In this document: piece by piece, positions 1-64,000 of the stretch
Numbering within the stretch: position 1 is the stretch's first letter
Layout: each line of letters opens with the position of its first letter
Source: Phycisphaerae bacterium
Lineage (GTDB): Bacteria > Planctomycetota > Phycisphaerae > JAAYCJ01
Assembly (NCBI GenBank): GCA_041658725.1
Contig: JBAZZQ010000008.1
Span: 18,070-82,069 of the forward strand
Direction of reading: 5' to 3'
Length of the DNA stretch: 64,000 nt
Position numbers and translations under genes: made by a program
The notes under the pieces: generated by a model
Databases searched by the model: none
What the model saw: the letters and a program-made list of their open reading frames with translations, nothing else
What the model was told of the DNA's origin: nothing

Positions 1-176
1 GCCAGTAGCGTCTGGTCGACACGGGTGACGGATCGGACGAGCAGGATATCGGCGTCTTTTAAAAGAGCCGAGGTGATCGCCCTGCCGCCGACCAGTTCGA
101 TTTTTCCCAACTGACCGAACGCTTCGCGGACATACGGAATATTTTCATCGGCGACGATTTTTACTGATCCGATCAT
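1..176 (-). CDS. N-terminal part of a D-isomer-specific 2-hydroxyacid dehydrogenase (PdxB/erythronate-4-phosphate dehydrogenase-like). The gene continues beyond the window edge.
   Basis: The reverse-strand translation from the ATG at 174-176 reads MIGSVKIVADENIPYVREAFGQLGKIELVGGRAI... This resembles the PdxB/SerA N-terminus (MKILVDENMPY...). Only about 58 aa are visible. Confidence 0.45.
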   Translation of the reverse strand, partial: MIGSVKIVADENIPYVREAFGQLGKIELVGGRAITSALLKDADILLVRSVTRVDQTLL

Positions 177-187
177 ATTGACCACCT

Positions 188-517
188 TTAACCGCTGCAG
201 ATCACTTCACCGTTTTGGGAATATTCCGCGACCAGGGACCTTTCGCTTTCATATTCGGCGGGGGTCAACGTAATAATATCGAGGGGTATCATAAATTTTT
301 TTATCGTTCTGATTTCAGGTTCCTTAATAAGTGCCACCCGTTTAAAGATATCTTTACCTCGAAAATCATCCGAAATCACGACCATATCAATGTCGCTGTC
401 TACCATAGCGGTTTTATTCGCCTGAGACCCGAAAAGAATAATTTTGGAATGTATCCCTTTTTCTTTGAGGCACTGCTCAAAGTATTTGATTATTTTTCTA
501 ACCTCGCGTTGAGCCAT
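188..517 (-). CDS. Nucleotidyltransferase (MNT-type, antitoxin partner of HEPN)
   Basis: GS-x9-DxD motif (LFGSQANKTAMVDSDIDMVV) typical of minimal nucleotidyltransferases. It overlaps the upstream HEPN gene by 28 bp on the same strand. Confidence 0.75.
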   Translation of the reverse strand: MAQREVRKIIKYFEQCLKEKGIHSKIILFGSQANKTAMVDSDIDMVVISDDFRGKDIFKRVALIKEPEIRTIKKFMIPLDIITLTPAEYESERSLVAEYSQNGEVICSG

Positions 518-876
518 CGTAAAACCTCCTTGCTCTTCTTTAGGACGCGAATTGTCTTTGCCTTATCAAAACTTTTCAATAATTGTTTCAAATCATCCGG
601 GTATCGTGTCGGAACGCTTACTCCATTTAGAGTATACACAAAATCATAAAGATCGTCAGGCAATTTAATTCCGATTTTTTCGACGAGAAAAATCAGATTA
701 TGCGTTTTAGGCGGTGTATCCTTTAACTTTTGGACATACATTCCTTTTAATGCCTTTTCGATGGATAAGTGACACATGAAAACCGAGTAAAAGAATCTAC
801 CGCCATCGAACATGTATTCTGCCGTATCCATATCATATTCTGCTTGCTCCAACCATTCTTTCGGTTTTTTATCCAT
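490..876 (-). CDS. HEPN domain protein (toxin partner of MNT)
   Basis: HEPN-like helix CHLSIEKALKG and an R-containing motif. The size (128 aa) and the operonic overlap with the MNT gene fit the HEPN/MNT TA architecture. Confidence 0.7.
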   Translation of the reverse strand: MDKKPKEWLEQAEYDMDTAEYMFDGGRFFYSVFMCHLSIEKALKGMYVQKLKDTPPKTHNLIFLVEKIGIKLPDDLYDFVYTLNGVSVPTRYPDDLKQLLKSFDKAKTIRVLKKSKEVLRWLNARLEK

Positions 877-892
877 GCTGACATCCTCGATT

Positions 893-3706
893 CTATTCCA
901 ACGTAATCACTTCGTTTACCAGCCGGTTGCCGCGTACTTCGCGGAAACCGACCCGGATGGTTTTTCCGAACATTTGCTTCCAGGGGCCAAGGGAATATTC
1001 CTTGACCGCCGTCTGACCCGGACCCAATCGCCGAATCTGTCGTTCCATCCTCGGCTTATCCGGGCAGATCATAAAGGCGATCAGGTCCGTCCAGGTCGTT
1101 CCGTTATTCAGAACCTCCTGGCAAACCACCAGTTCCTCGCCGCGGAGGAACCACAGCACTCGCATATCGAGATCGCAAGCGCCCAGATACAGAGGCAGGG
1201 TTAAATTTAACGTGATCGGTTTTCTGGCTTCAAGCTCAAATTTTAAATTAATCGATTTTTGACCGACAGATTCATTGCCGGGATATCGAATTTTAGTCGG
1301 TAGCGTAAATTCTTTTCCCGCGGGAAGGGCGAATCGGGTTCCCGATGGGTCAAACTGCCAAAACGCTGGACCTTGCATGCGGACCATACCGCTGATGCCT
1401 TGCGAGAAGGTATTTTTAAAAAGGAGTTTGGCCTGATGGGTTCCGAATTTGCTGGAAATCGTCGAAGGATCGAATTGGATGGCGGCGACGAATTTGGCCA
1501 ACTCGCTGTCAATGCCGTCGATGAAAACGATTGGCCGGTAGGGAATTTCCAAGCCCTTGAGACCCGTTCGGATGGGAAGTTCCCTACCCCACAGATCGTA
1601 GGCTCTGGGTTGCTCACCCAGGCAAACGATACCTTGATAATCCATTTTGCGCCCGTCCGCTAAGACCAAAACTGCCCGTTCGGAAGAGCAAAAGAGCAGT
1701 CCGCTTCGCTCGGCGTCGATCTGCATTTTTCCCAGATAATCGAGTCCGCCCAGGCGATCTACCAAATTCGAGTACGCGACAAAATAGGCATTGGGTTCAT
1801 ACCCGCCCGGAGCGATGGGGCTGGAAGTAGTCCACAAATCCCGTGTCGCCATCAGCCGGACTCGGTTGCATTTTGCTTGAATGAACCGGTTTACAAAATC
1901 TACCATCGCCGGTTGGAGCTGGTATTCATTTAAGTCCTGCCCTCCAAGCACAACCCAAAGATTCTCCCGGACCTGCTGCCAGGGTTTGAAATAATCCTTG
2001 AAACTACCCGGAACAAGCTCCGGAGGAATCTGCATGAAGAAACCGTCTCCCGGCGTGTCTTTGGGGTTGGCAACCAAGCTTGGCCAGGAGGTGATGAGGG
2101 TAAATTGCCCCTGAAACTGGGTGAATTCTTTCTTCAGGTTTTTTAACACGCCGTTGATCCTGCTGTCCGGGGCGTGCCATCCGTCGGAGGGTTTTCCGAA
2201 GACCCAATGATCGATTCGGTCGGCATGGCGTGATAAGACGATGGAAAGTTCCGGCAGCCACCACTGCGATTTTCCGGCAAAAAAATCCCAGATGTTGGGA
2301 TTGATAATATTAGTTCGCTCGACCAGCTCTTCCGGAACGTCCATAAGCGCTCCGATTATGGAAATGCCTTTGTGATTGATAGCCAGGATCATCTGGTCGG
2401 CCGGTGATGGTTCCGCGCTGGTTCGCGAGACGATCAAGTCCTTCCGCCAGATGGGAAGGACAATCCATGCGGGTTTTAGTTTTTCCGCGAAATCCGCGAT
2501 AATCCTGGGTTGCCCGATGGGTAGCTCGGATATATCCAGACCAAAATCGGAGATTTCGGTGACGGTCTTTTTCGGCTGAAGAACGGCGATTTTGACATTT
2601 TTGTCGATAATTATTTCCGAATCAGAAAGAACCTGAAGGGAGACTTTATATAATCCCGGCTGAAGATGCCCCATGTTGTGTGTGACCAGTCGCGGGTCGG
2701 GGGCCTGTCCGCGAAGAATCGCTTCCAGGGGAGGTAAAACCGCGACGGGATGTTCAATGGTTCGGGCCCGGCCGGACGCCAAATCGTCCAGGATGATACG
2801 TGCGGAAAGATCGTCGATTTTGGAATCGGCGACAGCGGCTGCGATGACCATGTCTTCGCTGCTATTGTACAGCGTGGTATTTTTAACCAAGCCGAATCGA
2901 GCCTTTGGCAGGCGAAGGACAGTGATCTGGTCCACCCAGAGGGCGGCGTCGATATCCTTTCGATAGGATTTGACCGGTGAGGAAAAAAGACGCGGTAATT
3001 GATCCTGCTGGACGAGGAAGATTCCTATTCCGATGAATCGGCCTTCGGAGTTGGTATAGGGTAGTTCCATTGTAACGGTCTGCCATTCGGGGTCTCCAGG
3101 ATCAGCCGGAGCGATCAACGCGCTGTAGACGATGGTTTCCGGAAGAAGTTTTCCGAAGCGATCCATGTAAAACGCCTGTAAGTATCCTCGTGCGTGACGA
3201 AGGTTTTGCGTTTTAACGCAGGCCAGGATTTTATGGTCGCTTCCCGGAAACGCGGGGATAAGGCGTTCAGAAAAGACATAGCCGATGTTTCCCCCGTTGA
3301 GCTGAAATTTAAAACTGGGTTTTGGGTTGCCGACCGCGTCGTCTATTTTACCATTGACGTAATGAGGAAAACCGCTTAACGTCACTTTGTCCCAATTCAT
3401 GGGCAAGTCTTCAAGGTTTCCCAGGTGTTTTTCGTCAAAATCAAAGATTTTGACCACCCGCCTGGCAAAGGCGGCTGAAGTGGTGGTCGTCGGACGGGTT
3501 GTCGCCGACAGGCCTGGGATCGGCTCGGCGACCAGTAAAAACAGGATCGACACCACCGCTGCAAACATTTGCGTTATCGGTGGGCGGCATGGCCACGTAA
3601 GAACGAGGCCATGCCACACGGACCGACATATTTTACTTGGAGTAAACATGTAGATTTTATCGGCACTAATTGATATCGGGCTTGACGAAGGAAGATGGTG
3701 TTGCAA
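893..3706 (-). CDS. Large secreted or membrane-anchored hypothetical protein (up to 937 aa; the real start is probably at internal Met codons near 3649 or 3568).
   Basis: Long uninterrupted ORF with coding-like composition. A hydrophobic N-terminal segment MFAAVVSILFLLVAEPIPG is followed by a Thr-rich linker. I recognise no catalytic motif. Confidence 0.6.
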   Translation of the reverse strand: MQHHLPSSSPISISADKIYMFTPSKICRSVWHGLVLTWPCRPPITQMFAAVVSILFLLVAEPIPGLSATTRPTTTTSAAFARRVVKIFDFDEKHLGNLEDLPMNWDKVTLSGFPHYVNGKIDDAVGNPKPSFKFQLNGGNIGYVFSERLIPAFPGSDHKILACVKTQNLRHARGYLQAFYMDRFGKLLPETIVYSALIAPADPGDPEWQTVTMELPYTNSEGRFIGIGIFLVQQDQLPRLFSSPVKSYRKDIDAALWVDQITVLRLPKARFGLVKNTTLYNSSEDMVIAAAVADSKIDDLSARIILDDLASGRARTIEHPVAVLPPLEAILRGQAPDPRLVTHNMGHLQPGLYKVSLQVLSDSEIIIDKNVKIAVLQPKKTVTEISDFGLDISELPIGQPRIIADFAEKLKPAWIVLPIWRKDLIVSRTSAEPSPADQMILAINHKGISIIGALMDVPEELVERTNIINPNIWDFFAGKSQWWLPELSIVLSRHADRIDHWVFGKPSDGWHAPDSRINGVLKNLKKEFTQFQGQFTLITSWPSLVANPKDTPGDGFFMQIPPELVPGSFKDYFKPWQQVRENLWVVLGGQDLNEYQLQPAMVDFVNRFIQAKCNRVRLMATRDLWTTSSPIAPGGYEPNAYFVAYSNLVDRLGGLDYLGKMQIDAERSGLLFCSSERAVLVLADGRKMDYQGIVCLGEQPRAYDLWGRELPIRTGLKGLEIPYRPIVFIDGIDSELAKFVAAIQFDPSTISSKFGTHQAKLLFKNTFSQGISGMVRMQGPAFWQFDPSGTRFALPAGKEFTLPTKIRYPGNESVGQKSINLKFELEARKPITLNLTLPLYLGACDLDMRVLWFLRGEELVVCQEVLNNGTTWTDLIAFMICPDKPRMERQIRRLGPGQTAVKEYSLGPWKQMFGKTIRVGFREVRGNRLVNEVITLE

Positions 3707-4668
3707 TATTAGAAGCTAGTATGATTGAAAAAACGGAAAAAATAGACGAAATCGAACAGCCGGAGGTAAAAAAGTTGGAAATATCTTTATTTACCCGTGT
3801 CAAGTACATGTTCGTGCGCGGCTCGCTGATGCTGGTTGTTAAATTAACCGGATTGAACGGTCTGTACAGGTTCGGTCAGTTTTTTGGGTATTGCGAGTTC
3901 CTCCTGCGATACAAAAAGCGGTTTCGGACCTATCAACGGATGGAAGTGGTCTTTGGGACCCCCTTGCCACTTTCCAGGAAACGAATGATCGTCCGCCGGT
4001 GGATGTGCCGCGTGCGATGCGATAAGATGATCTATACAATCATGGATATGATTGACCGAAAGGTTCTTTTGGACCGGGTGGAAATCTCCGGCAAACAGTA
4101 TATGGATCGGTCGATAGCCAACGGTCAGGGAACGTTTCTTATGTTCAGCCATTTTGGTTCCCATCACCTGGGCGGAATCCTCCTGACTCTTTTGGGGTTT
4201 CCGATTATCGGACTACGAGACCCCAACGAAAGCCCCCTCCGCCTGTATGTGCAGGAGCGGTTTGCGAAAAATTTTCCCGAATTCAGCGATTTGCAAATTA
4301 CCCCAAGCGATAGTTTCGCCCGCACGTTTTTCCATGCTTTTAAGAAAAACTTCATTGTGGCGGCGGCGATGGACGTTTGGAGGGATCGGGACCATGGCAG
4401 AACCGTAGAAGTTACCATTTTCGGAGAGCGGCGGGAATTTTTATCAGGTATGACCCATATCGCCCTAAGATCTCATGCCGCGATTTTAACCGGTATTATC
4501 CTGTCGCTGCCGGGGTATCGGTATCGGCTCATCCTCTATCCCTGGTTCAACGATCCAAATAAGGATCAGGATACCCCCGAAATCGTCCAAAGAGTGATGC
4601 AGCAGTATGCCCAAATGATTGAAGAACAGGCTAAAAAATACCCCTGCCATATCTCAAAGACAAATTAA
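3670..4668 (+). CDS. Lysophospholipid/lipid A acyltransferase (LpxL/HtrB-like LPLAT family)
   Basis: N-terminal TM helix. The FLMFSHFGSHHLGG region resembles the HxxxxD/HLGNWE acyltransferase box. The overall size matches Kdo2-lipid IVA acyltransferases. The start may lie at a downstream Met. Confidence 0.5.
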   Translation: MISGLTKEDGVAILEASMIEKTEKIDEIEQPEVKKLEISLFTRVKYMFVRGSLMLVVKLTGLNGLYRFGQFFGYCEFLLRYKKRFRTYQRMEVVFGTPLPLSRKRMIVRRWMCRVRCDKMIYTIMDMIDRKVLLDRVEISGKQYMDRSIANGQGTFLMFSHFGSHHLGGILLTLLGFPIIGLRDPNESPLRLYVQERFAKNFPEFSDLQITPSDSFARTFFHAFKKNFIVAAAMDVWRDRDHGRTVEVTIFGERREFLSGMTHIALRSHAAILTGIILSLPGYRYRLILYPWFNDPNKDQDTPEIVQRVMQQYAQMIEEQAKKYPCHISKTN

Positions 4669-4783
4669 TCCCCCCAAAATTATTAATAAATTCATATATT
4701 ACACTCCCAAAGCTAAAGAGCGTTTTCCTTCGGCTCGATATAACGCATGTGCGGTAAACTTTTAAGGGTCCAAAGGGAGTGTC

Positions 4784-7700
4784 ATGACATTACGAAAAAA
4801 AACGCTAACGATCATAAGCCTGACCATGCTTTGCTTGATGGTGGTTTTGTTTGCCATTTCCAAGACTATCGTGTTGAACGGTTTCGGTAAAATCGAGCAT
4901 AATAACATAAAGAATGACACGGAGCGGGTGTTAAAGGCTTATGCTGGGACTTTGGCGGAAATAAACTCAAAATCCGCGGACTGGGCCGTGTGGGACGATT
5001 CGTATGCGTTTATTCAGAACGGGAATGCGGATTTTATCAAGTCGAATTTAGGAGACAGCGTTTTTACCGACCTCAGGCTTAATGTCATAATGTTTATCAA
5101 TTCCGCCAATCAAGTTGTTTATGCCAAGGGATTTGATCTGAGGCAGCAAAAAGAAGTCCCCATTTTGGAACGGGTAAAGAAAATTAATTTTCTGGATGAC
5201 GTGCTGGTCCGACATACCCGGTTCGACTATAGTCATTGTGGGCTGGTGTCGCTTCCGGAAGGCCCTTTACTTCTGGCCTCTCGGCCCATATTAACCAGTA
5301 AGCGCACGGGACCAATTCGTGGGACTTTGATTTTCGGCCGTTTCCTGGATGACCTGGAAATCAGACGTTTGGCGGAGTTGACAAAATTTTCCATCCGGTT
5401 TTATCACTATGCGAAACAACCGATTTCGTCCGACCTTAAGGAAATCGTGGCGACCTTGTCAGGTAAACAATCCATCCTGATTAAACCACAAAACGCAAAC
5501 GTAATATCGGGATATGCCCTGCTGAAAGATGTCTATGGCAAGCCATGTCTTTTACTTCGGGTGGATACACCCAGAGACATCTACAATCGCGGACAAGCGA
5601 CAGTGGCTTATTTCAGCATTTTCCTTTTGGCGGCGGGATTAATTTTTGGTTTGGTGACGATTTTTCTTCTGGAGAGATCTGTCTTATCGCGATTGTCTTA
5701 TTTGTGTTCGAGCATGTTGCGTATCGGGATTCAAGGCCGTCTGTCCGAACGCCTCGTGATCAGTGGAAGGGATGAATTATCGGATTTGGCCAGTTCCGCC
5801 AATAAGATGCTTTCCACCCTGGAGCAATCTCAGAATGAGGTCTTGAACACGCAAACCAAGCTTTTAGAAAGCCGGCAGGTGATTTCTACCCTGTTGGGAA
5901 ATTTACCGGGGATCGCGTTTCGGTGTCAACACGATAAATATCGGAACATGGAATATCTCAGCGATGGGTGCTTGAATTTGACGGGATATTCAATTTCGGA
6001 CTTGATCGGCAACTCGAAAATATCCTACGCGGAGCTTATCCATCCGGAGGACCAGGAATATGTGTGGAACGAGGTGCAGCTTGCCATTAAGGAACATCGC
6101 GCCTACCAGGTTGATTACCGGATTCAGACGGCTGGCGGAGAAGTCAAATGGGTTCGCGAGTATGGCAGGGGAATCTATTCTCCCCAGGGTGAATTACTGA
6201 CATTGGAAGGATTCATCGGTGATACCAACGACAGTAAATTGGCGGAAGAAGCCATTATGACTTCGGAGGCTAATTACCGGGCGATTTTTGACGCGTTCAA
6301 TGATGTCATCATCGTTCACGATTTACAGACCGGCCAAATCGTCGACGTGAACCAAAGGGTATCCGAAATGTACGGATACCAGGCAAATGAACTTCGCGGG
6401 GTCAGTCTTGATCAATTGATCCCTCAAGGTAATCCGCCCTATACGATACATTGCGCAATGGAAAAGATACAAAAAGCAGCCCAGGGCGAGCCGCAGTTGT
6501 TTGAATGGAAGGCCATTCAAAAATCCAGGCGACAATTTTGGGTTGAGGTCAGCCTGAAATGCGCGGTGATCGGGGGGAAGGCTCGAGTGCTGGCCGTGGT
6601 ACGGGATATTGACCAGCGAAAACAAGTCGAAGCGGCCTTTCGGGAATCCGAACGCCGGTTCAAGGCAATTCTTGATAATGTCAAATTGGTGGCAGTCATG
6701 GTGGATGATTCCTGTCAGATTACATACGCCAACGACTTTTTGCTCAAATTGACCGACTGGAAGCGGCAAGAGGTGATAGGAAAGAACTGGTTTGATCATT
6801 TTATTCCTTTGGAAATCCGTGATAAAATCAGACATTTGTTCCTGGATAACCTGACAACCGGCGATATTCCATTTCATTACGAAAATGACATTATTACCCG
6901 TAGCGGCCAGACCAAAACGATCTCCTGGAATAATACCCTTTTGCGTAATACGCAGGGGAGCATCATCGGCACCACCTCGATCGGGGAAGATATCACTGAT
7001 CGCAAACGGGCCGAGGAAGCTATGCGCAAAGCCAAAGAGCTCGCGGAATCCGCCAATCAGACCAAGAGCGCCTTTCTGGCCAACATGTCGCATGAAATTC
7101 GCACCCCTATGAACGGGATCATCGGAATGACGGAACTGACGCTGGATACCCAACTTTCGACGGAACAGCGGGAATACCTGGACATGGTCAAAACCTCCGC
7201 CGATTCCCTGCTGACTATTTTGAACGATATCCTGGATTTTTCCAAGATCGAGGCGGGCAAACTCGATTTGATTCCGATAGATTTTAATTTGAAGGACAGT
7301 TTATGTGAGACCTTAAGCACCCTCAGTTTGCGGGCCTGCGCCAAGGGCCTGGAGCTGGTCTGTCATGTTCTGCCCGATGTTCCCGATAGTCTGGTGGGCG
7401 ATCCGGGCCGATTGAGGCAAATCATCGTCAATCTGGTCGGCAACGCGATTAAATTTACCGAACAGGGAGAAATCGTCGTCCGGGCCGAACTGGAATCCCA
7501 AACCGAAAACGATACTCTCCTGCACTTTTCCATCAGGGACACCGGCATCGGTATTTCGCAGGAAAAGCAGGATATTATCTTCGATGCCTTCACTCAGGTC
7601 GATAATTCGTCCACTCGAAAATATGTCGGGACCGGATTGGGATTGGCGATATCGAGACAACTGGTGCAATTAATGGGCGGCCGGATTTGGGTGGAAAGCG

Positions 7701-8632
7701 AGATCGGCGTGGGCAGCACGTTCCACTTCACCGCCCGATACGGTTTCCAGAAAAATCCTTCCATAACACCCATGCCCGTGGATATGGAAAAGCTGAAGGG
7801 TTTACCCATTCTGATTGTGGATGACAACCAAACCAATTGTATGATTTTGGAAGAATTGCTGGAAAAATGGCAGATGAAGCCGACCACGGTCCTTAGCGGT
7901 TCGGAAGCCCTTGCCATTATGAATCAGGCCGGGGAGAAAGGCGATTCTTTCCCGCTGATCCTGCTCGATGCCAATATGCCCGAGATGGATGGATTCGCTT
8001 TGGCCCAGATAATCAAAGACGATCCTGGTCTGAAAGGCACGCTCATAATAATGCTTTCGTCCACCGGTCGGAGAGGAGACGCGGCTCGATGCGAACATCG
8101 TGGCATTGCCGCGTATCTGACCAAGCCGTTCAAGTCCTCGGACCTTCTGGATGCAATTACGGTCACTTTGGATATGTCCATCCTTCCAAAAGAACAAAAT
8201 AAACTTGTGACTCGCCACCTGCTCCGCGAGGCCCGCAGGCATTTACGAATCCTTCTCGTGGAGGATAATCCCGTCAACCAGAAACTCACGACGCGCATGC
8301 TGGAAAAATGGGACCATAGCGTCATCGTCGCCAACAACGGTAAAGAGGCCATCGATCTTTTGGAAAAAGAAAAAGTCGATCTTGTCCTCATGGACGTTCA
8401 AATGCCTGAAATGGGCGGATATGAAGCCACCTCCGTCATTCGGCAGCGGGAAAAAACGACGGGCAGACACGTCCCGATCATCGCCATGACCGCCCACGCC
8501 ATGAATACCGATCGCCAGAAATCCCTCGACGTTGGCATGGACGATTACGTCTCCAAACCCATCCAGAAAGATGTCCTATTCGATATCATCGAAAAGTTGG
8601 TTTCCCAAAACCCCGCCGATTGCGAAGTTTGA
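4784..8632 (+). CDS. Hybrid sensor histidine kinase with a periplasmic sensor, PAS domains, HisKA, HATPase_c and two receiver domains.
   Basis: Two TM helices flank a periplasmic region of about 240 aa. There are multiple PAS repeats. The H-box is SHEIRTPMNGI. The HATPase carries G-boxes (DTGIGI, GTGLGLAI). Two REC domains each have DD...D...K signatures. RBS aagggag. Confidence 0.9.
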   Translation: MTLRKKTLTIISLTMLCLMVVLFAISKTIVLNGFGKIEHNNIKNDTERVLKAYAGTLAEINSKSADWAVWDDSYAFIQNGNADFIKSNLGDSVFTDLRLNVIMFINSANQVVYAKGFDLRQQKEVPILERVKKINFLDDVLVRHTRFDYSHCGLVSLPEGPLLLASRPILTSKRTGPIRGTLIFGRFLDDLEIRRLAELTKFSIRFYHYAKQPISSDLKEIVATLSGKQSILIKPQNANVISGYALLKDVYGKPCLLLRVDTPRDIYNRGQATVAYFSIFLLAAGLIFGLVTIFLLERSVLSRLSYLCSSMLRIGIQGRLSERLVISGRDELSDLASSANKMLSTLEQSQNEVLNTQTKLLESRQVISTLLGNLPGIAFRCQHDKYRNMEYLSDGCLNLTGYSISDLIGNSKISYAELIHPEDQEYVWNEVQLAIKEHRAYQVDYRIQTAGGEVKWVREYGRGIYSPQGELLTLEGFIGDTNDSKLAEEAIMTSEANYRAIFDAFNDVIIVHDLQTGQIVDVNQRVSEMYGYQANELRGVSLDQLIPQGNPPYTIHCAMEKIQKAAQGEPQLFEWKAIQKSRRQFWVEVSLKCAVIGGKARVLAVVRDIDQRKQVEAAFRESERRFKAILDNVKLVAVMVDDSCQITYANDFLLKLTDWKRQEVIGKNWFDHFIPLEIRDKIRHLFLDNLTTGDIPFHYENDIITRSGQTKTISWNNTLLRNTQGSIIGTTSIGEDITDRKRAEEAMRKAKELAESANQTKSAFLANMSHEIRTPMNGIIGMTELTLDTQLSTEQREYLDMVKTSADSLLTILNDILDFSKIEAGKLDLIPIDFNLKDSLCETLSTLSLRACAKGLELVCHVLPDVPDSLVGDPGRLRQIIVNLVGNAIKFTEQGEIVVRAELESQTENDTLLHFSIRDTGIGISQEKQDIIFDAFTQVDNSSTRKYVGTGLGLAISRQLVQLMGGRIWVESEIGVGSTFHFTARYGFQKNPSITPMPVDMEKLKGLPILIVDDNQTNCMILEELLEKWQMKPTTVLSGSEALAIMNQAGEKGDSFPLILLDANMPEMDGFALAQIIKDDPGLKGTLIIMLSSTGRRGDAARCEHRGIAAYLTKPFKSSDLLDAITVTLDMSILPKEQNKLVTRHLLREARRHLRILLVEDNPVNQKLTTRMLEKWDHSVIVANNGKEAIDLLEKEKVDLVLMDVQMPEMGGYEATSVIRQREKTTGRHVPIIAMTAHAMNTDRQKSLDVGMDDYVSKPIQKDVLFDIIEKLVSQNPADCEV

Positions 8633-8650
8633 TACCTTGCCGTACCATCT

Positions 8651-8863
8651 CTATTTTCCCGATCTCTCAAAAGCCTTTGCCGCCAGCTCAGCTTTTGCCG
8701 TGTCCGGCTCATACGAGTATGGACATTCAGGCAAACACCCCTCCCCCGCATCACAAAAGCCTTCGACCAGATTGACGCATTGATACCCATGCTTCGTCCG
8801 AGCCCTGTGCGGACACTGATAATGACCACATATCCCCGTTTGTTTTCTCTTTGTGCAGACCAT
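8651..8863 (-). CDS. Small cysteine-rich protein (70 aa, 7 Cys). It may bind metal.
   Basis: Strong SD (GAGAGGAGGG) 7 nt upstream of the ATG. Cysteine pattern is C-x8-C-x4-C-x11-C-x7-C-x5-C-x3-C. No family could be assigned. Confidence 0.45.
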   Translation of the reverse strand: MVCTKRKQTGICGHYQCPHRARTKHGYQCVNLVEGFCDAGEGCLPECPYSYEPDTAKAELAAKAFERSGK

Positions 8864-9062
8864 TCTTGATCCCTCCTCTCATTTGCCCACATCAGCAGTG
8901 GGTAATTCTAACGTCCCCGAAAAAAAACTTGGTAAAATGAAACAAAGCACCCTTAAATTTCTTCGTCAGATTCGGCAGCAAAAAGATAAAGGTATTTCGT
9001 CCCACTGGAAGCATCCTGTCCAATTATATTATACAATACAAAATACCAGCGATATGACACCT

Positions 9063-9188
9063 GATTAATTAATGCGCTCGGAGGCAAGTCGTCGATGCTC
9101 GTTTATGGTGGGTTGTCATGCTGATTTAGGCTTCAAAGCCGTTATTAACGCGGCGATGGATATTTGTCTCAGAGCGCATTAATTAATC
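9063..9188. repeat. 17-bp perfect inverted repeat (GATTAATTAATGCGCTC / GAGCGCATTAATTAATC) enclosing a 93-nt spacer. This is a candidate structured RNA or regulatory element.
   Basis: The arms at 9063-9079 and 9172-9188 are exact reverse complements. The element lies in the 540-bp divergent intergenic region. Confidence 0.5.
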
Positions 9189-9402
9189 ATGTGTCGTATA
9201 ATACCCGCAGTTCCCGTATTTCCATCACCATCCGGATTGACCGGATGATCCAGATTTGCCTTTTCGGCCACAAATAAAGGAAAAGACGCATGCAACGCGT
9301 CTCTACAAGTGATAAAGCCTGTGGCGAAAGATTGCGGGGGCTTAACACATCTGGAATTTTCCGGTATACTCTTTACCTTTATTACCGGTAAAGGCTCAAA
9401 AA

Positions 9403-9732
9403 ATGAAAACGGTTGTTTTGTTATTGGTTTCGAACGTGTTCATGACGGCGGCGTGGTATGGGCATCTTAAATTCAAAAACTCCGCCTTGTGGAAAGTAGT
9501 CCTGATCAGTTGGCTGATCGCGTTTGTGGAATATTGTTTCCAGGTTCCGGCGAATCGGATTGGGTCTTATCAGTTTAGCACGGCCCAGCTTAAAACGATG
9601 CAGGAAATTATCACGCTGGTCGTCTTTTGCGTTTTTTCCGTGTTGTACCTGAAAGAAGGGCTTCGGTGGAATTATCTGGTCGGATTTGGCTTGATCGCCG
9701 GAGCAGCATTTTTTGTGTTCAAAAAGTGGTAG
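9403..9732 (+). CDS. Small DMT-superfamily membrane protein (DUF486-like, 4 TM)
   Basis: 109 aa with four hydrophobic helices. The N-terminus MKTVVLLLVSNVFMTAAWYGHLKF is typical of the DUF486/DMT family. Confidence 0.55.
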   Translation: MKTVVLLLVSNVFMTAAWYGHLKFKNSALWKVVLISWLIAFVEYCFQVPANRIGSYQFSTAQLKTMQEIITLVVFCVFSVLYLKEGLRWNYLVGFGLIAGAAFFVFKKW

Positions 9733-9931
9733 AGACGCATTGCAAAAATAATTACCCGCTCCCTCACGGTCGCGGCTCGTATATAATTCGCCTCGCCCAA
9801 AAATCTTGGCACACCCCATCGCATGCGTCCTTTTTTTTCTGGGGTGTTGTAATAACAATAGAAATTTGCTATAATGCTTTTGGATGGAAAAATGGGGTTA
9901 AAAGAGCCTGGAGGCATAAAAAGGAAAGAAC

Positions 9932-10357
9932 GTGAAGGAGCATTTTCAGGGAAAGACGCAAGTGTCCGCCGTGTGGAAAGTGAGTCCGGTGGCGGATGTA
10001 ATTATAGGACCTTCCGATAAATTAACTCAAGACTCCCAGCGTCAGTTTTTGCTTTCGGTGGAAAATGCGATGGAAGGATCTTTGATTCGTTATTCCAAGC
10101 GACTGCAATTGATGGACCTGGCGGAAGAATTAAAAATCAACCGGTTTCAAGCCAATCTTTTGATCGCCCAGGTTCAACAGCGGTCGGGCGGTATTCTTCC
10201 TCTTCTGCCGAAAAATCAGGAGCATTCGGTTTTACCCAGGGTAAAAAATAAAGACGAACAAAATGCCTGGCGGGATAGAATTTTCCTGGCCGCCGCCTTG
10301 TTTATTGTTTGTGCCCTGGTGGACCTGGTGTTGGTTAAATTTTTGTTCGGGGGTTAA
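9932..10357 (+). CDS. Hypothetical protein with a single C-terminal TM helix (tail-anchored)
   Basis: ORF with a C-terminal hydrophobic stretch IFLAAALFIVCALVDLVLVKFLF. No recognised domain. Confidence 0.4.
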   Translation: MKEHFQGKTQVSAVWKVSPVADVIIGPSDKLTQDSQRQFLLSVENAMEGSLIRYSKRLQLMDLAEELKINRFQANLLIAQVQQRSGGILPLLPKNQEHSVLPRVKNKDEQNAWRDRIFLAAALFIVCALVDLVLVKFLFGG

Positions 10358-10644
10358 TCGGGTTCGATCGTGACGGTCAGGCGGCAGGAGTGGAATTGTT
10401 CCTGGTACAATTCCGCACGTTCTTTGTGGCAAACCAGCAAAACGGTCAACCCTTTCAAATGGGCCTCCATCATTTTCTCGTAGGCCTGCTCGATGGTAAG
10501 GGGGGTTAATTTGCAGATGATTTCGATCACGTAAGCCATGTCGTTGACTTTGTCGTTATGCAAAATGACCTTATAAGGCGGAGGGGTCCGCGTAACGGTT
10601 CGCGTCTGCTCAAGTACATCTGTTTTCCCCGATTCGTCCGGCAT
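10354..10644 (-). CDS. clpS: ATP-dependent Clp protease adaptor ClpS
   Basis: PPPYKVILHNDKVNDMAYVIEIICKL... matches the ClpS core (YKVILxNDDYTxMEFV). The start was chosen at the internal Met (MPDESGK), which gives 97 aa. Confidence 0.85.
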   Translation of the reverse strand: MPDESGKTDVLEQTRTVTRTPPPYKVILHNDKVNDMAYVIEIICKLTPLTIEQAYEKMMEAHLKGLTVLLVCHKERAELYQEQFHSCRLTVTIEPD

Positions 10645-10720
10645 ATTTTTAAAACCTTTAGGGTATGGAAACCCATTTCTCCTATATATAATACCTGTAG
10701 ATACCATCCGGGACAAGATT

Positions 10721-11086
10721 ATGTTAAAAACGAATCGGAATAAATTTGGACGAACAAGGCGGCTGGCCAAACAGCGGGATTTCGATCACGCATTTTGCAC
10801 CGGTCAGCGATTTAAGATGAAGGGGCTGACATTTTTAAAAGCGTCAAACGAAAGAGATCATCCCCGGCTGGGGATTTCCATAGGGAAAAGTTTCGGAAAC
10901 GCGGTGGAGCGAAACCGGATGAAACGGCGATTGCGGGAGGCTTTTCGGCTTGGGCAGGATAAATGGCCTGCGGTGGATCTGATTTGCGTACCCTATCGCC
11001 TGGCTATGGAGCTTACCGTTGGTGAATTGAAAGAATTACTGGAAAAAGTCTGTGAGCATAGCAAACCCGTTACTGAAAATAAATAA
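10721..11086 (+). CDS. rnpA: Ribonuclease P protein component
   Basis: Basic protein carrying the RNR box (VERNRMKRRLREAFR). The gene order rnpA-yidD is conserved. Confidence 0.8.
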   Translation: MLKTNRNKFGRTRRLAKQRDFDHAFCTGQRFKMKGLTFLKASNERDHPRLGISIGKSFGNAVERNRMKRRLREAFRLGQDKWPAVDLICVPYRLAMELTVGELKELLEKVCEHSKPVTENK

Positions 11087-11297
11087 AGCCATCAGTCGAT
11101 TTTTAATTCTGACCGTTCAGGGATACCAGCGTACACTAGGCCGGGTTCTTGGCGGACGATGCCGATATTTTCCCACGTGCAGCGAGTATTTTATCGGAGC
11201 GGTGGAAAAATACGGGCCGTGGCGGGGAACGCTCAAAGGTCTGTGGCGAATCCTTCGCTGCAATCCGTTCGCAAAGGGCGGTTTTGATCTTTACTAA
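11052..11297 (+). CDS. yidD: Membrane protein insertion efficiency factor YidD
   Basis: YQRTLGRVLGGRCRYFPTCSEYFIGAVEKYG matches the YidD signature (CRFxPSCSxY). It overlaps the rnpA stop. Confidence 0.85.
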   Translation: MSIANPLLKINKAISRFLILTVQGYQRTLGRVLGGRCRYFPTCSEYFIGAVEKYGPWRGTLKGLWRILRCNPFAKGGFDLY

Positions 11298-11339
11298 TAT
11301 GACAGCGTTGCACAATAATGACTTTTACAGGAAAACAAA

Positions 11340-11927
11340 ATGACCAATGAAATGATTTTACCGCAACTGGTAATGCGGCGGGCTCATTTGCGGGATTTAC
11401 CCGCAATCAAGCTGCCCGAAGGGTATTCCTTGCGCTGCTTCCAGCCTGGGGATGAAGCCGCCTGGGAAAAAATCATAGGAGAGACCTTCAGTGCGACGAG
11501 TTACGTGTTTGACAAAGTGATGAAGGCAGCACCCGCATTTTATCCGGAACGGGTGTTCTTTATCACGCACGCCGATGCCCCGGTGGCCACGGCGTCGGCG
11601 TGGCTGGAGAACCGGTTCGGCCCGATTATCGGGTACCTGCACATGGTCGGCGTTCGACCGGGCCACCAGGGCAAGCAATTGGGATTCTGTGTGAGTGTGG
11701 CGGCGTTGCATCGCTTTCTGGAAGAAGGGCGGGCCGAGGCGGTGCTTCAGACCGATGATTTTCGAGAGGCCGCCCTGAAGACGTACCTGCGGATGGGATT
11801 TGAACCCCTGCTCGTAAACGCAAACCAGCGGTCCCGCTGGCGAAATATTTTTGCTAAATTATCCCGAAGCGACCTGGCCGACAAGTTTGCCCCTATCCTT
11901 GACGGGCCTGTGACGAAAGTAGAGTAA
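11340..11927 (+). CDS. GNAT family N-acetyltransferase
   Basis: Acetyl-CoA binding motif around HMVGVRPGHQGKQLGFCV, with a C-terminal YLRMGFEP. It occupies the position usually held by yidC downstream of yidD. Confidence 0.65.
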   Translation: MTNEMILPQLVMRRAHLRDLPAIKLPEGYSLRCFQPGDEAAWEKIIGETFSATSYVFDKVMKAAPAFYPERVFFITHADAPVATASAWLENRFGPIIGYLHMVGVRPGHQGKQLGFCVSVAALHRFLEEGRAEAVLQTDDFREAALKTYLRMGFEPLLVNANQRSRWRNIFAKLSRSDLADKFAPILDGPVTKVE

Positions 11928-12031
11928 TAATAAACCAGTTTGTCTTATAAGCACATTTGATTAATATGGGCCTTTTGTAAAACTTCGGGGAAAATAGCTG
12001 AGGTAGGGACCGCTAAAATGGGGGTGCCTCA

Positions 12032-12204
12032 AGTTATAATCTCAAATTGACCGATGTTGATATTGGAAACAGTATAACTCGTTGCATTCAATCGTATTAC
12101 GCTATTTGTGTCATTCCTTCGCAGGCGTGACCAGTCCTGCTGCAAGCTGCGGACTCCCGTTTTTGCGGGAGTGACAGAAAAAGCCGGTCAATTTGAGTTA
12201 TAAT
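12032..12204. repeat. MITE-like element: ~20-bp terminal inverted repeats (TTATAATCTCAAATTGACCG / CGGTCAATTTGAGTTATAA) flanking a 130-bp core with an internal GC hairpin (ACTCCCG-TTTTTG-CGGGAGT).
   Basis: The arms are reverse complements with a single indel. The internal stem-loop is followed by an A-run. Confidence 0.4.
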
Positions 12205-12751
12205 GATTTAAATGGACTTTCCGATGATGTCGAAGATATCAGCGAATGGAGAGTTTTATTGCAAGATTCTGGAAATTTTGGTATCGTCCCAAAGGTTGGG
12301 GAAACCATGTATCTGTTACTTATCAGCTATCCAGAAAGAGGATCGCGCTTGTCCGAGCCCTCAACGGTCTTTTCCATAACTTCCCAGCGGGCAAAGAGCT
12401 GGATGTCCGCCATCGACCAAAATACACTCATGGGTCGTTTCATGTTCACCTCAACGAGACTCATCTATAAGTGATTGCCAAAACAACATTTAGCAAATGA
12501 TTGACTCCAAGTGGTCTTTCTTTGCCGACAAAGCCAGTTCAACGATGGCCGCCAGCCCTGTCAAATCGCTGACACCGTTTCAGTTTGGGTAAACATCGCC
12601 GGGGATTTACCTGGGTAGCTGGCTCCTCTACAAGGGAACCTTCTGCCGATTCCCTATCCCCAGCTTTTGGGACGATAATGAAATTTTGCAATAGGCTGCT
12701 CATTTAACGAAAGCCATAAGACGGTGCAGTACCGTCAACTAGCAAAGGAGA

Positions 12752-13894
12752 ATGGCTATGAAGCGGAATTTGACCATTATCACTCTGTCGATTCTGTGGT
12801 TTTTATCATATTTTTCACCGTTGGTCTGGGCGGTTTCCGGCTCCGTTTACTCGGTGGGCAATGATACATACGGGCAATTGGGCATCAATCCCAGATTACC
12901 AGTGTCGGCGTCGATCAACGGCGTGGTGGGAATCGCCGCGAGCTACTACCACAGCCTTGCGGTCAAGGGCGACGGGACCGTATGGGCATGGGGATACAAC
13001 GGCTATGGCGAGTTGGGCGACGGGACTACGGTGGATCGCTCGACGCCGGTGCAGGTTTCGGACCTGACGGGCGTGGTGGGAATCGCAGCGGGCGGCTTCT
13101 ACAGCCTTGCGGTCAAGGGCGACGGCACGGTATGGGCATGGGGATACAACGACTCCGGCCAGTTGGGCGACGGGACTACGACGAATCGTTCGACGCCGGT
13201 GCAGGTTTCGGACCTGACGGGCGTGGTGGGAATTACCGCGGGCGGCTTCCACGGCTTGGCAGTCAAGGGCGACGGCACCGTATGGGCATGGGGACAGAAC
13301 GACTTCGGCCAGTTGGGCGACGAGACTACGACGAATCGTTCGACGCCGGTTCAGGTATCGGGCCTGACGGGCGTAGTGAGAATCGCAGCGGGCTACTACC
13401 ACAGCTTGGCGGTCAAGGGCGACGACACCGTCTGGGCATGGGGATACAATGGCTACGGACAGTTGGGCGACGGTACTACGACGGATCGTTCGACTCCGGC
13501 GCAGGTCTTGGGCCTGACGGGCGTGGTGAGAATCGCCACGGGCGGTTTCCACAGCTTGGCGGTCAAGGGCGACGACACCGTATGGTCATGGGGATACAAC
13601 GGCTACGGTCAGTTGGGCGACGGTACTACGACGGATCATTCGATGCCGGTACAGGTATCGGGTCTGACGGGCGTAGTGGGAATCGCCGCGGGCTACTATC
13701 ACGGTCTAGCCATTAAAATTCTCAGCGGCGACTGCGACGACGACGGCAACGTGACGGCGGCGGACCTATTGATCGTGCTCAACAGCATGGATAAATCGAC
13801 GGGCGAGGTGGATTACGACGGCCGTGCGAACCTCGACGGCGATGGATCAATTAGCTCAACCGATCTTGCCATCGTGTTGGATAATATGGAATAG
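12752..13894 (+). CDS. Secreted RCC1-repeat (beta-propeller) protein with a C-terminal type-I dockerin module
   Basis: Signal peptide. Seven ~50-aa RCC1/ATS1 repeats (VWAWGYNGYGQLGDGTT...). The C-terminal DCDDDGNVTAADLLIVLN...DLDGDGSISSTDLAIVLDNM has two dockerin Ca-binding repeats. Confidence 0.8.
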   Translation: MAMKRNLTIITLSILWFLSYFSPLVWAVSGSVYSVGNDTYGQLGINPRLPVSASINGVVGIAASYYHSLAVKGDGTVWAWGYNGYGELGDGTTVDRSTPVQVSDLTGVVGIAAGGFYSLAVKGDGTVWAWGYNDSGQLGDGTTTNRSTPVQVSDLTGVVGITAGGFHGLAVKGDGTVWAWGQNDFGQLGDETTTNRSTPVQVSGLTGVVRIAAGYYHSLAVKGDDTVWAWGYNGYGQLGDGTTTDRSTPAQVLGLTGVVRIATGGFHSLAVKGDDTVWSWGYNGYGQLGDGTTTDHSMPVQVSGLTGVVGIAAGYYHGLAIKILSGDCDDDGNVTAADLLIVLNSMDKSTGEVDYDGRANLDGDGSISSTDLAIVLDNME

Positions 13895-14030
13895 GATAAA
13901 TTCCTGAAACACCTTACATAAAATTTTTCTTCCCCCCCTGAACGGCTACAAATTTTGTTGAAATTATGCAGCCAGATGATTATAATGTTCAGATATATGA
14001 ACGAAATGATCTTTTTGGGTTGTATAACAG

Positions 14031-14786
14031 ATGCGGATTCGTGAGCAGTTAATATTAGCGGAATTACGAAATAAGGGCCGTGTTTCGGTTGAAGACTTGG
14101 CAGGACAGTGCGACTGTTCGGAAGTAACGATTCGCCGGGCACTTCACAAGCTACAAGAAAAAGGTCAGATTGTACGAACATCCGGGGGAGCGATTGCGGT
14201 CGATCACGTTGGTGTGGAAGTTGCTTTTCCGGAACGACTTACGATCAATGCGGACCATAAGCAGCGGATTGCCCATGCGGCGGCCAATATCGTGCAGGAT
14301 AATTCCGTTGTCATGCTGGATAATGGGTCAAGCGTTTATCTGATGGCCGATTTTTTGAATTCCAAGAGCAATTTGACGATTATTACATCCTTTTTGCCCC
14401 TTGTAAATAAATTATCTTCGAAATCGGACTGGCGGATTATCGTAGCGGGCGGCGAACTAAGATCATCGCGATCAGACCTGGTCGGGTCATTAACCGAGGA
14501 ATTCATTTCGCGTTTATATGCAGATTATGTATTTTTAGGGGCTGATGGATTGGATGTCGAGATGGGGATTTCCACGGTCGATGTGGAGACGGCAAGGTTG
14601 ACAAAGGTATTGGCCAAATCGGCGGCCAAGAAAATTCTGCTGGCCGATAGTTCGAAGCTGTCTCGTCGGGCCACCTTTTCCGCGATCGGGTGGACTAGCG
14701 TTGACCGGTGGATAACCGATGCGGGAGTCGATGAGGATCATTTGAAGAAAATTCGCAACCAGGGGGTTACGGTTGATATCGTTTAA
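14031..14786 (+). CDS. DeoR/GlpR family transcriptional regulator
   Basis: N-terminal HTH (RVSVEDLAGQCDCSEVTIRRAL) and a C-terminal DeoR sugar-binding domain. Confidence 0.85.
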   Translation: MRIREQLILAELRNKGRVSVEDLAGQCDCSEVTIRRALHKLQEKGQIVRTSGGAIAVDHVGVEVAFPERLTINADHKQRIAHAAANIVQDNSVVMLDNGSSVYLMADFLNSKSNLTIITSFLPLVNKLSSKSDWRIIVAGGELRSSRSDLVGSLTEEFISRLYADYVFLGADGLDVEMGISTVDVETARLTKVLAKSAAKKILLADSSKLSRRATFSAIGWTSVDRWITDAGVDEDHLKKIRNQGVTVDIV

Positions 14787-14810
14787 TATATTTTTTGGAG
14801 ATTTTTTATT

Positions 14811-16178
14811 ATGAAGGGAACTTATGATCCGAAGCCTTATGACTTGGATTTAACTCGGTGGCCGTCAATTGTCGTTCCTCCGCCTGGACCCAGGAGTAAG
14901 GCGATGCATGACGCGACGTCGAAGATTATGAAAGGTTTATCGGGGCAGGTGAAACTGTTCCCGGTGGTGTTTTCGGAAGGCAAAGGCTGCACGCTGACGG
15001 ATATCGACGGGAATCGGTATATTGATTTTTCCAGCGGAATTTATGTGACCACGTTGGGACATTGCCACCCGAAGATTTCCGAGGCCGTGGCACATTGGGC
15101 GCATACCCTTATGAATGCCCATGATTTTACCACTCCTGTCAAACACGCGTTGCTGGAGAAATTGCTGGCGGTCTTGCCTGGAGATTACGGTGGGGTGCAA
15201 TTATATGATTCGGGAACCACGGCGGTGGAGGCCGCCATTCGAACGGCGCGGGCGGCTACGGGCAAGCCTGAATTTCTTTCCTGTTTTGGCGATTTCCACG
15301 GTAAAAGCGGTTGTTCAGCCTCATTGGCGAGGATGAATAAAATCTATGGTCCGACCCGGATGCCTGGGTTTTACATGCTGCCTCGTCCTGATCCTTACCG
15401 TCCGTGGTGGACACGGCCCGATGGATCACTGGATACGGAAAAGTATCTGGAGTTTTACGATACGTTTATTCTGGAAGGGACGACGAATCAGATCGCGGGG
15501 ATTGTCCTGGAACCCATCCAGGGGTGGGCGGGAAGTATCATGCCGCCGGATGATTTTTTCCCGAAACTTCGTCATTGGTGCACTGATCGAAAAATTCTCC
15601 TGGTCGATGACGAGGTGCTGTGCAGCATGGGTCGAACCGGATATTGGCTGACGGCGGAACATTGGAAGGTGACGCCGGACATTGTGACGCTTGGCAAGGG
15701 TTTTGGAAACGGTTTTCCGGTAACGGCCATGGTTGTTCGGAAGGAATACGCGGAGGCAGTGGATAAAATTTCCGCCTCGACCAGCTATGGTGGAAATCCG
15801 ATGGCCTGCGCGGCGGCGTTGGCGAGTATCGAAGTGATCGAGGAAGAAGGGTTGCTGGAACATGCCAAAGAACTGGAAAAATCATTTAAGAAGAAATTAA
15901 AAACGATGAAGGAAAACCACCCCATTGTCGGTGATGTTCGATGCCTGGGCTGCCTGATGGGAGTGGAACTGGTCAAAGACCGCGGCACAAAGGAACCCTT
16001 CGATGACGCCGGCAAGCGGGTCTACCAGCGTGCGTTTTCGAAAGGTCTGGCGTGGATTCCGGCGGGGCATATTTTGCGGATGAGTCCTCCCATCGTTATG
16101 CCGGAAGACGTCGCGGCCAAGGCGATGGATATTATCGACGAATCAATCGGTGAGGTAGAAAAAGAGCTTGGATACTGA
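14811..16178 (+). CDS. Class-III PLP-dependent aminotransferase (AT-III family)
   Basis: 455 aa with the AT-III fold. The PLP lysine lies in the LGKGFGNGFP region. The DxxxT...TLGK architecture is typical of GabT/ArgD-like enzymes. Confidence 0.8.
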   Translation: MKGTYDPKPYDLDLTRWPSIVVPPPGPRSKAMHDATSKIMKGLSGQVKLFPVVFSEGKGCTLTDIDGNRYIDFSSGIYVTTLGHCHPKISEAVAHWAHTLMNAHDFTTPVKHALLEKLLAVLPGDYGGVQLYDSGTTAVEAAIRTARAATGKPEFLSCFGDFHGKSGCSASLARMNKIYGPTRMPGFYMLPRPDPYRPWWTRPDGSLDTEKYLEFYDTFILEGTTNQIAGIVLEPIQGWAGSIMPPDDFFPKLRHWCTDRKILLVDDEVLCSMGRTGYWLTAEHWKVTPDIVTLGKGFGNGFPVTAMVVRKEYAEAVDKISASTSYGGNPMACAAALASIEVIEEEGLLEHAKELEKSFKKKLKTMKENHPIVGDVRCLGCLMGVELVKDRGTKEPFDDAGKRVYQRAFSKGLAWIPAGHILRMSPPIVMPEDVAAKAMDIIDESIGEVEKELGY

Positions 16179-16181
16179 AAA

Positions 16182-17324
16182 ATGAAAACAATTTCCTTCG
16201 GAATAATCGGTTGTGGTCTGATGGGCCGGGAATTTGCCAGCCTGACGGCAAGATGGTGTCATCTTCTCGATGTGGATTTTCAGCCGCGGATCGCGGCGAT
16301 CTGCGATACCAATGAGTCGCTGTTTGGCTGGTACAAAAACCATTTCCCGTCGATCGAACAATTCACGACGAATTATCGGGACCTGCTGGCCAATCCCCGG
16401 ATAGAAGCGATTTATTGCGCCATTCCTCATCATCTGCACCAACAGGTGTACTGCGACATCGTCCGGGCAGGAAAACATTTGATGGGGGAAAAACCGTTTG
16501 GGATCGACAAACCAGCCAACGACGCGATTTTGTCCTGCCTGAAGGAACATCCGAACGTTTTTGTTCGCTGCAGTTCGGAATTTCCATTTTATCCCGCTGC
16601 CCAGAAAATCTGCGATATGATCGAGAACAAAGCCTTCGGCAAAATCATCGAGGTCAACAGCGGTTATCTTCACTCCAGCGACCTGGACCCGAACAAACCC
16701 ATCAACTGGAAACGGATGGTCGAATTCAACGGTGAATACGGCTGCATGGGCGATTTGGGGATGCACGCCTGTCATATCCCTTTTAAAGCGGGTTGGAAAC
16801 CGGTCAACGTGCGCGCCCTGCTGGCCAAAATCATTACGGAGCGTCCCGATGGAAAAGGGGGGCAGGCTGCCTGCAAAACGTGGGACAACGCCACCCTGTG
16901 TTGCGAGGCCCGTGATCCCGACCGGGGTGAGCTATTTCCGATGATCCTCAAGACCCATCGGATCGATCCTGGCCAGAAGAACACATGGTACATTGAAATC
17001 AAGGGCACGAAGGTTTCGATGCGATTCAGCACCAAATTGCCCAAAACGCTTTTTTGGATGGACTACCAGGGCGGAGAACAAATCTGGCAGCAGATCGACA
17101 TGGGAAACGACACCGCTTTTAAAACCATCACCGGGGGTATTTTTGAAATCGCGTTTTCCGACGTGATCTTCCAGATGTGGGCCGCTTTTTTGTACGAATA
17201 CGTGCATGGAAAACCCCTTAAAAGATTTGCCGCTTGCGTGACTCCTCAGGAAACCGCCTGGACCCATGAGCTGTTTACCGCGGCCTTGGCCTCGCAGCGC
17301 GAAACAAAAACCGTTGAGATTTAA
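16182..17324 (+). CDS. Gfo/Idh/MocA family NAD(P)-dependent oxidoreductase
   Basis: N-terminal Rossmann ISFGIIGCGLMGREFA and a C-terminal alpha/beta domain. Confidence 0.8.
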   Translation: MKTISFGIIGCGLMGREFASLTARWCHLLDVDFQPRIAAICDTNESLFGWYKNHFPSIEQFTTNYRDLLANPRIEAIYCAIPHHLHQQVYCDIVRAGKHLMGEKPFGIDKPANDAILSCLKEHPNVFVRCSSEFPFYPAAQKICDMIENKAFGKIIEVNSGYLHSSDLDPNKPINWKRMVEFNGEYGCMGDLGMHACHIPFKAGWKPVNVRALLAKIITERPDGKGGQAACKTWDNATLCCEARDPDRGELFPMILKTHRIDPGQKNTWYIEIKGTKVSMRFSTKLPKTLFWMDYQGGEQIWQQIDMGNDTAFKTITGGIFEIAFSDVIFQMWAAFLYEYVHGKPLKRFAACVTPQETAWTHELFTAALASQRETKTVEI

Positions 17325-17327
17325 AAT

Positions 17328-18695
17328 ATGTTATTTTGTGGAATTGACATAGGCACATCGAACACCAAGGCGGTTGTCATTGACGCCGAGGGTGAGCTTC
17401 GCGGCCGTATCACTATTCCTCTCGGAGTGGAAAGTCGCAAGGACGAATTTCCTGCCGCCGTGTGGGTAGATCATTTTCAAAAGGCCTTGAACTTTCTGGC
17501 GTCTCAGAGTCGTTCAGACGATCAATCTTTGTGCGTTGGGATTACAGCACAGGGTGGCAGCATGGTTCTTCTGGATGAAGAGTATCAACCCATTTCCACG
17601 GCCATGTCGTGGACGAAATTGGCATCCGATACTATCCTCCGGGAACTCAGGGGAGCAGTTTCGTTTGGGGATTTTTATGAGAAAACCGGGTGGCTGCCCG
17701 ATGGGTGGATGGGGGTATGCAAAGTCATGGAATTATTACGCAATAACCCTAAGCTCAAACAAAAATTAAAATATATCGCCTCGGTCCCTGACTTCGTTGG
17801 GGCCCAGGTATTCGGAACCTTTGTTACGGATGTCACACAGGCCCAAATCACCGGGTTTTATGATTTTACCCAAATGGACTGGATATCTGAAATTCTGAAC
17901 CGAATGGGACTGACCGGTGAGAACTTTGCCGAGGTAAAATCCGCCACGGAAATTCTGCGTGAAAATTTTTCCCTTTATTCCTCTCGGATAACTCTGATGA
18001 GCAGTTCACACGATCAATACGCCGTCATGCGCGCCTGTGGTCTGAATGACGATGGTTTTATGCTGGCAACAGGTAGTGCCTGGGTTGTCAACGGAAAATC
18101 GAAGCGTCCGTTGTATGACGGCGATTGTATGATTCATCCCGGCCGTGATTTGGAGGGTGGATTCGGGTACATTATATCATTTGAGGCCATAGGCAAGCAT
18201 TTTGATGAATTGTTAATCCATTTGGATGTGGATTATGATCTTTTGGCGGCAATGGCGGAGGATATTCAAAAGATAGAGATTCCGGATCAGCCCATTGATA
18301 CAACAACAATAAATTCATGCTCCGCCAAACCCGAAGCGATTCGGCGGTTTATGGAGGCGACCGTGGCTCGGGTACGCTTTGTTCTTGAAAAGAAACAATT
18401 ACTTGCGGGCATAAAAAAACTGCTTATGACCGGAGGATCCGTGGGAAATAATCTTTGGCCACAATTTCTGGCTGATATTTTGAATATCCCCGTGGATGCC
18501 GTCCGGTTCAATGAATTGACGGCCTATGGCGCCGCCCTTTTTTCCAGAACCGGGATGACCGGAGTGACCCCGCCCCACCGCTGGCCGATGGGAATAGCCG
18601 TTACGTTGTACGAGCCTCGGACTGCACGAAAATATGATGACTGGTTTTATGGCAAACAAGTTCCGTTGTTGGAATGGGGAGTTAACCGTGACTGA
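17328..18695 (+). CDS. FGGY-family carbohydrate kinase
   Basis: N-terminal GIDIGTSNTKAVV phosphate-1 motif. The C-terminal GGSVGNNLWPQFLADILNIPV...ELTAYGAAL is the FGGY C-domain signature. Confidence 0.65.
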   Translation: MLFCGIDIGTSNTKAVVIDAEGELRGRITIPLGVESRKDEFPAAVWVDHFQKALNFLASQSRSDDQSLCVGITAQGGSMVLLDEEYQPISTAMSWTKLASDTILRELRGAVSFGDFYEKTGWLPDGWMGVCKVMELLRNNPKLKQKLKYIASVPDFVGAQVFGTFVTDVTQAQITGFYDFTQMDWISEILNRMGLTGENFAEVKSATEILRENFSLYSSRITLMSSSHDQYAVMRACGLNDDGFMLATGSAWVVNGKSKRPLYDGDCMIHPGRDLEGGFGYIISFEAIGKHFDELLIHLDVDYDLLAAMAEDIQKIEIPDQPIDTTTINSCSAKPEAIRRFMEATVARVRFVLEKKQLLAGIKKLLMTGGSVGNNLWPQFLADILNIPVDAVRFNELTAYGAALFSRTGMTGVTPPHRWPMGIAVTLYEPRTARKYDDWFYGKQVPLLEWGVNRD

Positions 18696-20094
18696 TCGTC
18701 AAACAAAAAAATATTCCATCGGTTTTATTCCGGTGATGGCGAAACTCTACAAGAACCTTCTTCCGGATTTGCAGGTCCAACTCCAACAATTTTCCGGTCA
18801 GATTGGCCGGGCGTTATCGGATCGTCAACTGGAAATAAAAACCGGCCAGGTTGCCGTTGAGGATTCGGAAATTCGACGGCAAATCCGTTCGTTCGAAGAG
18901 GCGCATATCGACCTTCTGGTCATTGGGCACGTCAGTTATTGTCCGAGCGGGGAAATTCTTCCCGGATTGCTGAAAACGAAGTTGCCTGTGCTCCTCTGGC
19001 CGGCTCAGCCCATGCTTGAATTAAGCGGCAAGCATTACGATGGGGAGGCTATGATTCACAATCATGGCGTTCACGGAACGCAGGACCTGGCGAATATTTT
19101 GATGCGAAACAATCGCCCCTGTGGTGTTTTGCATGGCCATTACCGCCAACTGTCCTTCAAAAAAGAATTGCTCTCCTGGGTTCGGGCCGGTCGTGCAGTT
19201 ACTTCCATGAAATCATCCCGGCCGCTGGTTCTTGGAGGTCATTTTGAGCAAATGCTTGATCTTCAATTGGGAAAAACAAATTTTCCAAAAACCTTCGGCA
19301 TCCAATCGCGTGAAATATCGCTGAATGAATTTATCCAATCCGTGAAAACCGTTTTGGAAAAAGACATTAAGGCTGGAATTAATCGCTATCGATCCTGTTT
19401 TGAATTGGACAAACACCTGACCCAGACATTTCTTGAAAAAACGGCCCGCCATGACGTTGCCTTGCGAAATCTCATGCGCCAGCGCAAAAGTTCCGCCGTC
19501 GGAATCAATTTTCAGGCTTTATGCAACGATCCCCGAATCGGAGATGCACTGCACGTAGCGGCCAGTCTGCTTATGTCGGACGGGTTGGGTTACGCGGGGG
19601 AAGGCGATTGGGTTACCGCGATGCTCGTTTGTGGGCTAAGGTCGATCTCGCCAAGAGTGACGTTTACGGAAATTTTTTCCGTGGGTTATCGGGATAACCG
19701 CCTGGTGCTCCGCCACTGGGGAGAAGGAAATTTTGACTTGGCCAGAAAAAAACCTCTTCTTAAAATCAGTCAATTCAAAGATAAGCATCCCGCCGAATTC
19801 GCGGTCATGAATTTTGAATTTAAGCCAGGACTGGCGACTCTGGTCAACCTGAACGTTGGAAAGGACGGACATGCGCAAATCCTTTCCATCGCCGGCAGGA
19901 TTGCCCCCGAATCACTTTCCGCGGTGGATGGCCCGCGAGGGATATTCAAGCCAGACCGGAAGCAAATTTCCGAATTATTGAGCGACTACGCGTATCAGGG
20001 CGGCAGCCATCATCTGGTGATGGTTATGGAGCAGGCTGAGAATGTTTTGGACAAAATTTCAAAATTAACCGGCTGGAGGTATGTAAAGGTATAA
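18688..20094 (+). CDS. L-arabinose isomerase family protein (AraA-like sugar isomerase)
   Basis: GYAGEGDWVTAMLV and GGSHHLVMV match the AraA active-site regions (GFAGEGDWKTAAL; GGAHHTV). A GTG start overlaps the upstream stop (GTGA). Confidence 0.55.
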   Translation: MTDRQTKKYSIGFIPVMAKLYKNLLPDLQVQLQQFSGQIGRALSDRQLEIKTGQVAVEDSEIRRQIRSFEEAHIDLLVIGHVSYCPSGEILPGLLKTKLPVLLWPAQPMLELSGKHYDGEAMIHNHGVHGTQDLANILMRNNRPCGVLHGHYRQLSFKKELLSWVRAGRAVTSMKSSRPLVLGGHFEQMLDLQLGKTNFPKTFGIQSREISLNEFIQSVKTVLEKDIKAGINRYRSCFELDKHLTQTFLEKTARHDVALRNLMRQRKSSAVGINFQALCNDPRIGDALHVAASLLMSDGLGYAGEGDWVTAMLVCGLRSISPRVTFTEIFSVGYRDNRLVLRHWGEGNFDLARKKPLLKISQFKDKHPAEFAVMNFEFKPGLATLVNLNVGKDGHAQILSIAGRIAPESLSAVDGPRGIFKPDRKQISELLSDYAYQGGSHHLVMVMEQAENVLDKISKLTGWRYVKV

Positions 20095-20102
20095 CAAAAT
20101 TG

Positions 20103-20219
20103 AATATCCAATATCCGACACTCAACACCCAACATCCAAGTAAAGAAAACAAGAGACGCCGAATCCTTGCCCTTCTCTTCACTTGAGTGTTGGATGTCGA
20201 GTGTTGAATGTTGGATATT
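20103..20219. repeat. Heptamer-periodic hairpin element (ATATCCA/ACAYYCA units). The left arm is repeated at 60139-60176. It probably acts as a terminator or REP-like element.
   Basis: Left arm 20103-20141 and inverted right arm 20181-20219, each built from five 7-nt units. It lies 9 nt after the isomerase stop. Confidence 0.5.
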
Positions 20220-20252
20220 AAATTGAATTTCCTATTTATTGAAGGAGAATTT

Positions 20253-21062
20253 ATGAAAGACAATTTGTTTTTTTCACGGTTTTTTAGCGAGGGTCCTGTT
20301 TTGGTGGTGGCCGTCGATCATGGTTTGTTCGACGGTCCGGTTCCCGGAGTCCACCAGGTAAACAAAATTGCCGAAAATATCCATCCGGACATCGACGCCG
20401 TGCTGGTTTCCCCCGGAATGTTTCGACACCTCAAGGAGGATCTCTTTGGCAAACGTCATTGCCCCCAACCGATCGTTCGGATCAATTGGTCGAGCATCTA
20501 CTGCTTTTCCTGGGACTATCATGCGGGAGATACCGTAACGACTTATCAGCCAATGGACCTCTTGAAAATGGGAGTCCCCGTGGTTTTGATTTCCCTCTCC
20601 TTACGAACCGGATCAGAAGCGAGGGACGCCGAAAACGTAAAAATATTCGCCGACCTGTGCCGGCAGGCTCATGACCTGGGCATGATGGTGATCGGGGAAT
20701 ATTTTCCGGTGAACGATGAAAAACTCAACGTTGACGAGATGCACGAGGAGATCAAAATCGGATGCCGTATTCTTTTCGAATTGGGGGCCGATGTGATTAA
20801 AACCTTTCATACCCGCGACTTTGACAAAGTGGCGCAAGGTTGTCCTATCCCGATTCTGACCCTGGGCGGCAAGCGCGCCCCCTCGGACCTTGCCGCGCTG
20901 GAAATGGCTGAAATCCAGATTAAATCCGGGGCAGCGGGGATCGTCTTCGGGCGAAACGTCTTTCAGTCGCCCAAGCCCATTGCCCTGCAAAAGGCGATCC
21001 TGGACGTTTTAAAAAATAACGTTTCCGCCCGTCAGGCGGCCAAAAAACATGGACTAAAATAA
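20253..21062 (+). CDS. Class I (DhnA/FbaB-type) aldolase, DeoC/LacD superfamily
   Basis: VVAVDHG N-terminal motif. Schiff-base lysine context GADVIKT. Length 270 aa. RBS ggaga. Confidence 0.7.
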   Translation: MKDNLFFSRFFSEGPVLVVAVDHGLFDGPVPGVHQVNKIAENIHPDIDAVLVSPGMFRHLKEDLFGKRHCPQPIVRINWSSIYCFSWDYHAGDTVTTYQPMDLLKMGVPVVLISLSLRTGSEARDAENVKIFADLCRQAHDLGMMVIGEYFPVNDEKLNVDEMHEEIKIGCRILFELGADVIKTFHTRDFDKVAQGCPIPILTLGGKRAPSDLAALEMAEIQIKSGAAGIVFGRNVFQSPKPIALQKAILDVLKNNVSARQAAKKHGLK

Positions 21063-21078
21063 AAAAGGAAATAGAACC

Positions 21079-22329
21079 ATGAACGAAAAACTTATTCGAG
21101 TGGGTGTGCTGGGGGTTGGACGCGGCCGGGGTTTTGCGCTCGGCGCCGGTCCGCATCTTGGTATGCAACTGGTTGCCCTGTGTGATACCTGGGAAGAAAA
21201 ACTTCGCCAGGTCGGTAAGGAATTAAACGTTACAACCTACACCGATTATCAAAAATTCCTGGCCCACGACATGGACGCGGTGATCCTCGCGAATTTTTTT
21301 CACGAGCACGCCCCATTCGCAATCCAGGCACTTGCCGCCGGAAAGCACGTCATGAGCGAAACCGCCGCATGCTTTACACTAGGGGAGGGAGTGGCACTCA
21401 TAGAGGCTGTGGAAAAGTCGGGCAAAACCTACATGTTCGCCGAGAATTATCCGTACATGGTATTCAATCAGGAAATGCGCCGTATCTACCACACCGGAAA
21501 GCTTGGTGAGGTTCAATACGCCGAGGGTGAATACATTCACCCCATGTCCGCAGAGTTTTACAACTCTATCTCCTGTGGTTACAATCACTGGCGAAACTGG
21601 CTTCCCCTTATTTATTACAGCACCCATGCCCTGGCGCCGGTGATGTATGTAACCGACACCTGGCCGACGAAAGTCAACGGATTCATTGTTCCATACGACC
21701 CCGAGGATAAAGAACATTTTCAAAAAACCGTCCGGCGAAGCGACCTGGCCTGGGCTATCATGCTCCACATGGACAACCAATCGCTGGTCCGACTCACCGG
21801 CCTGTCGCAACGGGGGCATGGGAATTGGTACCGCTTCCACTGCCAAAAGGGCTTGATGGAAAATCTGCGATATGGCAATCCTGACATGGTCCGCATCCAT
21901 CGCGAGTCCTATGACCGGAAAAAAGGCGAGCCGGAGGAAATGATTTGTCTTCCCGAATTTCCCGAGTACCACGACCGTGCGACGCAAAGCGGCCACGGCG
22001 GCGGGGATTTTTTCATGAACCTGCATTTCGCCCAGTCCATTCGCACCGGGAAACCCCCATATTTCGATGTCTACCGCGGGGTGGCCATGTCCATTATCGG
22101 GTCGCTAGCCTACCGGTCCGCTCTGAACAACTCCAATACCGTCGAGGTTCCCGATTTTCGAAAACCTGCCCAACGGGTCAAATACAAAAACGATCATTGG
22201 AACCCCGACCCGAAGCGTTACAAAAAAGGTTACCCCAAATCCAGTATTCTCGGCGACATCAAACCCCCGGCCAGCGGGTTCGCCTTCGCCCATAAATGCT
22301 GGAAGAAAGCCGGATACCACGGCGAATAG
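21079..22329 (+). CDS. Gfo/Idh/MocA family oxidoreductase
   Basis: IRVGVLGVGRGRGFA Rossmann start. It carries a long C-terminal extension typical of glycoside-hydrolase-109-like/MocA members. Confidence 0.75.
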   Translation: MNEKLIRVGVLGVGRGRGFALGAGPHLGMQLVALCDTWEEKLRQVGKELNVTTYTDYQKFLAHDMDAVILANFFHEHAPFAIQALAAGKHVMSETAACFTLGEGVALIEAVEKSGKTYMFAENYPYMVFNQEMRRIYHTGKLGEVQYAEGEYIHPMSAEFYNSISCGYNHWRNWLPLIYYSTHALAPVMYVTDTWPTKVNGFIVPYDPEDKEHFQKTVRRSDLAWAIMLHMDNQSLVRLTGLSQRGHGNWYRFHCQKGLMENLRYGNPDMVRIHRESYDRKKGEPEEMICLPEFPEYHDRATQSGHGGGDFFMNLHFAQSIRTGKPPYFDVYRGVAMSIIGSLAYRSALNNSNTVEVPDFRKPAQRVKYKNDHWNPDPKRYKKGYPKSSILGDIKPPASGFAFAHKCWKKAGYHGE

Positions 22330-22342
22330 GGAGGAAACTTCC

Positions 22343-23428
22343 ATGCCGCTATTGTACAAGGATGACTGGGACGAAACCAAAGACCGATACCGCGCCTGGT
22401 GGAACGGCGAGTATATCGGTCGCTGCGGATTGTTCGTTACCGCGCCGCGAGAGGGAATCCCCAACACCCCCCCGCCGACACCGCCCGAAGACCCGGAAGA
22501 ACGCTGGACGGACCTGGACTACATGTGTAAAGCCCAGGACTATGAATTTCGAAGGACGTATTATGGAGCCGAAGCGTTTCCCAATTATTATCCCGGTTAT
22601 CCTGGCCATACGGCCATTCCGGCTTTTTTAGGATGCAAGACGACCCTGGACCATGAAACCGGATGGTGGGAGCCTTTTTTGAGCGGCCCAGAATGGAGAA
22701 TTAAAGACATCGTTCTGAACAAAGAATCGCGATGGTGGAAGTTTGCCATCGAGCAATTAGACCGAATGACAAACGATGCCCTGGGAAAAGCTATTCCCAG
22801 TACCGGCGCGTTCGGAGGATCAGGTGATACTCTGGCAGCCATTCGTGGCACAGACCGACTCCTCATCGACGTGATGGAACGGTCTGATCTTGTTCGCCAA
22901 ACCGAAGAGTACCTGATGGACATGTGGTTTGAGGTTTATGATACATTTTACGACATTGTCAAAGAATCGACCGACGGCGGATCACAAGGATGGTTTCCAT
23001 TATGGGCCCCCGGAAAGTTCTATGGCGCGCAGAATGATTTTTCATACATGATCTCACCGGCCATGTTCCGCGACCTCTTTTTGGCCGTGATTCGCCGGCA
23101 AACTGAATTTTTGGATTATACGATCTACCACGTCGACGGGATCGGCGCCTTCGCCCACGTGCCCGCCTTGTGCGAACTTCCCAAACTCCAAGCCATTCAA
23201 ATTTTACCCGGTGACGGGAAACCCAGCCCGCTGCATTATCCCCAAGTGCTTAAAATCGTACAGCAGGCTGGAAAAAATCTTTGGATCATGATCGAACCAA
23301 ACGAAGTGGAACAGGCCCTCGCCCTGTTGTCAGCCAAAGGGTTGTTTATCCATACAACATGCAAAACGGAATCGCAAGCCCGGCAATTAATCGAAAATGT
23401 CAAAAAATGGTCCCGGAGACGAATATGA
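22343..23428 (+). CDS. Uroporphyrinogen decarboxylase (URO-D)-like family protein of unknown function
   Basis: Strong RBS gggagga. The size and the C-terminal region (HVDGIGAFAHVPALCELPKLQAIQI) resemble URO-D/MtaA-like TIM barrels. The assignment is tentative. Confidence 0.45.
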   Translation: MPLLYKDDWDETKDRYRAWWNGEYIGRCGLFVTAPREGIPNTPPPTPPEDPEERWTDLDYMCKAQDYEFRRTYYGAEAFPNYYPGYPGHTAIPAFLGCKTTLDHETGWWEPFLSGPEWRIKDIVLNKESRWWKFAIEQLDRMTNDALGKAIPSTGAFGGSGDTLAAIRGTDRLLIDVMERSDLVRQTEEYLMDMWFEVYDTFYDIVKESTDGGSQGWFPLWAPGKFYGAQNDFSYMISPAMFRDLFLAVIRRQTEFLDYTIYHVDGIGAFAHVPALCELPKLQAIQILPGDGKPSPLHYPQVLKIVQQAGKNLWIMIEPNEVEQALALLSAKGLFIHTTCKTESQARQLIENVKKWSRRRI

Positions 23429-24555
23429 ATTTAGGCAAGTCCGCAAAATTGGCATGGCAAACGATTCGCCAGGAACCGACGAAGGGAATTCCCTCCTGGA
23501 TGATTCTTGTGATGGAACATTCAATCATCGAGCGTTTTGCAGGCGTAGAACCGGGGGCCTATTGCAACGACCCGGAACCTGTTTACATCAAATTCCAGCA
23601 GTCCGTTGGAACCTGTATGTTGGATCAGTACATTCCAACCAATCCCCTGACTATAGGCAACCACGGTTATGAAAACACCGAAAAAGGCGCCACAACCGGG
23701 GCGGATAAAATTGTCCTCGACGGTCTGTTGATCGATTCCCCGGAAGCCGTCATCGAACATATAGAGACTTTTATTTTCCCGGAAATCTCAAAACAAATCT
23801 CCGCATATGACGAAACCCGTCATGTTCAGCAACTTTTACAGGAAGAAACTGACATTCAGAAAAAGCTTGGCCCAGGTATTTTAAAAGTACCTTATAACGC
23901 CAGTATTCCTTTCCTTCTTTATGGAACGTATGGGTATTCCGAATTCTTTATGGCCTATGCGTTGTACCCGGAAGTGATGGAAAAGTATTTTTCATTATCC
24001 GCGGACCTGGGCCTTATTAAAAATCGGGGGCTCGCCCGTGCCTTTCAGGAGGGAAATCTTCCTCCTCTGCTGCGGGTCGATAGTGATATGGCCGACTCGC
24101 GGGGCACTTTGGTTGATATCAAATCCCTGGATAAAATCTGGTTCCCTCACTTTGCTCGCAGTCTGGAGCCTTTACTCCAAGCCGGCATTAAGATGATCTG
24201 GCACTGTGACGGAAACCTTATGCAGATGGTCCCTCGATTGCTGGATGCCGGGCTGTGTGGGTTCCAGGGTTTCCAATACGAAGACGGAATGGATTATGAA
24301 AAAATCTGTAAAATGAAAGCCCGGAATGGAAACGACCTTATCATTATTGCCGGGGTTTCTGTAACTCGGACGCTCCCCAAAGGAAAACCGGACGATGTTA
24401 AACGTGAATTGAAATGGCTGGTTGAAAAGGGTCCTAAAACCGGATTATTCCTCGGTGGGTCCAGTTCGATTACTCCGGGAGTGAGCTATGAGAATATTAA
24501 AACCCTGGTCGATGGCCTGCTTCATTACCAGGAACATGGCAGGGCCGGCCTATGA
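23424..24555 (+). CDS. URO-D-like (methyltransferase MtaA/CmuA-like) family protein
   Basis: The C-terminal block HCDGNLMQMVPRLLDAGLCGFQGFQYEDGMD is typical of the URO-D superfamily. The start overlaps the upstream stop (ATGA). Confidence 0.5.
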
Positions 24556-25604
24556 AACCGGTGATCCAAATCACTCCTTACGACCGGGCATTTTACGATG
24601 AATTCATTCGGGATTTTCTGCCTCCCGCCGTGATCGATATCCATACTCACGTCTGGCTGGAGCAATTCCGTTCCACAGACCCCAACCCGCGTCCACTGGT
24701 AACATGGCCCGCACGGGTCGCTTCGGAAAATTCCATCGAACATTTGCGGGAAACTTACGAATTGATGTTTCCCGGCAAAATTGTTACCCCGCTTGTTTTT
24801 GCCAATGTCCTATCCCGGAAAGACTGTCTGGAGGCAGGAAATGACTATATCGCCGAGTGCATGAAAACATGGAATCTGCCCGGTTTGATCTGGTCCACTC
24901 CCGACTGGAACGGGCAGGAACTGGAAACGAAGATTCGTGCCGGTAACTTTCGTGGGGCAAAATCCTATCTCGCCCTGGCCCCAGCCCATATCCCCGATTC
25001 GGAAATCACCATCTATGATTTCTTCCCCCCTCCGCAATTGGAAGTGTTAAATCATCATGGATGGATCATGATGCTGCATATCCCCCGTCCGGGACGTTTG
25101 CGCGATCCGGTGAACTTGCGGCAGATGATCGAAATTGAGAAAAAATATCCAAACATCAAACTGATTATCGCCCACGTCGGGCGCGCCTATTGTCCCGAGG
25201 ATATCGGAAACGCCTTCGAGACGCTGGCTGACACTCGATCCCTGATGTTCGACATATCCGCCAATACTAATCGTATCGTCTTTGAAAAACTTATTTCCGA
25301 GGTGGGTTCTGAGCGTATTTTATTTGGAAGCGATCTACCCATCGCCCGAATGCGGATGCGGCGTATCTGCGAAAACGGCAGATATGTCAATCTGGTTCCT
25401 CGTGGATTGTACGGCGACGTTTCGGCCGATCCTAACATGCGTGAAGTGGAAGTTGACGACGCGGAGCAGATGACATTCTTTCTGTATGAAGAAATCAAGG
25501 CCTTTCGTCTTGCCGCCGAGAAGGCCGGACTTAACAAAAACGACATAGAAGATATCTTTTGCCATAATGCCCGTAGACTTATTCAGGACACGATGGAAAC
25601 CTGA
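24552..25604 (+). CDS. Amidohydrolase-2 family metal-dependent hydrolase (TIM barrel)
   Basis: DIHTHVW N-terminal metal-binding motif and an HVGRAY histidine later in the sequence. Translationally coupled to the upstream gene. Confidence 0.65.
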   Translation: MKPVIQITPYDRAFYDEFIRDFLPPAVIDIHTHVWLEQFRSTDPNPRPLVTWPARVASENSIEHLRETYELMFPGKIVTPLVFANVLSRKDCLEAGNDYIAECMKTWNLPGLIWSTPDWNGQELETKIRAGNFRGAKSYLALAPAHIPDSEITIYDFFPPPQLEVLNHHGWIMMLHIPRPGRLRDPVNLRQMIEIEKKYPNIKLIIAHVGRAYCPEDIGNAFETLADTRSLMFDISANTNRIVFEKLISEVGSERILFGSDLPIARMRMRRICENGRYVNLVPRGLYGDVSADPNMREVEVDDAEQMTFFLYEEIKAFRLAAEKAGLNKNDIEDIFCHNARRLIQDTMET

Positions 25605-25788
25605 TGATGTCATCCTGAGCGTCTTCACGAAGGAATGAGATTGCTTCGTCGCTACGCTCCTCGCAATGACAGTGCCTGAACGGGTACAACATTTTTTATT
25701 TATTGCCCTTGACTGCGCCGGGAATGTTCTTTATACTAAACAGTATGTAGTTTAATAAGAACACTCGATTTTGTGGAAAAAGGGACGT

Positions 25789-26343
25789 ATGAAACCGGAA
25801 GAATTCGGAATCCATCTGGAGCGGATGCGGAGCACGATGGGCTTGGGATTGCGCGAATTGGGGCGCAAGGCCGGCATGTCGCCGGGTGCGCTTTCGGCGA
25901 TTGAAAAGGGTCAAAGCAGCCCCACGCTGGCCACGTTGCATAAAATCCTTCGCGCCTTGGGGACCGATTTCGCGGGATTTTTCGCAACCTCTGCCCAAAA
26001 TGGCGCTGATCCGGTATTCGAGGCCAAAACCCACCGGATGGCCCAGGACGCGTATCGTCAATATGTCTTTCTGTTTCCCAAACGCGAGGATATGCGATTT
26101 GAGATGGTATTGGAAACGATTTTGCCGACGGAAAAAAAACCGGAATGGGAGACGCATGATTGTGATCTCGGAGGATATATCATTTCTGGTGGGCCGGTCA
26201 AAGTGGAAATCGAGGGGGTGGGCAAATGGACGCTTAAAAAAGGGGATTCCTTTTACATCAAGTCGGGTCATAAACACCGGGCAACGAATATGGGAAATAA
26301 CCCTTTAAAAATGGTTACGACTTTTGATCCACCACGTTATTAA
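25789..26343 (+). CDS. XRE-family HTH transcriptional regulator with a C-terminal cupin domain
   Basis: HTH LRELGRKAGMSPGALSAIEKGQSSPTLATLHKILRALG. The cupin barrel has GDSFYIKSGHKHRATNMG. Confidence 0.75.
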   Translation: MKPEEFGIHLERMRSTMGLGLRELGRKAGMSPGALSAIEKGQSSPTLATLHKILRALGTDFAGFFATSAQNGADPVFEAKTHRMAQDAYRQYVFLFPKREDMRFEMVLETILPTEKKPEWETHDCDLGGYIISGGPVKVEIEGVGKWTLKKGDSFYIKSGHKHRATNMGNNPLKMVTTFDPPRY

Positions 26344-26358
26344 TTTTGGAGAAAATGA

Positions 26359-27681
26359 ATGAACAAAGAGTGTTTGGCGATGGACGGCGGCAGTAAGGCA
26401 GTGGGAAATCTGGGGCCTTACCCCAGCAAGATCGGTCAGGACGAGTTGCTGGAACTTTTGAGCCTGTGGGAATTTTCCCCGCAAAACGCGGGAAAGATTC
26501 GGGATATTATCGAAGGCGAAAAGAACCTGCGGGGTCCGCACCTGTTTCGCTATTACAACCCCAAACCGAGCAAGGTGGCCGAGGCGGAAGTCGCGATGGC
26601 CAAGCTTATCGGAACCAAGTGTTGTCTGGCCGTCAATTCCTGCACTTCGGCTTTGGTGGCCGCTTACCGGGCGTTGGGGATCGGGGCGGGTGATGAGGTG
26701 ATCGTACCGGCCTATACGTTTTTTGCCACGGCAGCGACGGTCATCGCTTCCAACGCCATTCCCGTGATCGTCGATGTTGACGACACGTTGACATTGGATC
26801 CCAAAGCGATCGAAAAGGCCATCACCCGCCGCACCAAAGCCATCGTCCCTGTTCACATGCGCGGAGCGCCGGCCCAGATGGACGCGATTTTGGATATTGC
26901 CAAACGCAAGGGTATTGCGGTTATCGAGGATGTGGCGCAGGCTTGCGGCGGGAGCTTTAACGGCAAGCGTCTGGGCAGCCTCGGGACGATGGGGTGTTTC
27001 AGCTTTGATTACTACAAAATAATCGTCAGCGGTGAGGGCGGATTTATCACGACCAACGACGAGTGGCTATATACGCGAGCCCAAAGCTGGCACGACACAG
27101 CCGCTTGTTGGCGACCGGACCGGTTTGCCAACGAGCAGAGGAAAGGCGAACTCTTTTGCGGAGAAAACTACCGCATGAGCGAATTGGAAGGCGCGGTGGC
27201 GGTAGCCCAAATCCGAAAAACGGACCAGACGCTCCTGGGATATCGTCAAGCCTGTCAGTGGATCAAAACGGGAATCGATAAATTTCCCGGCCTGTCGTTC
27301 CGCCGACTCACCGACGAAAAGGGTGACGCGGGCATTTGCCTGGTCCTCTACCTGCCCGATGCGGACAAGACGAAACGGGCCATGGAGGCCATGAAGGCCG
27401 AGGGCGTACCGGCGGGAGGAATCTACGATTCCAAAGTCCGCGACTGGCACGTATTCTGTTACTGGGAACATATTCTGGATAAAAAGACGGTGGCCGGCGA
27501 CGGTCTGCCCTGGAGCGCGATACCGGCAGAGGAGCTTCCGAAGTATTCACGCGACATGTGCCCCAAGACGCTGGATTTGCTTGCACGGTCGATCCATATC
27601 GAAATCAATCAGAGCTATACCCAAAAAGATTGCCAGGCAATCTCCGAAGGTATCAATAAAGTATTGAGGAGCGTGCTATGA
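26359..27681 (+). CDS. DegT/DnrJ/EryC1/StrS family PLP-dependent aminotransferase
   Basis: LAVNSCTSALVAAYRALGIGAGDEVIVPAYTFFATA and FSFDYYKII (Lys region) are hallmark DegT motifs. Confidence 0.85.
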   Translation: MNKECLAMDGGSKAVGNLGPYPSKIGQDELLELLSLWEFSPQNAGKIRDIIEGEKNLRGPHLFRYYNPKPSKVAEAEVAMAKLIGTKCCLAVNSCTSALVAAYRALGIGAGDEVIVPAYTFFATAATVIASNAIPVIVDVDDTLTLDPKAIEKAITRRTKAIVPVHMRGAPAQMDAILDIAKRKGIAVIEDVAQACGGSFNGKRLGSLGTMGCFSFDYYKIIVSGEGGFITTNDEWLYTRAQSWHDTAACWRPDRFANEQRKGELFCGENYRMSELEGAVAVAQIRKTDQTLLGYRQACQWIKTGIDKFPGLSFRRLTDEKGDAGICLVLYLPDADKTKRAMEAMKAEGVPAGGIYDSKVRDWHVFCYWEHILDKKTVAGDGLPWSAIPAEELPKYSRDMCPKTLDLLARSIHIEINQSYTQKDCQAISEGINKVLRSVL

Positions 27682-28469
27682 AACTGGGACTGTGTCTGGA
27701 AATGGTCTTTACCAAACTACCATTTGAAAAACGGATAGAGAAGGCGGCGAAACTGGGCTTTAAATTCATTGAGATGTGGTTTACCGATATGACGTATAAG
27801 GGAACTGCCGATGAGTTGGCAAGGATCGCCAAAAAAAATAAGGTGACGATCACCAATACCGTTATCGGCTCTCCCGATGGTTCTATTGGAGGTGGGCTGA
27901 CTAACCCGAAGAATCGAAAACTGTGGCTTGAACGAACCCGATCTACTCTGGATTATACCCGGCGGGCGAATATCCCTGCTACGATCGTCTGCACGGGAAA
28001 CACGGTCGAGGGACTTAGCGAAAAGAAGATGTTCCAATCGGTGGTTGATGGTCTGAAGGCGACGGCGGACCTGGCCGAAAAGGCGGGGATCACTCTCCTT
28101 CTTGAACCCCTGAACACGAAATATGATCACGCCGGCTACTGGTGCGATGGGAGTGACAAGGGAGCAGAAATCTGCCGGGCCGTCGGTTCGAAGCAATTGA
28201 AAATGCTCTTCGACTGCTACCACATGCAGATCATGGAGGGCGACCTGGTCAATCATATCAAGAAGCACATCAGCGTGATCGGGCATTTCCATTCCGCTGG
28301 TGTACCCGGACGCCACGAACTCTTTACCGGCGAAACAAATTATCCGCTGCTGCTCAAAGAGATTGAAAAGGCCGGATATAAGGGCGTCTTCGCGATGGAA
28401 TACGCACCCTCTATGCCGGATGAAAAATCCCTGAAGCTGACGCTGGAGTATTTGAAAAGGAGCAAGTAA
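27678..28469 (+). CDS. Sugar phosphate isomerase/epimerase, xylose-isomerase-like TIM barrel (hydroxypyruvate isomerase Hyi-like)
   Basis: MKLGLCLEMVF...GFKFIEMW and LLEPLN...FDCYHMQIMEGD conserved blocks. Confidence 0.75.
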   Translation: MKLGLCLEMVFTKLPFEKRIEKAAKLGFKFIEMWFTDMTYKGTADELARIAKKNKVTITNTVIGSPDGSIGGGLTNPKNRKLWLERTRSTLDYTRRANIPATIVCTGNTVEGLSEKKMFQSVVDGLKATADLAEKAGITLLLEPLNTKYDHAGYWCDGSDKGAEICRAVGSKQLKMLFDCYHMQIMEGDLVNHIKKHISVIGHFHSAGVPGRHELFTGETNYPLLLKEIEKAGYKGVFAMEYAPSMPDEKSLKLTLEYLKRSK

Positions 28470-29885
28470 ATGAAACTGGAAACCATAAAAATTCTTTCGG
28501 ACCAGGAGATCAAACAGATTCACGAGGCGTCGATGGACATCCTTGTCAACTGTGGAGTCGAGATCGGCAGCCCGAAAATGCTTTCATTTCTGAAAGACAA
28601 GGGGCTGAAAATCGAAGAGGATTCTGTCCATTTTACCCGCGAATGCATCCAGGATGCGTTAAGTAAAATCCCTCCGACGTTCGATGTCTTTGATCGGGAG
28701 GGACGATATGTCTTTACGCTGGGAGATGGTGTGCCGAAAATCGCGGCTGGACATAACGCCGTCTTTTGGGTCGATAGCGAGACAGGCCGGACACGGCCAT
28801 CAAAAGTGTCCGACATAGAACAGTTTGCCCGAATCTGTCAGGATTTGGAATATATCCACATGATTGGAATTCCCGTAATGCCCCAGGATGTGCCTATTCC
28901 CCAAGCCTCCTTGCTGTACGGTGTAAAGGCCGTCATGGAAAACAGCGCCAAACCAATCTACTTTTCGACAGATAACCTGAAAATCAACCACTCGATCATT
29001 GAGATGCTCCAGACTGTCTTTCCTGGGGATTTACGGCATCAGGTGTATGGAATTAGTCAGCTTTCTCCGACCAGTCCCCTGATGTGGGAAGGAGGAGTGC
29101 TTGACGCCATCATGGATACTGTGGGCACGGGCGTACCGTTGGCGATTTTACCGGAACCCAATGCCGGCGTCTCGGCTCCTTTTACCCTCGCGGGACTCCT
29201 GACGATGAACAACGCCGAGTGCCTGTCGGGACTGGTAATGGTTCAGTTGCTTGAACCGGGCGCCAAAGTCATGTACGCCAATTCCTGGACGACGACGGAT
29301 ATGCGAACTGGGGCGGCTCTGGTGGGTTCCACCGAAACCACCATCTGTCGAATAGCGGCGGCTCAATTGGCCAGATTTTACAAAACACCCTCGCACACCA
29401 CCGCCCCAAATTCCGACAATCATGCCCACGATGAGCAAAATGCCTGGGAAAAAACCTTCAGTATGTTCTGCTCGGTGGCGGCGGGACACGATCTGGTCGT
29501 CAACTGCGGAATGTTTGCCGCCGGCTTGACCTGCAGCCATGAGCAATTGATCATGGATGAGGAAATCTCCGCCATGTCGAAGCGCATTGCGGAAGGAGTG
29601 CTTGTAAATCAGGAAACCATTGCCTGTAATCTGATCAAACAGATGGGCCACCAGCCGGAGTATTTAACGAGCGAGCATACCATGCGGTGGCTCCATTCCA
29701 AAGAATATCTATCGCCGCGGGTCTCGGTCCGTGGACCGCGAGCCACCTGGATGACGGCGGGAGGTAAGGATACTTACCAAATGGCGCGAGAGGCGGCCAA
29801 TAAATATAAACATTTTTCAGGTTCCCCGTTATCTTCCGCAAGAGCGGTAAAAATCAAACAGATCATAGAACAATTCGGGCGATAA
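28470..29885 (+). CDS. MttB-superfamily (trimethylamine methyltransferase-like, non-pyrrolysine) protein
   Basis: The N-terminus LSDQEIKQIHEASMDILVNCGVEI, the length (471 aa) and the overall pattern match the COG5598/MttB family. There is no in-frame amber codon. Confidence 0.65.
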   Translation: MKLETIKILSDQEIKQIHEASMDILVNCGVEIGSPKMLSFLKDKGLKIEEDSVHFTRECIQDALSKIPPTFDVFDREGRYVFTLGDGVPKIAAGHNAVFWVDSETGRTRPSKVSDIEQFARICQDLEYIHMIGIPVMPQDVPIPQASLLYGVKAVMENSAKPIYFSTDNLKINHSIIEMLQTVFPGDLRHQVYGISQLSPTSPLMWEGGVLDAIMDTVGTGVPLAILPEPNAGVSAPFTLAGLLTMNNAECLSGLVMVQLLEPGAKVMYANSWTTTDMRTGAALVGSTETTICRIAAAQLARFYKTPSHTTAPNSDNHAHDEQNAWEKTFSMFCSVAAGHDLVVNCGMFAAGLTCSHEQLIMDEEISAMSKRIAEGVLVNQETIACNLIKQMGHQPEYLTSEHTMRWLHSKEYLSPRVSVRGPRATWMTAGGKDTYQMAREAANKYKHFSGSPLSSARAVKIKQIIEQFGR

Positions 29886-30056
29886 ATGGAAAACCTCCAG
29901 ATATGACCGATTCTTTAAGAGGCACGACCGTAAGGGAGTGTTCTTACCTCCGCCCGAAAACCTTGGCACACACAGGTTACGTCATAGTCACTAAAATCGT
30001 TTTCTTTTCCCGACCAAAAGGTTAAAATCATGTTGTTTTTAAGATAAGGATTTTAA

Positions 30057-31379
30057 ATGAATAGGTCAGGTTCGCACGATGCTTCTTTTCAATGGCTTGA
30101 ACAAAATCGATTCGGACTTTTCATACACTGGGGCCTTTATTCCCTGCCCGCTCGGCATGAGTGGATCCAAAAATTAGAAGCAATCTCACCCGAAACATAC
30201 GATCAATACTTCAGGCACTTCGATCCTGACCTTTACGATCCGAACCTTTGGGCAAAATCCGCCGCCGATGCCGGTATGCAATATTTTTGTATCACCGCCA
30301 AGCATCATGAGGGCTTTTGTCTGTGGGATTCTGATTTTACAGACTTTAACGTAACCAAAACACCTTGCGGCAAAGATGTTCTTACGCTGATGGTGAAGGC
30401 CTTTCGCGATCACGGTTTGCGGACCGGGTTGTATTACTCTTTGATCGACTGGCATCACCCGGATTTCGTGATCGACTCGGCGCATCCGCTATCGAATCAT
30501 CCGCAACGGAACCAGATGAATGAAAAAAGAGACCAGAAAAAGTACATTCAATATCTACACGCGCAGGTGCGGGAACTGCTGACCCGATATGCTCCGGTGG
30601 ATATCTTATTTTTTGATTTCAGTTACCCTAAGAAATTTGCCTGGCCACCCAATATGGAAGATACCTGGGTCGGAAAATCCCGAGAAGACTGGGACAGTCT
30701 GAATCTGCTGAAAATGATCCGACAGATTTCCCCCAACACGTTAATCAATGATCGTCTGGACCTTAATGAGATGGAAGGCGGATGGGATTATCGAACGCCG
30801 GAACAATTCGAGCCGCGAAAATGGCTGGAATTCGAAGGCAAACGCGTTCCATGGATCACCTGTTATACATTTAGCGGGTCCTGGGGGTATCATCGCGAGG
30901 AATCCACCTGGAAGTCGGTCGAACAGTTAGTCCAGACATTGATTAACGTCACCAGTAAAGGCGGGAGTTTGCTTTTAAATGTGGGGCCGACTGGGCGGGG
31001 CGAGTTTGACCAGAGGGCTTTGGATCGCCTGAAAGGGATTGGCGAGTGGTTAAAACGTCATGGTCGATCCATCTATGGATGTACCGCCGCCCCGGATGAT
31101 CTTACTCCACCCCCTCAATGCGTATATACATATAACCCCCAAACCAATCGACTCTATGTTCATGTGTACGCCTGGCCCTGCCTCCACCTGCATCTGGCAG
31201 GATTGGGACATCGGGTCGAATATGCCCAACTCTTAAACGATGCCTCCGAAATTCAAATCGGATTAAGTGATTGGTTTGCCGGCCAGACAACCGGGGGCGA
31301 CCTCAATACATTGACCTTAACCCTGCCCATTCAAAAACCGAATGTAGCTGTGCCGGTCATCGAATTGATTTTAAAATAA
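30057..31379 (+). CDS. Alpha-L-fucosidase, glycoside hydrolase family 29
   Basis: FGLFIHWGLYSLPA and the surrounding GH29 catalytic N-domain. Length 440 aa. Confidence 0.85.
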   Translation: MNRSGSHDASFQWLEQNRFGLFIHWGLYSLPARHEWIQKLEAISPETYDQYFRHFDPDLYDPNLWAKSAADAGMQYFCITAKHHEGFCLWDSDFTDFNVTKTPCGKDVLTLMVKAFRDHGLRTGLYYSLIDWHHPDFVIDSAHPLSNHPQRNQMNEKRDQKKYIQYLHAQVRELLTRYAPVDILFFDFSYPKKFAWPPNMEDTWVGKSREDWDSLNLLKMIRQISPNTLINDRLDLNEMEGGWDYRTPEQFEPRKWLEFEGKRVPWITCYTFSGSWGYHREESTWKSVEQLVQTLINVTSKGGSLLLNVGPTGRGEFDQRALDRLKGIGEWLKRHGRSIYGCTAAPDDLTPPPQCVYTYNPQTNRLYVHVYAWPCLHLHLAGLGHRVEYAQLLNDASEIQIGLSDWFAGQTTGGDLNTLTLTLPIQKPNVAVPVIELILK

Positions 31380-31383
31380 TACA

Positions 31384-32034
31384 ATGATGCCACATAAGAA
31401 AAACAAATATTTACAGTGGCGACGGGTCCTGATTTGTTCATTGGGCATAACCGCCGTCGTTCTTTTATCCCTTTGGTCCATAGGTGTGCTGGATAATAAT
31501 TTCCGAATCGTCACTCCCGGCAAATTTTATCGATCAGGACAAATGACCGATCAAGCACTTCGCCGGACCATTAATGCCTACAAAATTCAAACGGTGATCA
31601 ACTTGAAAGGGACCAGCAAGAAACCCTGGTATTTGGCAGAAAAGCAAGCGGCGGAAGATTGCCGCATTCTGTATCTTAGCGTGGAACTCAATCCCTGGAA
31701 ATTGCCTCCTCCCGATAAGCTGGCCATTTTGGTTCATACCTTTCAGAAAGGGCCCTATCCCATGCTGGTGCATTGTAATGCCGGGGCGGATCGGGCCGGA
31801 CTTGCCAGCGTCTTGTATCGCGTCGTGGTGGAACATGCCCCTCTGGAAGTCGCATTGAGCGAACAGTTGACATGGCGGTACGGACATTTTACTCTCGGCA
31901 AGGCCCGTGCTATGGATATTTTTTTTGACCTGTACCGCCAAACCGGCACGGGCAAGGACCTTGTCTCCTGGATTATCGAAGATTATCCTTCGATTTATCA
32001 CCGACACAAGGCAGCGGCCACCCAACCGGCGTAG
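31384..32034 (+). CDS. Membrane-anchored protein tyrosine/dual-specificity phosphatase-like protein
   Basis: CX5R P-loop VHCNAGADRAG. An N-terminal TM helix is present. Confidence 0.6.
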   Translation: MMPHKKNKYLQWRRVLICSLGITAVVLLSLWSIGVLDNNFRIVTPGKFYRSGQMTDQALRRTINAYKIQTVINLKGTSKKPWYLAEKQAAEDCRILYLSVELNPWKLPPPDKLAILVHTFQKGPYPMLVHCNAGADRAGLASVLYRVVVEHAPLEVALSEQLTWRYGHFTLGKARAMDIFFDLYRQTGTGKDLVSWIIEDYPSIYHRHKAAATQPA

Positions 32035-32331
32035 GCCTTAATAATTTAATCGTATAGGAAATTATATTTGGAGAATGATGACGTGGGGTTGGGGCGGAGA
32101 ATTTCGTTTCCACATTCGATGCCGCCGCCGATGAGGGGCAGCGATACCGGTACCAGGTGCTGGAGGCCGTCCAAGGGTCTTCGGTCGGAAAGTCCTGTGG
32201 ATCGTGCTCGGTCGGTTCGGGGTTCCTCGCCGGTCTCCTATCTTTATGTTGCCGGAATAAGACTTGATTGTTTTTTCTCCGGCCATTACCATCAAAGTAC
32301 GTTTTCTCTACCGATCCAGGAGAAATAAAAG

Positions 32332-34038
32332 ATGAATAAAGCCATCAAACTTGGAACTGAAAATCTTCCCAGGGTGAAGAATCCTGTTATTGGCGTTTTC
32401 GCCCCCTGCGATTTTCGCATCGACGAAGATTCGCGGAAGCGCACGCAAAACATCATTCAGATGTCGGCGGATATTATCGCGGAAAATGTCAAGCTCGTCG
32501 ACGGCTGCCCCGTAAAAGTCGTTTACAGCACCGTTTTGATCGATGGTGAAAAACAGGCCGACCTCGTGGCCCGGCAATTCGAGCAGGCGGGGGTCAATAT
32601 CCTGGTTGCCGTTCCCGATACGTGGTCCTTCCCTCAGCCGACGCTGATTTCCTTTATCCAGCAATTTCCGAAAGATACCCCGCTAAACCTTACCTGCGGC
32701 AACAGCGGACCCAAACCCGGAGTCGTTTATGTCCATGCCTGCAGCGGAGCCCTTTCGCAATACGGCAAGCTGGTTCATATCAACGTCGGCTCCTGGCCTG
32801 ATACAGGCTTAAACCCGAAAATGAGTGAAAGCACCGCCAGAAGCCTGATTGATTGGTGTTATGCGGCGGTAACCAGTCAAGCCCTGAAGGGCAGAAGGGT
32901 CGTCATCTTCGGCCATGATTCGATGGGCATGGAAACCGCCCTTGCCCACATTATCCCGACGCGGAACACCTTCGGCCTGGAAATCACACGACTGGATATG
33001 AAGTTACTAGCCGACATGCTGCAGAAAAAATCATACGATCAAAAAGAACTCAGGGACCTGCGAGGCTGGCTCGATGGGTTGGTCGGAAAGCGAATTGAAA
33101 TCAGAAACGGCGAGGACAATGAACGCTTTAATATTTCCCTGGCGATGTACTTGATCACACGCGATCTTCTGAACGACCTGAACGCGGTAGGCGGCGGATT
33201 TATGAGTCAGCTCGAATGGGGTTCCGATCCGCGGGGCATTCCGCTGCCCGTGGCCGACGTCATGGAATCGCTCTTTAATTCCACCTTCGATCATCGAGGA
33301 AAAAAACCGCCCCTGCCCTACGCCACCGAGGCCGACGCACAGGGATTATTGACCATGCTGTTTTTTACGCACCTTACCGGTGGAAATCCTCCGCTCTTTA
33401 TGGACTTCCGAAAGGCCTGGGAACCGTGGGAAATTAAGGCCCTGGCCGCGAAACTGAAAATGAAACTCACGGGAAAAACCCTTTGGGAAAAAATCGGTTT
33501 CGTCGATGGCGACAACTCCGGTTCCGCCTCCTTCGACTGGGCAGCCAAACCCGGCGCGTCTGTTAAAGAGATCATGTCGAAAGTTCGTTTCCCGCTTGCC
33601 GATCCGGGCTATTTCCCCGGCCTGGGAAATTCCGTAACGTTCGTTTCCCCCGGTGGAATCGAAGGGATCGCCGGTCGGATGGCCTACAGCGCCCCCGGCA
33701 ACATCTTCTCGCTCATCTGGGACGAAGCGGCCACCGTGGACCTGCCAGCCAAACTTTCCGATGCCGTCTGCCGAACGTCAAACCACACCTGGCCCCACAC
33801 CTTCGTCATGCCGAAATACGCTACGATGGGTGAATACAAGCAATACCCACCAGCCAACCATTTCCACATGACCTGGGGCCTTTCCCCGGCTCGCTTGGAA
33901 TTCTGGATGGATTTGTCCAACGTCCTCTCAATCACCCCCTGGCAAAACAGGCCGTCGTATCTGGAAGGCATTGATCGTCCGGTCCCGTTGCTGTATTTGA
34001 TGAACGGCGGAGAAGCAGCATATAAAATGGGCAGATAG
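32332..34038 (+). CDS. fucI: L-fucose isomerase
   Basis: Collinear with E. coli FucI. The C-terminal TSNHTWPHTFVMPKY...ANHFHMTWG corresponds to NSTWPTTWFAPR...ANHGVLTIGH. Length 568 aa. Confidence 0.8.
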   Translation: MNKAIKLGTENLPRVKNPVIGVFAPCDFRIDEDSRKRTQNIIQMSADIIAENVKLVDGCPVKVVYSTVLIDGEKQADLVARQFEQAGVNILVAVPDTWSFPQPTLISFIQQFPKDTPLNLTCGNSGPKPGVVYVHACSGALSQYGKLVHINVGSWPDTGLNPKMSESTARSLIDWCYAAVTSQALKGRRVVIFGHDSMGMETALAHIIPTRNTFGLEITRLDMKLLADMLQKKSYDQKELRDLRGWLDGLVGKRIEIRNGEDNERFNISLAMYLITRDLLNDLNAVGGGFMSQLEWGSDPRGIPLPVADVMESLFNSTFDHRGKKPPLPYATEADAQGLLTMLFFTHLTGGNPPLFMDFRKAWEPWEIKALAAKLKMKLTGKTLWEKIGFVDGDNSGSASFDWAAKPGASVKEIMSKVRFPLADPGYFPGLGNSVTFVSPGGIEGIAGRMAYSAPGNIFSLIWDEAATVDLPAKLSDAVCRTSNHTWPHTFVMPKYATMGEYKQYPPANHFHMTWGLSPARLEFWMDLSNVLSITPWQNRPSYLEGIDRPVPLLYLMNGGEAAYKMGR

Positions 34039-34070
34039 GCGATATCGGTGGTGAACAAGGGGCATCCATA

Positions 34071-34940
34071 ATGGAACTCACGGCGACCCAGGTGGATTGG
34101 ATTCTCATTCTGGCGGGGTTGCTCGTCTGGGCCAAACTGTTGACGTTTTATGCCTCTCGCCGGCACTATTTGAAAATCGATCCTCAACCCCAAACCGCCG
34201 CCATTCAATTCGGGGTCGAAGCGATCCTGATCGTCTTCATTTTATTCCTGCTGAGCGGACAACTAATCCAACAATTTCTTGAGAAATTTTTGGTCACGAC
34301 GGGTTTAAATGACCTTTCCCGGCAAATGCTCGCGGATACCGCCGCGAAGCTCGTGGCTGGGACGGGGATTATTTATCTGCTTTCCAGATTCGCAAAGACC
34401 AAAGCCCTTTTCGGTGAACCATCGCCCAGCGATCATTCTTTTTGGACAAATATCCCTCGTTGGGTAAAAGTGATTCTGATCTCGGTGATCGTTTACCTGG
34501 CCATCTATCCACTGGTCAATGTGCTCCTGCTGAGCGCGGGAATTATTTTTTTTCAAAAGGTCCTGCATCTTACAGTGCCGGAGAGCCACCAGGCATTTCA
34601 ACTCCTGAGCGATAAAAACGTCCCACTGTTTGTCAAGGCCGATGGTGTGCTGCTGGCGGCGATTGTTTCTCCGATAATCGAAGAATTGTTTTTCCGGGGC
34701 CTTGTCCAAAATTATCTATACAAACTTTTCTGCCGCCCCATGATCGCGATTATGGTAACGAGTATCTTTTTTATGCTGGTTCACTATCCGTTGTTGCAGC
34801 AGATGCCGGCATTGTGGATGCTGGGGGTCATCCTCGGCTGGAGTTACTATCGCTATCGGACTCTGACCGTTCCGATGCTTATTCATGTTATTTTTAACAG
34901 CGTAAGCCTGGCCCTCTGGTGGCTGGGTGGGATTGGATAA
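34071..34940 (+). CDS. CPBP family intramembrane metalloprotease (CAAX protease/Abi)
   Basis: Motifs EELFFRG, FxxxH (FFMLVHYP) and HxxxN (HVIFNSVS) within a polytopic membrane protein. Confidence 0.75.
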   Translation: MELTATQVDWILILAGLLVWAKLLTFYASRRHYLKIDPQPQTAAIQFGVEAILIVFILFLLSGQLIQQFLEKFLVTTGLNDLSRQMLADTAAKLVAGTGIIYLLSRFAKTKALFGEPSPSDHSFWTNIPRWVKVILISVIVYLAIYPLVNVLLLSAGIIFFQKVLHLTVPESHQAFQLLSDKNVPLFVKADGVLLAAIVSPIIEELFFRGLVQNYLYKLFCRPMIAIMVTSIFFMLVHYPLLQQMPALWMLGVILGWSYYRYRTLTVPMLIHVIFNSVSLALWWLGGIG

Positions 34941-34981
34941 AAATATTTTGTTCCCGTATTGGTGAAAGGCTGGACGTGGGA

Positions 34982-36124
34982 CTATATTCTTTTATCTCCC
35001 TGTGCCAATTTCACCATCGTCTGATAATTCGCCAATGTTTGAGCGGTAATCGTTCTGCCGTAGGGTGAGGCAGACGGCATCAAAACGAATCCTCGGCCCT
35101 TGCCATCGGTCCCTTCGCGCAGAGCCTTTTCAACCTTTTTCTGAAATTCCTCGGTAGCAAGGTTTTCAATATCCGCGATCTCGATATTTCCAAACAGGAC
35201 CATGTCCCGGCCGTATTGTCGGCGAACATCGATCAATTCCATGTCGCCCTGATCCGGCGGCTCGATCGGGTCCAGGCCATCGGGTTTGATGGCGGTGATA
35301 TGCGGCAAAATATTCCGCAACCGTCCGTGCGAATGAAGCCGGGCGTAACCGCCGTGCCGTTGGATCATCTTCACCATCGGTCCGGTGTACGTGACGACAT
35401 ATTCCTCAAACAGGCGGGGAGGCAGATAAGGTTCCGCGGCATATTCCGGCCCGTAGATTCGCCACAGTCGGCCGGGGAACTCCCGAGCTACGATTTCGGT
35501 GGTGCGATGGATATCACGGGCACATTTCCGCAGCATTTGATGAAACAACTCCGGCTCGGTCAAGGCCAGGATCGTATAATCCTCCATTGAAAACTGGCTG
35601 GCCGCTTGGCAGATCGGATCACCGGTATCCACCATAACGATACCAGCCTCACCGAGGTCTTTTTCCAGTTCAAACAGATTCGAGCAATCGACCGTGTGGT
35701 CGAATATCTCATCCGGAAGTTTCAGGTACGCTCGCAGATCGTCCGCACTTTTCAACAAGTGTTCAATCACCCAGACGGTGTCCACCTCCGCATCCCGCCG
35801 AGTCACCTGCGTCAACGTCCGGCCCGCCGCCATCACCTGTGTCCGGGTAAACCGCGATTGTCCCTCCTCCCATGTTTTAAGTGAAAAATATTTTTCTCGG
35901 TATTCCGGATGAGCGAAACGCATAATTGGAGCGCCTGCGCGAATGACGTCGGTGTGGTTTTCCGCCAAGTCCAGCAAAGGCCGCCACGACGGGTCATTAT
36001 AAATATTGTAAGAGTCCGGGTCGTCCGGGTTGTGTTTACGGAAAGTGATCTCGTAGAAATTTACCGCCGGCCGGTCCACCGGCTCTCCTCGCAATGTCGC
36101 CATCAATCGTTCACGTCGTGTCAT
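34982..36124 (-). CDS. Uroporphyrinogen decarboxylase (URO-D) family protein
   Basis: The N-terminus MTRRERLMATLRGEPVDRPAV is the classical URO-D start. Length 380 aa. Confidence 0.7.
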   Translation of the reverse strand: MTRRERLMATLRGEPVDRPAVNFYEITFRKHNPDDPDSYNIYNDPSWRPLLDLAENHTDVIRAGAPIMRFAHPEYREKYFSLKTWEEGQSRFTRTQVMAAGRTLTQVTRRDAEVDTVWVIEHLLKSADDLRAYLKLPDEIFDHTVDCSNLFELEKDLGEAGIVMVDTGDPICQAASQFSMEDYTILALTEPELFHQMLRKCARDIHRTTEIVAREFPGRLWRIYGPEYAAEPYLPPRLFEEYVVTYTGPMVKMIQRHGGYARLHSHGRLRNILPHITAIKPDGLDPIEPPDQGDMELIDVRRQYGRDMVLFGNIEIADIENLATEEFQKKVEKALREGTDGKGRGFVLMPSASPYGRTITAQTLANYQTMVKLAQGDKRI

Positions 36125-36155
36125 TATGTCTCCTTATGTGGATGATCCCGCAATA

Positions 36156-37124
36156 TTAAAACCACCAGGCCTGATCGGTCTTTTCGCGAATGACGACGGT
36201 TCTCAAATAGTTGACCGCTTTCTCGAAACCCTCCTGAGCGCTCATCAGGCCGTCTTCGTGTTCGATGCTGAGCACACCGTCGTATCCTTTGGCTCGGAGC
36301 ATGGAGATGAAGGGTTTCCAGAATTCGTCACCGTGCCCATAACCCACCGTTCGAAAAACCCAGCTTCGTTCGTCGATCCTGCCGTAACTTTTGGTATCGA
36401 GGTTGCCGTTGACTTTCGAGTTCGAGGGATCGATGTAGGTGTCCTTGGCATGAACGTGCCAGAGACACTTGGCGTCACCGAGGGTCCGAACGGATTCGAC
36501 GGGGTCGATCCCCTGCCAGAAAAAATGGCTGGGGTCGAAATTGGCCCCGATTTGTTTGCCGCATTCCTTTCTCAGCCGCAGAAGGGTTTCGGTATTGTAA
36601 ACGCAGAAACCGGGATGGGCTTCAAAGGCCAGCTTGACCCCGTTGTCAGCGGCGAGTTTATTCTGTCGGGTCCAGAACGGAACTAAAACGTCATTCCATT
36701 GGTATTCCAGTATCTTGGCATAATCGTCGGGCCATGGGCAGGTGACCCAGTTGGGTGTCTTGTCGCCTTTTTTCCCCGCTGGGCAACCGCTGAAATTGAT
36801 GACCACATTCGTTCCGAGTTTTGGCGCGAGTTTGACGGCGACTTCGTGCTGCCGGGTATGGAGTTTGGCAATGGCTCCGTCGGGATGCACGGGATTTCCA
36901 TGCACCGCCAGCGCCGAGACGACCAGGCCTCGCTGCTTAATAGCGTCTTTGATCTGACCCTGACGACCGATGTCGGCCAAAATCTCTTCGGGATCGAAAA
37001 AGGGCTGGCCAGGATATGCGCCCACCGGAAGCTCGATGGCCTCCAGACCCAGATGCCGGCAGTAATCCAAGGCTTTATCAAATCCCATCGCACCCAGCCC
37101 GGTCCCCATGACTCCGATTTTCAT
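36156..37124 (-). CDS. Sugar phosphate isomerase/epimerase (xylose-isomerase-like TIM barrel)
   Basis: MKIGVMGTGLG...LGLEAIEL and the conserved E/H/D metal ligands (FEAHPG, WHVHAKD). The start was chosen at the internal ATG 37122-37124. Confidence 0.7.
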   Translation of the reverse strand: MKIGVMGTGLGAMGFDKALDYCRHLGLEAIELPVGAYPGQPFFDPEEILADIGRQGQIKDAIKQRGLVVSALAVHGNPVHPDGAIAKLHTRQHEVAVKLAPKLGTNVVINFSGCPAGKKGDKTPNWVTCPWPDDYAKILEYQWNDVLVPFWTRQNKLAADNGVKLAFEAHPGFCVYNTETLLRLRKECGKQIGANFDPSHFFWQGIDPVESVRTLGDAKCLWHVHAKDTYIDPSNSKVNGNLDTKSYGRIDERSWVFRTVGYGHGDEFWKPFISMLRAKGYDGVLSIEHEDGLMSAQEGFEKAVNYLRTVVIREKTDQAWWF

Positions 37125-37510
37125 TTTTTGTCCTCTTAAAGCTAAACCTGATTTTACACATAGCTTGACGTTTCCCTCAAAATAACAACCCATACGGCAG
37201 TTGGGAAAGAGAAATTTCCCGCCGCCGCTACGTTTCTTTGTAAAATATCCGCTGGAGCAAGTTAGGACTCCAAAAAAAAGCGATAAAGGCAAGCTGTGTA
37301 TCCCACAAATAAGGATTCGTGCACTTATGAATTTAATGGCTGCTTATTTTTCCGAAGGACATCTGAGGACAACATCTACAATTAGGTTTTGACATGAATT
37401 AAGGCCATTGTTATAATTCCGAACATTGAGACCCAAATAACATGGATTTGGGTTGAGTGTACGGAAATGCTTTGAAAAAAATAACCTAAGTTCGTATTGC
37501 ATAATGTGTT

Positions 37511-37584
37511 GGCCGTGTAGCTCAGATGGTTAGAGCATGGGATTCATAAACCCAAGGTCGTCAGTTCGATTCTGACCGCGGCCA
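37511..37584 (+). tRNA. tRNA-Met (anticodon CAU). G1-C72 is paired, so it is elongator Met or tRNA-Ile2(k2CAU). The 3' CCA is not encoded.
   Basis: The cloverleaf was checked by hand. Acceptor GGCCGTG/CGCGGCC. D-arm GCTC/GAGC. Anticodon loop TTCATAA with U33 and A37. T-arm GTCAG-TTCGATT-CTGAC. Confidence 0.85.
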
Positions 37585-37595
37585 TTTGTAAGTTG

Positions 37596-37850
37596 CTAAT
37601 TGTCAATAGGTTCTGACAGAAACACTTCTGTCGGTTGAGTGGCGGAAGGCTCGCGTAACAAATGTGTAACAGAAATGTTTTCCAGGGATTTCCTGGTTGC
37701 CTCACGCGTTCGCTCCAACAGATCATCACTGACGGCAAGATAGAAGGTTCGAGTGGTCTCAAAACTGGCATGACCTGCCATTCGCATGACGTCCAACTCC
37801 CGCAACCCGTGGGAAAGCCAATTGCTGAGGCCTGCTCGACGTTCACTCAC
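37596..37850 (-). pseudogene. Truncated tyrosine recombinase/phage integrase (C-terminal ~84 aa only), adjacent to the tRNA-Met 3' end.
   Basis: It has box II HGLRE (HxLR) and the catalytic Tyr context GHASFETTRTFYLAVSDD. The N-terminal ~250 aa are absent, and upstream frames contain stops. Confidence 0.6.
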
Positions 37851-38026
37851 GTTACGGCCTGCGCACTCGCCAAGTGACTTTGCATCACCCTCTACCCCGG
37901 AGGCTCCAACGACGGGATTACTCCCGACATTGCTCCGATTGCTACCGGCAGGAGCGAAAGTTGCCGGGTGGGACTTGCACCCACTGAAGTTCTACGCCGT
38001 TCCACGGCGCACTGAAAAATACGGGT

Positions 38027-38410
38027 TAAACTATAAATTATAGAAATTTCTCTTCCAGTACGGCCTTCTGCCTCATTCGTAGCTCAAGCAGGCAACGGTG
38101 GGATTTTTTTGAAGCCGGTTTGTCGAAGGTACTTTTCGGTTCGGTGGTGCATTTTTTGGGCGTTTTTTTTAGTATGATCGTCGTAGTGGGTTAAATGCAA
38201 AAGGCCGTGGGTGATATAAAGGGCCAGTTCGGCGGCGGGGTTGGTTTTGAGTTTTCGGGCTTGCTCGCGGGCAAGTTGGGAGTTGGCGATGATCTGGCCA
38301 ATCAATTCGGACCCTGTATCGCTAAGGTCAAAGGCAAAAACATCGGTCCGGTACCGCCGACGCGCATATTTTTCGGCATAGTCGGCCATTCGTTTGTCGC
38401 CCACAATGGC
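38027..38410. repeat. Copy A of a ~384-bp segment (ybeY 3' two-thirds plus 57 bp downstream) duplicated in inverted orientation at 47407-47788
   Basis: Near-identical nucleotide and protein sequence (IVGDKRMADYAEKYARRRYRTDVFAFDLSDTGSELIGQII...) on the opposite strand 9 kb away. Confidence 0.8.
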
Positions 38411-38536
38411 GATGGAAATTTCGGCGTGGGGGATTTTTTCGCCTTTAAGAATAAGAGCGGCCAGGCGCAAAATTTTCTTTTCACCAAGCGGCAAAAGGCG
38501 GACGAATTTTTTTATGGAAATCCGGTATGGTTTCAT
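38084..38536 (-). CDS. ybeY: rRNA maturation endoribonuclease YbeY
   Basis: H3xH5xH zinc motif ITHGLLHLTHYDDH. Length 150 aa. The ybeY-pgpH-phoH neighbourhood is conserved. Confidence 0.85.
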   Translation of the reverse strand: MKPYRISIKKFVRLLPLGEKKILRLAALILKGEKIPHAEISIAIVGDKRMADYAEKYARRRYRTDVFAFDLSDTGSELIGQIIANSQLAREQARKLKTNPAAELALYITHGLLHLTHYDDHTKKNAQKMHHRTEKYLRQTGFKKIPPLPA

Positions 38537-38542
38537 AATTCT

Positions 38543-40819
38543 TCAGATACCGGTAGCCACTTTTGTGGAGGTGATGGTTTCATCGGGAGAGGCGGAGGGC
38601 GTTTGGGAAGGATATGCGATCCGGCTGTGATAGAAGCCGCTGAGACTCTTAGTCAGACTGTCCTCGACGGCGTGCAATTCACGCAGGGTAATGTCGCAAT
38701 TGTCAAACTGTCCGTCTTCGAGGCGTTTTTCGACGATCTGATGGACGATGGTTTCAATACGTCCCATCGTAGGTTCCGCCAGGGATCGTGCGGCGCTTTC
38801 GACCCCGTCGGCAAGCATGACGATGGCGATTTCCTTGCTATATGGTTTTGGGCCCGGATAACGAAAGGCCACATCCAGAGCTTCCTTGTCGCTTTCCGGC
38901 TGCTGGACGGCCTTGTTGTAGAAGTATTCGATCAGGGTCGTGCCATGATGCTCGGCGATAAATCGAGTGATGACGTTAGGCAAACCATATTCCTGGGCAA
39001 GTTCCAAGCCGTCTTTGACATGTCCGATGATGATCAGCATGCTCATGGCGGGCGAGAGACCTTTATGCCGGGTAATGACATTTCCCGGCTGGTTTTCCAC
39101 GAAATATTTTGGTTTGTTGATTTTTCCAATATCGTGATAGTAGGACCCTGCCCGTGCCAGCAGTCCGTTGGCACCAATGGCGTCGGCGGCGGCTTCGGCG
39201 AGCGATCCGATAAGGAGCGAATGACTGAAGGTGCCGGGCGCTTCGAGGGTCAATTTTCGAAGGAGCGGTTTACTGGCGTCGCACCATTCGAGAAGGGTCA
39301 TACTGGTGGCGATCTGGAAAAGTCTTTCGATCACGGGCAAAAGACCCTGAACCACCAACCCCGCCGCCAGGGCCCCCCCTGCCGCGGACATGGCGCTTTT
39401 GAGGATATATTTTACTTCCTGATAATCGGCCAGTTGCGAGGCCCAGACCACGGCAAAGGCCATCAGCGCGGCGGCGGAGGCGATTTCGATGAGTTTGGAC
39501 CGGCTTCGAATCTCTTCGAGGGTCAGAACCACCGTCGCTCCACCGGCAAGCAGGGTAAGGAGCAGACTGACGTTTCCATTCAGGGTAATCATCAACAGGC
39601 AGACCAGGGCGGTCATCACCACGAGGGCAAATCGATGGTCATAAGCAATGCTCATCACCATCGCCAGCAAAACAACCTCAAAAACGGTCCCGTAACTATT
39701 CCATCCACCCAGGTCCATGATACGGGCCATAGCGACCATGGCGAATAAGGATAGAGCGAGCACCGAAGCCCTGGACCAGTTATGGATCGCTTTCCGCTGG
39801 AATCTGGCACAATAAACCCACAAGGAAACACTGATCACTACTACAAGCATAGCAATGCCGGCCTCGGCCAAAAGTTTTTCGCGTGGATTAATCGAATTCC
39901 AGTAGGCCTTGTTTTCCATTTCCAGCAGTTGGACTTCGCGTTTATCGATCTCCTGATCTTGCTTGACAAGCAAACTTCCAGGTTCAAATTTTCGGAAAAC
40001 CCTATTGGCCTCCGAATCGAAACGGGTCTGCCGCTGTTTATCGGTGGCGGCTTTGTCAAAAAGCCAGATGGGTTTGAAATTTTCCTTCAGATACCGCTCG
40101 ACGACGGGCTGAAAACCCAAAGGCAGGACCTGGATAGTTCGGGCAAGAAAGGCATTTACTTTCTCGCTGTCCGTATCGAAGATCCATTGATCGGTTTGCC
40201 GTGGGATTTTAGTTTCCGGATTAACAAGCACAACGGTATTTGCCTTGCGGTATTCTTCGGGAATCACCTCGATGCTGTTTCCGGCGGCGAGGGAAGTTTT
40301 CAGTTTTCGCACGGACTTTTGAAATTCCTCCGGTGATATCTTGGAAATAAATTGTCGAAGGTCGTTAAAATTTTGAGCGTTGATATGCCACGTTTTTTCG
40401 AAGACCAGCTTTTTGGCTGTCGGCAAGTCGCTGTGCTGCTTGATGGCTTTAAGATCGTTGTAAAAAAGGGTCAGGTCCTGATCGACCTGCTCCAGAAACA
40501 CCTTATTCGGAAGATAATAATTCGGGGTGGACTGCCGAGCCTGCTCCTGGGCTTTGGCCGTCGCTTGTTCGTCGAATTCCTGAAACTCGGCACGGACACG
40601 AATATCCTGCCGCGGCTTTTGACCGATCCCCCACGGCATGACCTGTCCGCCGATCACAATCACTCCGCTGGTGATGCACACGAAAATAATTCCGATCACA
40701 ATACCCCAGGGAGAAATGCGATGGCGAATTTTCTCCATGGCGCCCTGCGATCGCAGAGATGGGGTGCGTTTAAGCTCGTTCTTGTTTTTTTTATTAAAAA
40801 ACCACATAATGCTACGCAT
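38543..40819 (-). CDS. 7TM-receptor HD-domain phosphohydrolase (PgpH/YqfF-like, 7TMR-HDED + HD)
   Basis: Extracellular N-domain, 7 TM helices, and a C-terminal HD domain (HDIGKINKPKYF, IAEHHG). Confidence 0.8.
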   Translation of the reverse strand: MRSIMWFFNKKNKNELKRTPSLRSQGAMEKIRHRISPWGIVIGIIFVCITSGVIVIGGQVMPWGIGQKPRQDIRVRAEFQEFDEQATAKAQEQARQSTPNYYLPNKVFLEQVDQDLTLFYNDLKAIKQHSDLPTAKKLVFEKTWHINAQNFNDLRQFISKISPEEFQKSVRKLKTSLAAGNSIEVIPEEYRKANTVVLVNPETKIPRQTDQWIFDTDSEKVNAFLARTIQVLPLGFQPVVERYLKENFKPIWLFDKAATDKQRQTRFDSEANRVFRKFEPGSLLVKQDQEIDKREVQLLEMENKAYWNSINPREKLLAEAGIAMLVVVISVSLWVYCARFQRKAIHNWSRASVLALSLFAMVAMARIMDLGGWNSYGTVFEVVLLAMVMSIAYDHRFALVVMTALVCLLMITLNGNVSLLLTLLAGGATVVLTLEEIRSRSKLIEIASAAALMAFAVVWASQLADYQEVKYILKSAMSAAGGALAAGLVVQGLLPVIERLFQIATSMTLLEWCDASKPLLRKLTLEAPGTFSHSLLIGSLAEAAADAIGANGLLARAGSYYHDIGKINKPKYFVENQPGNVITRHKGLSPAMSMLIIIGHVKDGLELAQEYGLPNVITRFIAEHHGTTLIEYFYNKAVQQPESDKEALDVAFRYPGPKPYSKEIAIVMLADGVESAARSLAEPTMGRIETIVHQIVEKRLEDGQFDNCDITLRELHAVEDSLTKSLSGFYHSRIAYPSQTPSASPDETITSTKVATGI

Positions 40820-40924
40820 AAATGACTAAATCCTAATGACGAATGTCTAATCAATGACTAAGCCCTAATGTCTAAAAGGATTTGGTCATTAGACATTACT
40901 TCGTCATTAGTCATTAGGATTTAG

Positions 40925-41938
40925 TCATTTCCTTTTTCCATTTCCACCGTATGCCTCAACTATAGTTTGGACGAGTCGATGACGAACGATATCCACTCCG
41001 GTGAGGCGAACCACGCCGATGCCCTTGACACCACCGAGTTTCCTGACGGCATCGACCAGTCCGGACTGATCCGGGCGTTCCAGATCGACCTGCGTGTCGT
41101 CTCCGGTGACTACCATCTTAGAATGATGTCCAAGCCGCGTCAAGAACATGAGCATTTGGGAGGCGGTGGTGTTCTGAGCCTCATCCATGATAATCGCGGC
41201 ATTATTCAGGGTTCTTCCTCGCATGTAGGCCAGTGGAATTACCTCGATCAAATCGTTCATCATAAAACGTTTGAGCTGATCGAACCCCATCATTTCTTGC
41301 ATGGCATCGAAGAGAGGCCGCAGATACGGATTCACTTTCGCCTGCAGATCGCCGGGAAGATAACCAAGTTTTTCTCCTGCCTCCACGGCGGGTCTGACCA
41401 GGACAATCCGTTTAATGACTCCTTGTTTAAGCGAGGAAACCGCCATCGCCACAGCGAGATAGGTTTTACCCGTTCCGGCGGGACCCAGACAAAAGACAAG
41501 ATCGTTATTGGCGATGGACCGGATATACTCCGCCTGGCCGGGTGTTTTCGGGATAATTTTGACTCCCCTGGTAAAGACCTCGATCGTTTCTGTAACAATT
41601 TCCCCTTTGCCCTGCGATTTTTCCTCTTCAATTGCAGGTTCCAGGGAGGCCAAGGCTTCGTGAACGTCGGCCACGTCCAACTGGTCGCTATCAAGAAGCA
41701 TCTGCTGCATCCGCTCGATGACGGAGGCGGTCTTGCCCACCGCTTCGGCGCGACCACAGAGTTTTACCGAACTATCTCTCGCCACCACCTGAACGTCGAA
41801 CATTTCCCGCAGGATCCGCAAATTTTTGTCATTGGGTCCAAAAAGGGCTGTTCGATGGGCGTGGGGCTGTAATGTTATCGTTAAATCCAATTCGGACTCT
41901 CCTGCGTTTATAAAATGTATTTTAGCGCCAGATACCAT
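40925..41938 (-). CDS. phoH: PhoH-like ATPase
   Basis: Walker A GPAGTGKTYLAVAMAV and the PhoH core. An N-terminal KH-like region is present. Confidence 0.9.
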   Translation of the reverse strand: MVSGAKIHFINAGESELDLTITLQPHAHRTALFGPNDKNLRILREMFDVQVVARDSSVKLCGRAEAVGKTASVIERMQQMLLDSDQLDVADVHEALASLEPAIEEEKSQGKGEIVTETIEVFTRGVKIIPKTPGQAEYIRSIANNDLVFCLGPAGTGKTYLAVAMAVSSLKQGVIKRIVLVRPAVEAGEKLGYLPGDLQAKVNPYLRPLFDAMQEMMGFDQLKRFMMNDLIEVIPLAYMRGRTLNNAAIIMDEAQNTTASQMLMFLTRLGHHSKMVVTGDDTQVDLERPDQSGLVDAVRKLGGVKGIGVVRLTGVDIVRHRLVQTIVEAYGGNGKRK

Positions 41939-42798
41939 ACAAATCCAGTCGGCAGGAGCGAATCGACCAGATCGAGCACTCCTCCGAACTCTGGAAGAAG
42001 ACGGGCGGAATCTTTAACTTGGGCGTCGCGTTTAAGGAGCGATTCGGTCAAATCGCCGAGATGACCGATCACCGCGAACCCGATTCCGATTAAAATGAAA
42101 TGAAAAACGCTCAAACCTGCCAGAACTGAATGGTCTCGGAACAGAGGCGAAAGTCCCAGCCCGGTGGTGACCAGACTGGAAAAAATAATCGCGCCCAAAA
42201 GTCCCTCGACGGTTTTGCCCGGCGAGAGCCAGGGAATGAGCTTGTGTTTTCCCAAGGCCATTCCGGTGAAGTAGGCCCCGATGTCGGAACATTTGACCGC
42301 CGCGATCAGAAGGATAACGGGTCCTGGGCCGAACTGGGTACGAAGGGCGACAAAGTAAGACAGGAACAAACCCATGTAGATGAGAGCGAACAAAGACCAA
42401 GCCAGATTAGCGCCCGCCCCTTCGGTTTGCCGTCGCAGCATCTGACCGATGACAAAGAAGAAAAAGAAGGCGGCGATAAGAATTAATTCGTTCGGAGCGG
42501 CTTGCCAAACACTCAGGTAGGGTTGAATGGTCAACATGACCGATCCGACGATAATGAGTGGGGTCAGGGGTTTGGCCCCGGTTTGACGGGCCAGATAAAT
42601 CGTCTCCAGGCTCCCAGCCAGTCCGAGCAGGGCGGCCAGAACCGTGACGATCAGGCCGTACCCAAGAAAAACCGTGGCCGTGGAGGGACTCCGCAGCATA
42701 CGATAAAAAAAGAAAAAATCCAACGCCATCAGACCCGCCAGGATCAGGATCATCAGGCCGCCGAAGAGAACTCTCGTTTTTACGGATTTTTGTGCCAT
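41908..42798 (-). CDS. cdsA: Phosphatidate cytidylyltransferase (CDP-diglyceride synthase) family
   Basis: Polytopic membrane protein with a divergent C-terminal CTP-transferase signature (SLLKRDAQVKDSARLLPEFGGVLDLVDS; the canonical form is GHGGxxDRxDS). It lies next to uppS. The start is at the internal ATG 42796-42798. Confidence 0.65.
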   Translation of the reverse strand: MAQKSVKTRVLFGGLMILILAGLMALDFFFFYRMLRSPSTATVFLGYGLIVTVLAALLGLAGSLETIYLARQTGAKPLTPLIIVGSVMLTIQPYLSVWQAAPNELILIAAFFFFFVIGQMLRRQTEGAGANLAWSLFALIYMGLFLSYFVALRTQFGPGPVILLIAAVKCSDIGAYFTGMALGKHKLIPWLSPGKTVEGLLGAIIFSSLVTTGLGLSPLFRDHSVLAGLSVFHFILIGIGFAVIGHLGDLTESLLKRDAQVKDSARLLPEFGGVLDLVDSLLPTGFVWYLALKYIL

Positions 42799-42888
42799 GA
42801 TTGTTTTATCGGGAACTATTTTACTCGTTTGCGATTGGAAATTAAAGACCTTAGTGGTTATATATACATTTTTAAAAAGGAACGTTCT

Positions 42889-44043
42889 ATGACTAATCGA
42901 CAACGAGCCATGGCGATTCTTCGGTATCAGGCTTACGACCGTCTTGCGATCGTCAATTTTGGATATTGGCGAGAGACGCTGCAGAAATGGGCTGCCGAGG
43001 GACATTTGAGCGACGCGGAGGCCCTCTCGTGGGCTGACGGTAATCCGACAGATGCAGCCATTTCCCAGAAACTGGGTTTTGATTTCAACTGGTATAGCAC
43101 CTTTACTCCCTGCATCAGTTTGAACCCGATTTTCGAATCCAGGGTGATTAAAGAATTTCCCGACGGTTCGCAGCATGTGCTTAATGGTGAGGGGGTGATC
43201 GTTCTTTCCAAACCGGGCGCGGGCTCGATCCCGGCGGAAATCCAACACACCCTGGTAGATCGTGCCTCTTGGGAAGAACATTATAAATGGCGATTTCAAT
43301 TTTCCCCACAGCGGATCACAACCGCTTTGGTTCGCATCGGCGATACCATGATCCCCTTCGATCAGGGCGGACTAAAATTTCTTCAAACCGACGAGCGGGA
43401 TTATCCCTACGGCCTCTTTTGCGGCAGCCTTTACGGCCAGATTCGTAATATTCTCGGGGTGGAAGGGTCGTGTTATTTGATGATGGACGACGAAGACCTA
43501 TTCGATGAAATCATTAGAACGGTCGGGGAGTTGAGCTATCAGGTGGCTAAATTCGTTCTGGAATCAGGAGCGAAGTTCGATTTCGCTCATTTCTGGGAAG
43601 ATATCTGCTTTAAAAACGGACCCCTGATCACACCGGGGGTTTTTGATGAAAAGGTCGGTCCGCACTACAAACGCATTACCGATCTTTTGAAAACCTACGG
43701 AATTGATATTGTTTCCCTGGACTGCGACGGCAAAATCGACGCCTTGATTCCCACCTGGTTCAACAACGGAGTGAACACCATGTTCCCGATCGAGGTCGGG
43801 ACGTGGAACGCGAGCATCAAACCGTGGCGAGACCTGTACGGCAAGAATCTACGCGGGGTCGGTGGTATGAATAAAACGGTGTTTGCCCGTGACCGGTCCA
43901 CCGTCGATGAAGAAATTGAACGATTAAAACTCCTGGTCGAGCTGGGTGGTTTTATACCCTGCCCCGATCATCGAATCGCCCCCGACGCGAAATGGGATTT
44001 GGTTCGATATTATTGCGACCGGATGAGGAAGGTCTGCTGCTAA
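42889..44043 (+). CDS. URO-D-like family protein
   Basis: The N-terminus MTNRQRAMAILRYQAYDRLAI is URO-D-like. RBS aaaaagga. The longer listed ORF is an upstream read-through that overlaps cdsA. Confidence 0.6.
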   Translation: MTNRQRAMAILRYQAYDRLAIVNFGYWRETLQKWAAEGHLSDAEALSWADGNPTDAAISQKLGFDFNWYSTFTPCISLNPIFESRVIKEFPDGSQHVLNGEGVIVLSKPGAGSIPAEIQHTLVDRASWEEHYKWRFQFSPQRITTALVRIGDTMIPFDQGGLKFLQTDERDYPYGLFCGSLYGQIRNILGVEGSCYLMMDDEDLFDEIIRTVGELSYQVAKFVLESGAKFDFAHFWEDICFKNGPLITPGVFDEKVGPHYKRITDLLKTYGIDIVSLDCDGKIDALIPTWFNNGVNTMFPIEVGTWNASIKPWRDLYGKNLRGVGGMNKTVFARDRSTVDEEIERLKLLVELGGFIPCPDHRIAPDAKWDLVRYYCDRMRKVCC

Positions 44044-44070
44044 TACGCCAAAAACGCACACAATGTGTCT

Positions 44071-44829
44071 CTATAGCTTAGTGCTGATGGCGCCGAATTT
44101 TCTTTCCCGCTGGACGTAGTCCTGGATGGCACGGTGAAGATGGTCTTCGGAAAAATCGGGCCAGCAGTCTTTTTCCACGTAGAACTCCGTGTAGGCCAAC
44201 TGCCAGAGAAGGAAATTGCTCAATCGCCGCTCCCCGGCGGTGCGGATAATCAAATCCGGATCGGGCATGCCGGCTGTGTAGAGATGATCGCCGATCAACG
44301 TCTCGGTTACTTCTTCGCCCGAAAGTTCCTTTCGAGCGATTTTTTGGGCAATGACCTGCATTGCATCGGTGATTTCGACGCGGGAAGAATAATTTAACGC
44401 CAGGGAAAGGATCAGGCCTTTATTCCCGGCAGTGGCGGCCATGGTCTCGGTCAGCCGCTGCTGAACGGATTCGGGCAATCCGGTCATTCGGCCCAGGTGC
44501 CGAAGTTTGACCTCAAGGGACATCATTTCCGGCAATTCATGTGCCAGATATTCGGCGCAGAGCTGCATGAGAAATTCCACTTCCTCCCGCGGACGTTTCC
44601 AGTTTTCCATGCTAAAGGAATAGAGCGTGAGGTATCCGATTCCGAGTTTGGAGCATTCGGTGACCATCTTGCGCACGACTTTAGCGCCCTGCCGATGGCC
44701 TTCGATGCGAGGCAGATTTTTCCACTGGGCCCATCGGCCGTTACCGTCCATGATCATGGCGATATGTTTCGGCAACTGCTGAGGTTTTAACCCCAAAAGA
44801 CTTTCGATGTCATGTAATATTACGGGCAT
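44071..44829 (-). CDS. uppS: Isoprenyl transferase (undecaprenyl pyrophosphate synthase)
   Basis: IAMIMDGNGRWA, plus the RTAGERRLSNFLLWQ...YTEFY hallmarks of cis-prenyltransferases. Confidence 0.9.
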   Translation of the reverse strand: MPVILHDIESLLGLKPQQLPKHIAMIMDGNGRWAQWKNLPRIEGHRQGAKVVRKMVTECSKLGIGYLTLYSFSMENWKRPREEVEFLMQLCAEYLAHELPEMMSLEVKLRHLGRMTGLPESVQQRLTETMAATAGNKGLILSLALNYSSRVEITDAMQVIAQKIARKELSGEEVTETLIGDHLYTAGMPDPDLIIRTAGERRLSNFLLWQLAYTEFYVEKDCWPDFSEDHLHRAIQDYVQRERKFGAISTKL

Positions 44830-44848
44830 TTTTGCTTTCCATTTTTTG

Positions 44849-45361
44849 AACCACAGAGATCACAGAGATCACAGAGAAAATCATAAGACATCTATACATA
44901 AATCATTCCGGCTTAATCCCCTTTATGTTAGAATAATCCGTTTGATTCCATCGACGAGCATTGGGACGTTAAAGTTAATCAATAGCCCAAGTTGTTTTCC
45001 CGTGGCTTTGAGATAGGAAAGCACTTGAGCGGAATGAATAGGGGCAAGTTCCTTTGTTGCCTTTATTTCAAGGATAAGAGCATCTTCGATTAAAAAATCC
45101 AACCGATGCTCTCCGACACATTCGTTTTTGTAATGGATTTTCACCGGTGCCTGACGGATAAAAGAAATTTCTTTCAATCGAAGTTCCACACATAGCGATT
45201 CTTCGTAAATGGTCTCTAAAAATCCCGGCCCAATTACTCGATGCACCTCAATAGCAGTGCTAATGACAGAATGAGAAAGGCTATTGAGACCATTACTGAA
45301 GGTATTTTGCCTATTATTCATAAACATTTCTTTCTCTGTGTTCTCTGCGATCTCTGTGGTT
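44849..45361. mobile_element. TIR-flanked cassette of ~513 bp carrying a GxxExxY gene. The 30-bp terminal inverted repeats are built from CACAGAGAT tandem units.
   Basis: Left end 44849-44880 aaccacagagatcacagagatcacagagaaaa. The reverse complement of the right end (45331-45361) is aaccacagagatcgcagagaacacagagaaa. Confidence 0.45.
44923..45327 (-). CDS. GxxExxY family protein (PD-(D/E)XK nuclease superfamily)
   Basis: GPGFLETIYEESL contains the G-x-x-E-x-x-Y signature, with a downstream D...E.K (LIEDALILEIKA). Confidence 0.75.
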   Translation of the reverse strand: MFMNNRQNTFSNGLNSLSHSVISTAIEVHRVIGPGFLETIYEESLCVELRLKEISFIRQAPVKIHYKNECVGEHRLDFLIEDALILEIKATKELAPIHSAQVLSYLKATGKQLGLLINFNVPMLVDGIKRIILT

Positions 45362-45374
45362 TAAACCTCTTTTA

Positions 45375-46727
45375 TTATATTTTTATCGCTACCGTTTGGT
45401 CGCGTTCCGGGCCTACGCTGGCCAATTTGATCGGGCAATTCAGCAGTTCCTGAAGCCGGCGCAGATATTTGACCGCGCCGGTCGGTAATTGATTTTGCTC
45501 TTTGGCGGCGGTGATATCCTCGGTCCAGCCCGGAATCTCCTCATAGACAATCTCAACTTTTTCAAGAATATGGCTATCGGTGGGGAAAAAATCGAGGGGT
45601 TTTCCGTCCACTTTATATTGGACCGCGATCTTGATCGGGTCCAGTCCGCTTAATACGTCCAAAAGCATAACCGCCAGGGAATTGATTCCGCCGATCATGA
45701 TGGAATATTTTACAGCCACGGCGTCGAACCAGCCGGTGCGTCTCGGTCGGCCGGTCGTCGTGCCGTATTCCTTGCCCCTAACGCGAATGCCTTCGCCGAT
45801 GTCATTTTTCAATTCAGTGGGGAAAGGACCGGCTCCCACGCGGGTGGTGTAGGCTTTGATGATCCCGAGGTAGCTGTGGACCAGAGCGGCAGGTACGCCC
45901 GTGCCCGCTGAAAGTCCGCAGGGGCCGGAGTTGGAGCTGGTTACGTAAGGATAGGTCCCGTGATCGAGGTCCAAGAGCGCGCCCTGGGCGCCTTCAAACA
46001 TGATCCGCTTGCCCTGGTGAAGATTGCGGTGGAGCAGTTCCGCCGTATCACAGACGTAGGGTTTAAGTTCGTCGGCGTAATTACAAAACTGGTCGTAAAT
46101 TTCCTTCCAGTTCAGTTCGGCCGCGCCATAGAGGGCTTGGAAAATTTTGTTTTTATCGGCAACGATCCGCTGGAGTTTTTCCGCGAAATGCTTTTTATCG
46201 TAAAGCTCGCCCAGCCGGATACCGTAACTGCGATAAGCCTTATCGGCGTAGCAGGGACCGATTCCCCGGCAGGTGGTTCCGAGTGAATTTCCGGCGAGTT
46301 GTTTTTCACTGAGCTGGTCCTGGAGTTTATGGTAAGGGAATACCACGTGAGCCTTGCTGGAGATTTTCAGGTTCTCCGCCACTTTGACGTTACGGCTTTT
46401 TAAGGTTTTAATTTCCTCCAGGACGACCTGCGGATCGAGGACGACCCCGTTGGCGATGACCGCGGTGGCCGTAGGGGAGAGGATGCCCGAAGGGACCAGG
46501 TGCATGGCGAATTTTTCCTTGCCGATGACCACGGAATGACCCGCGTTGGCCCCTCCGCTGTACCGGACAACCAGGTCGAATAATCCCGCCGGTCCGCCCG
46601 GATCGGTCAGGAGGTTGACAATTTTACCCTTGCCCTCGTCGCCCCATTGAAGCCCGACCACACATACATTTCCCGGCAAATCTATTTTCATTACTTGTTG
46701 TCCCTGCGTTTTTAACATAGCGAACAT
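45375..46727 (-). CDS. purA: Adenylosuccinate synthetase
   Basis: P-loop GLQWGDEGKGKIVNLL and TTCRGIGP. The GTP/IMP binding motifs are collinear with PurA. The start may be the internal Met at 46691. Confidence 0.9.
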   Translation of the reverse strand: MFAMLKTQGQQVMKIDLPGNVCVVGLQWGDEGKGKIVNLLTDPGGPAGLFDLVVRYSGGANAGHSVVIGKEKFAMHLVPSGILSPTATAVIANGVVLDPQVVLEEIKTLKSRNVKVAENLKISSKAHVVFPYHKLQDQLSEKQLAGNSLGTTCRGIGPCYADKAYRSYGIRLGELYDKKHFAEKLQRIVADKNKIFQALYGAAELNWKEIYDQFCNYADELKPYVCDTAELLHRNLHQGKRIMFEGAQGALLDLDHGTYPYVTSSNSGPCGLSAGTGVPAALVHSYLGIIKAYTTRVGAGPFPTELKNDIGEGIRVRGKEYGTTTGRPRRTGWFDAVAVKYSIMIGGINSLAVMLLDVLSGLDPIKIAVQYKVDGKPLDFFPTDSHILEKVEIVYEEIPGWTEDITAAKEQNQLPTGAVKYLRRLQELLNCPIKLASVGPERDQTVAIKI

Positions 46728-46733
46728 AGAAAA

Positions 46734-46760
46734 AGTCAGCCCTTCGGCTGACTAGGAACC
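46734..46760. other. Perfect 7-bp-stem hairpin (GTCAGCC-CTTC-GGCTGAC) immediately upstream of purA
   Basis: Seen directly in the sequence. The tetraloop is CTTC. Confidence 0.4.
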
Positions 46761-47151
46761 AGAATTACCAACAGGATATCCTAGCTTGTTTCTCGGACTA
46801 ATTCAAGTCTTTCGCCAAATCAAAAGAGGGCCGCCTCCTGCGGGTGTCTGACTAATTTTTCTGGCCACCCCTCCCCTGTCATCGTCCGGCTTGACCGGAC
46901 GATCCAGTATTCTTCTCTGTTCGTAAACTTTTCCCGTATATTTCATAAATGGAAAACCCCTGGATTCCCGCCTGCGCGGGAATGACAGCCTGTTTTGGCC
47001 TTGCCGGGATTTTTAGTCACACGCGGGATTACAAGACAAAGTAACCCCTCAGTTTTTCATGGGCTGGAAAAATGTCTGATTTTTCATAAATTGCTGTTTT
47101 TTTCTTCTTCCCTGTGGTAAAGAGGTAACGAACGACACAGGGACGTAAAAG

Positions 47152-47676
47152 ATGGCGTGCATGGAATGCTACAAACGACAGCTTCGGATCAATGAGCTTG
47201 AGGATGAATTGTCTCAGGCCAAGGCGAAGCTGCGGTATCAGGAACGGACGGCCAAGGAAGGGCCGTTCAAGAGTTCCACGCCCAGCTCAAAGATTCCGAT
47301 CAAGCTCAACACCTTGTCGGAACGTCAGGCGAAAAAAGGCGGGGGCAAACTCGGGCATAAAGGTTATGGCCGCTCCGCCATGTCGCCGGACCAAGCGGAT
47401 CGAGACGAGATCGTGGGCGACAAACGAATGGCCGACTATGCTGAAAAATATGCGCGTCGGCGGTACCGGACCGATGTTTTTGCCTTTGACCTTAGCGATA
47501 CAGGGTCCGAATTGATTGGCCAGATCATCGTCAACTCCCAACTTGCCCGCGAGCAAGCCCGAAAACTCAAAACCAACCCCGCCGCCGAACTGGCCCTTTA
47601 TATCACCCACGGCCTTTTGCATTTAACCCACTACGACAATCATACTAAAAAAAACGCCCAAAAAATGCACCACTGA
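47152..47676 (+). pseudogene. Chimeric pseudogene. An IS66-family transposase N-terminal fragment (~86 aa) is fused to an inverted duplicate of the ybeY C-terminal two-thirds, with a premature stop.
   Basis: The N-terminal part LRYQERTAKEGPFKSSTPSSK...KKGGGKLGHKGYGRS matches the IS66 TnpC motifs (RxQxFGxSSEK; PGGQPGHKGHGR). The remainder is 95% identical to YbeY residues 44-130. A CGA-to-TGA change creates the stop. Confidence 0.55.
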
Positions 47677-47788
47677 ACCGAAAAGTACCTTCGACAAACC
47701 GGCTTCAAAAAAATCCCACCGTTGCCTGCTTGAGCTACGAATGAGGCAGAAGGCCGTACTGGAAGAGAAATTTCTATAATTTATAGTT
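47407..47788. repeat. Copy B (inverted) of the ybeY-3' duplicated segment
   Basis: Reverse complement of 38027-38410 with a few substitutions. Identity ends at TTTAA / cccgt versus agtat. Confidence 0.8.
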
Positions 47789-47910
47789 TAAAGTATTTTT
47801 CTCATCCGTTTATCTGCCATGTTAAAAAACAAACCTCAAAAATTCATATAACCTCTTGCATAATGACTAAAAGGGATGTATACTATAGTTAGCAATAAGG
47901 AGCTGGTTTT

Positions 47911-48772
47911 CATGACATTTACATTCGATGAAATAAAAAAATGCTTAGGGAAGCCTTTTTATGAGACAACAGATTGTATGATCTTTTGTGCCGAATGTTT
48001 GGAAATGATGGCGAAATTAACATGTCCCTTAATTGATTTGACGGTTACAAGCCCTCCTTATAACATCGGCAAAGAATATGAAAAACAAATGCCAATAGAG
48101 GAATATATCGAATGGTGTATGTCTTGGATAATGGAAATACATCGTGTCACAAAACCAAACGGATCATTATGGGTGAATGTGGGATATCTTGAGATTCCCG
48201 GAAAGGCAAAAGCGTTGCCTATTCCTTATTTGCTATGGGACAAAACCCCGTTTTATTTAATTCAGGAGATCGTTTGGAATTATGGGGCGGGCGTGGCAGG
48301 CAAAAAATTTTTTTCGCCTCGAAATGAAAAGTTTTTGTGGTATGTGAAAGATAGCTTTAACTTTACCTATAATCTGGACGAGATCAGAGATAAAAACGTT
48401 AAATATCCCCATCAAAAAAAGAACGGGAAACTGAAATGCAATCCTCTCGGAAAAAACCCGACCGATGTATGGTATATTCCCAAGGTGACCTCGGGAAAAA
48501 ATCGAAGTTCCAGGGAAAGAACGGCCCATCCCGCGCAATTTCCTTTTGCCCTCATCGAGCGAGTTGTCAAAGCTTCAAGTAATAAAAATGATTTAATTCT
48601 GGATCCTTTTTTAGGTTCAGGGACCGCGGCGGTTGTCGCTCTAGCCAACGAAAGAAAATTTATTGGGTTTGAAATTCAAGAACGGTATTGTGAAATAGCG
48701 GCCAAAAGGATTACAAAATATATGGAAAAGGTAAACGAGCCTACCTTATTCAGCTTGGTACAGAACGTCTAA
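47911..48772 (+). CDS. Beta-class DNA methyltransferase of a Type II R-M system. It is probably N4-cytosine (SPPY), possibly N6-adenine.
   Basis: Motif IV DLTVTSPPYN comes before motif I DPFLGSGTAAVVA, which gives the beta-class order. An in-frame upstream Met at 47876 is possible. Confidence 0.8.
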
Positions 48773-49339
48773 TTTGTAATTCTCAACATTACCGCTTAAT
48801 CTTGCCTGCTGTCCCGTAGGTGCTTTCTGTCCCAGCCAATCTTCAGAATCCAGCCATCCAAATTTAATTTTAACTATTTTAGGTTTTGGCCGATTTTCTT
48901 CACATTTTTCAAAGTTCACGGTAAGGTAATAACCAGATTTGCTTTTTCTACCTTTTGCTGTTTCTTGAGCATAACTTCGATTGCCAAAAATACTTTTTGG
49001 ATTAGAGGAGGTTTTGATTTCGATGGAAAATTTATCATCAGGAATAAAAATTAGGTCTTTATCTTTCGCGGAGTTTTCTTTCCTCCATTGTTTCGGATAT
49101 CTTCGCACAAATTCAAGAGGTATGATTTCATGAAGAAAGAATCCCAAAATCTGAGGTTTGGGCAAGATATCCTTTCCAATTAAATACGGCTTGCTACCAA
49201 TTTTGGAATGGAAAATTTCTTCCCACGACCATAATACCACCTCTTTGATTTCTTCGGGAGAAAGAAAATGTTCGGATATCAATCTTTGTGTAATTCCGAA
49301 CCATTTATCGACAGGTTTATTCTGATAAGGAGAAACCAT
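48746..49339 (-). CDS. Putative Type II restriction endonuclease (PD-(D/E)XK)
   Basis: IFIPDDKFSIEIKTS is a candidate PD...ExK catalytic core. The gene is convergent with, and overlaps, the methyltransferase. It sits directly downstream of a C-protein gene. Confidence 0.55.
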   Translation of the reverse strand: MVSPYQNKPVDKWFGITQRLISEHFLSPEEIKEVVLWSWEEIFHSKIGSKPYLIGKDILPKPQILGFFLHEIIPLEFVRRYPKQWRKENSAKDKDLIFIPDDKFSIEIKTSSNPKSIFGNRSYAQETAKGRKSKSGYYLTVNFEKCEENRPKPKIVKIKFGWLDSEDWLGQKAPTGQQARLSGNVENYKLDVLYQAE

Positions 49340-49561
49340 TTAATTATCCAAGAGGTCACAAATTTTCACGTTGAGTGCCTTTGCAATTTTCTCGATGTTT
49401 TCCAAGGTTATATTTTTTTCCGCTCTTTCAATCATCCCGATATAAGTACGGTGAACACCCGCTCTTGCCGCAAACTCCTCTTGAGAGAGATTTAATCTGT
49501 TGCGTTCATTCCGCACCCTTTGTCCAAATTTAAGTAAAATAGCTTTCGCCATAATCCACAC
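49340..49561 (-). CDS. Controller (C) protein of the R-M system, XRE-family HTH
   Basis: LSQEEFAARAGVHRTYIGMIERAEKNITLENIEKIAKALNV closely resembles C.PvuII-type C proteins. Its stop abuts the REase start. Confidence 0.65.
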   Translation of the reverse strand: MWIMAKAILLKFGQRVRNERNRLNLSQEEFAARAGVHRTYIGMIERAEKNITLENIEKIAKALNVKICDLLDN

Positions 49562-49828
49562 TTTCGTAACAGCAAACTATAACTATTTGAAAACTTTAAT
49601 TCTACATACTAAAGGTAGCAAATTGGGGTTGATTTACATTAGCGAAGACAACGTCATTTGGGGTTCATTCCTCGATTCGAGGCTAAATTGTCCACGGTAC
49701 ACTGTTGGCCAAACGGTTACTCAATTTCATTAAAGAACATGAATAAGGAACGATTTATAACTGTTTTAGCCCAAAGATTGCGGATAAAATGCTCTTGCGT
49801 TAAGACGATTCATTTTTATATTAAGGGC

Positions 49829-50647
49829 ATGAAGATGACGCCAGGGAGTCAGGAAAGAAGCTTTGCCGGTTTGATCATCGGTATTATGGTCGGCATTTTA
49901 GGTATCAATGCCCACGCCGATGCCCTGGTTATTGTTATTACCGCTGAAGACATCCATTTAAGCAGTGATTTGTTGGGTAACCCTTTGGAGTTTCCAGGCT
50001 GGCCTCCTTCACAGGGGCGATCCTGGCAAACGACCTTCAACCTTCCTTTCTCGCCGACAGGGAATTCATCTCTAACCATGGATCTTTACGATGTTGATCT
50101 GGCTACAGACATCTTCTATCTGAACGATTTCTTCGCTTACCTTCCTACTTGTCCAGAGCCATTTTATACATGGTATACGAGGGCCTTTACGATTCCATCC
50201 GTTGCTCTCAGGCAAGGGGAAAACGCGTTTCTTATTCAAACCGCTTCAAATGGCACTTCTTATGAACATATCCGGTTCCGCAACGTTGTTTTGAGTGTTG
50301 ACTTACCCGGCGACGTTGATAAAGATGGCCAAGTGGATGCGACAGATCTGGATATTGGGGTAGTTAATCTGGATAAATCATCCGGCGATAGCGGCTGGGA
50401 TAGTCGAGCCGATCTGGACAGCGATGGCGAAGTGACCAGCACGGACCTGTCAATTGTGTTGGCGAATATGCCTTTACCCGGCGACGTTAATAAGGATGGC
50501 AAGGTGGACGAGGCCGACTTGTCGATCATCCTGTCGGTGATGGACTCTACGCCTGCTGATTCGAACTGGGATGCTCGAGCGGATTTGGACACCGATGACG
50601 AAGTTACCTCCACGGATATCTCGATGGTGTTGGATAATATGAATTGA
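49829..50647 (+). CDS. Secreted protein with a tandem double dockerin module at the C-terminus
   Basis: The signal/TM is MKMTPGSQERSFAGLIIGIMVGILGINAHA. The C-terminus has four dockerin repeats (DVDKDGQVDATDL...DLDSDGEVTSTDLSIVL...DVNKDGKVDEADLSIIL...DLDTDDEVTSTDISMVLDNM). The start could also be at 49685. Confidence 0.65.
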   Translation: MKMTPGSQERSFAGLIIGIMVGILGINAHADALVIVITAEDIHLSSDLLGNPLEFPGWPPSQGRSWQTTFNLPFSPTGNSSLTMDLYDVDLATDIFYLNDFFAYLPTCPEPFYTWYTRAFTIPSVALRQGENAFLIQTASNGTSYEHIRFRNVVLSVDLPGDVDKDGQVDATDLDIGVVNLDKSSGDSGWDSRADLDSDGEVTSTDLSIVLANMPLPGDVNKDGKVDEADLSIILSVMDSTPADSNWDARADLDTDDEVTSTDISMVLDNMN

Positions 50648-50683
50648 GAAAAGCTATCAGCGGTCAGCCGACAAAACTGAAAT

Positions 50684-51235
50684 TTGGTCAAGTCTTACTA
50701 TTTAAAGACCGATAATCATGTAAACGGGCTTATTTTGCCCGATGTTTTTTTTGCGCTTGGAAACCTAGAAATGACCGATGCCGATACGTTAGCTGAATTG
50801 GAAAACGCGGTGGAAACGTCTGACCCGACCCAGATGCCGGCGGATGCCGTTTCTCCCCAGGCACAGGAACCTACACCGAGCGTCGAATCGGCGCATCCGC
50901 ATTTTCCGGTTACCCATATCAATCCGGCACTGGTGGAGCCGGCGTCTAAGGATCTGAAATTACCGGATACCCCCCAAATGCGAAGAATTCGGCAAGTGGA
51001 AGTCCCGATTATCGTACGATTGGCTCATAAGATTATGCCGCTGGGGGAAATTATGCAGTTGGCCCCTGGGGCGATTATTGAATTCAATAAAGTGGTTGGG
51101 GACAATTTGGATTTAATGATCAACAATAAAGGGATCGGCGGCGGTCAGGCGGTGAAGGTTGGGGAAAAGTTCGGCTTGCGGGTAACGAATCTGACGACGC
51201 TGGATCAAATGATTTTGGCCATGGCGGGGAAATAA
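50684..51235 (+). CDS. FliN/YscQ-like SpoA-domain protein (flagellar motor switch / T3SS C-ring family). The start is uncertain and may be at Met 50770.
   Basis: The C-terminal VEVPIIVRLAHKIMPLGEIMQLAPGAIIEFNKVVGDNLDLMINNKGIGGGQAVKVGEKFGLRVTNL matches the FliN SpoA domain. Confidence 0.55.
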   Translation: MVKSYYLKTDNHVNGLILPDVFFALGNLEMTDADTLAELENAVETSDPTQMPADAVSPQAQEPTPSVESAHPHFPVTHINPALVEPASKDLKLPDTPQMRRIRQVEVPIIVRLAHKIMPLGEIMQLAPGAIIEFNKVVGDNLDLMINNKGIGGGQAVKVGEKFGLRVTNLTTLDQMILAMAGK

Positions 51236-51272
51236 GAGTGTGGAACCGCAGATAAACGCCGATGGACACGGA

Positions 51273-52568
51273 TTAAATCAATTTCTTTGCCATCGCTAGC
51301 GCCTCTTCTTTTGTTTGGATTAATTCATTTAATTGGGCGTCGTACACTTCGTCCAGGATTCGCTGATAGGCGGGTCCGGGGGTTAATGCTAGTTGGGTGG
51401 TCAGGTCCTGGCCGCCGAGAAGAGGGGGGTGTTCGAGGGAAGCGGGAGAAATTTTACCGGCCTGGCTCAAGAGGTGGTCGAGATTTTGTTGCGGTTCCAA
51501 ACCTGCTTTGACGCGGGCTTGATAGAGATTGACGAGACCCTCGTATCGTTCGTAGATCATCAGGCGTTTGATATGAGCCAGGGACAATTGATCGGCTTGG
51601 CCTAAGAGAGGCAATAACTGGACCAGCCAGACAGTTCGCATCCGCTCCTGGTTGCTGCAAGTGAGTTGGCGGCAGACCTGGTCGGCGGTTTTAGCGGAGG
51701 CGGTGTAATGTGACAGACTCATCCGGGATCGAATTTGAATATTTCCGGTTGGCCTAGCCCACCCTACGAGATGTAATAATCCAGCCAGGACGGTTTCAAA
51801 CTGGGTTTCATCCGGTAAATGATTTACCACTTCAAGCGTCTGGGTAAATGCGTCGGTTGGGAGGGTGTGGACCTGGGGCAGGATATATTTTAGCAAGCCG
51901 AGTTCGTCGGCCAGTTTTAATCCGATCGCGCGGCGCGGAGAGGAAAAGAGTTTTTTAAATTCTTCGAGAATGCGCTCGGCGCTGATTTTGACGATTTCTC
52001 CAGCCAGTTGGCGAATGGCTTGGGCGGTGGCGGTTTCGATTTGAAAATCGTTTAGCTGGCCGGCGAAGCGGATTGCCCTGAGCATTCGCAGGTGATCCTC
52101 TCGGAATCGGGCCTCCGGCTGACCGATGGCACGGATGACGCGTTTTTCGATATCCGCCTGGCCGCCGACCAGGTCGATGATTTTTTCCTCGATCGGATCG
52201 TAGTACATTCCGTTGATGGTAAAATCCCGCCGTTCGGCGTCTTCCTGCATCGATCCGATACGGACGCTGTCCGGATGCCGGCCGTCGGAGTAACTCTGGT
52301 CGGATCGGAAACTGGCCACTTCGATCCAGTGGCCGCCCAATCCCACCAGCACCACGCCGAACTTCGCACCCACCAGCAGCGTTCTGGGAAATAGCTTGAT
52401 GACCTCCTGGGTTCGGGCGGAGGTGGTAACGTCGTGTTCTTCTTTGGGATTCTTTCTGCCCAGCAGCATGTCCCGCACGCATCCGCCCACCAGGTACGCT
52501 TGATGTCCCTGCGAACGAAGCTTTTGAATGATTTCAATCGCCGCCGTTTTGTTGTCCACTTTTTTCAT
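51273..52568 (-). CDS. cca: CCA-adding tRNA nucleotidyltransferase (PolyA_pol head + HD-less tail)
   Basis: GHQAYLVGGCVRDMLLGR...HDVTT...RDFTINGM motifs of class-II CCA enzymes. Confidence 0.85.
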   Translation of the reverse strand: MKKVDNKTAAIEIIQKLRSQGHQAYLVGGCVRDMLLGRKNPKEEHDVTTSARTQEVIKLFPRTLLVGAKFGVVLVGLGGHWIEVASFRSDQSYSDGRHPDSVRIGSMQEDAERRDFTINGMYYDPIEEKIIDLVGGQADIEKRVIRAIGQPEARFREDHLRMLRAIRFAGQLNDFQIETATAQAIRQLAGEIVKISAERILEEFKKLFSSPRRAIGLKLADELGLLKYILPQVHTLPTDAFTQTLEVVNHLPDETQFETVLAGLLHLVGWARPTGNIQIRSRMSLSHYTASAKTADQVCRQLTCSNQERMRTVWLVQLLPLLGQADQLSLAHIKRLMIYERYEGLVNLYQARVKAGLEPQQNLDHLLSQAGKISPASLEHPPLLGGQDLTTQLALTPGPAYQRILDEVYDAQLNELIQTKEEALAMAKKLI

Positions 52569-52616
52569 ACAATTTAATATTATAGTAATTCTCTAAACTA
52601 TGGAAGGAGAGAAAAA

Positions 52617-53843
52617 TTGAAAGCGGCAATTGTTTCGACCGGCGATGAATTGATTATCGGGAAAACGCTCGACACCAATAGCCATTGGCTGATCAACCAA
52701 CTTACGGATTTGGATGTCGAGACGATCTGCTGTCTGACCGTGGGGGATGACAAGTCTCGGATCATCTGGGCGTTGCGTCAGGCGATTGAGCAGGCGTCTT
52801 TGGTCATCCTGACCGGTGGGCTTGGTCCGACCGATGACGACCTGACGCGGTTCGCCCTGGCGGAACTGGCGGGTGTGGAACTATTTGAGCATAAAGAATC
52901 CCTCCGGAAGATTGAGGATTTTTTCAAATCCCGAAATCGGCCTATGAACGAGCGCAATCGTATTCAGGCCATGATGCCAGAAGGGACCGAGGTTCTCGCT
53001 AATCCCGGAGGAACAGCTCCGGGGATAAAAATGGCCATCGGGCAAACTACGGTTTTTGCGATTCCGGGCGTGCCGCGGGAAATGAAGCAGATGCACGAGT
53101 TTTACATTCAACCCTGGTTGAAAAATCAGGTTCGTCAGAAAATTTCCCGCCGGCGATTGCATTGCGTCGGGATCGGCGAATCCGATTTGGTGCATCGGAT
53201 TGACGACTTGGTGGTTGCCCAGCCTGAAGTGACCTTCGGAACCACCGCCAACGAGGGAATCATATCCATCGGCCTGGCGTGCAAAAATCAAAACGCGATG
53301 GACAGCTTGGAACAATCCATTCGGCAGCGACTCGGGTGGGCGATTTTCGGTTCCGATAACGACAGCCTGCCCGGCGTGGTGGGTCAATTGCTTAAAGAGC
53401 GAAATGAAAAACTGATCACTGCCGAATCCTGCACCGGGGGTTTGATCGGAAAAATGATTACGGACGTTTCCGGCAGCAGCGATTATTACCTTGGTGGGTT
53501 TATCACTTACAGCAACGAAGTAAAGCATCGGGAACTTTCGGTTCCTGCGGAATTATTAAAAGTCTACGGTGCGGTAAGTTCGCCGGTTGCGGAAGCGATG
53601 GCCAAAGGTGCCTTGGAAAAAACCCAGGTCGACTGGTCTATCTCCGTTACCGGCATCGCCGGTCCCGCCGGAGGCAGCGAAACAAAACCTGTCGGACTTG
53701 TTTACATCGGTCTGGCCAATCGCCGGGGATTTTGCGAGGTCAAAGAATTTCGCTACGGCAATCCTGGCCGTGAGGCGGTTCGGATTCGTTCCGCCCTTTC
53801 CGCCTTGGATATGCTTCGTCTGACTTTATTAGCGAAAGCGTAA
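52617..53843 (+). CDS. cinA: Competence/damage-inducible protein CinA (MocF-binding N-domain + PncC-like NMN deamidase C-domain)
   Basis: MKAAIVSTGDELIIGKTLDTNSHWL... The C-terminal ITAESCTGGLIG..YIGLA CinA domain is present. Confidence 0.9.
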   Translation: MKAAIVSTGDELIIGKTLDTNSHWLINQLTDLDVETICCLTVGDDKSRIIWALRQAIEQASLVILTGGLGPTDDDLTRFALAELAGVELFEHKESLRKIEDFFKSRNRPMNERNRIQAMMPEGTEVLANPGGTAPGIKMAIGQTTVFAIPGVPREMKQMHEFYIQPWLKNQVRQKISRRRLHCVGIGESDLVHRIDDLVVAQPEVTFGTTANEGIISIGLACKNQNAMDSLEQSIRQRLGWAIFGSDNDSLPGVVGQLLKERNEKLITAESCTGGLIGKMITDVSGSSDYYLGGFITYSNEVKHRELSVPAELLKVYGAVSSPVAEAMAKGALEKTQVDWSISVTGIAGPAGGSETKPVGLVYIGLANRRGFCEVKEFRYGNPGREAVRIRSALSALDMLRLTLLAKA

Positions 53844-53866
53844 AAAAGATGACTGTTCAGACCACC

Positions 53867-53937
53867 CATTGTGCCACGGTCGGCTTGTCCGACCGTGCTC
53901 TGAAGACACGGCTGGACAAGCCAGCCGTGGCACAATG
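53867..53937. terminator. 71-bp double palindrome: two 31-nt arms, each containing its own inner hairpin. It may act as a terminator or REP-like element after cinA.
   Basis: Arms are CATTGTGCCACGGTCGGCTTGTCCGACCGTG and CACGGCTGGACAAGCCAGCCGTGGCACAATG. Compensatory changes preserve the inner stems. No U-tract follows. Confidence 0.4.
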
Positions 53938-53983
53938 TCGGAAGGTTCTGGGCGATTACAAAAAATATTGCTGATTATTTCGA

Positions 53984-54012
53984 TTGACAATATCGCAAAA
54001 GAGGTGTAATAT
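53984..54012 (+). promoter_or_regulatory. Canonical sigma70-type promoter (TTGACA-17 nt-TAATAT) upstream of metY
   Basis: Exact -35 and near-exact -10 hexamers with 17-nt spacing. It lies 97 nt upstream of the metY ATG in an AT-rich leader. Confidence 0.45.
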
Positions 54013-54093
54013 ATGGAAGAGAAGAATTTATTTTTATATTTTTTGGCAGAAAACAAAAAACTGTCGTAAAATAAAAAGCCTTATCAAAGTTGA

Positions 54094-55404
<1,311 letters not shown>

Positions 55405-55585
55405 AATGATTGGACGCTCTTTGCTAAATATCGTAGTTTATAATTCTTAGTGCACAGCATTTTGGAAGTACGGTTACATATTCCGGGGTGGCATGGGCAA
55501 TCCTTATTGCCCATGCCACCCCAGCAGTGGGACTTTACTGTACTAGAATTATGAACTACGAACCATTTTTGGAGGACGCAAAAAA

Positions 55586-56512
55586 GTGAAAATCGCAAAC
55601 GACATCACGCAGTTGATCGGTAACACTCCACTGGTCTGGCTGAACCATCTGACTGATGGTCTGCCTGCTAAAATCGCCGCCAAACTTGAATTTTTCAATC
55701 CCGTCTCCAGCGTCAAGGACCGGGTCGGACTGGCCATGATCGAGTCCGCCGAAAAACAGGGGCTGATCAATCACGACACCATCATTCTGGAACCTACATC
55801 CGGAAACACCGGCGTCGCCCTCGCCTTCGTCTGCGCCGCCAAGGGGTACAAGCTCGTCCTGACCATGCCTGAATCCATGTCCCAGGAACGGCGGAAAATC
55901 CTCACCGCCTTCGGAGCCAAAATCATTCTCACCCCCGCCGCGGAAGGAATGACCGGAGCCATCAACCATGCCAAAAAACTCGCTAGTGAAAACCCCCGGT
56001 ACTTTATCCCCCAGCAGTTTGAAAATCCCGCTAATCCTGAAATTCACCGCAAAACCACTGCCTTGGAAATCTGGCGTGACACCGACGGCCAAGCTGACTT
56101 CGTCGTCGCCGGGGTCGGGACCGGCGGAACGATCACCGGGATCGCTGAAGTCATCAAACAGAAAAAACCGTCCTTCAAAGCTATCGCCGTCGAACCTACC
56201 GACTCTCCTGTCCTATCCGGCGGAAAGCCCGGTCCCCACAAAATTCAGGGGATCGGCGCGGGATTTGTTCCTCGCGTCCTCAACCGGGACATTCTTGACG
56301 AAATTATACAAATCGATACCACCGAAGCCTTCCAAGCCACACGCGACTTGGCCAGAAAAGAAGGAATCTTCGCCGGAATTTCCTCCGGGGCCGCTCTTGC
56401 CGCGGCGGTAAAAGTCGCGCAACGACCCGAAAACACCGGAAAATTAATCGTCGTCATTCTCCCTGACACCGGAGAACGATATTTGTCCACACCTCTCTTC
56501 GACGAACCATAA
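55586..56512 (+). CDS. cysK: Cysteine synthase A (O-acetylserine sulfhydrylase)
   Basis: IGNTPLV, SVKDR and TSGNTG PLP-binding motifs. GTG start with RBS ggagga. Confidence 0.9.
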
Positions 56513-56604
56513 GGCCATTTTGACAATGAATCATTGACAGAATTCGCCTGGTGGTCTAAGATCAATCCAGGTTGGAATTTTTGTGAAATTAGGAAGAAGC
56601 TGCC

Positions 56605-59600
56605 GTGAGTCAATCGTTCGTTCATCTTCATGTCCATACGCATTATTCATTGCTGGATGGGGCTTGCCGGCTTGAGGATTTGTTTTCCCGGTGCAAACAG
56701 CTTGGGATGAATACGCTGGCGATTACCGATCATGGTAATATGTTTGGGGCGATTGAATTTTATACCAAAGCACAGGCGGCGGGGATCAAGCCGATAATCG
56801 GGTATGAGGCGTACATCGCGCCGGGGGATCGGCGGGAAAAAGAGGCTAAGGGGATCGACGAGGCGTCTTACCATTTGCTGCTGCTGGCTCAGAATTTTAC
56901 CGGGTATAAAAATCTTTTGAAACTGGCGACTACCGCTTATCTGGATGGTTTTTATTACAAACCTCGGATCGATAAAGCTGTTTTGAAAGAACTTAACGAA
57001 GGTTTGATCTGTACCAGCGCGTGTCTGGCGGGAGAAATTTCCGATAAGATCATGCGTCAGGATTTGGCTGGGGCGACGATGGTCGCGGAGGAATACGCGG
57101 CCATGTTCGGCGAAAAGCGATTTTTCATCGAACTGATGGATCACGGGATTCCGGAGCAGAAATTCGTCAACGAGCAGTTGGTGGATATCGCCGATAAGCT
57201 GGGCCTGGGCCTGCTTGCCACCAACGATGTGCATTACCTGAATCAGGAAGACGCCCGTGCCCATGAAATTCTGATGTGCGTCAATACCGGTAAAAAGCTT
57301 ACCGATGAAAAACGTCTGACGTTTGGGTCGGACAAATTTTATCTGCGCAGCGGCCAGGAAATGGCGGAGGTTTTTAAGGCCTATCCCCAGGCTCTTAGCA
57401 ATACGGTCCAACTGGCTCATCACTGCAATCTTGAACTGGATTTTAAAAAACGTTACGCCCCGGTTTACCATCCGCCGGAGAAAAAAAAGCCTGACGATTA
57501 CCTGCGGGAGCTGGTATACGAACAGGCAGAAAAACTCTACGGCGCGATTACCGACGATATCCGCAAGCGGATCGATTACGAGCTTCAAGTGATCTGTTCG
57601 AAGGGTTTTTCCAGTTATTTTCTCATCGTCTGGGATTTTGTCAACTTTGCCCGCCAAAATGGGATTCCCTGCGGTGCCAGGGGCAGCGCATGCGGAACGG
57701 TCGTCGGGTATTGCCTGGAACTGAGTAACGTCGATCCGTTGAAATATGAATTGTATTTTGAGCGTTTCATGGACCCCGAGCGAAACGATATGCCCGATAT
57801 CGATATGGACATGTGCCAGACAAATCGTCCGCGAGTTATCGATTATGTCCGCCGGAAATACGGGCATGTCGCGCAGATTGTAACGTTTAATACGATGGCG
57901 GCTCGGGCGGCGATCCGGGACGTCGGGCGAGTGATGGATATTCCTTTGTCCCAGGTGGACCAGATTGCCAAGAAGGTTCCCTTTGGCGCGAAGGTTACGC
58001 TTCAGGACGCGCTGGACACCGAACCTGATTTAAAGAAGCTCGTCGCGGAAAATCCTCAGATTAAAGATTTGATGGACGTGGCCCTTCGGCTGGAAGGGCT
58101 GGCGAGAAATTCCAGCGTTCACGCCGCCGGCGTCGTGATTGCCGATGTCGCACTGGAGGAACTGGTTCCACTTTGCAAAAGCGGGGACGATATTCTGACC
58201 CAGTACGAAGGGACGATTGTTGAAAAAGTCGGCTTGCTCAAGATGGATTTTTTGGGTCTGCGGACCCTTAGCACATTGCAGCGGACGGTGGACCTTATCG
58301 AGCAGCAGTGCGGGAAGAAAATCGATTTTGAGAATGTTCCTCTGGAGGATCCGAAGGTATTTGAGATTTTCTATAGTGGGCGAACCAAGGGGATATTCCA
58401 GTTTGAATCGGACGGGATGCGCGATTTGCTGATGCGGATGAAACCGGACCGGTTGGCCGATTTGATCGCCGCCAATGCGCTGTATCGGCCGGGACCGATG
58501 GTTCTGATCGACGATTATATTCAGCGAAAACACGGAACGACCTGGCAAGCTCCACACGAAATCGTCAAGGAAGTCCTCAAAGACACGCATGGCATTATGG
58601 TCTACCAGGAACAGGTCATGCGGCTGTGCAATCAGTTGGGCAATATTCCGATGGGCCGGTCGTATAAGCTCATCAAGGCAATCGGCAAGAAGAACGAGGA
58701 GATCATTTCCGCCGAGCGCGACGCATTCCTGGCAGGATGCCGGGAAAACGGGGTGGCGAAGGACAAAGCGGAAGAACTGTTTGATTTGATCAAGCGGTTC
58801 GCCGGGTACGGTTTTAATAAATCGCATTCCACCCGCTACGCTATGATTGCCTATGAAACGGCGTATTTAAAGGCGTATTATCCGCTGCAATTTATGGCCG
58901 CGTTGCTGACGTTTGAAATGGGCGATACCGATAAAATTGTCGAATACATCGATGAAGCCCGGAAGATGGGTATCGACGTTCAGGCACCGGATATCAATGC
59001 CTCCGGAGTGGATTTTACCGTGGTGTACGAAAAGGACAAGGGATTGATTCGGTTCGGTCTGGCCGCCGTCAAGGGGGTGGGATCCAAGGCGGTGGAAGCG
59101 ATCGTGCAGGCCCGCCAGGCCGGTGGACCGTTTAAATCGCTCTTTGATTTTTGCAGGCGGGTGGACCTGAAAAATTTGAATCGTGGGACAATCGAATCGC
59201 TGATCAAGTGCGGGGCGTTTGATTCGACCGGCGCGAAGCGAAAAGCCATGGTCGATGGATTGGATCGTGCCCTGGAATTTGCCTCCGGATTGCAGCGTGA
59301 CGCCAATGCCGGACAGATGAGCTTTTTTGACAATTTTGAAAAGCAGGCCGATGTGGTCGATGAAAAGCTCGGTAGCGAGGAATGGCCGGAGTCCGATCTT
59401 TTGAGCTTTGAAAAGCAAACGCTGGGTTTTTACGTAACGTCGCATCCGCTGGCCCAGCAGGCGGCGCTGCTTTCGAGTTACGCGACGGCCGACACCCGCA
59501 AACTCGGCGAGCTGGACGACGGGCATGAAATCGTGATCGGCGGATTGATCGAAAAAGTCCGCACCGTCGTGGTCAAAGGCAGAAACGGCAACGGACCGGC

Positions 59601-60129
59601 CAAGATGGCCATCGCCACGCTGGAAGATCTGAAAGGAAAAACGGAAATCGTGATTTTCCCTGATCAGTATGGGCAAGTGCAGGACCTGATTCAGCCGGAC
59701 CGATTGGTGTTTGTCCGGGGCAGAGTGGACCGTCGGCGCGAGGTGCCTTCGGTTCGGGCGTCGGAAGTCTACGCGATGGAAAAAGGTCCGCAGCATTTGA
59801 CGAGCGATTGTGAAATTAAACTCACCGCCATTGGCTTGGGCACTGATACGATGGACAAATTTCATGCGATCTGTAAAAAGTATCCGGGTCAAAGCAAGAT
59901 TCTCTTTAACATCCGCACGAGCGAAGGCCATATCGTCGTCGTCCGGGCCGGAGATCACATCCGCATTTCGCCGAGCGGGGAATTTTTATCCGATGTGGAA
60001 ATTCTCCTTGGGCCGGGTCACATACACCTCCTCGCTGGTTCCTTAACCAACGGGGGCAAACCGAGCAATGGGGGCCAGCGATTCTGGCGGGCGAAGAACG
60101 GCCAAACGGCCGACGGCGCGGCGAGGTAA
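56605..60129 (+). CDS. dnaE: DNA polymerase III alpha subunit
   Basis: PHP domain (HLHVHTHYSLLDG), followed by the polymerase core, OB fold and C-terminal regions. Length 1174 aa. GTG start with RBS aggaag. Confidence 0.95.
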   Translation: MSQSFVHLHVHTHYSLLDGACRLEDLFSRCKQLGMNTLAITDHGNMFGAIEFYTKAQAAGIKPIIGYEAYIAPGDRREKEAKGIDEASYHLLLLAQNFTGYKNLLKLATTAYLDGFYYKPRIDKAVLKELNEGLICTSACLAGEISDKIMRQDLAGATMVAEEYAAMFGEKRFFIELMDHGIPEQKFVNEQLVDIADKLGLGLLATNDVHYLNQEDARAHEILMCVNTGKKLTDEKRLTFGSDKFYLRSGQEMAEVFKAYPQALSNTVQLAHHCNLELDFKKRYAPVYHPPEKKKPDDYLRELVYEQAEKLYGAITDDIRKRIDYELQVICSKGFSSYFLIVWDFVNFARQNGIPCGARGSACGTVVGYCLELSNVDPLKYELYFERFMDPERNDMPDIDMDMCQTNRPRVIDYVRRKYGHVAQIVTFNTMAARAAIRDVGRVMDIPLSQVDQIAKKVPFGAKVTLQDALDTEPDLKKLVAENPQIKDLMDVALRLEGLARNSSVHAAGVVIADVALEELVPLCKSGDDILTQYEGTIVEKVGLLKMDFLGLRTLSTLQRTVDLIEQQCGKKIDFENVPLEDPKVFEIFYSGRTKGIFQFESDGMRDLLMRMKPDRLADLIAANALYRPGPMVLIDDYIQRKHGTTWQAPHEIVKEVLKDTHGIMVYQEQVMRLCNQLGNIPMGRSYKLIKAIGKKNEEIISAERDAFLAGCRENGVAKDKAEELFDLIKRFAGYGFNKSHSTRYAMIAYETAYLKAYYPLQFMAALLTFEMGDTDKIVEYIDEARKMGIDVQAPDINASGVDFTVVYEKDKGLIRFGLAAVKGVGSKAVEAIVQARQAGGPFKSLFDFCRRVDLKNLNRGTIESLIKCGAFDSTGAKRKAMVDGLDRALEFASGLQRDANAGQMSFFDNFEKQADVVDEKLGSEEWPESDLLSFEKQTLGFYVTSHPLAQQAALLSSYATADTRKLGELDDGHEIVIGGLIEKVRTVVVKGRNGNGPAKMAIATLEDLKGKTEIVIFPDQYGQVQDLIQPDRLVFVRGRVDRRREVPSVRASEVYAMEKGPQHLTSDCEIKLTAIGLGTDTMDKFHAICKKYPGQSKILFNIRTSEGHIVVVRAGDHIRISPSGEFLSDVEILLGPGHIHLLAGSLTNGGKPSNGGQRFWRAKNGQTADGAAR

Positions 60130-60138
60130 GAGAATTAA

Positions 60139-60176
60139 ATATCCAATATCCGACACTCAACACCCAACATCCAAGA
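60139..60176. repeat. Second copy of the 37-38-nt heptamer-repeat element (identical to 20103-20140), 9 nt after the dnaE stop
   Basis: Exact match AATATCCAATATCCGACACTCAACACCCAACATCCAAG. It is followed by a degenerate octamer-repeat tract (TACTCGTC/TACTAGTC). Confidence 0.5.
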
Positions 60177-60221
60177 AAAAAATGTCGGACTCCGAAACTA
60201 CTCGTCTACTCGACTACTAGT

Positions 60222-61541
60222 CTACTTCTTAAACGTCGGCAGGTAATCCTTATTCTTTTTAAACATGGCGTCTACCATTTTTTTGATCTCGGCCAGGGAC
60301 AGGACGGCGGCGGTCAACGGGTCGTAGGCGATGGCCTGGAAGACAAGTTGTTTGTCGCCGGTGAGGCACCCTTCGACGGCCATTTCTTCGACGGCGACGC
60401 TGATGTTATTCAGGGCGGCGCACTGCGGGGGCAAGGCGCCGACGTAAATGGGGTTAAACCCGCTTTTATCCGCATAAACCGGGACTTCGACACAGGCTCC
60501 GTACGGGAGATTTGTGATCAGGTTGGTGTTGGGGACGTTGCCGTTGAATTTAAACGGCTGACCGCCGAGCCAGGCGTTGATGATGGATGCGGCGTATTCG
60601 TGTCCTCGTTTCAGGTCCAGCGGTTCGGTGCTTGTGATCCACTTTTCTGCCTCCTTACGCCAGGTTTTTTTTCTGTCTTCATAATATTTGACGATGTAGG
60701 CGTATTCGCCCGGGTTCCAGCCGGTGCCGGTGATGCAGTATTTCTTGATCAGGTCCGGTCGTTTGCGGAACCACCAGTTGTATTCGGAATTGTGGCCGCT
60801 GGATTCGGTGACGTAGTAGCCGAGGTGCAGGAACATTTCGTTTCGGACCTGCTCTCCGTTATAGATTTTTTTATTGGTTTCGACGGCCTTTCGGATTAGG
60901 GGAATAGCGTCTTTGCGATTCCGGTCGTATTTGATATACCAGGCTTGGTGGTTAATTCCAGCACAGACGTAATCGATTTCTTCCATGGGGGCCCCGATCC
61001 ATGTGGCAAGCATTTCCGCGGTGCCCTGGACGCTGTGACACAGGCCGGTGACGCGGACGTTGTTTTTTTGCTGCATGGCTCGGCAGAGCATGGCCATAGG
61101 ATTGGTATAGTTCAGCAAAATCGCGTTGGGGGCGTATTTTTCAATGTCGCGGCAGATATCGAGCATGACGGGGATCGTCCGCAAGGCTCGGAAGATGCCG
61201 GAGGGTCCGCGGGTATCGCCGACGCAGGTATCGACCCCGAATTGTTTGGGAATCAGAATATCATGCCGCCAGACATCCACGTCGCCGGCGAGGATGGTGC
61301 ACAAAACGGCATCAGCCCCTTTGAGAGCTTCCTTGCGGTCCTTGGTAACGATGATTTTGGCCGGATAGTTTCCTTCCCGGACGATTCGTTCCACGGATCG
61401 TTTGGCAAAATTGAGTCGTTCATCGTTAATATCCATCAACGTGAGAGTGGATCCTTCGAGCGAGGGAAACGTCAGCAGGTCCTTGACCAGCGTTCGGGTA
61501 AATCCGAAGCTACCTGCACCGATGAACGTAATTTTCGGCAT
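60222..61541 (-). CDS. Glycoside hydrolase family 4 (NAD+/Mn2+-dependent alpha-glucosidase/alpha-galactosidase)
   Basis: [16 protein letters not shown] Rossmann start and the conserved GH4 Cys/His region (GLCHSVQG). Confidence 0.85.
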
Positions 61542-61631
61542 ATTTTTTCCTTTCCTGACAACGTTACATTTAAACGTTGGTAAATATCCTTACCAGATGT
61601 TTATATAGGTCAAAAATGATATCATATCGTT

Positions 61632-63101
61632 TTGGAATTGAAAAGGAAAATTGCGATTATGAGGATCAATAGATATCTAACTGGACGTTGGCGGGAGGAA
61701 GGCGGTTATCACGAGGTGCTCGTGATAGCCCTTCCGCTGATTTTAAGCACAGGGTCGTGGTCCGTTCAGCATTTTGTGGACCGGATGTTTTTGACGTGGT
61801 ATTCACCGGAGGCGATTGCGGCTTCGATGCCGGCGGGGCTGCTGAATTTTACCGTGATGAGTCTGTTTATCGGGACGGCGAGTTATGTCGGCACGTTTGT
61901 CGCGCAATACTACGGGGCCCGGCGGTATGAAAAAGTCGGTCCGGCGATCTGGCAGGGCATTTATGTTGCGATGCTGGGAGCGGTGGTGGCGGCGGCGTGT
62001 ATTCCGTTCGCGGGTGTTTTTTTTCGATGGATCGGTCACGGGGGCCTGGTTGAGGAATACGAGACGATTTTTTTCCAGGTGCTTTGCCTGGGGGCGGGTC
62101 CGGTGATTGCGTCGTCGGCCATGTCGGGATTTTTTTCAGGGTTGGGAAAAACGTGGGTAGTGATGTGGGTAAATATTTTTGCCACGCTGGTCACCCTGGT
62201 CGGAGATTATCTGCTGGTGTTCGGTCACGGAGGGTTTCCGCGGCTGGGAATTATGGGTGCCGGGATCGCCACGGTACTATCGGCATTTTTTTCTTTTTCC
62301 GTTTACCTGATTTTATTTTACCGCCGATCGTACAACGAAAAGTATCATCTTTTGAAGGGCTGGCGGTTTGATCGGGCAATGTTCGGTCGGCTTTTATATT
62401 TCGGATTTCCCAACGGAGTCCAATTTTTCCTGGACGTTGCCGGGTTTACAGCGTTTCTCTTTTTTATCGGCCGGTTGGGAACGACCAGTCTGGCCGCGAC
62501 CAACATCGCCTTTAATATCAATACGCTGGCGTTTATGCCCATGTTGGGGTTTGGGATCGCGACGTCCATACTGGTCGGTCAAAACCTGGGGGCCAATCGA
62601 CCGGGGGTAGCGGAAAAAAGCGTTTATTCCTGTTTTCATATCACGTTTGCATATATGGCGATGGTGGCCCTTTTGTTTGCCGTGGTTCCTGATCTTTTCA
62701 TTGACCCTTTTGCCGCGCAGGCCCAGGCCAAGGATTTCGCTCAGATTCGCCAGACCACGATAGTGTTGCTTCGGTTTGTAGCCGTTTATTCGATTTTCGA
62801 TACCTTGAACATTATTTTTGCCTCAGCGTTACGCGGCGCGGGCGATACGCGATATGTCATGATCATGATTGTATTTATTTCCTCGCTGGTGCTGGTGGCG
62901 CCGAGTTACATTGCGATGATCGTTTTGAAGAAGGGCATTTATACCGGCTGGACGATTGCCTCGGCGTATGTGATCATCCTGGGATTTTCGTTTCTGTTTC
63001 GTTTTCTGGGCGGGAAATGGAAGTCGATGCGGGTCATTGAGGAATCGGCGCCATCTTTCCCCTCGACCATCCCGGAAACTCCGACGATGGAGATTCATTA
63101 G
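61632..63101 (+). CDS. MATE family efflux transporter
   Basis: 12 predicted TM helices with the characteristic MATE repeat. The start may be the Met at 61662. Confidence 0.8.
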   Translation: MELKRKIAIMRINRYLTGRWREEGGYHEVLVIALPLILSTGSWSVQHFVDRMFLTWYSPEAIAASMPAGLLNFTVMSLFIGTASYVGTFVAQYYGARRYEKVGPAIWQGIYVAMLGAVVAAACIPFAGVFFRWIGHGGLVEEYETIFFQVLCLGAGPVIASSAMSGFFSGLGKTWVVMWVNIFATLVTLVGDYLLVFGHGGFPRLGIMGAGIATVLSAFFSFSVYLILFYRRSYNEKYHLLKGWRFDRAMFGRLLYFGFPNGVQFFLDVAGFTAFLFFIGRLGTTSLAATNIAFNINTLAFMPMLGFGIATSILVGQNLGANRPGVAEKSVYSCFHITFAYMAMVALLFAVVPDLFIDPFAAQAQAKDFAQIRQTTIVLLRFVAVYSIFDTLNIIFASALRGAGDTRYVMIMIVFISSLVLVAPSYIAMIVLKKGIYTGWTIASAYVIILGFSFLFRFLGGKWKSMRVIEESAPSFPSTIPETPTMEIH

Positions 63102-63628
63102 GGACAAATAAGGCAAACGAGTTCGTCGAGGGTTCGCGGGGCGGGAGTGCCGATCAGATTGGCCGATTGAAGGATTTTGGCGTGCTGGAGGAAATACTCC
63201 ATGACCTGGGGGCCATGCTCGGTTTCCTCTTCGATAGGGGACAGGTTTAATTCTTTCAACCATCGCTCGATCCGGGATTCAAAGAGGGAGCATGATCTTA
63301 TGGCCACGCCGTGAGATAATTCAAAGCTTTCCAAATCGGCAAGGTTTGCCATGATCGTAACGGGAGGATGTTTGACCTCGGCCAACCTGGAAAGATTTAG
63401 AAACGCATTACGGGCATCGGCGCAATTTTTATACCAGAGGATCATGCCGTCCCGGCTGTTTAACCGAGGAAGGTCGAGTAACGTCAACTCTCCGGAGGAA
63501 CATCGTTCGTAGGCTTGAATTTTACAGGCCTGGGAAAAAGAATCATTTTCCACCATCAGGCGAAGCTCTTCCGGGTTAAGAGAAAATTCCTGATGGGTGG
63601 ATGTTTTTAAAAGAAAGTCACGAGTCAT
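63098..63628 (-). CDS. Hypothetical protein
   Basis: 176-aa ORF, translationally coupled to the downstream ORF. No recognised motif. Confidence 0.4.
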   Translation of the reverse strand: MTRDFLLKTSTHQEFSLNPEELRLMVENDSFSQACKIQAYERCSSGELTLLDLPRLNSRDGMILWYKNCADARNAFLNLSRLAEVKHPPVTIMANLADLESFELSHGVAIRSCSLFESRIERWLKELNLSPIEEETEHGPQVMEYFLQHAKILQSANLIGTPAPRTLDELVCLICP

Positions 63629-64000
63629 CCTGGTTCTCTTCGCCGCTCCTGGATGTTCCCGCCCGCGAAAGTCAGCAGGAAGAGCAGTCCGACGGCGGGA
63701 ATTGAACAGGGGATACCTAACAGTCCCGATATCGTCTTGGTGATAGTGGCTCCCTGGGGCGGCACGGTTTGATTATCCTCCGTTTGGGTTGCGGCCAGGT
63801 CGAGGGGAAAATCGATTTTGACATTTTCATTTTCAATCGTAACGTCCGCGGTAACTTCCGGCAGATCGGATTGAATGATTTTTAAGGTATAGTTTCCGGA
63901 CGACGCGGCCACGGGAATGGCAAAACCTCCGGAGCTGGAAGTTACCGCGTAATATTCCCCGTGATCGGGCATAACCGCGACCCCCGCCAGACCTTCGCCC
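63625..64000 (-). CDS. Hypothetical protein with a CarboxypepD_reg-like segment and a C-terminal TM anchor. Partial, continuing beyond the window.
   Basis: YYAVTSSSGGFAIPVAASSGNYTLKI resembles the carboxypeptidase regulatory-like beta-sandwich. The C-terminus AVGLLFLLTFAGG is hydrophobic. Confidence 0.35.
   Translation of the reverse strand, partial: GEGLAGVAVMPDHGEYYAVTSSSGGFAIPVAASSGNYTLKIIQSDLPEVTADVTIENENVKIDFPLDLAATQTEDNQTVPPQGATITKTISGLLGIPCSIPAVGLLFLLTFAGGNIQERRREPG

Follow-up and report, generated by a model that had tools for sequence, protein, structure and literature searches.

Gene content and organization of the locus

The window is a stretch of 64,000 nucleotides from an uncultured Phycisphaerae bacterium. 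Between positions 14,031 and 25,604 it contains ten open reading frames on the forward strand, the first of which encodes a DeoR regulator (Table 1); the original prediction had counted eleven genes. Pfam confirms the families assigned there to all the products but URO-D-like 1, which is covered by its AlphaFold2 (AF2) fold. The successive junctions measure 24, 3, 3, −8, 158, 16, 13, −4 and −4 nt and include two ATGA overlaps, in one of which the start of UROD2 overlaps the stop of UROD1. These lengths and overlaps show that the translational coupling proposed for many of the genes is correct for most pairs, and the observed gene content and spacing are consistent with an operon-like unit.

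Table 1. Features of the cluster and of its surroundings (positions in the window)
Feature	Positions	Strand	Basis or remark
GNAT N-acetyltransferase	11340-11927	+	Pfam Acetyltransf_1
Promoter-like site TTGAAA-17-TATAAT	13958-13986	+	Upstream of DeoR gene; consensus match only
DeoR-family regulator	14031-14786	+	Pfam HTH_DeoR and DeoRC sensor domain
Class-III (omega-type) PLP aminotransferase AT3	14811-16178	+	Pfam Aminotran_3, E 6e-95
Gfo/Idh/MocA oxidoreductase GFO380	16182-17324	+	Pfam
FGGY-family sugar kinase	17328-18695	+	Pfam FGGY_N and FGGY_C
AraA-like aldose-ketose isomerase	18688-20094	+	Three of three AraA Pfam domains
Long imperfect hairpin	20098-20224	+	Lies in the operon's one large intergenic gap
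DhnA-type class I aldolase, DeoC/LacD fold	20253-21062	+	Pfam DeoC
Gfo/Idh/MocA oxidoreductase GFO416, GH109-type C-terminal domain (GH109_C)	21079-22329	+	Pfam
URO-D-like 1 (UROD1), Pfam-less family	22343-23428	+	AF2 fold
URO-D-like 2 (UROD2)	23425-24555	+	Pfam URO-D
Amidohydrolase_2 TIM-barrel enzyme AH2	24552-25604	+	Pfam PF04909
Terminator-like hairpin and T-run	25672-25687	+	3' of last gene (Amidohydro_2)

The promoter-like site in front of the DeoR gene is the best sigma-70-like match between positions 12,000 and 30,500 (11 of 12 positions), and another one (25,709–25,737), which follows the terminator-like hairpin, would serve the next, separately regulated unit. Neither class of sites is enriched over shuffled sequences, so we take them only as consistent with a single transcription unit. 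The long hairpin has arms of 52 nt which are 81% complementary, its RNA fold has an energy of −54.7 kcal/mol (z = −8.0), and it has no second copy in the window.

Properties of the encoded proteins

The NCBIfam models nearest to the regulator are GlpR, SrlR and AgaR, every one of them below its cut-off. The AraA-like isomerase, whose gene starts with GTG in agreement with the ENA gene call, scores 107 bits with the AraA model (cut-off 622) and keeps E306, E333, H350 and H450 when aligned to E. coli AraA (4f2d). The best model for the kinase is XylB (94 bits for a cut-off of 380). The aldolase is related to MJ0400 and LsrF in the PDB (E ~2e-23) and obtains 122–127 bits with the models of this type, whose cut-offs are 241–297; its alignment retains the Schiff-base lysine (ADVIKT) and the aspartate of the DHG motif. 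The catalytic residues retained in the isomerase and the aldolase support the isomerase-kinase-aldolase core that had been proposed.

AT3 has as its best PDB relatives P. horikoshii 7vno, amino-acid racemases and GabT, and among the NCBIfam models it matches the acetylornithine-aminotransferase family best. Among solved structures, GFO380 is closest to levoglucosan dehydrogenase (6a3f, E 6.5e-20) and to scyllo-inositol/L-glucose dehydrogenase, and it reaches 81 bits with the LevoglcsnDh model (cut-off 650). GFO416 is closest to the GH109 structures 6t2b and 2ixa, then to DgpA.

UROD1 matches nothing in Pfam or NCBIfam. A structure search, one of the checks suggested in the original prediction, reveals a URO-D/MtaA fold: the AF2 model (pLDDT 94.3) resembles MtaA and HemE structures (Foldseek E 5e-9, TM ~0.6), with M. 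mazei MtaA as the top match. UROD2 matches Pfam URO-D in its C-terminal half only (30.8 bits, cut-off 23.9), and a profile search of PDB sequences finds no relative of it. Both UROD2 and the protein UROD3 have weak NCBIfam matches to MtaA/CmuA.

AH2 has no match among PDB sequences. Residues H31, H33, H208 and D261 are invariant in its family alignment, and its AF2 model (pLDDT 91) is nearest to the gamma-resorcylate, DHBA, LigW and IDCase decarboxylases. A Bifidobacterium amidohydrolase-2, probably a sugar lactonase, resembles it to a similar degree.

The GNAT encoded upstream of the cluster was not counted with it in the original prediction. It shares 43% identity (E 2e-47) with a GNAT encoded between GFO416 and UROD2 in another locus (L027) and 35–36% with GNAT domains fused to AH2 (L020, L032, L063) or to UROD2 (L004). 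From these similarities, it is probably a detached member of the system.

Conservation and domain fusions

The gene set is co-conserved, in shuffled order, in about 20–25 loci, nearly all of them from MAGs, so that the conservation of the neighbourhood called for in the original prediction extends to at least ten phyla (Planctomycetota, Verrucomicrobiota, Lentisphaerota, Chloroflexota, Omnitrophota, Armatimonadota, Gemmatimonadota, Desantisbacteria, TA06 and Bacillota). Partners were counted as genes within 10 kb of UROD1 in about 85 UROD1 loci. The commonest is GFO416 (32 loci), followed by UROD2 (28), AH2 (23), the AraA-like isomerase (18), DeoR (15), DhnA (13), GFO380 (11), AT3 (9) and FGGY (9), whereas the eleven genes which flank the cluster in the window are found 0–3 times each. 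Co-conservation does not extend to the DegT/AP_endonuc_2/MttB operon downstream of the cluster. Since the families recur beside UROD1 in many phyla and the flanks do not, the arrangement is far beyond chance.

Orthologues are 50–79% identical for UROD1 (across phyla), 61–69% for UROD2, 57–73% for AT3 (in related clusters) and 34–48% for DhnA (13 loci). AraA-like genes are present in 15–18 related loci. The kinases and isomerases of other phyla are 20–31% identical to those of the window (20–27% for the FGGY genes of related clusters, which include XylB-like kinases scoring 291 bits), and from this sequence divergence they may not be strict orthologues. The wider UROD1 family comprises 750 clusters at 50% identity (E<1e-30). 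In about half of the loci UROD1 is solitary, as beside trp genes in Omnitrophota, and it may also act in another context.

Several genes are fused in related loci: UROD1 to UROD2 (L028), GNAT to UROD2 (L004), and AH2 to GNAT (L020, L032, L063, P0249 and six more; 7 of the best 120 AH2 homologues). These fusions suggest that the unusual enzymes work together and that an N-acetyltransferase belongs to the system. GNATs and hexapeptide acyltransferases are recurrent, in sets of loci which do not overlap. Seven loci carry a different class-III paralogue in place of AT3; one or the other is found in 12 of the 20 multi-gene loci, and about 40% of these loci, some of them on short contigs, have no aminotransferase. 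In Paenibacillus nasutitermitis, the transaminase gene is followed by a DeoR gene and then by an alanine dehydrogenase gene; transaminase and alanine dehydrogenase are the usual arrangement for pyruvate-dependent deamination. Importers of the ABC or MFS type and GH2, GH28 and GH106 enzymes are encoded in or beside related clusters, a Clostridia cluster holds an M20 deacylase-type peptidase, and a Victivallales operon contains an SGSH-type sulfatase.

Proposed pathway and alternatives

All ten proteins stay below the NCBIfam equivalog cut-offs, and literature searches found no description of the cluster, which matches no characterised pathway. Together with the co-conserved clusters, this bears out the proposal of a candidate undescribed pathway. 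The operon is probably devoted to the catabolism of a modified sugar, most likely an amine-bearing one. Of the substrates proposed earlier, the evidence leans to an amino-sugar, because of the two alternative class-III aminotransferases, the recurrent GNAT/hexapeptide acyltransferases and the alanine dehydrogenase by the Paenibacillus transaminase.

We tentatively favour a DeoR-controlled pathway in two modules, in which an upper module unmasks the sugar and feeds the isomerase, the kinase and the aldolase. We infer the order and direction of the steps, all substrates and the function of the two URO-D-like proteins; the lower module is better supported than the chemistry of the upper one. The sugar most likely carries an amino, or N-acyl/N-sulfo-amino, group. 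AH2 and GNAT would remove or add an N-acyl group, following the logic of ArgA/ArgD/ArgE or AstA/AstC/AstE, and the aminotransferase would take off the amine, so that the sugar is left with a keto or aldehyde group. Ring keto and hydroxyl groups would be interconverted by the two Gfo/Idh/MocA enzymes, whose nearest relatives are sugar C3-dehydrogenases, and a UROD1-UROD2 complex would perform a further step, independent of corrinoids and of a thiolate-zinc site. The resulting aldose would be converted by the AraA-like isomerase into a ketose, phosphorylated by the FGGY kinase and cleaved by the aldolase into DHAP and an aldehyde. DeoR would keep the operon shut off, and a sugar-phosphate intermediate, once accumulated, would relieve this repression. 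Against this scheme count the gaps in aminotransferase occurrence, the low identity of kinases and isomerases, the solitary UROD1 genes and the unexplained role of UROD1/UROD2. We know of no amino sugar that requires this set of enzymes, and the neighbouring GH29, GH106, GH28 and GH2 genes would suit neutral or acidic glycans better than aminoglycans.

An acetyltransferase which consumes acetyl-CoA is also unusual in catabolism, and the biosynthetic direction would fit too. The enzymes would then run from an aldehyde or ketone to an amine (aminotransferase) and an acetamide (GNAT or hexapeptide transferase), as in the synthesis or salvage of an N-acetylated envelope sugar or compatible solute. 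A transaminase paired with an acetyl-CoA-dependent acyltransferase is a typical biosynthetic combination (EctB/EctA, QdtB/QdtC), the acyltransferases recur in the cluster, and UROD1 and UROD2 sometimes lie amid housekeeping or aromatic-amino-acid genes. This direction is nevertheless very improbable: catabolism is indicated by the DeoR regulator, by importers and glycoside hydrolases encoded within the cluster or next to it, and by the alanine dehydrogenase near the transaminase; isomerase, kinase and aldolase together are characteristic of degradation, and the cluster has no nucleotidyltransferase or glycosyltransferase. It is unlikely, too, that the locus merely brings together two or more independent modules in glycan-degrading genomes, namely a generic rare-sugar isomerase/kinase/aldolase set and a URO-D/Gfo/amidohydrolase set with its own function. 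The solitary UROD1 genes would agree with such a separation, as would Paenibacillus, which has AH2, AraA-like, FGGY, Gfo and aminotransferase genes and no URO-D gene in 21 kb, and L006 and L093, which have URO-D/Gfo/AH2 without kinase or aldolase. However, AH2 bridges the two sets: it adjoins AraA/FGGY in many loci and is fused to GNAT, which elsewhere is fused to UROD2. Moreover, the window genes are tightly packed and overlap across the supposed boundary, and the full set recurs in distant phyla.

The URO-D-like proteins suggest two other kinds of chemistry. The pair and/or AH2 could be cofactor-independent or metal-dependent decarboxylases of an oxidised sugar acid, such as a beta-keto uronate formed by the Gfo enzymes, giving a pentose or deoxy-sugar to the isomerase, the XylB-like kinase and the aldolase. 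Uroporphyrinogen decarboxylases are among the structures closest to UROD1, those nearest to AH2 are decarboxylases of the ACMSD type, the L030 cluster includes an MFS transporter of the anion/sugar-acid type, pectin-type enzymes (GH28, GH106, RHGA-like) occur as neighbours, and the kinases of other loci are XylB-like. We consider this rather unlikely, as the structural likeness is at the superfamily level only (TM 0.5–0.6, 10–17% identity), AH2 is about as similar to the Bifidobacterium enzyme, the URO-D catalytic residues are not mappable, and the aminotransferases and acyltransferases are left unexplained. Alternatively, UROD1/UROD2 could be MtaA-like methyltransferases, possibly joined by a nearby MttB homologue, which strip O- or N-methyl groups (from 2-O-methyl-fucose or N-methyl amino sugars, for example) before ordinary sugar catabolism. 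In addition to the fold and the weak MtaA/CmuA matches, this is suggested by the MttB-family gene at 28,470–29,885, by MttB genes in L004 and a few other loci, and by the neighbouring fucosidase and rhamnosidase genes. MttB is found, however, in just ~3 of 85 loci, with 21–24% identity. The B12-binding motif (DxHxxG...SxL...GG) is absent from every frame of the window and of the first 87 related loci, and no cobalamin riboswitch was found with the pair. At the position of the MtaA zinc motif, HxCG, UROD1 has YHVDG and UROD2 has WHCDG. A classical methyltransferase role is unlikely because no corrinoid protein is encoded in the window or in the first 87 related loci, no riboswitch goes with the pair, and HxD replaces HxC; as the aminotransferase is also left unexplained, we regard demethylation as quite improbable.

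Comparison with known systems

The lower module is akin to FucI/FucK/FucA, RhaA/RhaB/RhaD and AraA/AraB/AraD: it combines an AraA-fold isomerase with intact metal and catalytic residues, an FGGY kinase and an aldolase that should yield DHAP and an aldehyde, and DeoR-type control is shared with some classical routes (FucR). The aldolase of the cluster, however, is a class I DhnA enzyme and not class II, there is no AraD epimerase, and the AraA and XylB scores are far below the equivalog cut-offs. As had been noted earlier for the pentose and fucose pathways, the cluster also has foreign enzymes: six have no counterpart in the L-fucose, L-rhamnose or L-arabinose routes.

The aldolase is equally close to LsrF of AI-2 processing (LsrK, LsrG, LsrF) and to the archaeal ADH synthase MJ0400. 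It shares their Schiff-base lysine and is paired with an FGGY kinase, as is the DhnA-type thiolase LsrF with LsrK. Unlike the Lsr system, the cluster has no LsrG or LsrACDB, and its context is glycan catabolism rather than a quorum signal (Lsr) or aromatic amino-acid metabolism (MJ0400).

Both Gfo proteins are nearest to the C3-dehydrogenases of oxidoreductive 3-keto-sugar pathways (LgdA/LgdB for levoglucosan, DgpA/DgpBC for C-glycosides, the NAD-dependent GH109/GH4 glycosidases, and the 3-dehydrogenases BT2158/BT2159 of Bacteroides), at the level of the superfamily only. TIM-barrel partners are present in both cases, URO-D-like proteins and amidohydrolase-2 here and AP_endonuc_2 eliminases there. 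In GFO416, no N-terminal signal peptide is obvious to the eye, a difference from the secreted GH109 enzymes.

What the cluster has in common with the corrinoid systems (MtaA/MtbA/MtqA and MttB-type MT1) is the URO-D/MtaA fold and, 3 kb downstream, an MttB homologue. It differs from them in the corrinoid protein, which is absent from the window and from the first 87 related loci, and in the HxD motif, UROD1 and UROD2 are both less than 15% identical to MtaA, and they occur fused together or to GNAT; to our knowledge, MtaA-type enzymes have no such fusions.

Finally, an N-acyltransferase (GNAT or hexapeptide), a class-III aminotransferase and an amidohydrolase recall the acyl-protected logic of ArgA/ArgD/ArgE, AstA/AstC/AstE and DapD/DapC/DapE. 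The amidohydrolase of the cluster belongs to PF04909 and not to M20, which is found in the one Clostridia locus only, and the putative reactions, deduced from the genes, would here serve sugar catabolism.

Organization of the cluster

The cluster, from the genome of an uncultured Phycisphaerae bacterium, consists of ten genes on one strand, one fewer than the eleven of the original prediction. They encode, in this order, a DeoR regulator, a class-III aminotransferase (AT3), a first Gfo/Idh/MocA oxidoreductase (GFO380), an FGGY kinase, an AraA-like isomerase, a DhnA/DeoC class I aldolase, a second Gfo/Idh/MocA oxidoreductase which has a GH109-type C-terminal domain (GFO416), two URO-D-like proteins (UROD1 and UROD2) and an Amidohydro_2 protein (AH2). 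The successive intergenic gaps are 24, 3, 3, −8, 158, 16, 13, −4 and −4 nt; ATGA overlaps mark two of these junctions. A promoter-like site 45 nt 5′ of the DeoR gene is the best match of the region, and AH2 is followed by a T-run hairpin and then by another promoter-like site; all are consensus matches only, and neither the promoter-like nor the terminator-like class of sites is enriched relative to shuffled sequences. The operon's sole large gap, between the isomerase and aldolase genes, is occupied by an imperfect hairpin, which may serve RNA processing or stability, act as an attenuator or be a small inserted repeat. The search for a shared operator found no 8–9-mers common to the promoter region and the internal gap.

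A second packed unit lies 3′ of the cluster. It encodes an XRE-cupin regulator, a DegT-family aminotransferase, an AP_endonuc_2 TIM barrel and a non-pyrrolysine MttB-family protein, is followed by a GH29 fucosidase, a phosphatase and a FucI-like gene, and is not co-conserved with the cluster. The segment of low GC content further along may be a horizontally acquired restriction-modification island.

Coordinates of the features (positions in the window, except in the last two lines, which concern related loci of other genomes)
Feature	Positions	Strand	Remarks
ORF of 937 residues	893-3706	−	zero Pfam matches
GNAT acyltransferase	11340-11927
Protein with six RCC1 repeats	12752-13894	+	C-terminal dockerin type I; separates the GNAT from the cluster
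Ten-gene cluster	14031-25604	+
AraA-like isomerase	18688 (start)	+	GTG start codon
Imperfect hairpin	20098-20224	+	52-nt arms, 81% complementary; −54.7 kcal/mol, z = −8; unique within the window
DhnA/DeoC class I aldolase	20253 (start)	+	GAAGGAG Shine-Dalgarno sequence
UROD2	23425 (start)	+
Second packed unit	25789-29885	+	gaps 15, −4 and 0 nt
UROD3 locus	34982-37292	−	adjoins a 378-residue AP_endonuc_2 protein
Group II intron D1-D4 RNA match and adjoining tRNA-Met gene	37847-37986 and 37510-37585	− and +	100 bits for the intron RNA match
Segment of low GC content	47876-50000		GC 0.39 vs about 0.50 elsewhere; holds an N6/N4 DNA methylase gene
Second protein with a dockerin type I domain	49658-50647	+
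Expanded upper module, locus L093	1313-12881
GH42M protein and UROD1, locus L034	3037-7354		gap of 1 nt

The sugar enzymes, the aminotransferase and the amidohydrolase

Pfam confirms each of the families originally assigned, except for UROD1, which has no Pfam match. None of the ten proteins reaches a curated NCBIfam cut-off, and the same holds for proteins representing the partner orthogroups of other phyla; on these scores, membership of a known pathway was rejected. UROD1 and AH2 have no NCBIfam match whatever. The DeoR regulator scores 172–178 bits with GlpR, SrlR and AgaR (cut-offs 260–350), the FGGY kinase scores 94 bits with XylB (cut-off 380), and the MtaA score is 28 bits (cut-off 400).

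The AraA-like protein exceeds the Pfam cut-offs of AraA_N, AraA_central and Arabinose_Iso_C. Its alignment with 4f2d matches the GEGDW, FTE, RHW and SHH motifs and keeps E306, E333, H350 and H450, the residues with which E. coli AraA catalyses its reaction and binds Mn. It is thus likely, judging from its sequence, to be a working aldose-ketose isomerase. Its score with the AraA equivalog NF002795 (106.6 bits, cut-off 622) indicates that it is not an AraA orthologue. Neither AraD epimerase nor the pair formed by FucI and a class II FucA aldolase is present among the ten genes, unlike in a canonical araBAD or fucPIKA operon; the FucI-like gene is 7 kb downstream, in a separate unit, and is not co-conserved. 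In the aldolase, ADVIKT aligns with the Schiff-base lysine motifs of MJ0400 (ADIVKT) and LsrF (AQIIKT), and the N-terminal VDHG, with its aspartate, aligns with MDHG and FDHG, respectively. The aldolase scores 127.2 bits as ADH synthase and 122.1 bits as LsrF, below the cut-offs of 241 and 297.

AT3 matches Aminotran_3 over profile positions 8–401 of 403 (318.8 bits) and is below every NCBIfam equivalog cut-off, the best being that of the acetylornithine-aminotransferase family (366 vs 552 bits). Its nearest relatives are archaeal omega-aminotransferases, racemases of the same fold and GABA transaminases. The two Gfo/Idh/MocA enzymes are closest to sugar C3-dehydrogenases, with a similarity that is at the superfamily level only: GFO380 is nearest to levoglucosan dehydrogenase and scyllo-inositol/L-glucose dehydrogenase, and GFO416 to GH109 and DgpA. 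Their scores with the levoglucosan dehydrogenase model (LgdA, NF052479, cut-off 650 bits) are 81.4 and 39.9 bits, respectively. GFO416 has a PF21252 match on record, and its best PDB matches are the GH109 structures 6t2b and 2ixa, but these reach E values of only 1e-14 and 1e-12, respectively.

AH2 belongs to PF04909 (77.3 bits), and its H31, H33, H208 and D261 (HxH...H...D) are invariant among 22 homologues. A sequence search of the PDB returns no relative of AH2. The structures closest to its model (pLDDT 91) are decarboxylases of the ACMSD type (TM 0.52–0.57), and the model is comparably near a Bifidobacterium amidohydrolase-2 and a putative pyrone-dicarboxylate hydrolase. Decarboxylase, lactonase, hydratase and deacylase are all candidate roles of AH2.

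The two URO-D-like proteins

The AlphaFold2 model of UROD1, built from an alignment of 21 homologues, has a pLDDT of 94.3. The original label of URO-D-like is right for this protein because, in Foldseek, the model best matches the PDB structures of M. mazei MtaA and of a number of uroporphyrinogen decarboxylases (E 5e-9 to 1e-6, TM about 0.6, 10–13% identity); among these matches, 4ay8, 6w2o and 1r3s have E 5e-9 to 5e-7 and TM 0.56–0.63. The label also holds for UROD2, which matches PF01208 with 30.8 bits (cut-off 23.9); the comparison of its profile with PDB sequences gives no relative. The profile-profile match between UROD1 and UROD2 is weak (E 0.047), so that it is fold and Pfam evidence, not sequence, by which the two are related.

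The invariant motifs are YHVDG in UROD1 and WHCDG in UROD2. The zinc-thiolate site of the MtaA type (MtaA/MetE) is HxC...C, and we infer that the two motifs occupy the position of its HxCG. Neither the window nor any of the first 87 related loci has a B12-binding motif in any of the six reading frames, and an Rfam search at the gathering threshold finds no cobalamin riboswitch. Corrinoid-dependent methyl transfer is therefore poorly supported, and this reading was demoted. In the comparison with HemE, the genomic context of UROD1 and UROD2 is sugar catabolism, without haem genes.

The wider UROD1 family is large but has no Pfam model: when its profile is compared with 1.84 billion representatives, 2750 match at E ≤ 1e-3, and 750, which are clusters at 50% identity, match at E ≤ 1e-30. 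It is possible, although rather doubtful, that UROD1 and UROD2 form a heteromeric enzyme which founds a large, corrinoid-independent branch of the URO-D/MtaA superfamily devoid of the thiolate-zinc site, half of this branch lacking a Pfam model. This enzyme would carry out a new type of reaction on sugars, for instance decarboxylation or the cleavage of an ether or ketal, at the heart of an undescribed modified-sugar pathway that is widespread among uncultured anaerobes which degrade glycans, in over 10 phyla.

The third URO-D-family gene of the window, UROD3, has weak MtaA/CmuA matches. Its locus is a further case, in the same genome, of a URO-D-like protein beside a TIM barrel of the sugar type.

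Conservation of the gene set across phyla

The search of one-genome-per-species GTDB contigs with the UROD1 profile gives 80 loci, all from MAGs or metagenome-derived assemblies; look-ups of single homologues supplied further loci. All window proteins were compared by tblastn with the first 87 loci, paralogues being assigned by best score, and the partners found at ≤10 kb from UROD1 were counted. GFO416-type enzymes are present in 32 of these loci, UROD2 in 28, AH2 in 23, the AraA-like isomerase in 18, DeoR in 15, DhnA in 13, GFO380 in 11, and AT3 and FGGY in 9 each. Eleven window genes flanking the cluster (those of the RCC1/dockerin protein, XRE-cupin, DegT, two AP_endonuc_2, MttB, GH29, phosphatase, FucI-like, CAAX protease and UROD3), which serve as an internal control for chance, are found in 0–3 loci each. 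XRE-cupin, DegT, AP_endonuc_2, MttB, GH29 and FucI-like were thus rejected as members of the system, since they are not co-conserved.

At least four cluster families are present in 20 loci. According to the record titles, these and other loci with the cluster come from Planctomycetota, Verrucomicrobiota, Lentisphaerota/Victivallales, Chloroflexota, Omnitrophota, Armatimonadota, Gemmatimonadota, Desantisbacteria, TA06 and Bacillota. The neighbourhood is therefore conserved, the check originally suggested, in that the gene set recurs across phyla in a shuffled order. The order is DeoR-AT3-DhnA-UROD1-...-GFO416-GNAT::UROD2-AH2-FGGY-AraA in L004, and AT3-FGGY-AraA-DeoR diverging from DhnA-UROD1-UROD2-AH2::GNAT in L020 and L032. 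Since the content is kept and the order differs by phylum, this argues for functional coupling and not for inherited synteny. Orthologues of UROD1, UROD2, AH2, GFO416 and AT3 from different phyla are 50–73% identical; the isomerase and kinase of other loci have only 20–31% identity to those of the window and form separate orthogroups.

An expanded upper module is seen in L093, with four Gfo/Idh/MocA enzymes, three URO-D-family proteins, an unannotated 458-residue protein and AH2::GNAT, followed by GH28, a LacI regulator, AP_endonuc_2 and a Zn-dependent alcohol dehydrogenase. The family appears to diversify by paralogy. In nine loci (L026, L034, L038, L041, L045, L049, L054, L084 and L087), UROD1 lacks its usual partners and lies 3′ of a conserved 1079-residue GH42M-domain protein, which has an apparent signal peptide in L034. 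Five of the nine are labelled Omnitrophota, and most also have an operon for trp biosynthesis. UROD1 may also act beyond the sugar cluster.

Fused and exchanged parts

UROD1 and UROD2 are a single 777-residue protein in L028, a GNAT acyltransferase is fused to UROD2 in L004, and AH2 is fused to a GNAT in L020, L032, L063 and 7 of the best 120 AH2 homologues. UROD1, UROD2, AH2 and a specific GNAT are thus tied together by fusions. The window GNAT is 43% identical to that of the L027 cluster and 35–36% identical to the fused domains, and probably belongs to the system as a detached member. A hexapeptide acyltransferase, within the cluster or adjoining UROD1, is present in five loci which lack this GNAT; it seems to be a non-orthologous replacement for one acyl-transfer step. 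In seven loci, a longer, different class-III aminotransferase replaces AT3.

The cultured Paenibacillus nasutitermitis carries part of the system, in the order DeoR-FGGY-AH2-AraA-like-ABC transporter-GFO(GH109_C)-class-III aminotransferase-DeoR-alanine dehydrogenase. Its AH2 is 62% identical to that of the window, and no URO-D gene is present within these 21 kb.

The neighbours are ABC importers and GH2 in Firmicutes loci, and an SGSH-type sulfatase in the Victivallales operon; a Clostridia locus encodes an M20 peptidase as well as a DUF4432 protein. An anion-type MFS transporter, GH106, GH28 and GH29 are further neighbours. No one glycosidase family recurs throughout these loci as a constant partner.

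Proposed pathway and alternatives

The idea of an undescribed pathway, put forward originally, gains support from the co-conserved set, the lack of an NCBIfam equivalog and the absence of the cluster from the literature found. We tentatively prefer to read the genes as an operon that breaks down a modified sugar, most likely an amine-bearing one. Its lower module is better supported than the upper one. The AraA-like isomerase would convert an aldose into a ketose, the FGGY kinase would phosphorylate the ketose, and the DhnA aldolase would cleave the ketose phosphate into DHAP and an aldehyde, DeoR presumably sensing a phosphorylated intermediate. In the upper module, deduced from context, the class-III aminotransferase would take the amine off; this deaminating direction is proposed because an alanine dehydrogenase is present in the Paenibacillus cluster. 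The Gfo enzymes may set the keto/hydroxyl state of the ring, the acyltransferase and the amidohydrolase could act on an N-acyl group, by analogy with the Arg, Ast and Dap pathways, and the UROD1-UROD2 complex would add one further putative step.

The model is weakened by the lack of an aminotransferase in about 40% of the multi-gene loci, by glycosidase neighbours of the kind that goes with neutral or acidic glycans, by the fact that UROD1 stands alone in about half its loci, and by a step which consumes acetyl-CoA, odd in catabolism. Kanosamine, amino-6-deoxyhexoses, glucosaminate, aminocyclitols/rhizopine, Amadori compounds, muramic delta-lactam, pyruvylated or O-methylated sugars and a DKFP/ADH-type aromatic route were not adopted, since nothing discriminates among them.

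The acidic-glycan enzymes and the anion transporter among the neighbours speak for a decarboxylative sugar-acid route, as does the resemblance of both unusual TIM barrels to decarboxylases; we nevertheless regard it as unlikely. That the two sets of genes are independent modules, merely co-located, is quite improbable, as AH2 bridges them by adjacency and by fusion. Demethylation of methylated sugars or amines would agree with the MtaA fold and the nearby MttB, but it lacks a corrinoid protein, the motif is HxD and MttB is not conserved, so that it deserves still less credit. A biosynthetic direction of the cluster is the reading to which we give the least weight.

Significance and comparison with known systems

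If the preferred catabolic model is true, the pathway is common to glycan and necromass degraders of groundwater, sediments, digesters and guts, mostly uncultured, it handles a sugar that metabolic reconstructions currently cannot place, and it includes two enzyme families without a characterised member. The identity of the substrate would give a function to thousands of MAG annotations as "uroporphyrinogen decarboxylase family" or "amidohydrolase family", would correct likely misannotations as methyltransferases or haem enzymes, and could expose new chemistry on the URO-D scaffold. P. nasutitermitis makes part of the pathway experimentally accessible.

Full-text searches of the literature on the enzyme families, the taxa and the candidate substrates found no description of the cluster. 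The mlp clusters of Kountz and Balskus (PMC10418091) differ from it in their stated composition and role. A repressor-controlled sugar operon with an isomerase-kinase-aldolase core is of a familiar kind; the combination with two URO-D-like families, their fusions and a recurrent acyltransferase and aminotransferase has no description in the literature searched.

Follow-up and report, generated by a model that had tools for sequence, protein, structure and literature searches.

A tandem-heptamer hairpin inside a Phycisphaerae operon, probably an ORF-less form of a cassette resembling rRNA intervening sequences

Tandem heptamer repeats between the genes of cyanobacteria (STRR) have been known since 1990, and intergenic heptamer repeats are over-represented in many bacteria; we know of no accepted function for them. 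In the window studied here, the whole stretch of 64 kb that was analysed from a Phycisphaerae MAG, one and the same series of heptamers follows two unrelated genes, an AraA-like gene and dnaE. What is this element, and is it there for the benefit of the operon in which it lies? The positions of the features are collected in Table 1.

Table 1. Repeat elements of the 64-kb window and their positions.
Feature	Position	Strand	Remarks
Whole ORF-less hairpin, copy 1	20096..20229	+	Between AraA-like stop (20094) and DeoC-like start (20253); limits from alignment with L129 and L135
Left C-rich arm (38-mer) of copy 1	20103..20140	+	Five AYAYYCR heptamers and AAG
Loop of copy 1, 29 nt	20147..20175	+	Homologous among ORF-less copies; common ACGCCG core
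Right G-rich arm of copy 1	20176..20224	+	Heptamer portion 20181-20219
Solo left-arm copy (copy 2)	60127..60182	+	Includes dnaE TAA and flank TAAGAGAATT; truncated in the loop
8-mer array, (CTACTCGT)x3.6	60198..60226	+	Unrelated to the heptamers; overlaps TAG stop (60222-60224) of convergent GH4 gene
Second ORF-less heptamer hairpin, GTCATTA-type	40820..40930	-	From PhoH stop (40925-40927) to 7TM-HD gene start (40819)
ORF-bearing cassette, GxxExxY / PDDEXK_3 gene (44923-45327)	44845..45365	-	Inverted CACAGAGAT 9-mer arms

The hairpin between the AraA-like and DeoC-like genes

The 38-nt string AATATCCAATATCCGACACTCAACACCCAACATCCAAG was found exactly twice in the window, as the left arm of copy 1 and at 60138-60175 (copy 2), both times on the + strand. 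An earlier note on this DNA had described it as a 37-nt repeat with its second occurrence one position further on; the exact repetition at the two loci was borne out, with the length and the second locus corrected as given here. The placement of the string 9 nt after two stop codons also held, as both are TAA (20092-20094 of the AraA-like ORF, 60127-60129 of dnaE), 8 nt intervene and the repeat begins at the ninth nucleotide. Across 100 shuffles no match to the duplicated string was obtained.

The left arm of copy 1 was composed of the five 7-nt units that the note had named (ATATCCA, ATATCCG, ACACTCA, ACACCCA and ACATCCA), and the right arm read ACACTCA, ACATCCA, ACACTCG, ACATTCA and ATATCCA on the complementary strand. 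AYAYYCR was fitted by every one of the 15 heptamers that make up the three arms (copy 1 left and right, and copy 2). At a lag of 7 the nucleotide identity of the arms was 21/28 and 19/28, and in a purine/pyrimidine code it was 28/28; the three arms were the sole places in the 64 kb where such a lag-7 periodicity was detected. A chance origin of the arms of copy 1 and copy 2 was ruled out by the shuffles and the heptamer statistics within the window.

An inverted arm had been described at 20181-20219. It proved to be real, and the stem reached beyond it, with 20098-20146 facing 20176-20224 in arms of 49 nt. The distance from the end of the left 38-mer to the inverted heptamer arm was 40 nt, and a loop of 29 nt separated the extended stems. 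RNA folding, which the note had proposed as a check, gave a minimum free energy of -50.6 kcal/mol for copy 1 (z -8.6), and 0/200 shuffles folded equally well. Between the left and the right arm 42/52 positions matched; the differences were 9 transitions and 1 transversion.

The sequence of the hairpin was identical in an independent ENA assembly, which ruled out an assembly artefact as its origin. A G-quadruplex was rejected because the G-rich arm has GG or GGG once per 7-14 nt, without four G3 tracts. The Rfam search of the element returned nothing at the gathering threshold; hairpins resembling miRNA precursors scored up to 42 bits against cut-offs of 59-140 bits, and with sub-threshold matches only, identity with a known RNA family was ruled out for copy 1. 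No rRNA was found in the 64-kb window, copy 1 lying between two protein-coding genes and not in a 23S helix.

Copy 1 occupied the sole large gap (158 nt) in a tight co-directional operon (14811-25604) whose genes otherwise nearly abut. Both flanking genes are on the + strand, the DeoC-like gene begins after the hairpin with a strong ribosome-binding site and an ATG at 20253, and at least five co-directional genes lie downstream. The scan for terminator-like sites at copy 1 found none. The hairpin lacks a U-tract, its tail being AAATTGAATTTCC, and no promoter-like site was found in the scan between copy 1 and the next gene. We therefore rejected a canonical terminator, and because of the missing U-tract and the position in the middle of an operon we consider a terminator role for copy 1 unlikely; it is probably transcribed through. 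In the syntenic operon of the closest relative available (73% amino acid identity) neither the hairpin nor an array was present; the gene order differs there, so that the comparison gives an absence only and defines no precise empty site.

The note had likened the element to a REP or terminator family. Dispersion after stop codons was confirmed, with at least six copies in the MAG as described below, and the terminator part became unlikely with the missing U-tract and the position within the operon. A rival reading is a REP-like 3' structure selected by the host, which would stabilise the mRNA or terminate transcription partially and in this way set the ratio of upstream to downstream expression, the family being kept as useful. 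The location 8 nt past a stop codon, as in many REP and BIME elements, and the great stability of the hairpin speak for it. The absence of a U-tract and of any terminator-like site, the at least five downstream genes and the lack of a promoter-like site after the hairpin speak against it, as does the absence of the element from the relative's operon.

Copies of the element in the same MAG

Counting beyond the two loci of the window, as the note had proposed, uncovered further copies. A metagenome scan with a 21-nt core yielded 34 loci, of which 4 were on other contigs of one assembly. The NCBI accessions MFA5863590/1, MFA5863776 and MFA5865868/9 tie the contig of the window to those of the loci L126 and L135, which places them in the same MAG. 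This Phycisphaerae MAG holds at least six copies: copy 1, copy 2, L126, L129, L135 and L143. The 38-mer was exact at five of these loci and had three differences at the sixth, L143.

Two of them, L129 and L135, are full hairpins without an ORF; they lie at unrelated loci and are each 87-88% identical to copy 1 over approx. 132-135 nt. The alignment of the three had a mean identity of 88%, and the similarity was bounded by AAAAT... on the left and by ...AAATTGAATT on the right. The consensus fold was preserved in 3/3 ORF-less copies. As the loops too are homologous among copy 1, L129 and L135, we concluded that copying involved the ORF-less form as such. The neighbours of L129 are convergent genes, a setting suited to a bidirectional terminator and so a point in favour of the REP-like role.

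These copies also bear on polymerase slippage, by which the arms would be microsatellites formed in place and the identical 38-mers a matter of coincidence or local gene conversion. Microsatellites made of one repeated heptamer of this unit class are indeed common across many phyla, and the over-representation of heptamer SSRs has been ascribed to slippage (PMC4692102). The 38-mer is, however, a heterogeneous order of five units that recurs exactly at five MAG loci and with three differences in L143; the flanks are common to the copies, the full copies share the loop and the right arm as well, and no shuffle gave a match. We regard slippage as scarcely credible here.

A pattern of change that would point to selection on RNA pairing was not detected. 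Inter-arm differences in the hairpin family of the MAG were mostly transitions (23 vs 7). Between the three ORF-less copies covariation was uninformative, with a compensatory change in 1/47 pairs, the changes from copy to copy being otherwise not compensatory. On the sense strand there was no excess of G-U over C-A mismatches, and because G-U is not favoured there, nothing shows selection on RNA pairing. Arms without a partner persist: copy 2, L143 and many solo arrays in other genomes. Taken together, the imperfect arms (42/52), the non-compensatory changes, the lack of a G-U preference and the persisting solo arms argue against selection on the RNA stem, and the uncompensated drift and the solo arms also count against a REP-like role.

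Alternatively, the element could be a classical MITE, derived by deletion from a DNA transposon and mobilised by a transposase encoded elsewhere in the genome; the four-helix-bundle gene described below would then be only an occasional cargo. The length of approx. 134 bp, the long terminal inverted repeats, the conserved termini (AAAATT...AATATCC / GGATATT...AAATTGAATT) and the several dispersed copies, homologous including the loop, are in keeping with this. On the other side, no target-site duplication was visible at the boundaries of the three full copies and no transposase was found beside any copy. We infer mobility from the dispersed homologous copies alone, because neither a target-site duplication nor an empty site was found.

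Copy 1 and copy 2 resembled each other over 56 nt at 91%, the stop codon TAA included. The note had described a degenerate partner arm at 60177. This was not confirmed, since there is only a 7-bp complement (TCCGACA/TGTCGGA) at that position, followed by an unrelated 8-mer array; a partner arm for copy 2 was not found within the window. The region folded no better than its shuffles (z -0.3). L143 is a second solo arm and shares the flank TAAGAGAATT with copy 2. We regard the copy on the dnaE side as a decayed or recombined half element, a solo arm.

Both solo arms adjoin an array of the same 8-mer type (CTACTCGT / ACGAGTAG), at 60198-60226 in the window and at 5066-5098 in L143, in different relative orientations. 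From the sequence arrangement this suggests that arms may recombine as modules. No complementary partner for the (CTACTCGT)x3.6 array was found within the window, and the GH4 gene takes its TAG stop from the array. The solo heptamer arm of L143 is followed directly by another dispersed repeat (5168-5231), which recurs in the window at 46844-46907 with 86% identity and in the opposite orientation and forms a small hairpin, GGATCGTCCGG...CCGGACGATCC. A second dispersed hairpin family, a GC-rich palindrome (CATTGTGCCACGGTCGGCTTGTCCGACCGTG...) with 31-nt arms, was present at 53867-53937 of the window and, with 94% identity, at 4262-4330 of L126, a different contig of this MAG.

At L126 a gene lies between the arms. 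The left arm of this locus is the identical 38-mer, the inner stem (CCAAGTNAAGA/TCTTCACTTGG) is that of copy 1, and the right arm matches as well (40/44 paired); the arms enclose an ORF of 130-157 aa that matched PF05635 (3.5e-14), '23S rRNA-intervening sequence protein', and TIGR02436 (1.7e-23), 'four helix bundle protein', as well as PDB 2RLD. The cassette is located between the stop of hslU and the start of a neuC-like gene. At the loci examined this PF05635 type was the sole ORF found between arms of the MAG family, and no Y1 RAYT was among them. The reading as a repeat family, correct in the note, had thus missed the form that carries an ORF.

Called ORFs reached into the hairpin arms. 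At L129 (1185-1228) the convergent gene reads the 38-mer as KYPISDTQHPTSK*, and at L126 (820-904) the four-helix-bundle ORF is lengthened by approx. 27 aa where it crosses the right arm, so that the arrays give rise to C-termini that are spurious or altered. A Logan contig ended within the right arm of copy 1. For annotators this is a warning that hairpins of this kind break assemblies and create spurious ORF extensions.

Inverted tandem arrays around genes in the window and in other genomes

Two further elements of the window have the same architecture. The GTCATTA-type hairpin, with 42-nt arms that are 86% complementary, exactly fills the gap between phoH and the 7TM-HD gene and contains no ORF. 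The GxxExxY cassette, with arms at 44845-44879 and 45331-45365, sits between purA and uppS, in the orientation of these two genes. PF05635 and GxxExxY are large, multicopy and uncharacterised families.

Other features were noted in the window. The phoH hairpin and the GxxExxY cassette lie in a segment bracketed by a 395-nt inverted repeat of 97% identity (38013-38407 and 47410-47804, 9 kb apart), formed by two inverted ybeY copies (ORFs 38084-38536 on the - strand and 47152-47676 on the + strand, both PF02130); judged from this arrangement the segment may be invertible. A group II intron match (Rfam D1-D4-4, 100 bits) was found at 37847-37986 on the - strand, beside a tRNA gene (37511-37584). 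The ORF 12752-13894 contains 5.2 copies of a 150-nt tandem repeat (12920-13693, 87% identity), which encode RCC1-like repeats of 50 aa, followed by a dockerin-like tail. Two long non-coding inverted repeats, at 9052-9199 (36-38-nt arms, 72-nt spacer) and 12273-12686 (30-nt arms, 354-nt spacer), were non-periodic and had no convincing ORF between their arms.

A degenerate AYAYYCR scan with one genome per species found at least 120 loci in many phyla. The matches listed were mostly homogeneous heptamer microsatellites, many of them solo arrays; about ten among the matches listed were hairpins with arms of 28-45 nt, roughly 4-6 units. In the other phyla these hairpins lay -3 to +10 nt from a stop codon where the end of the neighbouring ORF was visible. 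The heptad architecture, which the note had called unusual, is neither unusual nor specific to this genome: inverted heptamer arrays near stop codons occur in many phyla, Xanthomonas included.

The four-helix-bundle ORFs in the loci selected for their arrays stood between inverted tandem heptamers in 7/7 cases, a count from loci that had been fetched only for their arrays, one of which (L094) was flanked by a heptamer type other than the one that fetched it. Of 8 four-helix-bundle genes sampled from plasmids without bias, at least 6 were flanked by inverted tandem arrays, in Nostoc ((AATTCAA)4), Planktothrix (AATCCCC/AATCGTA), Chlorohelix, Euhalothece (ACCAGTG), Treponema and Anabaena. The 7-nt period around these genes is conserved and the unit sequence is not. 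This speaks further against a MITE: PF05635 genes across phyla have unrelated arms of the same period, which a single transposon family would not predict, and we consider that explanation very unlikely.

GxxExxY genes adjoining AYAYYCR arrays were not found in the 120 loci listed; CACAGAG-type units are used instead. Inverted tandem units of this type flanked 2 of 4 plasmid GxxExxY genes, as in the window, namely those of the Bacteroides finegoldii and Bernardetia plasmids (L158 and L159). The occurrence of CACAGAG-type arms in the window and in both plasmids means that the arm motif of GxxExxY genes is conserved across phyla. The third plasmid case (Sphingomonas) had a tandem 8-mer array, upstream only. 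Around the genes of these families the inverted tandem-array architecture was present in at least five phyla.

The cassette ORF was co-oriented with the annotated flanking genes in 12/14 loci (binomial P approx. 0.007), counted against the two neighbours wherever each has an annotation; at two plasmid loci only one does. Among the places of insertion are fabD-fabG, cas2-cas1, an RND efflux operon and defence islands. Four-helix-bundle cassettes in defence loci were seen between cas2 and cas1 of Anabaena cylindrica pANACY.01 (L163), where the ORF of the cassette runs antisense to the genes on either side, between DISARM drmD and BREX pglX of Planktothrix p1 (L164), and, on a Chlorohelix plasmid (L166), between a helicase and an N6 methylase.

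Arrays near stop codons have been described before. Rehm et al. found heptamer repeats, mostly of approx. 4 units, in intergenic regions of Xanthomonas and Nostoc; the repeats are no more than 50 bp away from a stop codon or overlap it, mostly between co-directional genes, and each Xanthomonas genome has 70-75 inverted heptamer pairs (PMC4692102). The Xanthomonas repeats are transcribed, and transcript starts and stops inside them exceed controls (PMC4692102). The authors read the repeats as G-quadruplexes, and four-helix-bundle genes are unmentioned (PMC4692102). Copy 1 shares with the Xanthomonas type at least 2-4 tandem units and a nearby inverted array, less than 50 bp from a stop and between co-directional ORFs.

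These data weigh on the REP-like role from both sides. That the hairpins of other phyla abut stop codons, and that Xanthomonas transcripts often end within such repeats (PMC4692102), would suit a structure kept at 3' ends. Cassettes of the same architecture inside essential operons, e.g. fabD-fabG, do not suit it, and with the evidence from the operon and from the arms we consider a host-selected role unlikely.

A proposed non-autonomous cassette riding in operon transcripts

We consider it fairly probable that the element at 20096-20229 is an ORF-less, non-autonomous form of an IVS-like hairpin cassette that rides in operon transcripts. We favour this reading because L126 has the same arms around a PF05635 gene, L129 and L135 are ORF-less homologues and the architecture is general. 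The co-orientation of cassette ORFs with their neighbours, the tight operon whose gap the hairpin fills, its absence from the relative, and the published data on Coxiella and Xanthomonas also speak for it. Against it stands that, to our knowledge, no transposition activity is known for a four-helix-bundle protein. In its full form the cassette would consist of heptamer arms around a four-helix-bundle gene (PF05635/TIGR02436, S23p/Avd-like); homology links PF05635 with Avd, an accessory protein of DGRs (PMC10053308). Copies would be pasted into short intergenic spacers right after stop codons inside operons. The cassette would have no promoter of its own and would be transcribed within the host operon, where the RNA arms would pair in a stem of 45-49 nt. 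By analogy with rRNA intervening sequences, it is plausible that the stem of copy 1 is a substrate of RNase III. Cleavage or read-through would keep the host genes functional, so that the element would be tolerated. The line of descent may have run through loss of the ORF or through its gain. That copy 1 is selfish or neutral seems likelier than that it serves the host as a terminator.

A wider proposal is that four-helix-bundle (S23p/Avd-like) and GxxExxY genes with their arms are widespread operon-riding cassettes whose proteins act on the arrays, propagating or maintaining ORF-less hairpins as RAYTs do for REPINs. We consider it quite doubtful. If true, it would extend the concept of the rRNA 'intervening sequence' to mRNAs and account for the long-noted intergenic excess of heptamers in bacteria (STRR, GGGAATC of Xanthomonas); a pentameric four-helix bundle might bind approx. 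5 heptamers, for example, or a PD-(D/E)XK nuclease might cut CACAGAG arrays.

Heptamer inverted repeats near stop codons (Xanthomonas) and S23p-type IVS were known already. The link between arrays and cassettes did not appear in the searched literature, where our searches for GxxExxY, PF05635, TIGR02436 and tandem heptamer hairpins found no paper linking such genes to flanking arrays. Within one genome the same heptamer arms enclose a four-helix-bundle gene, enclose no gene at all or occur singly, which ties heptamer repeats to PF05635. By linking heptamer repeats, PF05635 and GxxExxY, the locus leads to hypotheses on RNase III excision from operon mRNAs, on recognition of arrays by proteins and on the spread of cassettes.

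Compared with known systems, copy 1 shares with Rho-independent terminators a stable hairpin just past a stop codon; unlike them it has arms of 45-49 nt vs 5-15 bp, is AT/C-rich, lacks a U-tract and lies in the middle of an operon. Like MITEs, its family is small, non-coding and multicopy with terminal inverted repeats, whereas no target-site duplication was seen at the three full copies, no cognate transposase was found and the arms are internally periodic. Like the present family, REP/BIME elements and the REPIN-RAYT system consist of dispersed extragenic palindromes at the 3' ends of genes, with ORF-less doublets far more numerous than the gene that has these repeats, inverted, on its two sides. 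The gene enclosed here is of the four-helix-bundle or PD-(D/E)XK type and not a Y1 (IS200-like) RAYT, and the arms are tandem units of 7-9 nt instead of a single conserved palindrome of approx. 35 nt.

With the (GGGAATC)n repeats of Xanthomonas and the cyanobacterial STRR the element has in common approx. 4-5 tandem heptamers, often in inverted pairs, near a stop codon. It differs from them in that its units have another sequence, are not prone to form G-quadruplexes and are heterogeneous by transitions, and in that no tie to four-helix-bundle or GxxExxY genes, nor dispersed copies with a homologous loop, have been reported for those repeats.

From the S23p-type IVS in the 23S rRNA of Coxiella burnetii and Leptospira the MAG element differs by its intergenic position in protein-coding operons, outside 23S helix 25 or 45, by its many copies per genome and, in copy 1, by a 29-nt loop in place of an ORF; RNase III processing is assumed for it by analogy only. 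The likeness lies in the long inverted-repeat stem around a PF05635 ORF, a layout that L126 shares, in the probable ride inside a host transcript and in an ORF that tends to decay. In Coxiella the IVS carries an S23p ORF; GACAGAT heptamers stand in tandem at the 5' stem, and RNase III excises the IVS at the first of them (Warrier et al., PMC4990558).

Follow-up and report, generated by a model that had tools for sequence, protein, structure and literature searches.

What role does a member of the MttB methyltransferase superfamily play when its gene is embedded in a sugar-type operon and no corrinoid partner is encoded nearby? The question is raised by a 64,000-nucleotide stretch of Phycisphaerae bacterium DNA (GCA_041658725.1 JBAZZQ010000008.1:18070-82069; hereafter, the window), in which positions 25789-29885 form one transcription unit encoding an XRE-cupin regulator, a DegT aminotransferase, a Hyi/OtnI-like TIM barrel and an MttB homolog. 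The original prediction placed four open reading frames here and described the last three as translationally coupled. All four are present on the plus strand and agree with public gene calls, including the regulator start at 25789, and their stop and start codons overlap or abut. The regulator gene (25789..26343; 184 aa) encodes an XRE-family HTH and a cupin domain in a PuuR-like architecture (Pfam HTH_3, 4.6e-11; Cupin_2, 3.7e-11). The DegT gene (26359..27681) starts 15 nt from the regulator stop, with a GGAG in between; it overlaps the TIM-barrel gene (27678..28469) through an ATGA, and the TAA of the latter is followed directly by the ATG of the MttB gene (28470..29885), with an AAGGAG upstream.

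The cassette lies 3' of a string of sugar-catabolic genes on the same strand (14031..25604), which begins with DeoR, class-III aminotransferase, GFO, FGGY kinase and AraA-like isomerase genes and continues with a DeoC/LacD aldolase gene, a GFO/GH109-like gene, two URO-D-like genes and an Amidohydro_2 gene. Downstream of the last of these, a terminator-like hairpin with a T-run (25672..25687, plus strand) sets the cassette apart from the upstream operon. A sigma-70-like promoter follows (TTGACT-17-TATACT; 25709..25737, plus strand), identified as a consensus match only (10 of 12 positions). Around its -10 hexamer lies an inverted repeat, GAATGTTCTT / AAGAACACTC (25722..25766), a candidate operator for the XRE-cupin regulator. 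The operator arm occurs three times in the window against 0.25 expected, and TGTTC...GAACA half-sites are also found 5' of XRE-cupin genes in three other loci (L003, L006 and L009). The third copy in the window, GAGTGTTCTT (29936..29945, plus strand), falls between the MttB gene and a GH29 alpha-L-fucosidase gene (30057..31379, plus strand). The fucosidase gene possibly belongs to the same regulon in the Phycisphaerae genome; in other genomes it is not conserved next to the MttB clade.

The 471-residue MttB homolog matches Pfam MTTB (PF06253) over residues 3-464 (1.2e-85; 287.9 bits versus a cutoff of 25). Its AF2 model (pLDDT 84) is predicted to adopt a TIM barrel with a C-terminal dimerization extension that superimposes on MttB and MtgB (Foldseek TM 0.87-0.89 to 9yce, 2qne and 7xcl over ~480 columns). 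The public annotation reads trimethylamine methyltransferase family protein. The prediction of a non-pyrrolysine protein held, as Asn314 occupies the position at which MttB carries pyrrolysine (position 334), and the reading frame, which ends in TAA, is uninterrupted, contains no in-frame UAG and aligns end to end with MttB. MttB sensu stricto (TIGR02369) was rejected as an assignment, with 346 bits versus a cutoff of 525, Asn314 for pyrrolysine and Tyr364 aligned to V344/N345.

Within the complex of MttB with MttC, the cobamide hydrogen-bonds with the Gly110-Thr111 peptide and Gly372 (PMC9842639). By alignment rather than from a complex structure, these positions correspond to G94-H95 and G352, and neither glycine varies among 40 clade members. 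Also retained are the superfamily motifs D316, D321-x-Q323 and G347. The substrate-binding residues are replaced: relative to MtgB, Y97 becomes H95, R312 becomes H309, H348 becomes N345 and F356 becomes G352, and relative to MttB, Pyl334 becomes N314 and Met249 becomes E229, all invariant in the clade. MtgB-like representatives read Y/R/H/Y at the same columns, which validates the mapping. The label of glycine betaine or quaternary amine methyltransferase given in the original prediction therefore fails on its residues. None of the four glycine-betaine residues of MtgB (aromatic Y97/F356, basic R312/H348) is retained, so an MtgB assignment was rejected, and the homolog does not cluster with MtgB. 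The arginine common to all characterized non-pyrrolysine members is likewise gone, and its replacement (invariant His309 at the Arg312 equivalent) does not fit an acidic quaternary-amine methyltransferase of the MtcB, MtpB, MtyB or MthB type. Our search yielded 5,411 superfamily representatives (50% clustering). The clade is distinct and sits within a broader H95/H309/H318/N345 branch; of the other tabulated representatives, 71% have Lys at position 318, which is His throughout this branch.

Retained B12-docking positions together with a rebuilt, polar pocket point, at the level of sequence, to an undescribed substrate that is methylated and sugar-like rather than to the betaines associated with the family. 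We propose that the MttB homolog works as a substrate-specific methyl:corrinoid methyltransferase, that its solute is methylated and resembles an amino sugar or a cyclitol, and that the gene for its corrinoid partner lies elsewhere; we assign this reading a probability of about 0.45.

The partner is indeed missing from the window, as originally noted: neither a B12-binding corrinoid protein nor MtgA was found among open reading frames of at least 200 aa and the small ones scanned. The same frames yielded no pterin-type methyltransferase, and neither a DxHxxG...SxL...GG motif scan nor jackhmmer seeded with real MtaC recovered a B12-binding protein. Corrinoid proteins, activases and pterin methyltransferases are not recurring neighbors across 168 related neighborhoods, and the one corrinoid protein encountered (1/168) belongs to an unrelated MtaC-MtaB pair (L024). 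No cobalamin riboswitch was detected in the window or in seven related loci. In Eubacterium limosum, the only genes accompanying that of MtcB, and likewise that of MtyB, are for a transporter and a regulator, and MtqC and MtqA/RamQ lie in separate clusters (PMC8604678); mtgB of R. pomeroyi is also unlinked (PMC12478193). Because MtcB and MtyB use an MtqC encoded elsewhere, a missing linked corrinoid gene is a known layout. The original prediction had offered two options, a partner encoded elsewhere or use of the MttB and URO-D scaffolds for non-methyltransferase chemistry on sugars. Both were reasonable, and we favor the former because of the MtcB/MtyB layout and the invariance of both cobamide-contact glycines.

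The four URO-D-like proteins announced for the window are present, but their matches are weak. Two are encoded upstream of the cassette (22343..23428 and 23425..24555, plus strand) and two downstream (34982..36124, minus strand; 42940..44043, plus strand, start approximate). The first has no Pfam match and is related to subfamily c11, whose members flank MttB elsewhere; the others match with E values of 7e-11 to 3e-4. Assignment to MtaA/CmuA (TIGR01463, NF004889) was rejected, as the three proteins with NCBIfam matches to these families score 22-32 bits versus cutoffs of 235-400. The His-x-Cys Zn motif is absent from all the window proteins, in which it reads HVDG, HCDG, HSHG or DCDG. The MtaA-type H-x-C-G is preserved only in c11 proteins of other genomes, and this subfamily flanks MttB in many loci.

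These observations bear on the strongest alternative, that the MttB fold was recruited for corrinoid-independent sugar chemistry with no methyl transfer, for example as a metal-dependent isomerase, lyase or hydrolase acting through conserved His95/His309/His318/Glu229. We consider it unlikely, though it accounts for several features: the replacement of every known substrate-binding residue and of the widely conserved Lys318, the missing corrinoid genes and riboswitch, the embedding of the MttB gene among sugar enzymes to which it is translationally coupled, and the occurrence of the clade in lineages with some aerobic members (for example, Armatimonadota, Acidobacteriota and Pirellulales). The invariant barrel-mouth loops are also a low-confidence region of the AF2 model, as though a ligand or metal were absent. 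Against it, both cobamide-contact glycines, the dimerization-loop region and the superfamily motifs are kept, an unlinked partner is documented and MtaA-like genes, some with the Zn motif, are common neighbors. A Cys-containing metal site is weakened, because the clade-specific cysteines are absent from the sister clades, and the literature examined contains no corrinoid-independent superfamily member.

The two enzymes coupled to the MttB homolog also bear on the substrate. The DegT protein belongs to PF01041 (DegT_DnrJ_EryC1; 9.7e-79, 265.6 bits), and the lysine of its SFDyyK motif aligns with the PLP lysine of KdnA. Its best PDB match, by a wide margin and over the full length, is this free-sugar-type enzyme (5K8B; 1.2e-64), followed by perosamine synthetases and then by free-cyclitol inosose aminotransferases; it scores below every NCBIfam equivalog cutoff, and the cassette contains no KdnB-type dehydrogenase. 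The xylose-isomerase-like TIM barrel matches AP_endonuc_2 (PF01261; 1.7e-37), and its nearest solved relative is 1k77 (YgbM; 8.8e-18). Its best NCBIfam match is hydroxypyruvate isomerase (TIGR03234; 2e-48, 165 bits versus a cutoff of 353), and it also matches OtnI (NF043033; 5.6e-44, 151 versus 325 bits). Both scores fall under the cutoffs, so that equivalog status as a hydroxypyruvate or 2-oxo-tetronate isomerase was rejected in favor of family-level membership only. Together, these likenesses suggest conversion of an amine to a hydroxy-carbonyl and then to an isomerized ketol on a free sugar.

Members of the MttB clade are 62-77% identical and were found in 136 species-level genomes from ~12 phyla; all 80 genomes listed for the clade are MAGs. 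Its neighborhood was counted over 47 well-flanked loci. DegT and TIM genes adjoin MttB in 19 of these, as do, at lower frequency, URO-D-like (15/47), SSF (12/47), GFO (12/47) and GH36 (9/47) genes. In the reverse search with DegT orthologs, TIM is next in 28 of 31 loci and MttB in 16. The MttB-DegT association is thus facultative both ways, about half of the loci of each lacking the other, and MttB often occurs without DegT yet with URO-D-like and AraA-like genes. The recurrent symporter is SGLT-like (1.4e-83 to vSGLT versus 1e-11 to 1e-6 to choline transporters), the GFO partner resembles levoglucosan, inositol and glycoside 3-dehydrogenases, and a TIM2 neighbor resembles xylose isomerase. 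Conserved synteny with this symporter, with GH36 and with both GFO dehydrogenases and xylose-isomerase-like barrels supports the sugar component of the original prediction.

The same neighbors suit another explanation, in which the MttB homolog is an O-demethylase for sugar or cyclitol methyl ethers (pinitol/ononitol-type compounds, O-methyl deoxyhexoses), the DegT-TIM pair handling a separate amino decoration. Its His/Glu pocket, possibly with a metal, would activate the ether oxygen, as MtaB does with methanol. A polar and acidic pocket lacking an aromatic cage fits this idea, and GH36 alpha-galactosidase, SGLT-like symporter, IolG-like GFO, IolC-like PfkB and xylose-isomerase-like genes fit galactosyl-cyclitol or methyl-sugar catabolism, although family cutoffs lie far above the scores of the IolC-like and IolG-like matches. 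The loci with URO-D-like and AraA-like genes in place of DegT agree with it, as does rhizopine metabolism, in which a free-cyclitol aminotransferase, working with a GFO-family dehydrogenase, accepts methylated inososes (PMC6668481). Because an alkyl methyl ether without activation donates its methyl poorly and all six characterized superfamily members act on N-methyl groups, we regard this explanation as improbable. Least probable of all, the homolog would be a routine demethylase of osmolytes or quaternary amines, taking a betaine-like compound that is not acidic, and its adjacency to DegT and the isomerase would be functionally meaningless. Family precedent and the public annotation would favor this reading, but it sits poorly with translational coupling, synteny kept over ~12 phyla at 62-77% identity, an SGLT-like transporter that is neither BCCT-like nor choline-transporter-like, and a pocket with neither an aromatic cage nor an Arg312 equivalent.

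Under the preferred corrinoid-dependent reading, the cassette would be an autoregulated unit that catabolizes a methylated solute, either sugar-like or cyclitol-like, carrying an amine. The MttB homolog, as MT1, would bind the solute in its polar His/Glu/Asn pocket and hand one methyl on to Co(I) in a corrinoid protein whose gene lies elsewhere in the genome and which would serve as a shared hub, like that of Eubacterium limosum. An N-methyl group is favored over an O-methyl group by family precedent and by the DegT coupling. The KdnA-like DegT would then turn the exposed amine into a carbonyl, and the Hyi/OtnI-like barrel would isomerize the hydroxy-carbonyl product, which could enter the GFO/isomerase/kinase/aldolase route encoded upstream. 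The XRE-cupin protein would sense the solute and control the promoter via the inverted repeat that brackets the -10 hexamer. Because the MttB-DegT association is facultative, demethylation before deamination need not be obligatory and the methyl need not be on the amine. The scheme has a weak point: known non-pyrrolysine members take only quaternary amines and remove one methyl, which would leave no primary amine for DegT. We also counted against it the His at position 318, the window URO-D-like proteins without the Zn motif and the lack of a recurring corrinoid gene and of any riboswitch in the loci scanned for one, and counted for it the H-x-C-G-bearing c11 neighbors, which are methyl-transfer company.

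The six known physiological substrates in the superfamily are all trimethylamine or acidic quaternary amines. We tentatively suggest that the clade and its H95/H309/H318/N345 branch may be the first MttB-superfamily lineage acting on a sugar, amino sugar or cyclitol that is methylated and neutral. If so, the range of reactions known for the family would widen. Catabolism of glycans and sugars in Planctomycetota, Armatimonadota, Hydrogenedentota, Lentisphaerota and further phyla of glycan degraders would then be linked to corrinoid methyl transfer or to a corrinoid-independent derivative of it, and a B12-dependent step would be placed in carbohydrate degradation by abundant, mostly uncultured bacteria of sediment, soil and groundwater. 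Nor should each metagenomic mttB-like gene then be scored as methylamine or betaine metabolism. The conserved operon context, invariant pocket residues and sugar-type transporter make the search for the substrate tractable.

Compared with pyrrolysine-dependent MttB of M. barkeri (PDB 7XCL/7XCN), the homolog shares fold (TM 0.89), length, C-terminal dimerization region, 27% identity, glycines at both cobamide-contact positions and the S-D...D-x-Q...E-K-T motif around the Pyl loop. It differs in having Asn314 with no in-frame UAG, in not keeping Tyr364, in its invariant Glu for Met249 and in its bacterial sugar-operon context with no adjacent MttC. Non-pyrrolysine MtgB of D. hafniense (PDB 2QNE/9YCE) has the same fold (TM 0.87) and 27% identity, but differs by Y97H, R312H, H348N and F356G, and the homolog has no adjacent MtgC or MtgA. 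MtcB, MtyB, MtpB and MthB of E. limosum provide a precedent for organization, an MT1 with transporter and regulator whose corrinoid protein and downstream methyltransferase are encoded elsewhere (PMC8604678). Their substrates, however, are acidic quaternary amines, and they retain the Arg312 equivalent (PMC13080624); their transporters are MFS, and no coupling to sugar enzymes occurs. KdnA (Kdo8N aminotransferase, PDB 5K8B) and Hyi/OtnI (YgbM, PDB 1K77) are the nearest solved relatives of the other two enzymes, although KdnA is biosynthetic and partnered by KdnB, which the cassette lacks. In the metabolism of rhizopine (3-O-methyl-scyllo-inosamine), MosB is a DegT-family member, MocC has a TIM barrel and the demethylation step falls to MocDE/F. 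The mos/moc system of S. meliloti pairs a GFO/IDH/MocA-family dehydrogenase with a free-cyclitol aminotransferase, MosB, that acts on a methylated inosose (PMC6668481). The cassette may resemble that system by analogy, in logic only, as demethylation there is oxygenase-based rather than MttB-based.

The four genes at window positions 25789-29885, from a Phycisphaerae MAG and all on the forward strand, have the identities originally predicted for them, as judged from open reading frames, public gene calls and Pfam. An XRE helix-turn-helix and cupin regulator (25789-26343) is followed by a DegT/DnrJ/EryC1 aminotransferase (26359-27681; Pfam 9.7e-79), a xylose-isomerase-like TIM barrel (27678-28469; Pfam 1.7e-37) and an MttB-family protein (28470-29885; Pfam 1.2e-85), which is 100% identical to the NCBI entry 'trimethylamine methyltransferase family protein [Phycisphaerae bacterium]'. 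The proposed translational coupling of MttB to DegT and the barrel also holds: a 15-nt gap containing GGAG precedes DegT, the DegT and TIM reading frames share an ATGA overlap, and TAAATG joins the TIM stop to the MttB start, with AAGGAG upstream. The MttB frame terminates in TAA and contains neither an in-frame UAG codon nor any other internal stop. Upstream of the regulator, a terminator-like hairpin lies at 25672-25687 and a good match to a sigma-70-like promoter, TTGACT-17-TATACT, at 25709-25737; the -10 element of this promoter is flanked on both sides by the inverted repeat GAATGTTCTT/AAGAACACTC (25722-25766). Two of the three window copies of the operator-like motif GARTGTTCTT (0.25 expected) form this repeat, and the third arm is at 29936-29945, upstream of a GH29 fucosidase gene. 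In other phyla (related loci L003, L006 and L009), XRE-cupin genes likewise have TGTTC...GAACA half-sites upstream. The XRE-cupin protein probably represses this promoter through GAATGTTCTT/AAGAACACTC as a candidate operator.

Close relatives of the MttB homolog, hereafter the clade, share 62-77% identity across many phyla. They occur in Planctomycetota (Phycisphaerae/Sedimentisphaerales, Pirellulales and Thermoguttaceae), Armatimonadota, Hydrogenedentota, Lentisphaerota, Kiritimatiellota, Verrucomicrobiota, Spirochaetota, Acidobacteriota, Chloroflexota and Latescibacterota, in MAGs labelled Nitrospiraceae or Nitrospirales, and in one Eubacteriales MAG. Signature peptides of the clade are present in 136 species-level genomes, and 80 of the 80 returned clade loci are MAGs. 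We clustered all adjacent open reading frames from 88 sequences and counted same-strand partners within 7 kb of the 47 MttB genes having at least 5 kb on each side. DegT was found in 22/47, the Hyi-like barrel in 21/47 and both in 19/47. Other partners were URO-D-like proteins (15/47), a sodium:solute symporter and a GFO/IDH/MocA protein (12/47 each), GH36 (9/47), the XRE-cupin regulator (8/47), an AraA/FucI-like isomerase (5/47) and a second xylose-isomerase-like barrel (4/47). Common layouts are XRE>DegT>TIM>(TIM2/GFO/SSF)>MttB, MttB>DegT>TIM and URO-D>URO-D>AraA-like>MttB. A reverse census drew on 80 metagenome loci with close DegT orthologues, 31 of which had sufficient downstream sequence; TIM followed DegT in 28/31 and MttB was present in 16/31, which makes DegT-TIM a fixed pair and MttB its frequent, facultative partner.

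Among the related loci, clade MttB genes are tandem or multicopy in L010, L030, L046, L052 and L058, with up to three copies in L058, which suggests paralogous specificities inside one genome. Recurrent neighbours without a Pfam match include proteins of ~1065 aa in seven loci (for example, L084 6771-9968, minus strand) and ~495 aa in five loci (for example, L053 6081-7568, minus strand), and a 414-aa protein without a Pfam match lies immediately 3' of MttB in an Armatimonadota genome (L001 11575-12819, plus strand). The URO-D-like cluster c11 directly adjoins MttB at L003 11516-12640, L006 11435-12571 and 13 more loci, and keeps an H-x-C-G motif that resembles the Zn site in methyltransferases of the MtaA type. 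The four URO-D-like genes noted in the window are present, with weak matches, and encode Asp or His where c11 has the motif Cys.

The solved MttB and MtgB share 31% identity (PMC9842639), and the window homolog matches them about equally (1.1e-53 and 2.7e-51). Its AlphaFold model (pLDDT 84, pTM 0.85) superposes on both with TM scores of 0.87-0.89 at 27% identity, and its score against the NCBIfam MttB equivalog is 346 bits, below the 525-bit cutoff. Across 40 aligned clade members, the known catalytic and pocket residues (MtgB roles from PMC13080624) are replaced, each by an invariant residue. Pyl334 of MttB (substrate activation) becomes N314; MtgB Y97 and F356, which form cation-π contacts with glycine betaine, become H95 and G352; the carboxylate-binding R312 and H348 of MtgB become H309 and N345; and MttB Met249 (over the cobalt) and Tyr364 (protonation) become E229 and V344/N345. 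The R312 arginine is conserved in all characterized non-pyrrolysine members (PMC13080624). Within the complex of MttB and MttC, the cobamide is hydrogen bonded by the Gly110-Thr111 peptide and Gly372 (PMC9842639); in the clade, their aligned counterparts are the invariant glycines G94 and G352. This pattern of kept glycines and replaced pocket residues points to a retained corrinoid-docking rim and a rebuilt substrate pocket that is polar and acidic.

Searched exhaustively, 1.84 billion representatives yielded 5,411 members of the superfamily, with graded sister clades at 47-31% identity. We placed the homolog relative to the solved MttB and MtgB by PDB similarity, and within the superfamily by the signature columns of 130 representatives. 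G94-H95, H309, D/N314, H318 and N345 are common to ~25 superfamily and sister-clade representatives; position 318 is Lys in 71% of the remaining tabulated ones. Columns 95/309/345/352 read Y/R/H/Y in MtgB-like representatives, which validates the residue mapping. The only low-confidence segments of the model, residues 231-236, 275-286, 314-320 and 348-352, coincide with four invariant barrel-mouth loops, as if these needed a ligand, metal or partner for ordering. An MtaB-like Zn site formed by Glu229/His309/Cys346 is speculative only, as the clade-specific cysteines are not kept in sister clades. The chloromethane enzyme CdmB proved not to belong to the MttB superfamily.

The original prediction also reported no corrinoid protein and no MtgA, and the window indeed lacks B12-binding and pterin-type methyltransferase genes. 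We searched related neighbourhoods reaching ±10 kb, in sets of 88 and then 80 sequences, with a DxHxxG...SxL...GG motif scan and with jackhmmer seeded with verified MtaC. Neither detected a corrinoid partner in the 168 neighbourhoods except one MtaC (L024 19520-20191), which MtaB directly follows, marking an unrelated methanol system. That mtaC-mtaB pair (19520-21418) lies in the Eubacteriales MAG, 8 kb downstream of a full cassette comprising XRE, DegT, TIM, TIM2, GFO, SSF, MttB, a PfkB kinase, a polyol dehydrogenase, a fused E1 dehydrogenase, a thiolase and an ADH. Neither the window nor seven related loci yielded a cobalamin riboswitch. That not one of the 168 loci holds a dedicated partner is an extreme result, and co-localization is generally common (PMC10418091). 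However, the E. limosum MtyB and MtcB genes have only transporter and regulator neighbours, with MtqC and MtqA/RamQ in separate clusters (PMC8604678), and R. pomeroyi mtgB is unlinked from mtgCD (PMC12478193); given such layouts, the missing gene is less telling than it first appeared. We favour a substrate-specific methyl:corrinoid methyltransferase whose corrinoid hub would be encoded elsewhere; the main rival explanation is that the MttB homolog has a corrinoid-independent function.

The partner proteins bear on the substrate. The symporter is SGLT-like, matching vSGLT (1.4e-83) and human SGLT1/2, versus 1e-11 to 1e-6 for choline transporters. Similarity links the GFO partner to levoglucosan, inositol and glycoside 3-dehydrogenases, the second barrel to xylose isomerase, and the AraA-like partner to sulfoquinovose and arabinose isomerases. 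By a wide margin, the nearest DegT relative is KdnA (1.2e-64, full length, PLP lysine kept), which transaminates a free sugar, followed by perosamine synthetases and then free-cyclitol inosose aminotransferases; the cassette barrel is closest to Hyi/OtnI. Upstream in the window are genes for a DeoR regulator, a class-III aminotransferase, GFO enzymes, an FGGY kinase, an AraA-like isomerase and a class-I aldolase, and GH29 and a FucI-like gene come after the cassette. These likenesses argue for a sugar- or cyclitol-like solute rather than a classical betaine, and they indicate a putative neutral one with amine and methyl decoration.

Elsewhere in the window, a GFO/IDH/MocA protein upstream of a URO-D-like pair (21079-22329) also matches a GH109 C-terminal domain in precomputed Pfam and may be an NAD-dependent glycosidase rather than a simple dehydrogenase. 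GH29 adjoins the clade in this genome only and was rejected as a conserved cassette member despite the operator arm upstream. An RCC1-repeat β-propeller protein of this Phycisphaerae genome ends in a C-terminal type I dockerin (12752-13894). A 100-bit match to group II intron D1-D4 (37847-37986, minus strand) lies ~260 nt from a tRNA gene (37511-37584, plus strand). GC content, ~0.50 elsewhere, falls to 0.39 at 48001-50000, beside genes for an N6/N4 DNA methylase (47876-48772) and a dockerin-domain protein (49658-50647), and this stretch may be an acquired island.

From these data, we infer a catabolic order in which the imported solute would lose a methyl group to the MttB homolog, which would pass it to the corrinoid hub encoded elsewhere; DegT would then turn the amine into a carbonyl, and the Hyi-like barrel would isomerize the product, which would enter a sugar pathway. 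An O-methyl sugar or cyclitol is a possible substrate. We favour transfer of an N-methyl group because of the coupling to DegT and family precedent, all six known superfamily substrates being N-methyl compounds (PMC12155760).

Our literature search returned no account of DegT or Hyi-like genes accompanying an MttB homolog, nor any description of the clade or cassette, which together offer a well-defined, widespread and experimentally approachable route into the uncharacterized bulk of the MttB superfamily. The window homolog lacks the features that define MttB proper, MtgB and the acidic quaternary-amine group. In gene organization, the cassette is reminiscent of the E. limosum 'spoke' operons; in the logic of its chemistry, it resembles rhizopine/inosamine metabolism, where a GFO-family dehydrogenase and a free-cyclitol aminotransferase act on a methylated cyclitol (PMC6668481).

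Follow-up and report, generated by a model that had tools for sequence, protein, structure and literature searches.

Inversion of a purA-to-ybeY housekeeping block with a duplicated ybeY 3' end in a Phycisphaerae bacterium

Results

A 9.0-kb block of housekeeping genes is bracketed exactly by two inverted copies of the 3' end of ybeY in the 64,000-nucleotide stretch of DNA that we analyzed as a whole (the window), and gene order in relatives indicates that the block has been turned around. We tentatively interpret the layout as a fixed inversion of the purA-to-ybeY block in which a segment beside one breakpoint gained an inverted copy at the opposite end; we favor this reading while placing its chances slightly below even.

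A repeat search returned inverted arms of 395 nt (38013-38407 and 47410-47804) that are 97% complementary and separated by 9002 nt, and no other long dispersed repeats were found in the window. The tight core of the repeat is 382 bp (38026-38407 vs. 47410-47791), with four internal mismatches and one at the junction, and the longest stretch exactly identical between the arms is 117 nt. Copy A (38026..38407, minus strand) lies within the intact ybeY gene and consists of ybeY codons 44-150 and 58 nt of 3' flank. Copy B (47410..47791, plus strand) spans the same codons and 58 nt of flank, with R132stop (TGA at 47674), D120N and one synonymous change. Relative to outgroups, D120N and R132stop are derived in copy B and V84A is derived in copy A, which indicates that the two copies have diverged independently. 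Both ybeY-derived arms of the inverted duplication proposed in a preliminary description of this DNA are thus real, the coordinates given there being off by 1-3 nt.

The block (38084..46727, minus strand; ORFs and Pfam) comprises ybeY, pgpH, phoH, cdsA, a URO-D-like gene on the opposite strand, uppS, an inserted GxxExxY gene and purA, and the region upstream of purA (46728..47015) moves together with it. The organism is an uncultured Phycisphaerae bacterium, and the genes of the block are called essential. The order purA-uppS-cdsA-phoH-pgpH-ybeY is kept in about 35 relatives, and in four relatives (L001, L078, L079 and L080/L081) ybeY is followed directly by a fliN-like (FliMN_C) gene and then by a convergent gene for the CCA-adding enzyme. 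These ancestral right-hand neighbors of ybeY (fliN-like, 50684-51235, plus strand, NCBIfam fliN/SctQ; CCA-adding enzyme, 51273-52568, minus strand) stand in the window beside the truncated copy B in their ancestral orientation, and the intact ybeY and the whole block point the opposite way to the ancestral orientation. Because the fliN-like and CCA-adding enzyme genes adjoin copy B as they adjoin ybeY in the relatives, copy B is what remains of ybeY at the ancestral site and in the ancestral orientation, and the intact block is the part that is inverted relative to the ancestral order. Inversion of the block, one of the possibilities raised initially, is in this respect borne out by the ybeY-fliN-CCA order of the four relatives. 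Seven of the eight block genes are on the minus strand, while 75% of the coding bases outside the block are on the plus strand. YbeY identity to the closest relatives is only 64-69%, such that intermediate states are unsampled, and the flank on the tRNA-Met side is common to no relative, leaving the ancestral left junction unreadable.

Copy B is joined to an IS66-type stub (47016..47409, plus strand) delimited by protein homologs and DNA alignment, which comprises a presumed left end, a leader and tnpC codons 1-86. Homology in the DNA alignment begins near 47016, an approximate left boundary that could reach about 46900, and tnpC is cut inside the gene at about codon 86, just before the zinc finger. 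The N-terminal 86 aa had no direct Pfam match; they had 42 protein homologs, in which the native continuation is a CPxCG zinc finger. One homolog scored above the Pfam gathering score for zf-IS66 (31.2 vs. 27.3 bits) and one bears the NCBI name 'IS66 family transposase', and with the 42 homologs and the zf-IS66 match the original IS66 label stands, as an IS66-type tnpC stub. The stub resembles IS66-family TnpC in its N-terminal coiled-coil region, homologous to proteins running on into the zf-IS66 zinc finger, and differs in that only 86 codons are left; neither it nor any of its 42 homologs contained a DDE domain, and no plasmid-borne relative of it was found. The resulting chimeric ORF, IS66 TnpC(1-86)::YbeY(44-131) (47152..47676, plus strand, 174 aa), is an in-frame fusion of the tnpC stub to ybeY at codon 43, with residues 87-173 matching Pfam YbeY (1e-17); an independent gene call (P0060) gives 171 aa. 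It is most likely a pseudogene. The earlier suggestion of IS66-associated recombination finds no backing here, as the junction lies inside tnpC rather than at an IS end and the window holds no second IS66 copy, so transposition chemistry is not implicated. IS66 appears to have been a passive breakpoint, not a demonstrated cause.

At the opposite end of the block, a tRNA-Met(CAU) gene (37510..37585, plus strand; ARAGORN; Rfam tRNA, 67.2 bits) marks the site at which a now-decayed element presumably integrated. It is followed by an 84-aa ORF (37596-37850, minus strand) containing the C-terminal stub of a tyrosine recombinase (37596..37841, minus strand), with about 77-81 of the 84 residues integrase-derived. 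This ORF had no direct match in Pfam, NCBIfam or PDB; among its 234 homologs, all 10 of the long ones tested were PF00589 tyrosine recombinases, and alignment places the stub at their extreme C-termini. The GH..T..Y catalytic-Tyr box is retained and everything upstream of the HxLRR box is gone. The tRNA-adjacent integrase stump recognized at the outset is therefore genuine and fits an eroded integrated element. As in eroded tRNA-integrated islands, a tyrosine-recombinase gene cut to its C-terminus lies 10 nt from the tRNA 3' end, whereas here cargo is lacking, no attR-type second copy of the tRNA 3' end was found within the window, and the stub abuts a group II intron stub instead of island DNA.

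That intron stub (37824..38013, minus strand), identified by an Rfam RF02003 match and homology to full-length introns, occupies what had been taken for a ~170-bp (175-bp) spacer between the integrase stub and copy A. Positions 37847-37986 (minus strand) match all of RF02003 (group-II-D1D4-4; model positions 1-138 of 138, 100.3 bits, E = 8e-22). The intron 5' end is intact, with GTGCG at 38013 abutting the arm, and homology to full-length introns stops at about 37824-37830. Over 99% of its length the stub is 72-74% identical to 24 plasmid sequences, in one of which ltrA begins 327 nt further on. It thus shares the GUGCG 5' end and the high-scoring D1-D4 match of RF02003-type bacterial group II introns and resembles complete plasmid introns with ltrA; unlike these, it is a remnant of about 170-190 nt of a roughly 2-kb element, with neither domain V/VI nor a reverse transcriptase. 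With the spacer recognized as an intron, at least four types of element have left debris in the region. The tight repeat core and the intron 5' end are separated by 12 nt (38014..38025, minus strand) in which we read GTATTTTTC, also present in the copy B flank at an offset of 2 nt, and ungapped arm extension in the repeat search reaches 38013. Because of the shared GTATTTTTC, these 12 nt are probably a diverged continuation of the repeat and the 5' exon of the intron.

Beyond copy B lies a type II restriction-modification (R-M) cassette (47792..49657; Pfam, NCBIfam, PDB and GC content). The methyltransferase (MTase; 47876-48772, plus strand) matches Pfam N6_N4_Mtase over its full length (7.6e-63) and contains an SPPY motif, the ScaI-like restriction endonuclease (REase; 48746-49339, minus strand) matches Pfam RE_ScaI (1.6e-69, profile positions 1-190 of 192) and, like the ScaI family, does so over its full length, and the C protein (49340-49561, minus strand; Pfam HTH_3) has C.AhdI (1.5e-12) and C.BclI (2.7e-12) as its best PDB matches. 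The MTase gene is convergent with the C-then-REase unit, as in Esp1396I, AhdI and BclI, and overlaps the REase gene by 27 bp at their 3' ends; the C gene, for a small HTH protein with C.AhdI and C.BclI as its closest counterparts, lies directly upstream of the REase gene in the same direction. Unlike known C-controlled systems, this one is predicted from the sequence of a Planctomycetota metagenome-assembled genome, and no convincing C-box was identified in the cassette. Its GC content is low (0.374 vs. 0.50), and it is missing from the ybeY-fliN spacers of the four relatives, which are 87-295 bp and free of R-M genes, as is the adjacent gene for a Dockerin-repeat protein (49658..50647, plus strand; Pfam Dockerin_1, 6.2e-15; GC 0.469). 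The cassette is, as far as composition and spacer comparison indicate, a foreign insertion into the ybeY-fliN spacer. It was rightly described as a complete R-M module with a C protein, being intact and of foreign composition with its controller present, but its proposed arrival on a now-decayed mobile element is not supported: nothing links it to the tRNA-Met island, and its place in the ancestral ybeY-fliN spacer is 9.9 kb away from the tRNA.

The arrangement recurs in a second assembly, in which two contigs, matching 10.5 kb and 6.5 kb of the window at 100% identity, together contain all four unique repeat junctions and the same arm-specific mismatches. The two independent assemblies have one and the same orientation: contig L070 crosses copy B and both inner junctions in a single orientation, and two ENA contigs and the 85.8-kb contig agree. 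Short-read contigs, for which ENA names give k=141, end inside the repeat, within the 117-nt identical stretch.

Discussion

The layout is consistent with "DNA duplication associated with inversion" and, later, the insertion of an intron and a single deletion; the preprint bioRxiv 10.1101/2025.09.20.677491 gives the definition of such events and a staggered-break model. An IS66-type element would at first have lain upstream of purA. One break inside tnpC, at about codon 86, and a staggered break extending from ybeY codon 43 to at least 70 nt past its stop would then, upon fill-in and rejoining, have flipped about 9 kb, leaving copy B in frame with the IS66 stub and the relocated ybeY with its own complete 3' end (copy A). 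After the inversion, a group II intron would have landed about 70 nt 3' of the relocated ybeY, and one deletion, reaching from about nt 185 of the intron into the integrase next to tRNA-Met and sparing its last ~77 codons, would have taken away the remainder of both the intron and IS66 together with most of the integrase. The foreign C-controlled ScaI-like cassette could have entered the former ybeY-fliN spacer either earlier or later than the inversion. Copy B would then have decayed by nonsense and missense change, and the intact ybeY would have changed once. We infer the staggered-break mechanism from the end product only.

As in previously described duplications of this type, a segment is present again, inverted, at a distant locus, everything between is inverted, and the duplication is partial with decay of one copy. 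The present case differs in its short inverted span (9 kb), in having one breakpoint within IS66 tnpC, in that the other end was overwritten by intron insertion and deletion with the pre-inversion left junction not recovered, and in its lineage, Phycisphaerae rather than Helicobacter. Inversions by homologous recombination between IS copies or rrn operons likewise have long, near-identical inverted arms at both segment ends, but here the arms derive from part of a single-copy housekeeping gene instead of a mobile element or a multicopy gene, and hence the repeat itself needs explaining. Besides the unreadable left junction and the unsampled intermediate states, two observations weigh against duplication with inversion: the missing IS66 remainder beside copy A requires the later intron insertion and deletion, and strong homology ends just 0-12 nt from the intron 5' end, which is a coincidence if the arm was never longer.

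A longer arm would make sense if the whole purA-to-ybeY block and its flank had been duplicated head to head, for example by template switching, and then pruned, and this unlikely route is the first alternative to be weighed. Tandem inversion duplications, studied in Salmonella and E. coli by Roth and colleagues, are formed by template switching and remodeled by deletions. A deletion from tnpC codon 87 to ybeY codon 43 would eliminate the original, now redundant, copy of the block and leave copy B, and a second would trim the left end from intron to integrase, yielding precisely the layout seen today with its in-frame IS66::ybeY deletion junction and its relic at the ancestral site; the intron 5' exon, if it is arm sequence, implies an arm that once exceeded 382 bp, in line with a larger duplication. 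Such duplications resemble our case in their inverted duplicated DNA with junctions made asymmetric by later deletions, whereas here there is no third copy, the other block genes have left no trace of a second copy, and no palindromic junction is visible upstream of purA; one event more is required than for duplication with inversion.

We also regard as rather doubtful, at about one chance in five, an inverted repeat already present beside the tRNA-Met island, recombination with which flipped the 9 kb. The repeat, as part of a chimera of IS66 stub, ybeY 3' end, flank and intron that possibly came from a related strain, would have recombined by RecA with the ybeY 3' end resident in the genome. 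Reversing the block in silico would restore the fully ancestral run of ybeY, spacer and fliN-like gene, and the IS66, ybeY, intron and integrase stubs would then all line up on the same strand next to the tRNA. Arms of 382 bp with about 99% identity offer ample substrate for homologous recombination, and if the piece came from another strain, the roughly 1% divergence and the derived changes found in each copy would be in keeping with that. Yet the original fusion of the ybeY 3' fragment to the IS66 stub is left unexplained, at least as many events are needed as in the other models, and the opposite orientation is seen in neither assembly.

An active invertible segment, for which a check was initially suggested, would have both orientations in the population and possibly an effect on the ybeY 3' end; this reading is improbable. 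The arms are long and similar enough to recombine, the short-read assembly breaks within an arm, and homology created by duplication with inversion promotes later recombination according to bioRxiv 10.1101/2025.09.20.677491. Nevertheless, L070, the two ENA contigs and the 85.8-kb contig show no sign of a second orientation, an assembly break in an identical stretch is expected of any repeat, frequent exchange is hard to reconcile with the four differences fixed between the arms, and flipping would switch no promoter or gene because the purA upstream region moves with the block. Mis-joined metagenomic reads are a very improbable source of the repeat or its orientation, even with a metagenome-assembled source and short-read contigs that stop inside the repeat, given the two identical contigs holding all four junctions, an identical stretch shorter than k, which should make orientation resolvable, and the pseudogene-type decay of copy B.

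Read as duplication associated with inversion, the locus is a clear but ordinary example of an already known type of rearrangement.

Inverted repeat and ybeY copies

We found one long inverted repeat in the 64-kb window, with arms of 395 nt at 38013-38407 and 47410-47804 that are 97% complementary and lie 9002 nt apart in the repeat search. MAFFT alignment and base-by-base comparison placed the sharp repeat core at 38026-38407 versus 47410-47791 (382 nt), and the arms are 97–99% identical over 382–395 nt. Within the core the arms differ at four internal sites, with a fifth difference at the inner junction, and the longest exactly identical stretch between the arms is 117 nt. The arm on the tRNA side (copy A) consists of the 3' end of an intact ybeY gene (38084-38536, − strand; Pfam YbeY, 7.8e-23) plus 58 nt of flank. 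The opposite arm (copy B) is joined in frame to 86 unrelated codons, giving a chimeric ORF of 174 aa (47152-47676, + strand) whose residues 87–173 match Pfam YbeY (1e-17) and which stops early because codon 132 is TGA, not CGA. The preliminary description had reported an inverted ybeY-fragment repeat, gene stubs and a restriction-modification (R-M) module here, and this observation was borne out, with coordinates shifted by 1–3 nt.

All four internal arm differences are transitions. The difference at codon 54 is synonymous. At codon 84 (A84V) outgroups have Val, so that copy B is ancestral there and the intact gene derived. Asp at codon 120 is nearly invariant across the family, which makes copy B (D120N) derived, and copy B also has the derived state at codon 132 (R132stop). 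The two copies have thus been diverging independently for some time, with copy B behaving like a pseudogene.

The arms enclose ybeY, pgpH, phoH, cdsA, a URO-D-like gene on the opposite strand, uppS, a small GxxExxY gene and purA. The URO-D-like gene (384 aa, 42883-44043) is kept at 77–79% identity in two of the closest relatives (L078 and L080, see below) and is missing from more distant purA-uppS-cdsA arrangements. The GxxExxY / PD-(D/E)XK_3 gene (44923-45327, − strand; TIGR04256, 4e-41; GC 0.39) sits between uppS and purA, and its region (44845-45365) is flanked by 35-nt inverted repeats rich in CACAGAGAT; the uppS-purA gap is only 9–240 bp in relatives, so that the gene looks like a small inserted cassette. 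The pgpH-phoH spacer holds an AATGAC-rich 42-nt inverted repeat (40820-40861 and 40889-40930, 86% complementary). Elsewhere in the window, a 150-nt unit is repeated in tandem five to six times (12920-13819, 62–89% identity) within an ORF at 12752-13894, which probably encodes a repeat-domain protein, and a 56-nt direct repeat, 91% identical across 40 kb (20092-20147 and 60127-60182), could be a dispersed intergenic element.

Ancestral gene order

Polarity was assessed using a PgpH scan of species-representative genomes, which yielded 69 loci. The order purA-uppS-cdsA-phoH-pgpH-ybeY was kept, and co-directional, in about 35 of these, from Phycisphaerae and Sedimentisphaerales. The four closest relatives were L001 (a 7.7-kb MAG contig), L078 (a 241-kb NCBI contig; PhoH 86% and PgpH 77% identical to the window), L079 (a 236-kb JGI contig) and L080/L081 (two Logan contigs). 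In all four, ybeY is followed directly by a FliMN_C (fliN-like) gene on the same strand and then by a convergent CCA-adding enzyme gene, with ybeY-fliN spacers of 87–295 bp that hold no R-M genes. The window's orthologs of the fliN-like gene (50684-51235, + strand) and the CCA-adding enzyme gene (51273-52568, − strand) lie to the right of the + strand copy B, which indicates that the ybeY 3' end ancestrally lay, and pointed, as copy B does now. The intact ybeY and the rest of the block are oriented away from these two genes and are thus inverted relative to the ancestral order. Strand bias agrees, with 75% of coding bases on the + strand outside the block and seven of the eight block genes on the − strand. 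The old ybeY-fliN spacer is now filled by a 1.87-kb R-M cassette and a dockerin-repeat gene.

No searched relative had the tRNA-Met-side flank, or IS66 upstream of purA, and comparison of window ORFs with the 69 loci showed that flanks beyond the block were shared only with L001, whose ybeY-fliN spacer DNA could not be aligned to the window. A metagenome scan with the CCA-adding enzyme returned only relatives of 34–40% identity, which were uninformative. Relatives of the TIM-barrel neighbour of tRNA-Met did not recover the ancestral left flank, synteny being lost even at 77–81% identity.

Mobile-element remnants at the breakpoints

The 86 N-terminal codons of the chimera had no direct match in Pfam, NCBIfam or PDB, and were identified via a homolog collection and transitive Pfam matches. 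All 42 homologs are at most 154 aa long, and in alignment they continue into a CPxCG...C zinc finger exactly where the window switches to ybeY. One homolog (P0006) passed the zf-IS66 gathering score (31.2 versus 27.3 bits), two others (P0008, P0003) fell just under it, and one bears the NCBI name "IS66 family transposase". The segment may reasonably be labelled an IS66-type tnpC stub, through the zinc-finger link only. DNA homology to the homolog loci starts near 47016. The DDE_Tnp_IS66 catalytic domain, terminal inverted repeats and an 8-bp target duplication were absent from the window, and tblastn of the stub against plasmids gave no match. Solo short ORFs with the same N-terminal region occur mid-contig in other Phycisphaerae (L071 6001-6345, L073 1045-1473 and L074 1058-1486). 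The DDE domain was never joined to this N-terminus among the 42 homologs, nor was there a DDE ORF beside the solo stubs in L071 or L073/L074; either intact members of this IS family are hardly ever seen, or the N-terminal module occurs by itself.

At the other breakpoint, a tRNA gene with a CAU anticodon (37510-37585, + strand; ARAGORN and Rfam) is followed by an 84-aa ORF (37596-37850, − strand) that matched nothing in Pfam, NCBIfam or PDB. An exhaustive phmmer search gave 234 relatives, and the long ones tested were all PF00589 tyrosine recombinases (10 of 10), with the ORF aligning to their last ~80 residues. It begins within the family's HDLRRT box, at "RR", and retains the GH..T..Y tyrosine box, but the catalytic domain with the R..HxxR..Y residues is incomplete, just the last ~77–81 residues being left; the ORF is a fragment of a PF00589 member and not a functional one. 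The tRNA 3' 21-mer occurs once only in the window with up to three mismatches allowed, giving no attR. A tRNA-integrated island is not seen here: attL/attR repeats are missing, the integrase is truncated and there is no cargo.

The stretch of 175 bp that separates the integrase ORF from copy A, not recognised in the preliminary description, is the 5' stub of a group II intron (37847-37986, − strand; RF02003, a domain I–IV model, 100.3 bits, E 8e-22, model positions 1–138 of 138). GTGCG at 38013 is the intron 5' end, of the GUGYG type, and 37842-38013 matches sequences from 24 plasmids over its whole length at 72–74% identity; on a Bradyrhizobium plasmid, ltrA, the intron reverse transcriptase gene, lies 327 nt after the matching sequence. 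Homology to the Bradyrhizobium-plasmid intron reaches ~37824-37830, overlapping the first codons of the 84-aa ORF, which places the intron/integrase junction at ~37824-37841, and sequence past ~37824 is integrase-derived. Searches of the 64 kb for domain V/VI gave no RF00029 or other intron match elsewhere, and no intron-encoded reverse transcriptase was present. The remnant is the first ~170–190 nt of a roughly 2-kb intron. Its 5' exon has no hairpin or terminator (z = 0.65).

Restriction-modification cassette

Just outside copy B lies a complete C-controlled type II R-M module, as previously described, comprising a full-length methyltransferase (47876-48772, + strand; N6_N4_Mtase, 7.6e-63, profile positions 1–221 of 221), a full-length restriction endonuclease (48746-49339, − strand; RE_ScaI, 1.6e-69, profile positions 1–190 of 192) and, directly upstream of the latter and in the same direction, a helix-turn-helix C protein of 70–73 aa (49340-49561, − strand). 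The C protein is homologous to known C proteins, its best PDB matches being C.AhdI (1.5e-12), C.BclI (2.7e-12) and C.Esp1396I (3.4e-6), and its stop codon abuts the endonuclease start codon. The methyltransferase gene is convergent with the endonuclease gene, overlapping it by 27 bp, and encodes an SPPY motif, which is typical of N4-cytosine enzymes. GC content is 0.374 in the cassette versus 0.502 in the window. Judged from sequence, the cassette is complete and foreign. That it arrived on a now-decayed mobile element, as had been proposed, found no support, as nothing ties it to the element at tRNA-Met; terminal repeats around the cassette gave noise-level matches only. The ScaI site AGTACT was absent from the 64-kb window versus 2.6 expected, which is not significant.

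Upstream of the C gene there was no convincing C-box operator, only weak palindromes with 4–5-bp arms 20–49 nt before the ATG. An AT-rich palindrome at the outer arm end (47771-47789) is 79% complementary over 19 nt, at noise level, to sequence upstream of the C gene (49574-49592). The two sites precede the convergent M and C-R units and may serve as operators for the C protein, in which case the outermost ~30 nt of the arm would be R-M cassette DNA and the duplication would be later than the arrival of the cassette.

Assembly support and block orientation

Exact-protein look-ups identified two short-read contigs of a second assembly (ENA ERZ27247322). L070 is 100% identical to 38028-48536, spanning the methyltransferase, copy B, IS66 stub, whole block and copy A, and L082 is 100% identical to 31596-38111, spanning the left flank, tRNA, integrase and intron stubs and 85 nt of copy A. 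Jointly they cover all four unique junctions with the same arm-specific mismatches as the window, and contig-level comparison, which would miss low-frequency flipping, showed a single block orientation in the window contig and both ENA contigs. Their overlap is confined to 38028-38111, within the 117-nt identical stretch, and their ending there is probably an ordinary repeat-induced break (a coverage or repeat effect). The contig names indicate k=141, yet the contigs end inside the 117-nt stretch. Strain heterogeneity could be present at the 38028-38111 junction.

Origin of the inversion

Sequence next to one breakpoint recurs in inverted orientation at the far end of the inverted region, forming arms of 382–395 nt. 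In outline, bioRxiv 10.1101/2025.09.20.677491 describes inversion-associated DNA duplication (DDAI) as the copying of a segment at one locus, its inverted insertion at a distant locus and inversion of the intervening region, a pattern put down to staggered breaks that are then filled in and rejoined. The end product here matches this definition. One break would have cut the IS66 tnpC near codon 86, on the upstream side of purA; a staggered break would have extended from ybeY codon 43 to 70 nt or more beyond the stop. DDAI alone predicts the IS66 remainder beside copy A; found instead are 12 nt, sharing GTATTTTTC with the copy B flank when shifted by 2 nt, followed by the intron 5' end, which is intact. 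The relocated arm would then have received a group II intron in its outer part. One deletion, starting at about intron nt 185 and reaching the last ~77 codons of the integrase, would have taken out what was left of the intron and of the arm, together with the IS66 remainder and most of the integrase. Intron insertion and a single deletion are the simplest reconciliation of DDAI with the missing IS66 remainder, for a total of four events, not counting R-M insertion.

Two less likely alternatives to DDAI were considered. Inverted duplication of the whole block followed by central deletion would also leave two arms, at a cost of one event more than the DDAI route; an inverted ybeY fragment already in place before a RecA-mediated flip would leave the fragment's own origin unexplained. 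These rivals were not discriminated further because the left flank is shared with no relative. Continued recombination between the 382-bp arms, with the 9-kb essential-gene block present in both orientations in the natural population, is very unlikely, as the second orientation was absent from the contigs of both assemblies. Were it so, YbeY would toggle between a full-length and a 131-aa, C-terminally truncated form depending on the crossover site relative to the R132stop difference, flipping would also swap the copy adjoining the R-M cassette, and the region would act as a recombinational switch on an rRNA-maturation nuclease.

IS66 replicative transposition was rejected since the junction lies within tnpC with no second IS copy in the window, and on the same grounds IS66 transposition chemistry is not implicated in the IS66-associated recombination or inversion suggested in the preliminary description. 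Two further ideas were also rejected: recombination between a pair of inverted intron copies, since no copy B would result, and an island-borne 3'-gene fragment restoring its target on integration, since this would produce direct repeats and require an integrase next to copy B. On the DDAI reading, the block underwent a local inversion that is now fixed, with one breakpoint duplicated, amid debris of mobile elements. The finding itself is real, and most of it is explained.

Significance

The 174-aa "YbeY" chimera and the 84-aa ORF are junction artefacts, the real ybeY being the relocated copy, and both ORFs serve as a worked warning for annotation. Current understanding of integrases, group II introns, IS66, R-M systems and such inversions is unchanged by this case. 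Inversions with a duplicated breakpoint have been described mainly in Helicobacter and Drosophila, and this is a known kind of event with a new example in a poorly studied phylum, useful mainly as a case for annotation and genome dynamics. Four kinds of selfish-element stub (integrase, group II intron, IS66 and R-M cassette) occur in ~12 kb around a conserved essential operon, and a short inversion with a duplicated breakpoint can be read from a single metagenome-assembled Planctomycetota contig once the gene order of relatives fixes polarity.
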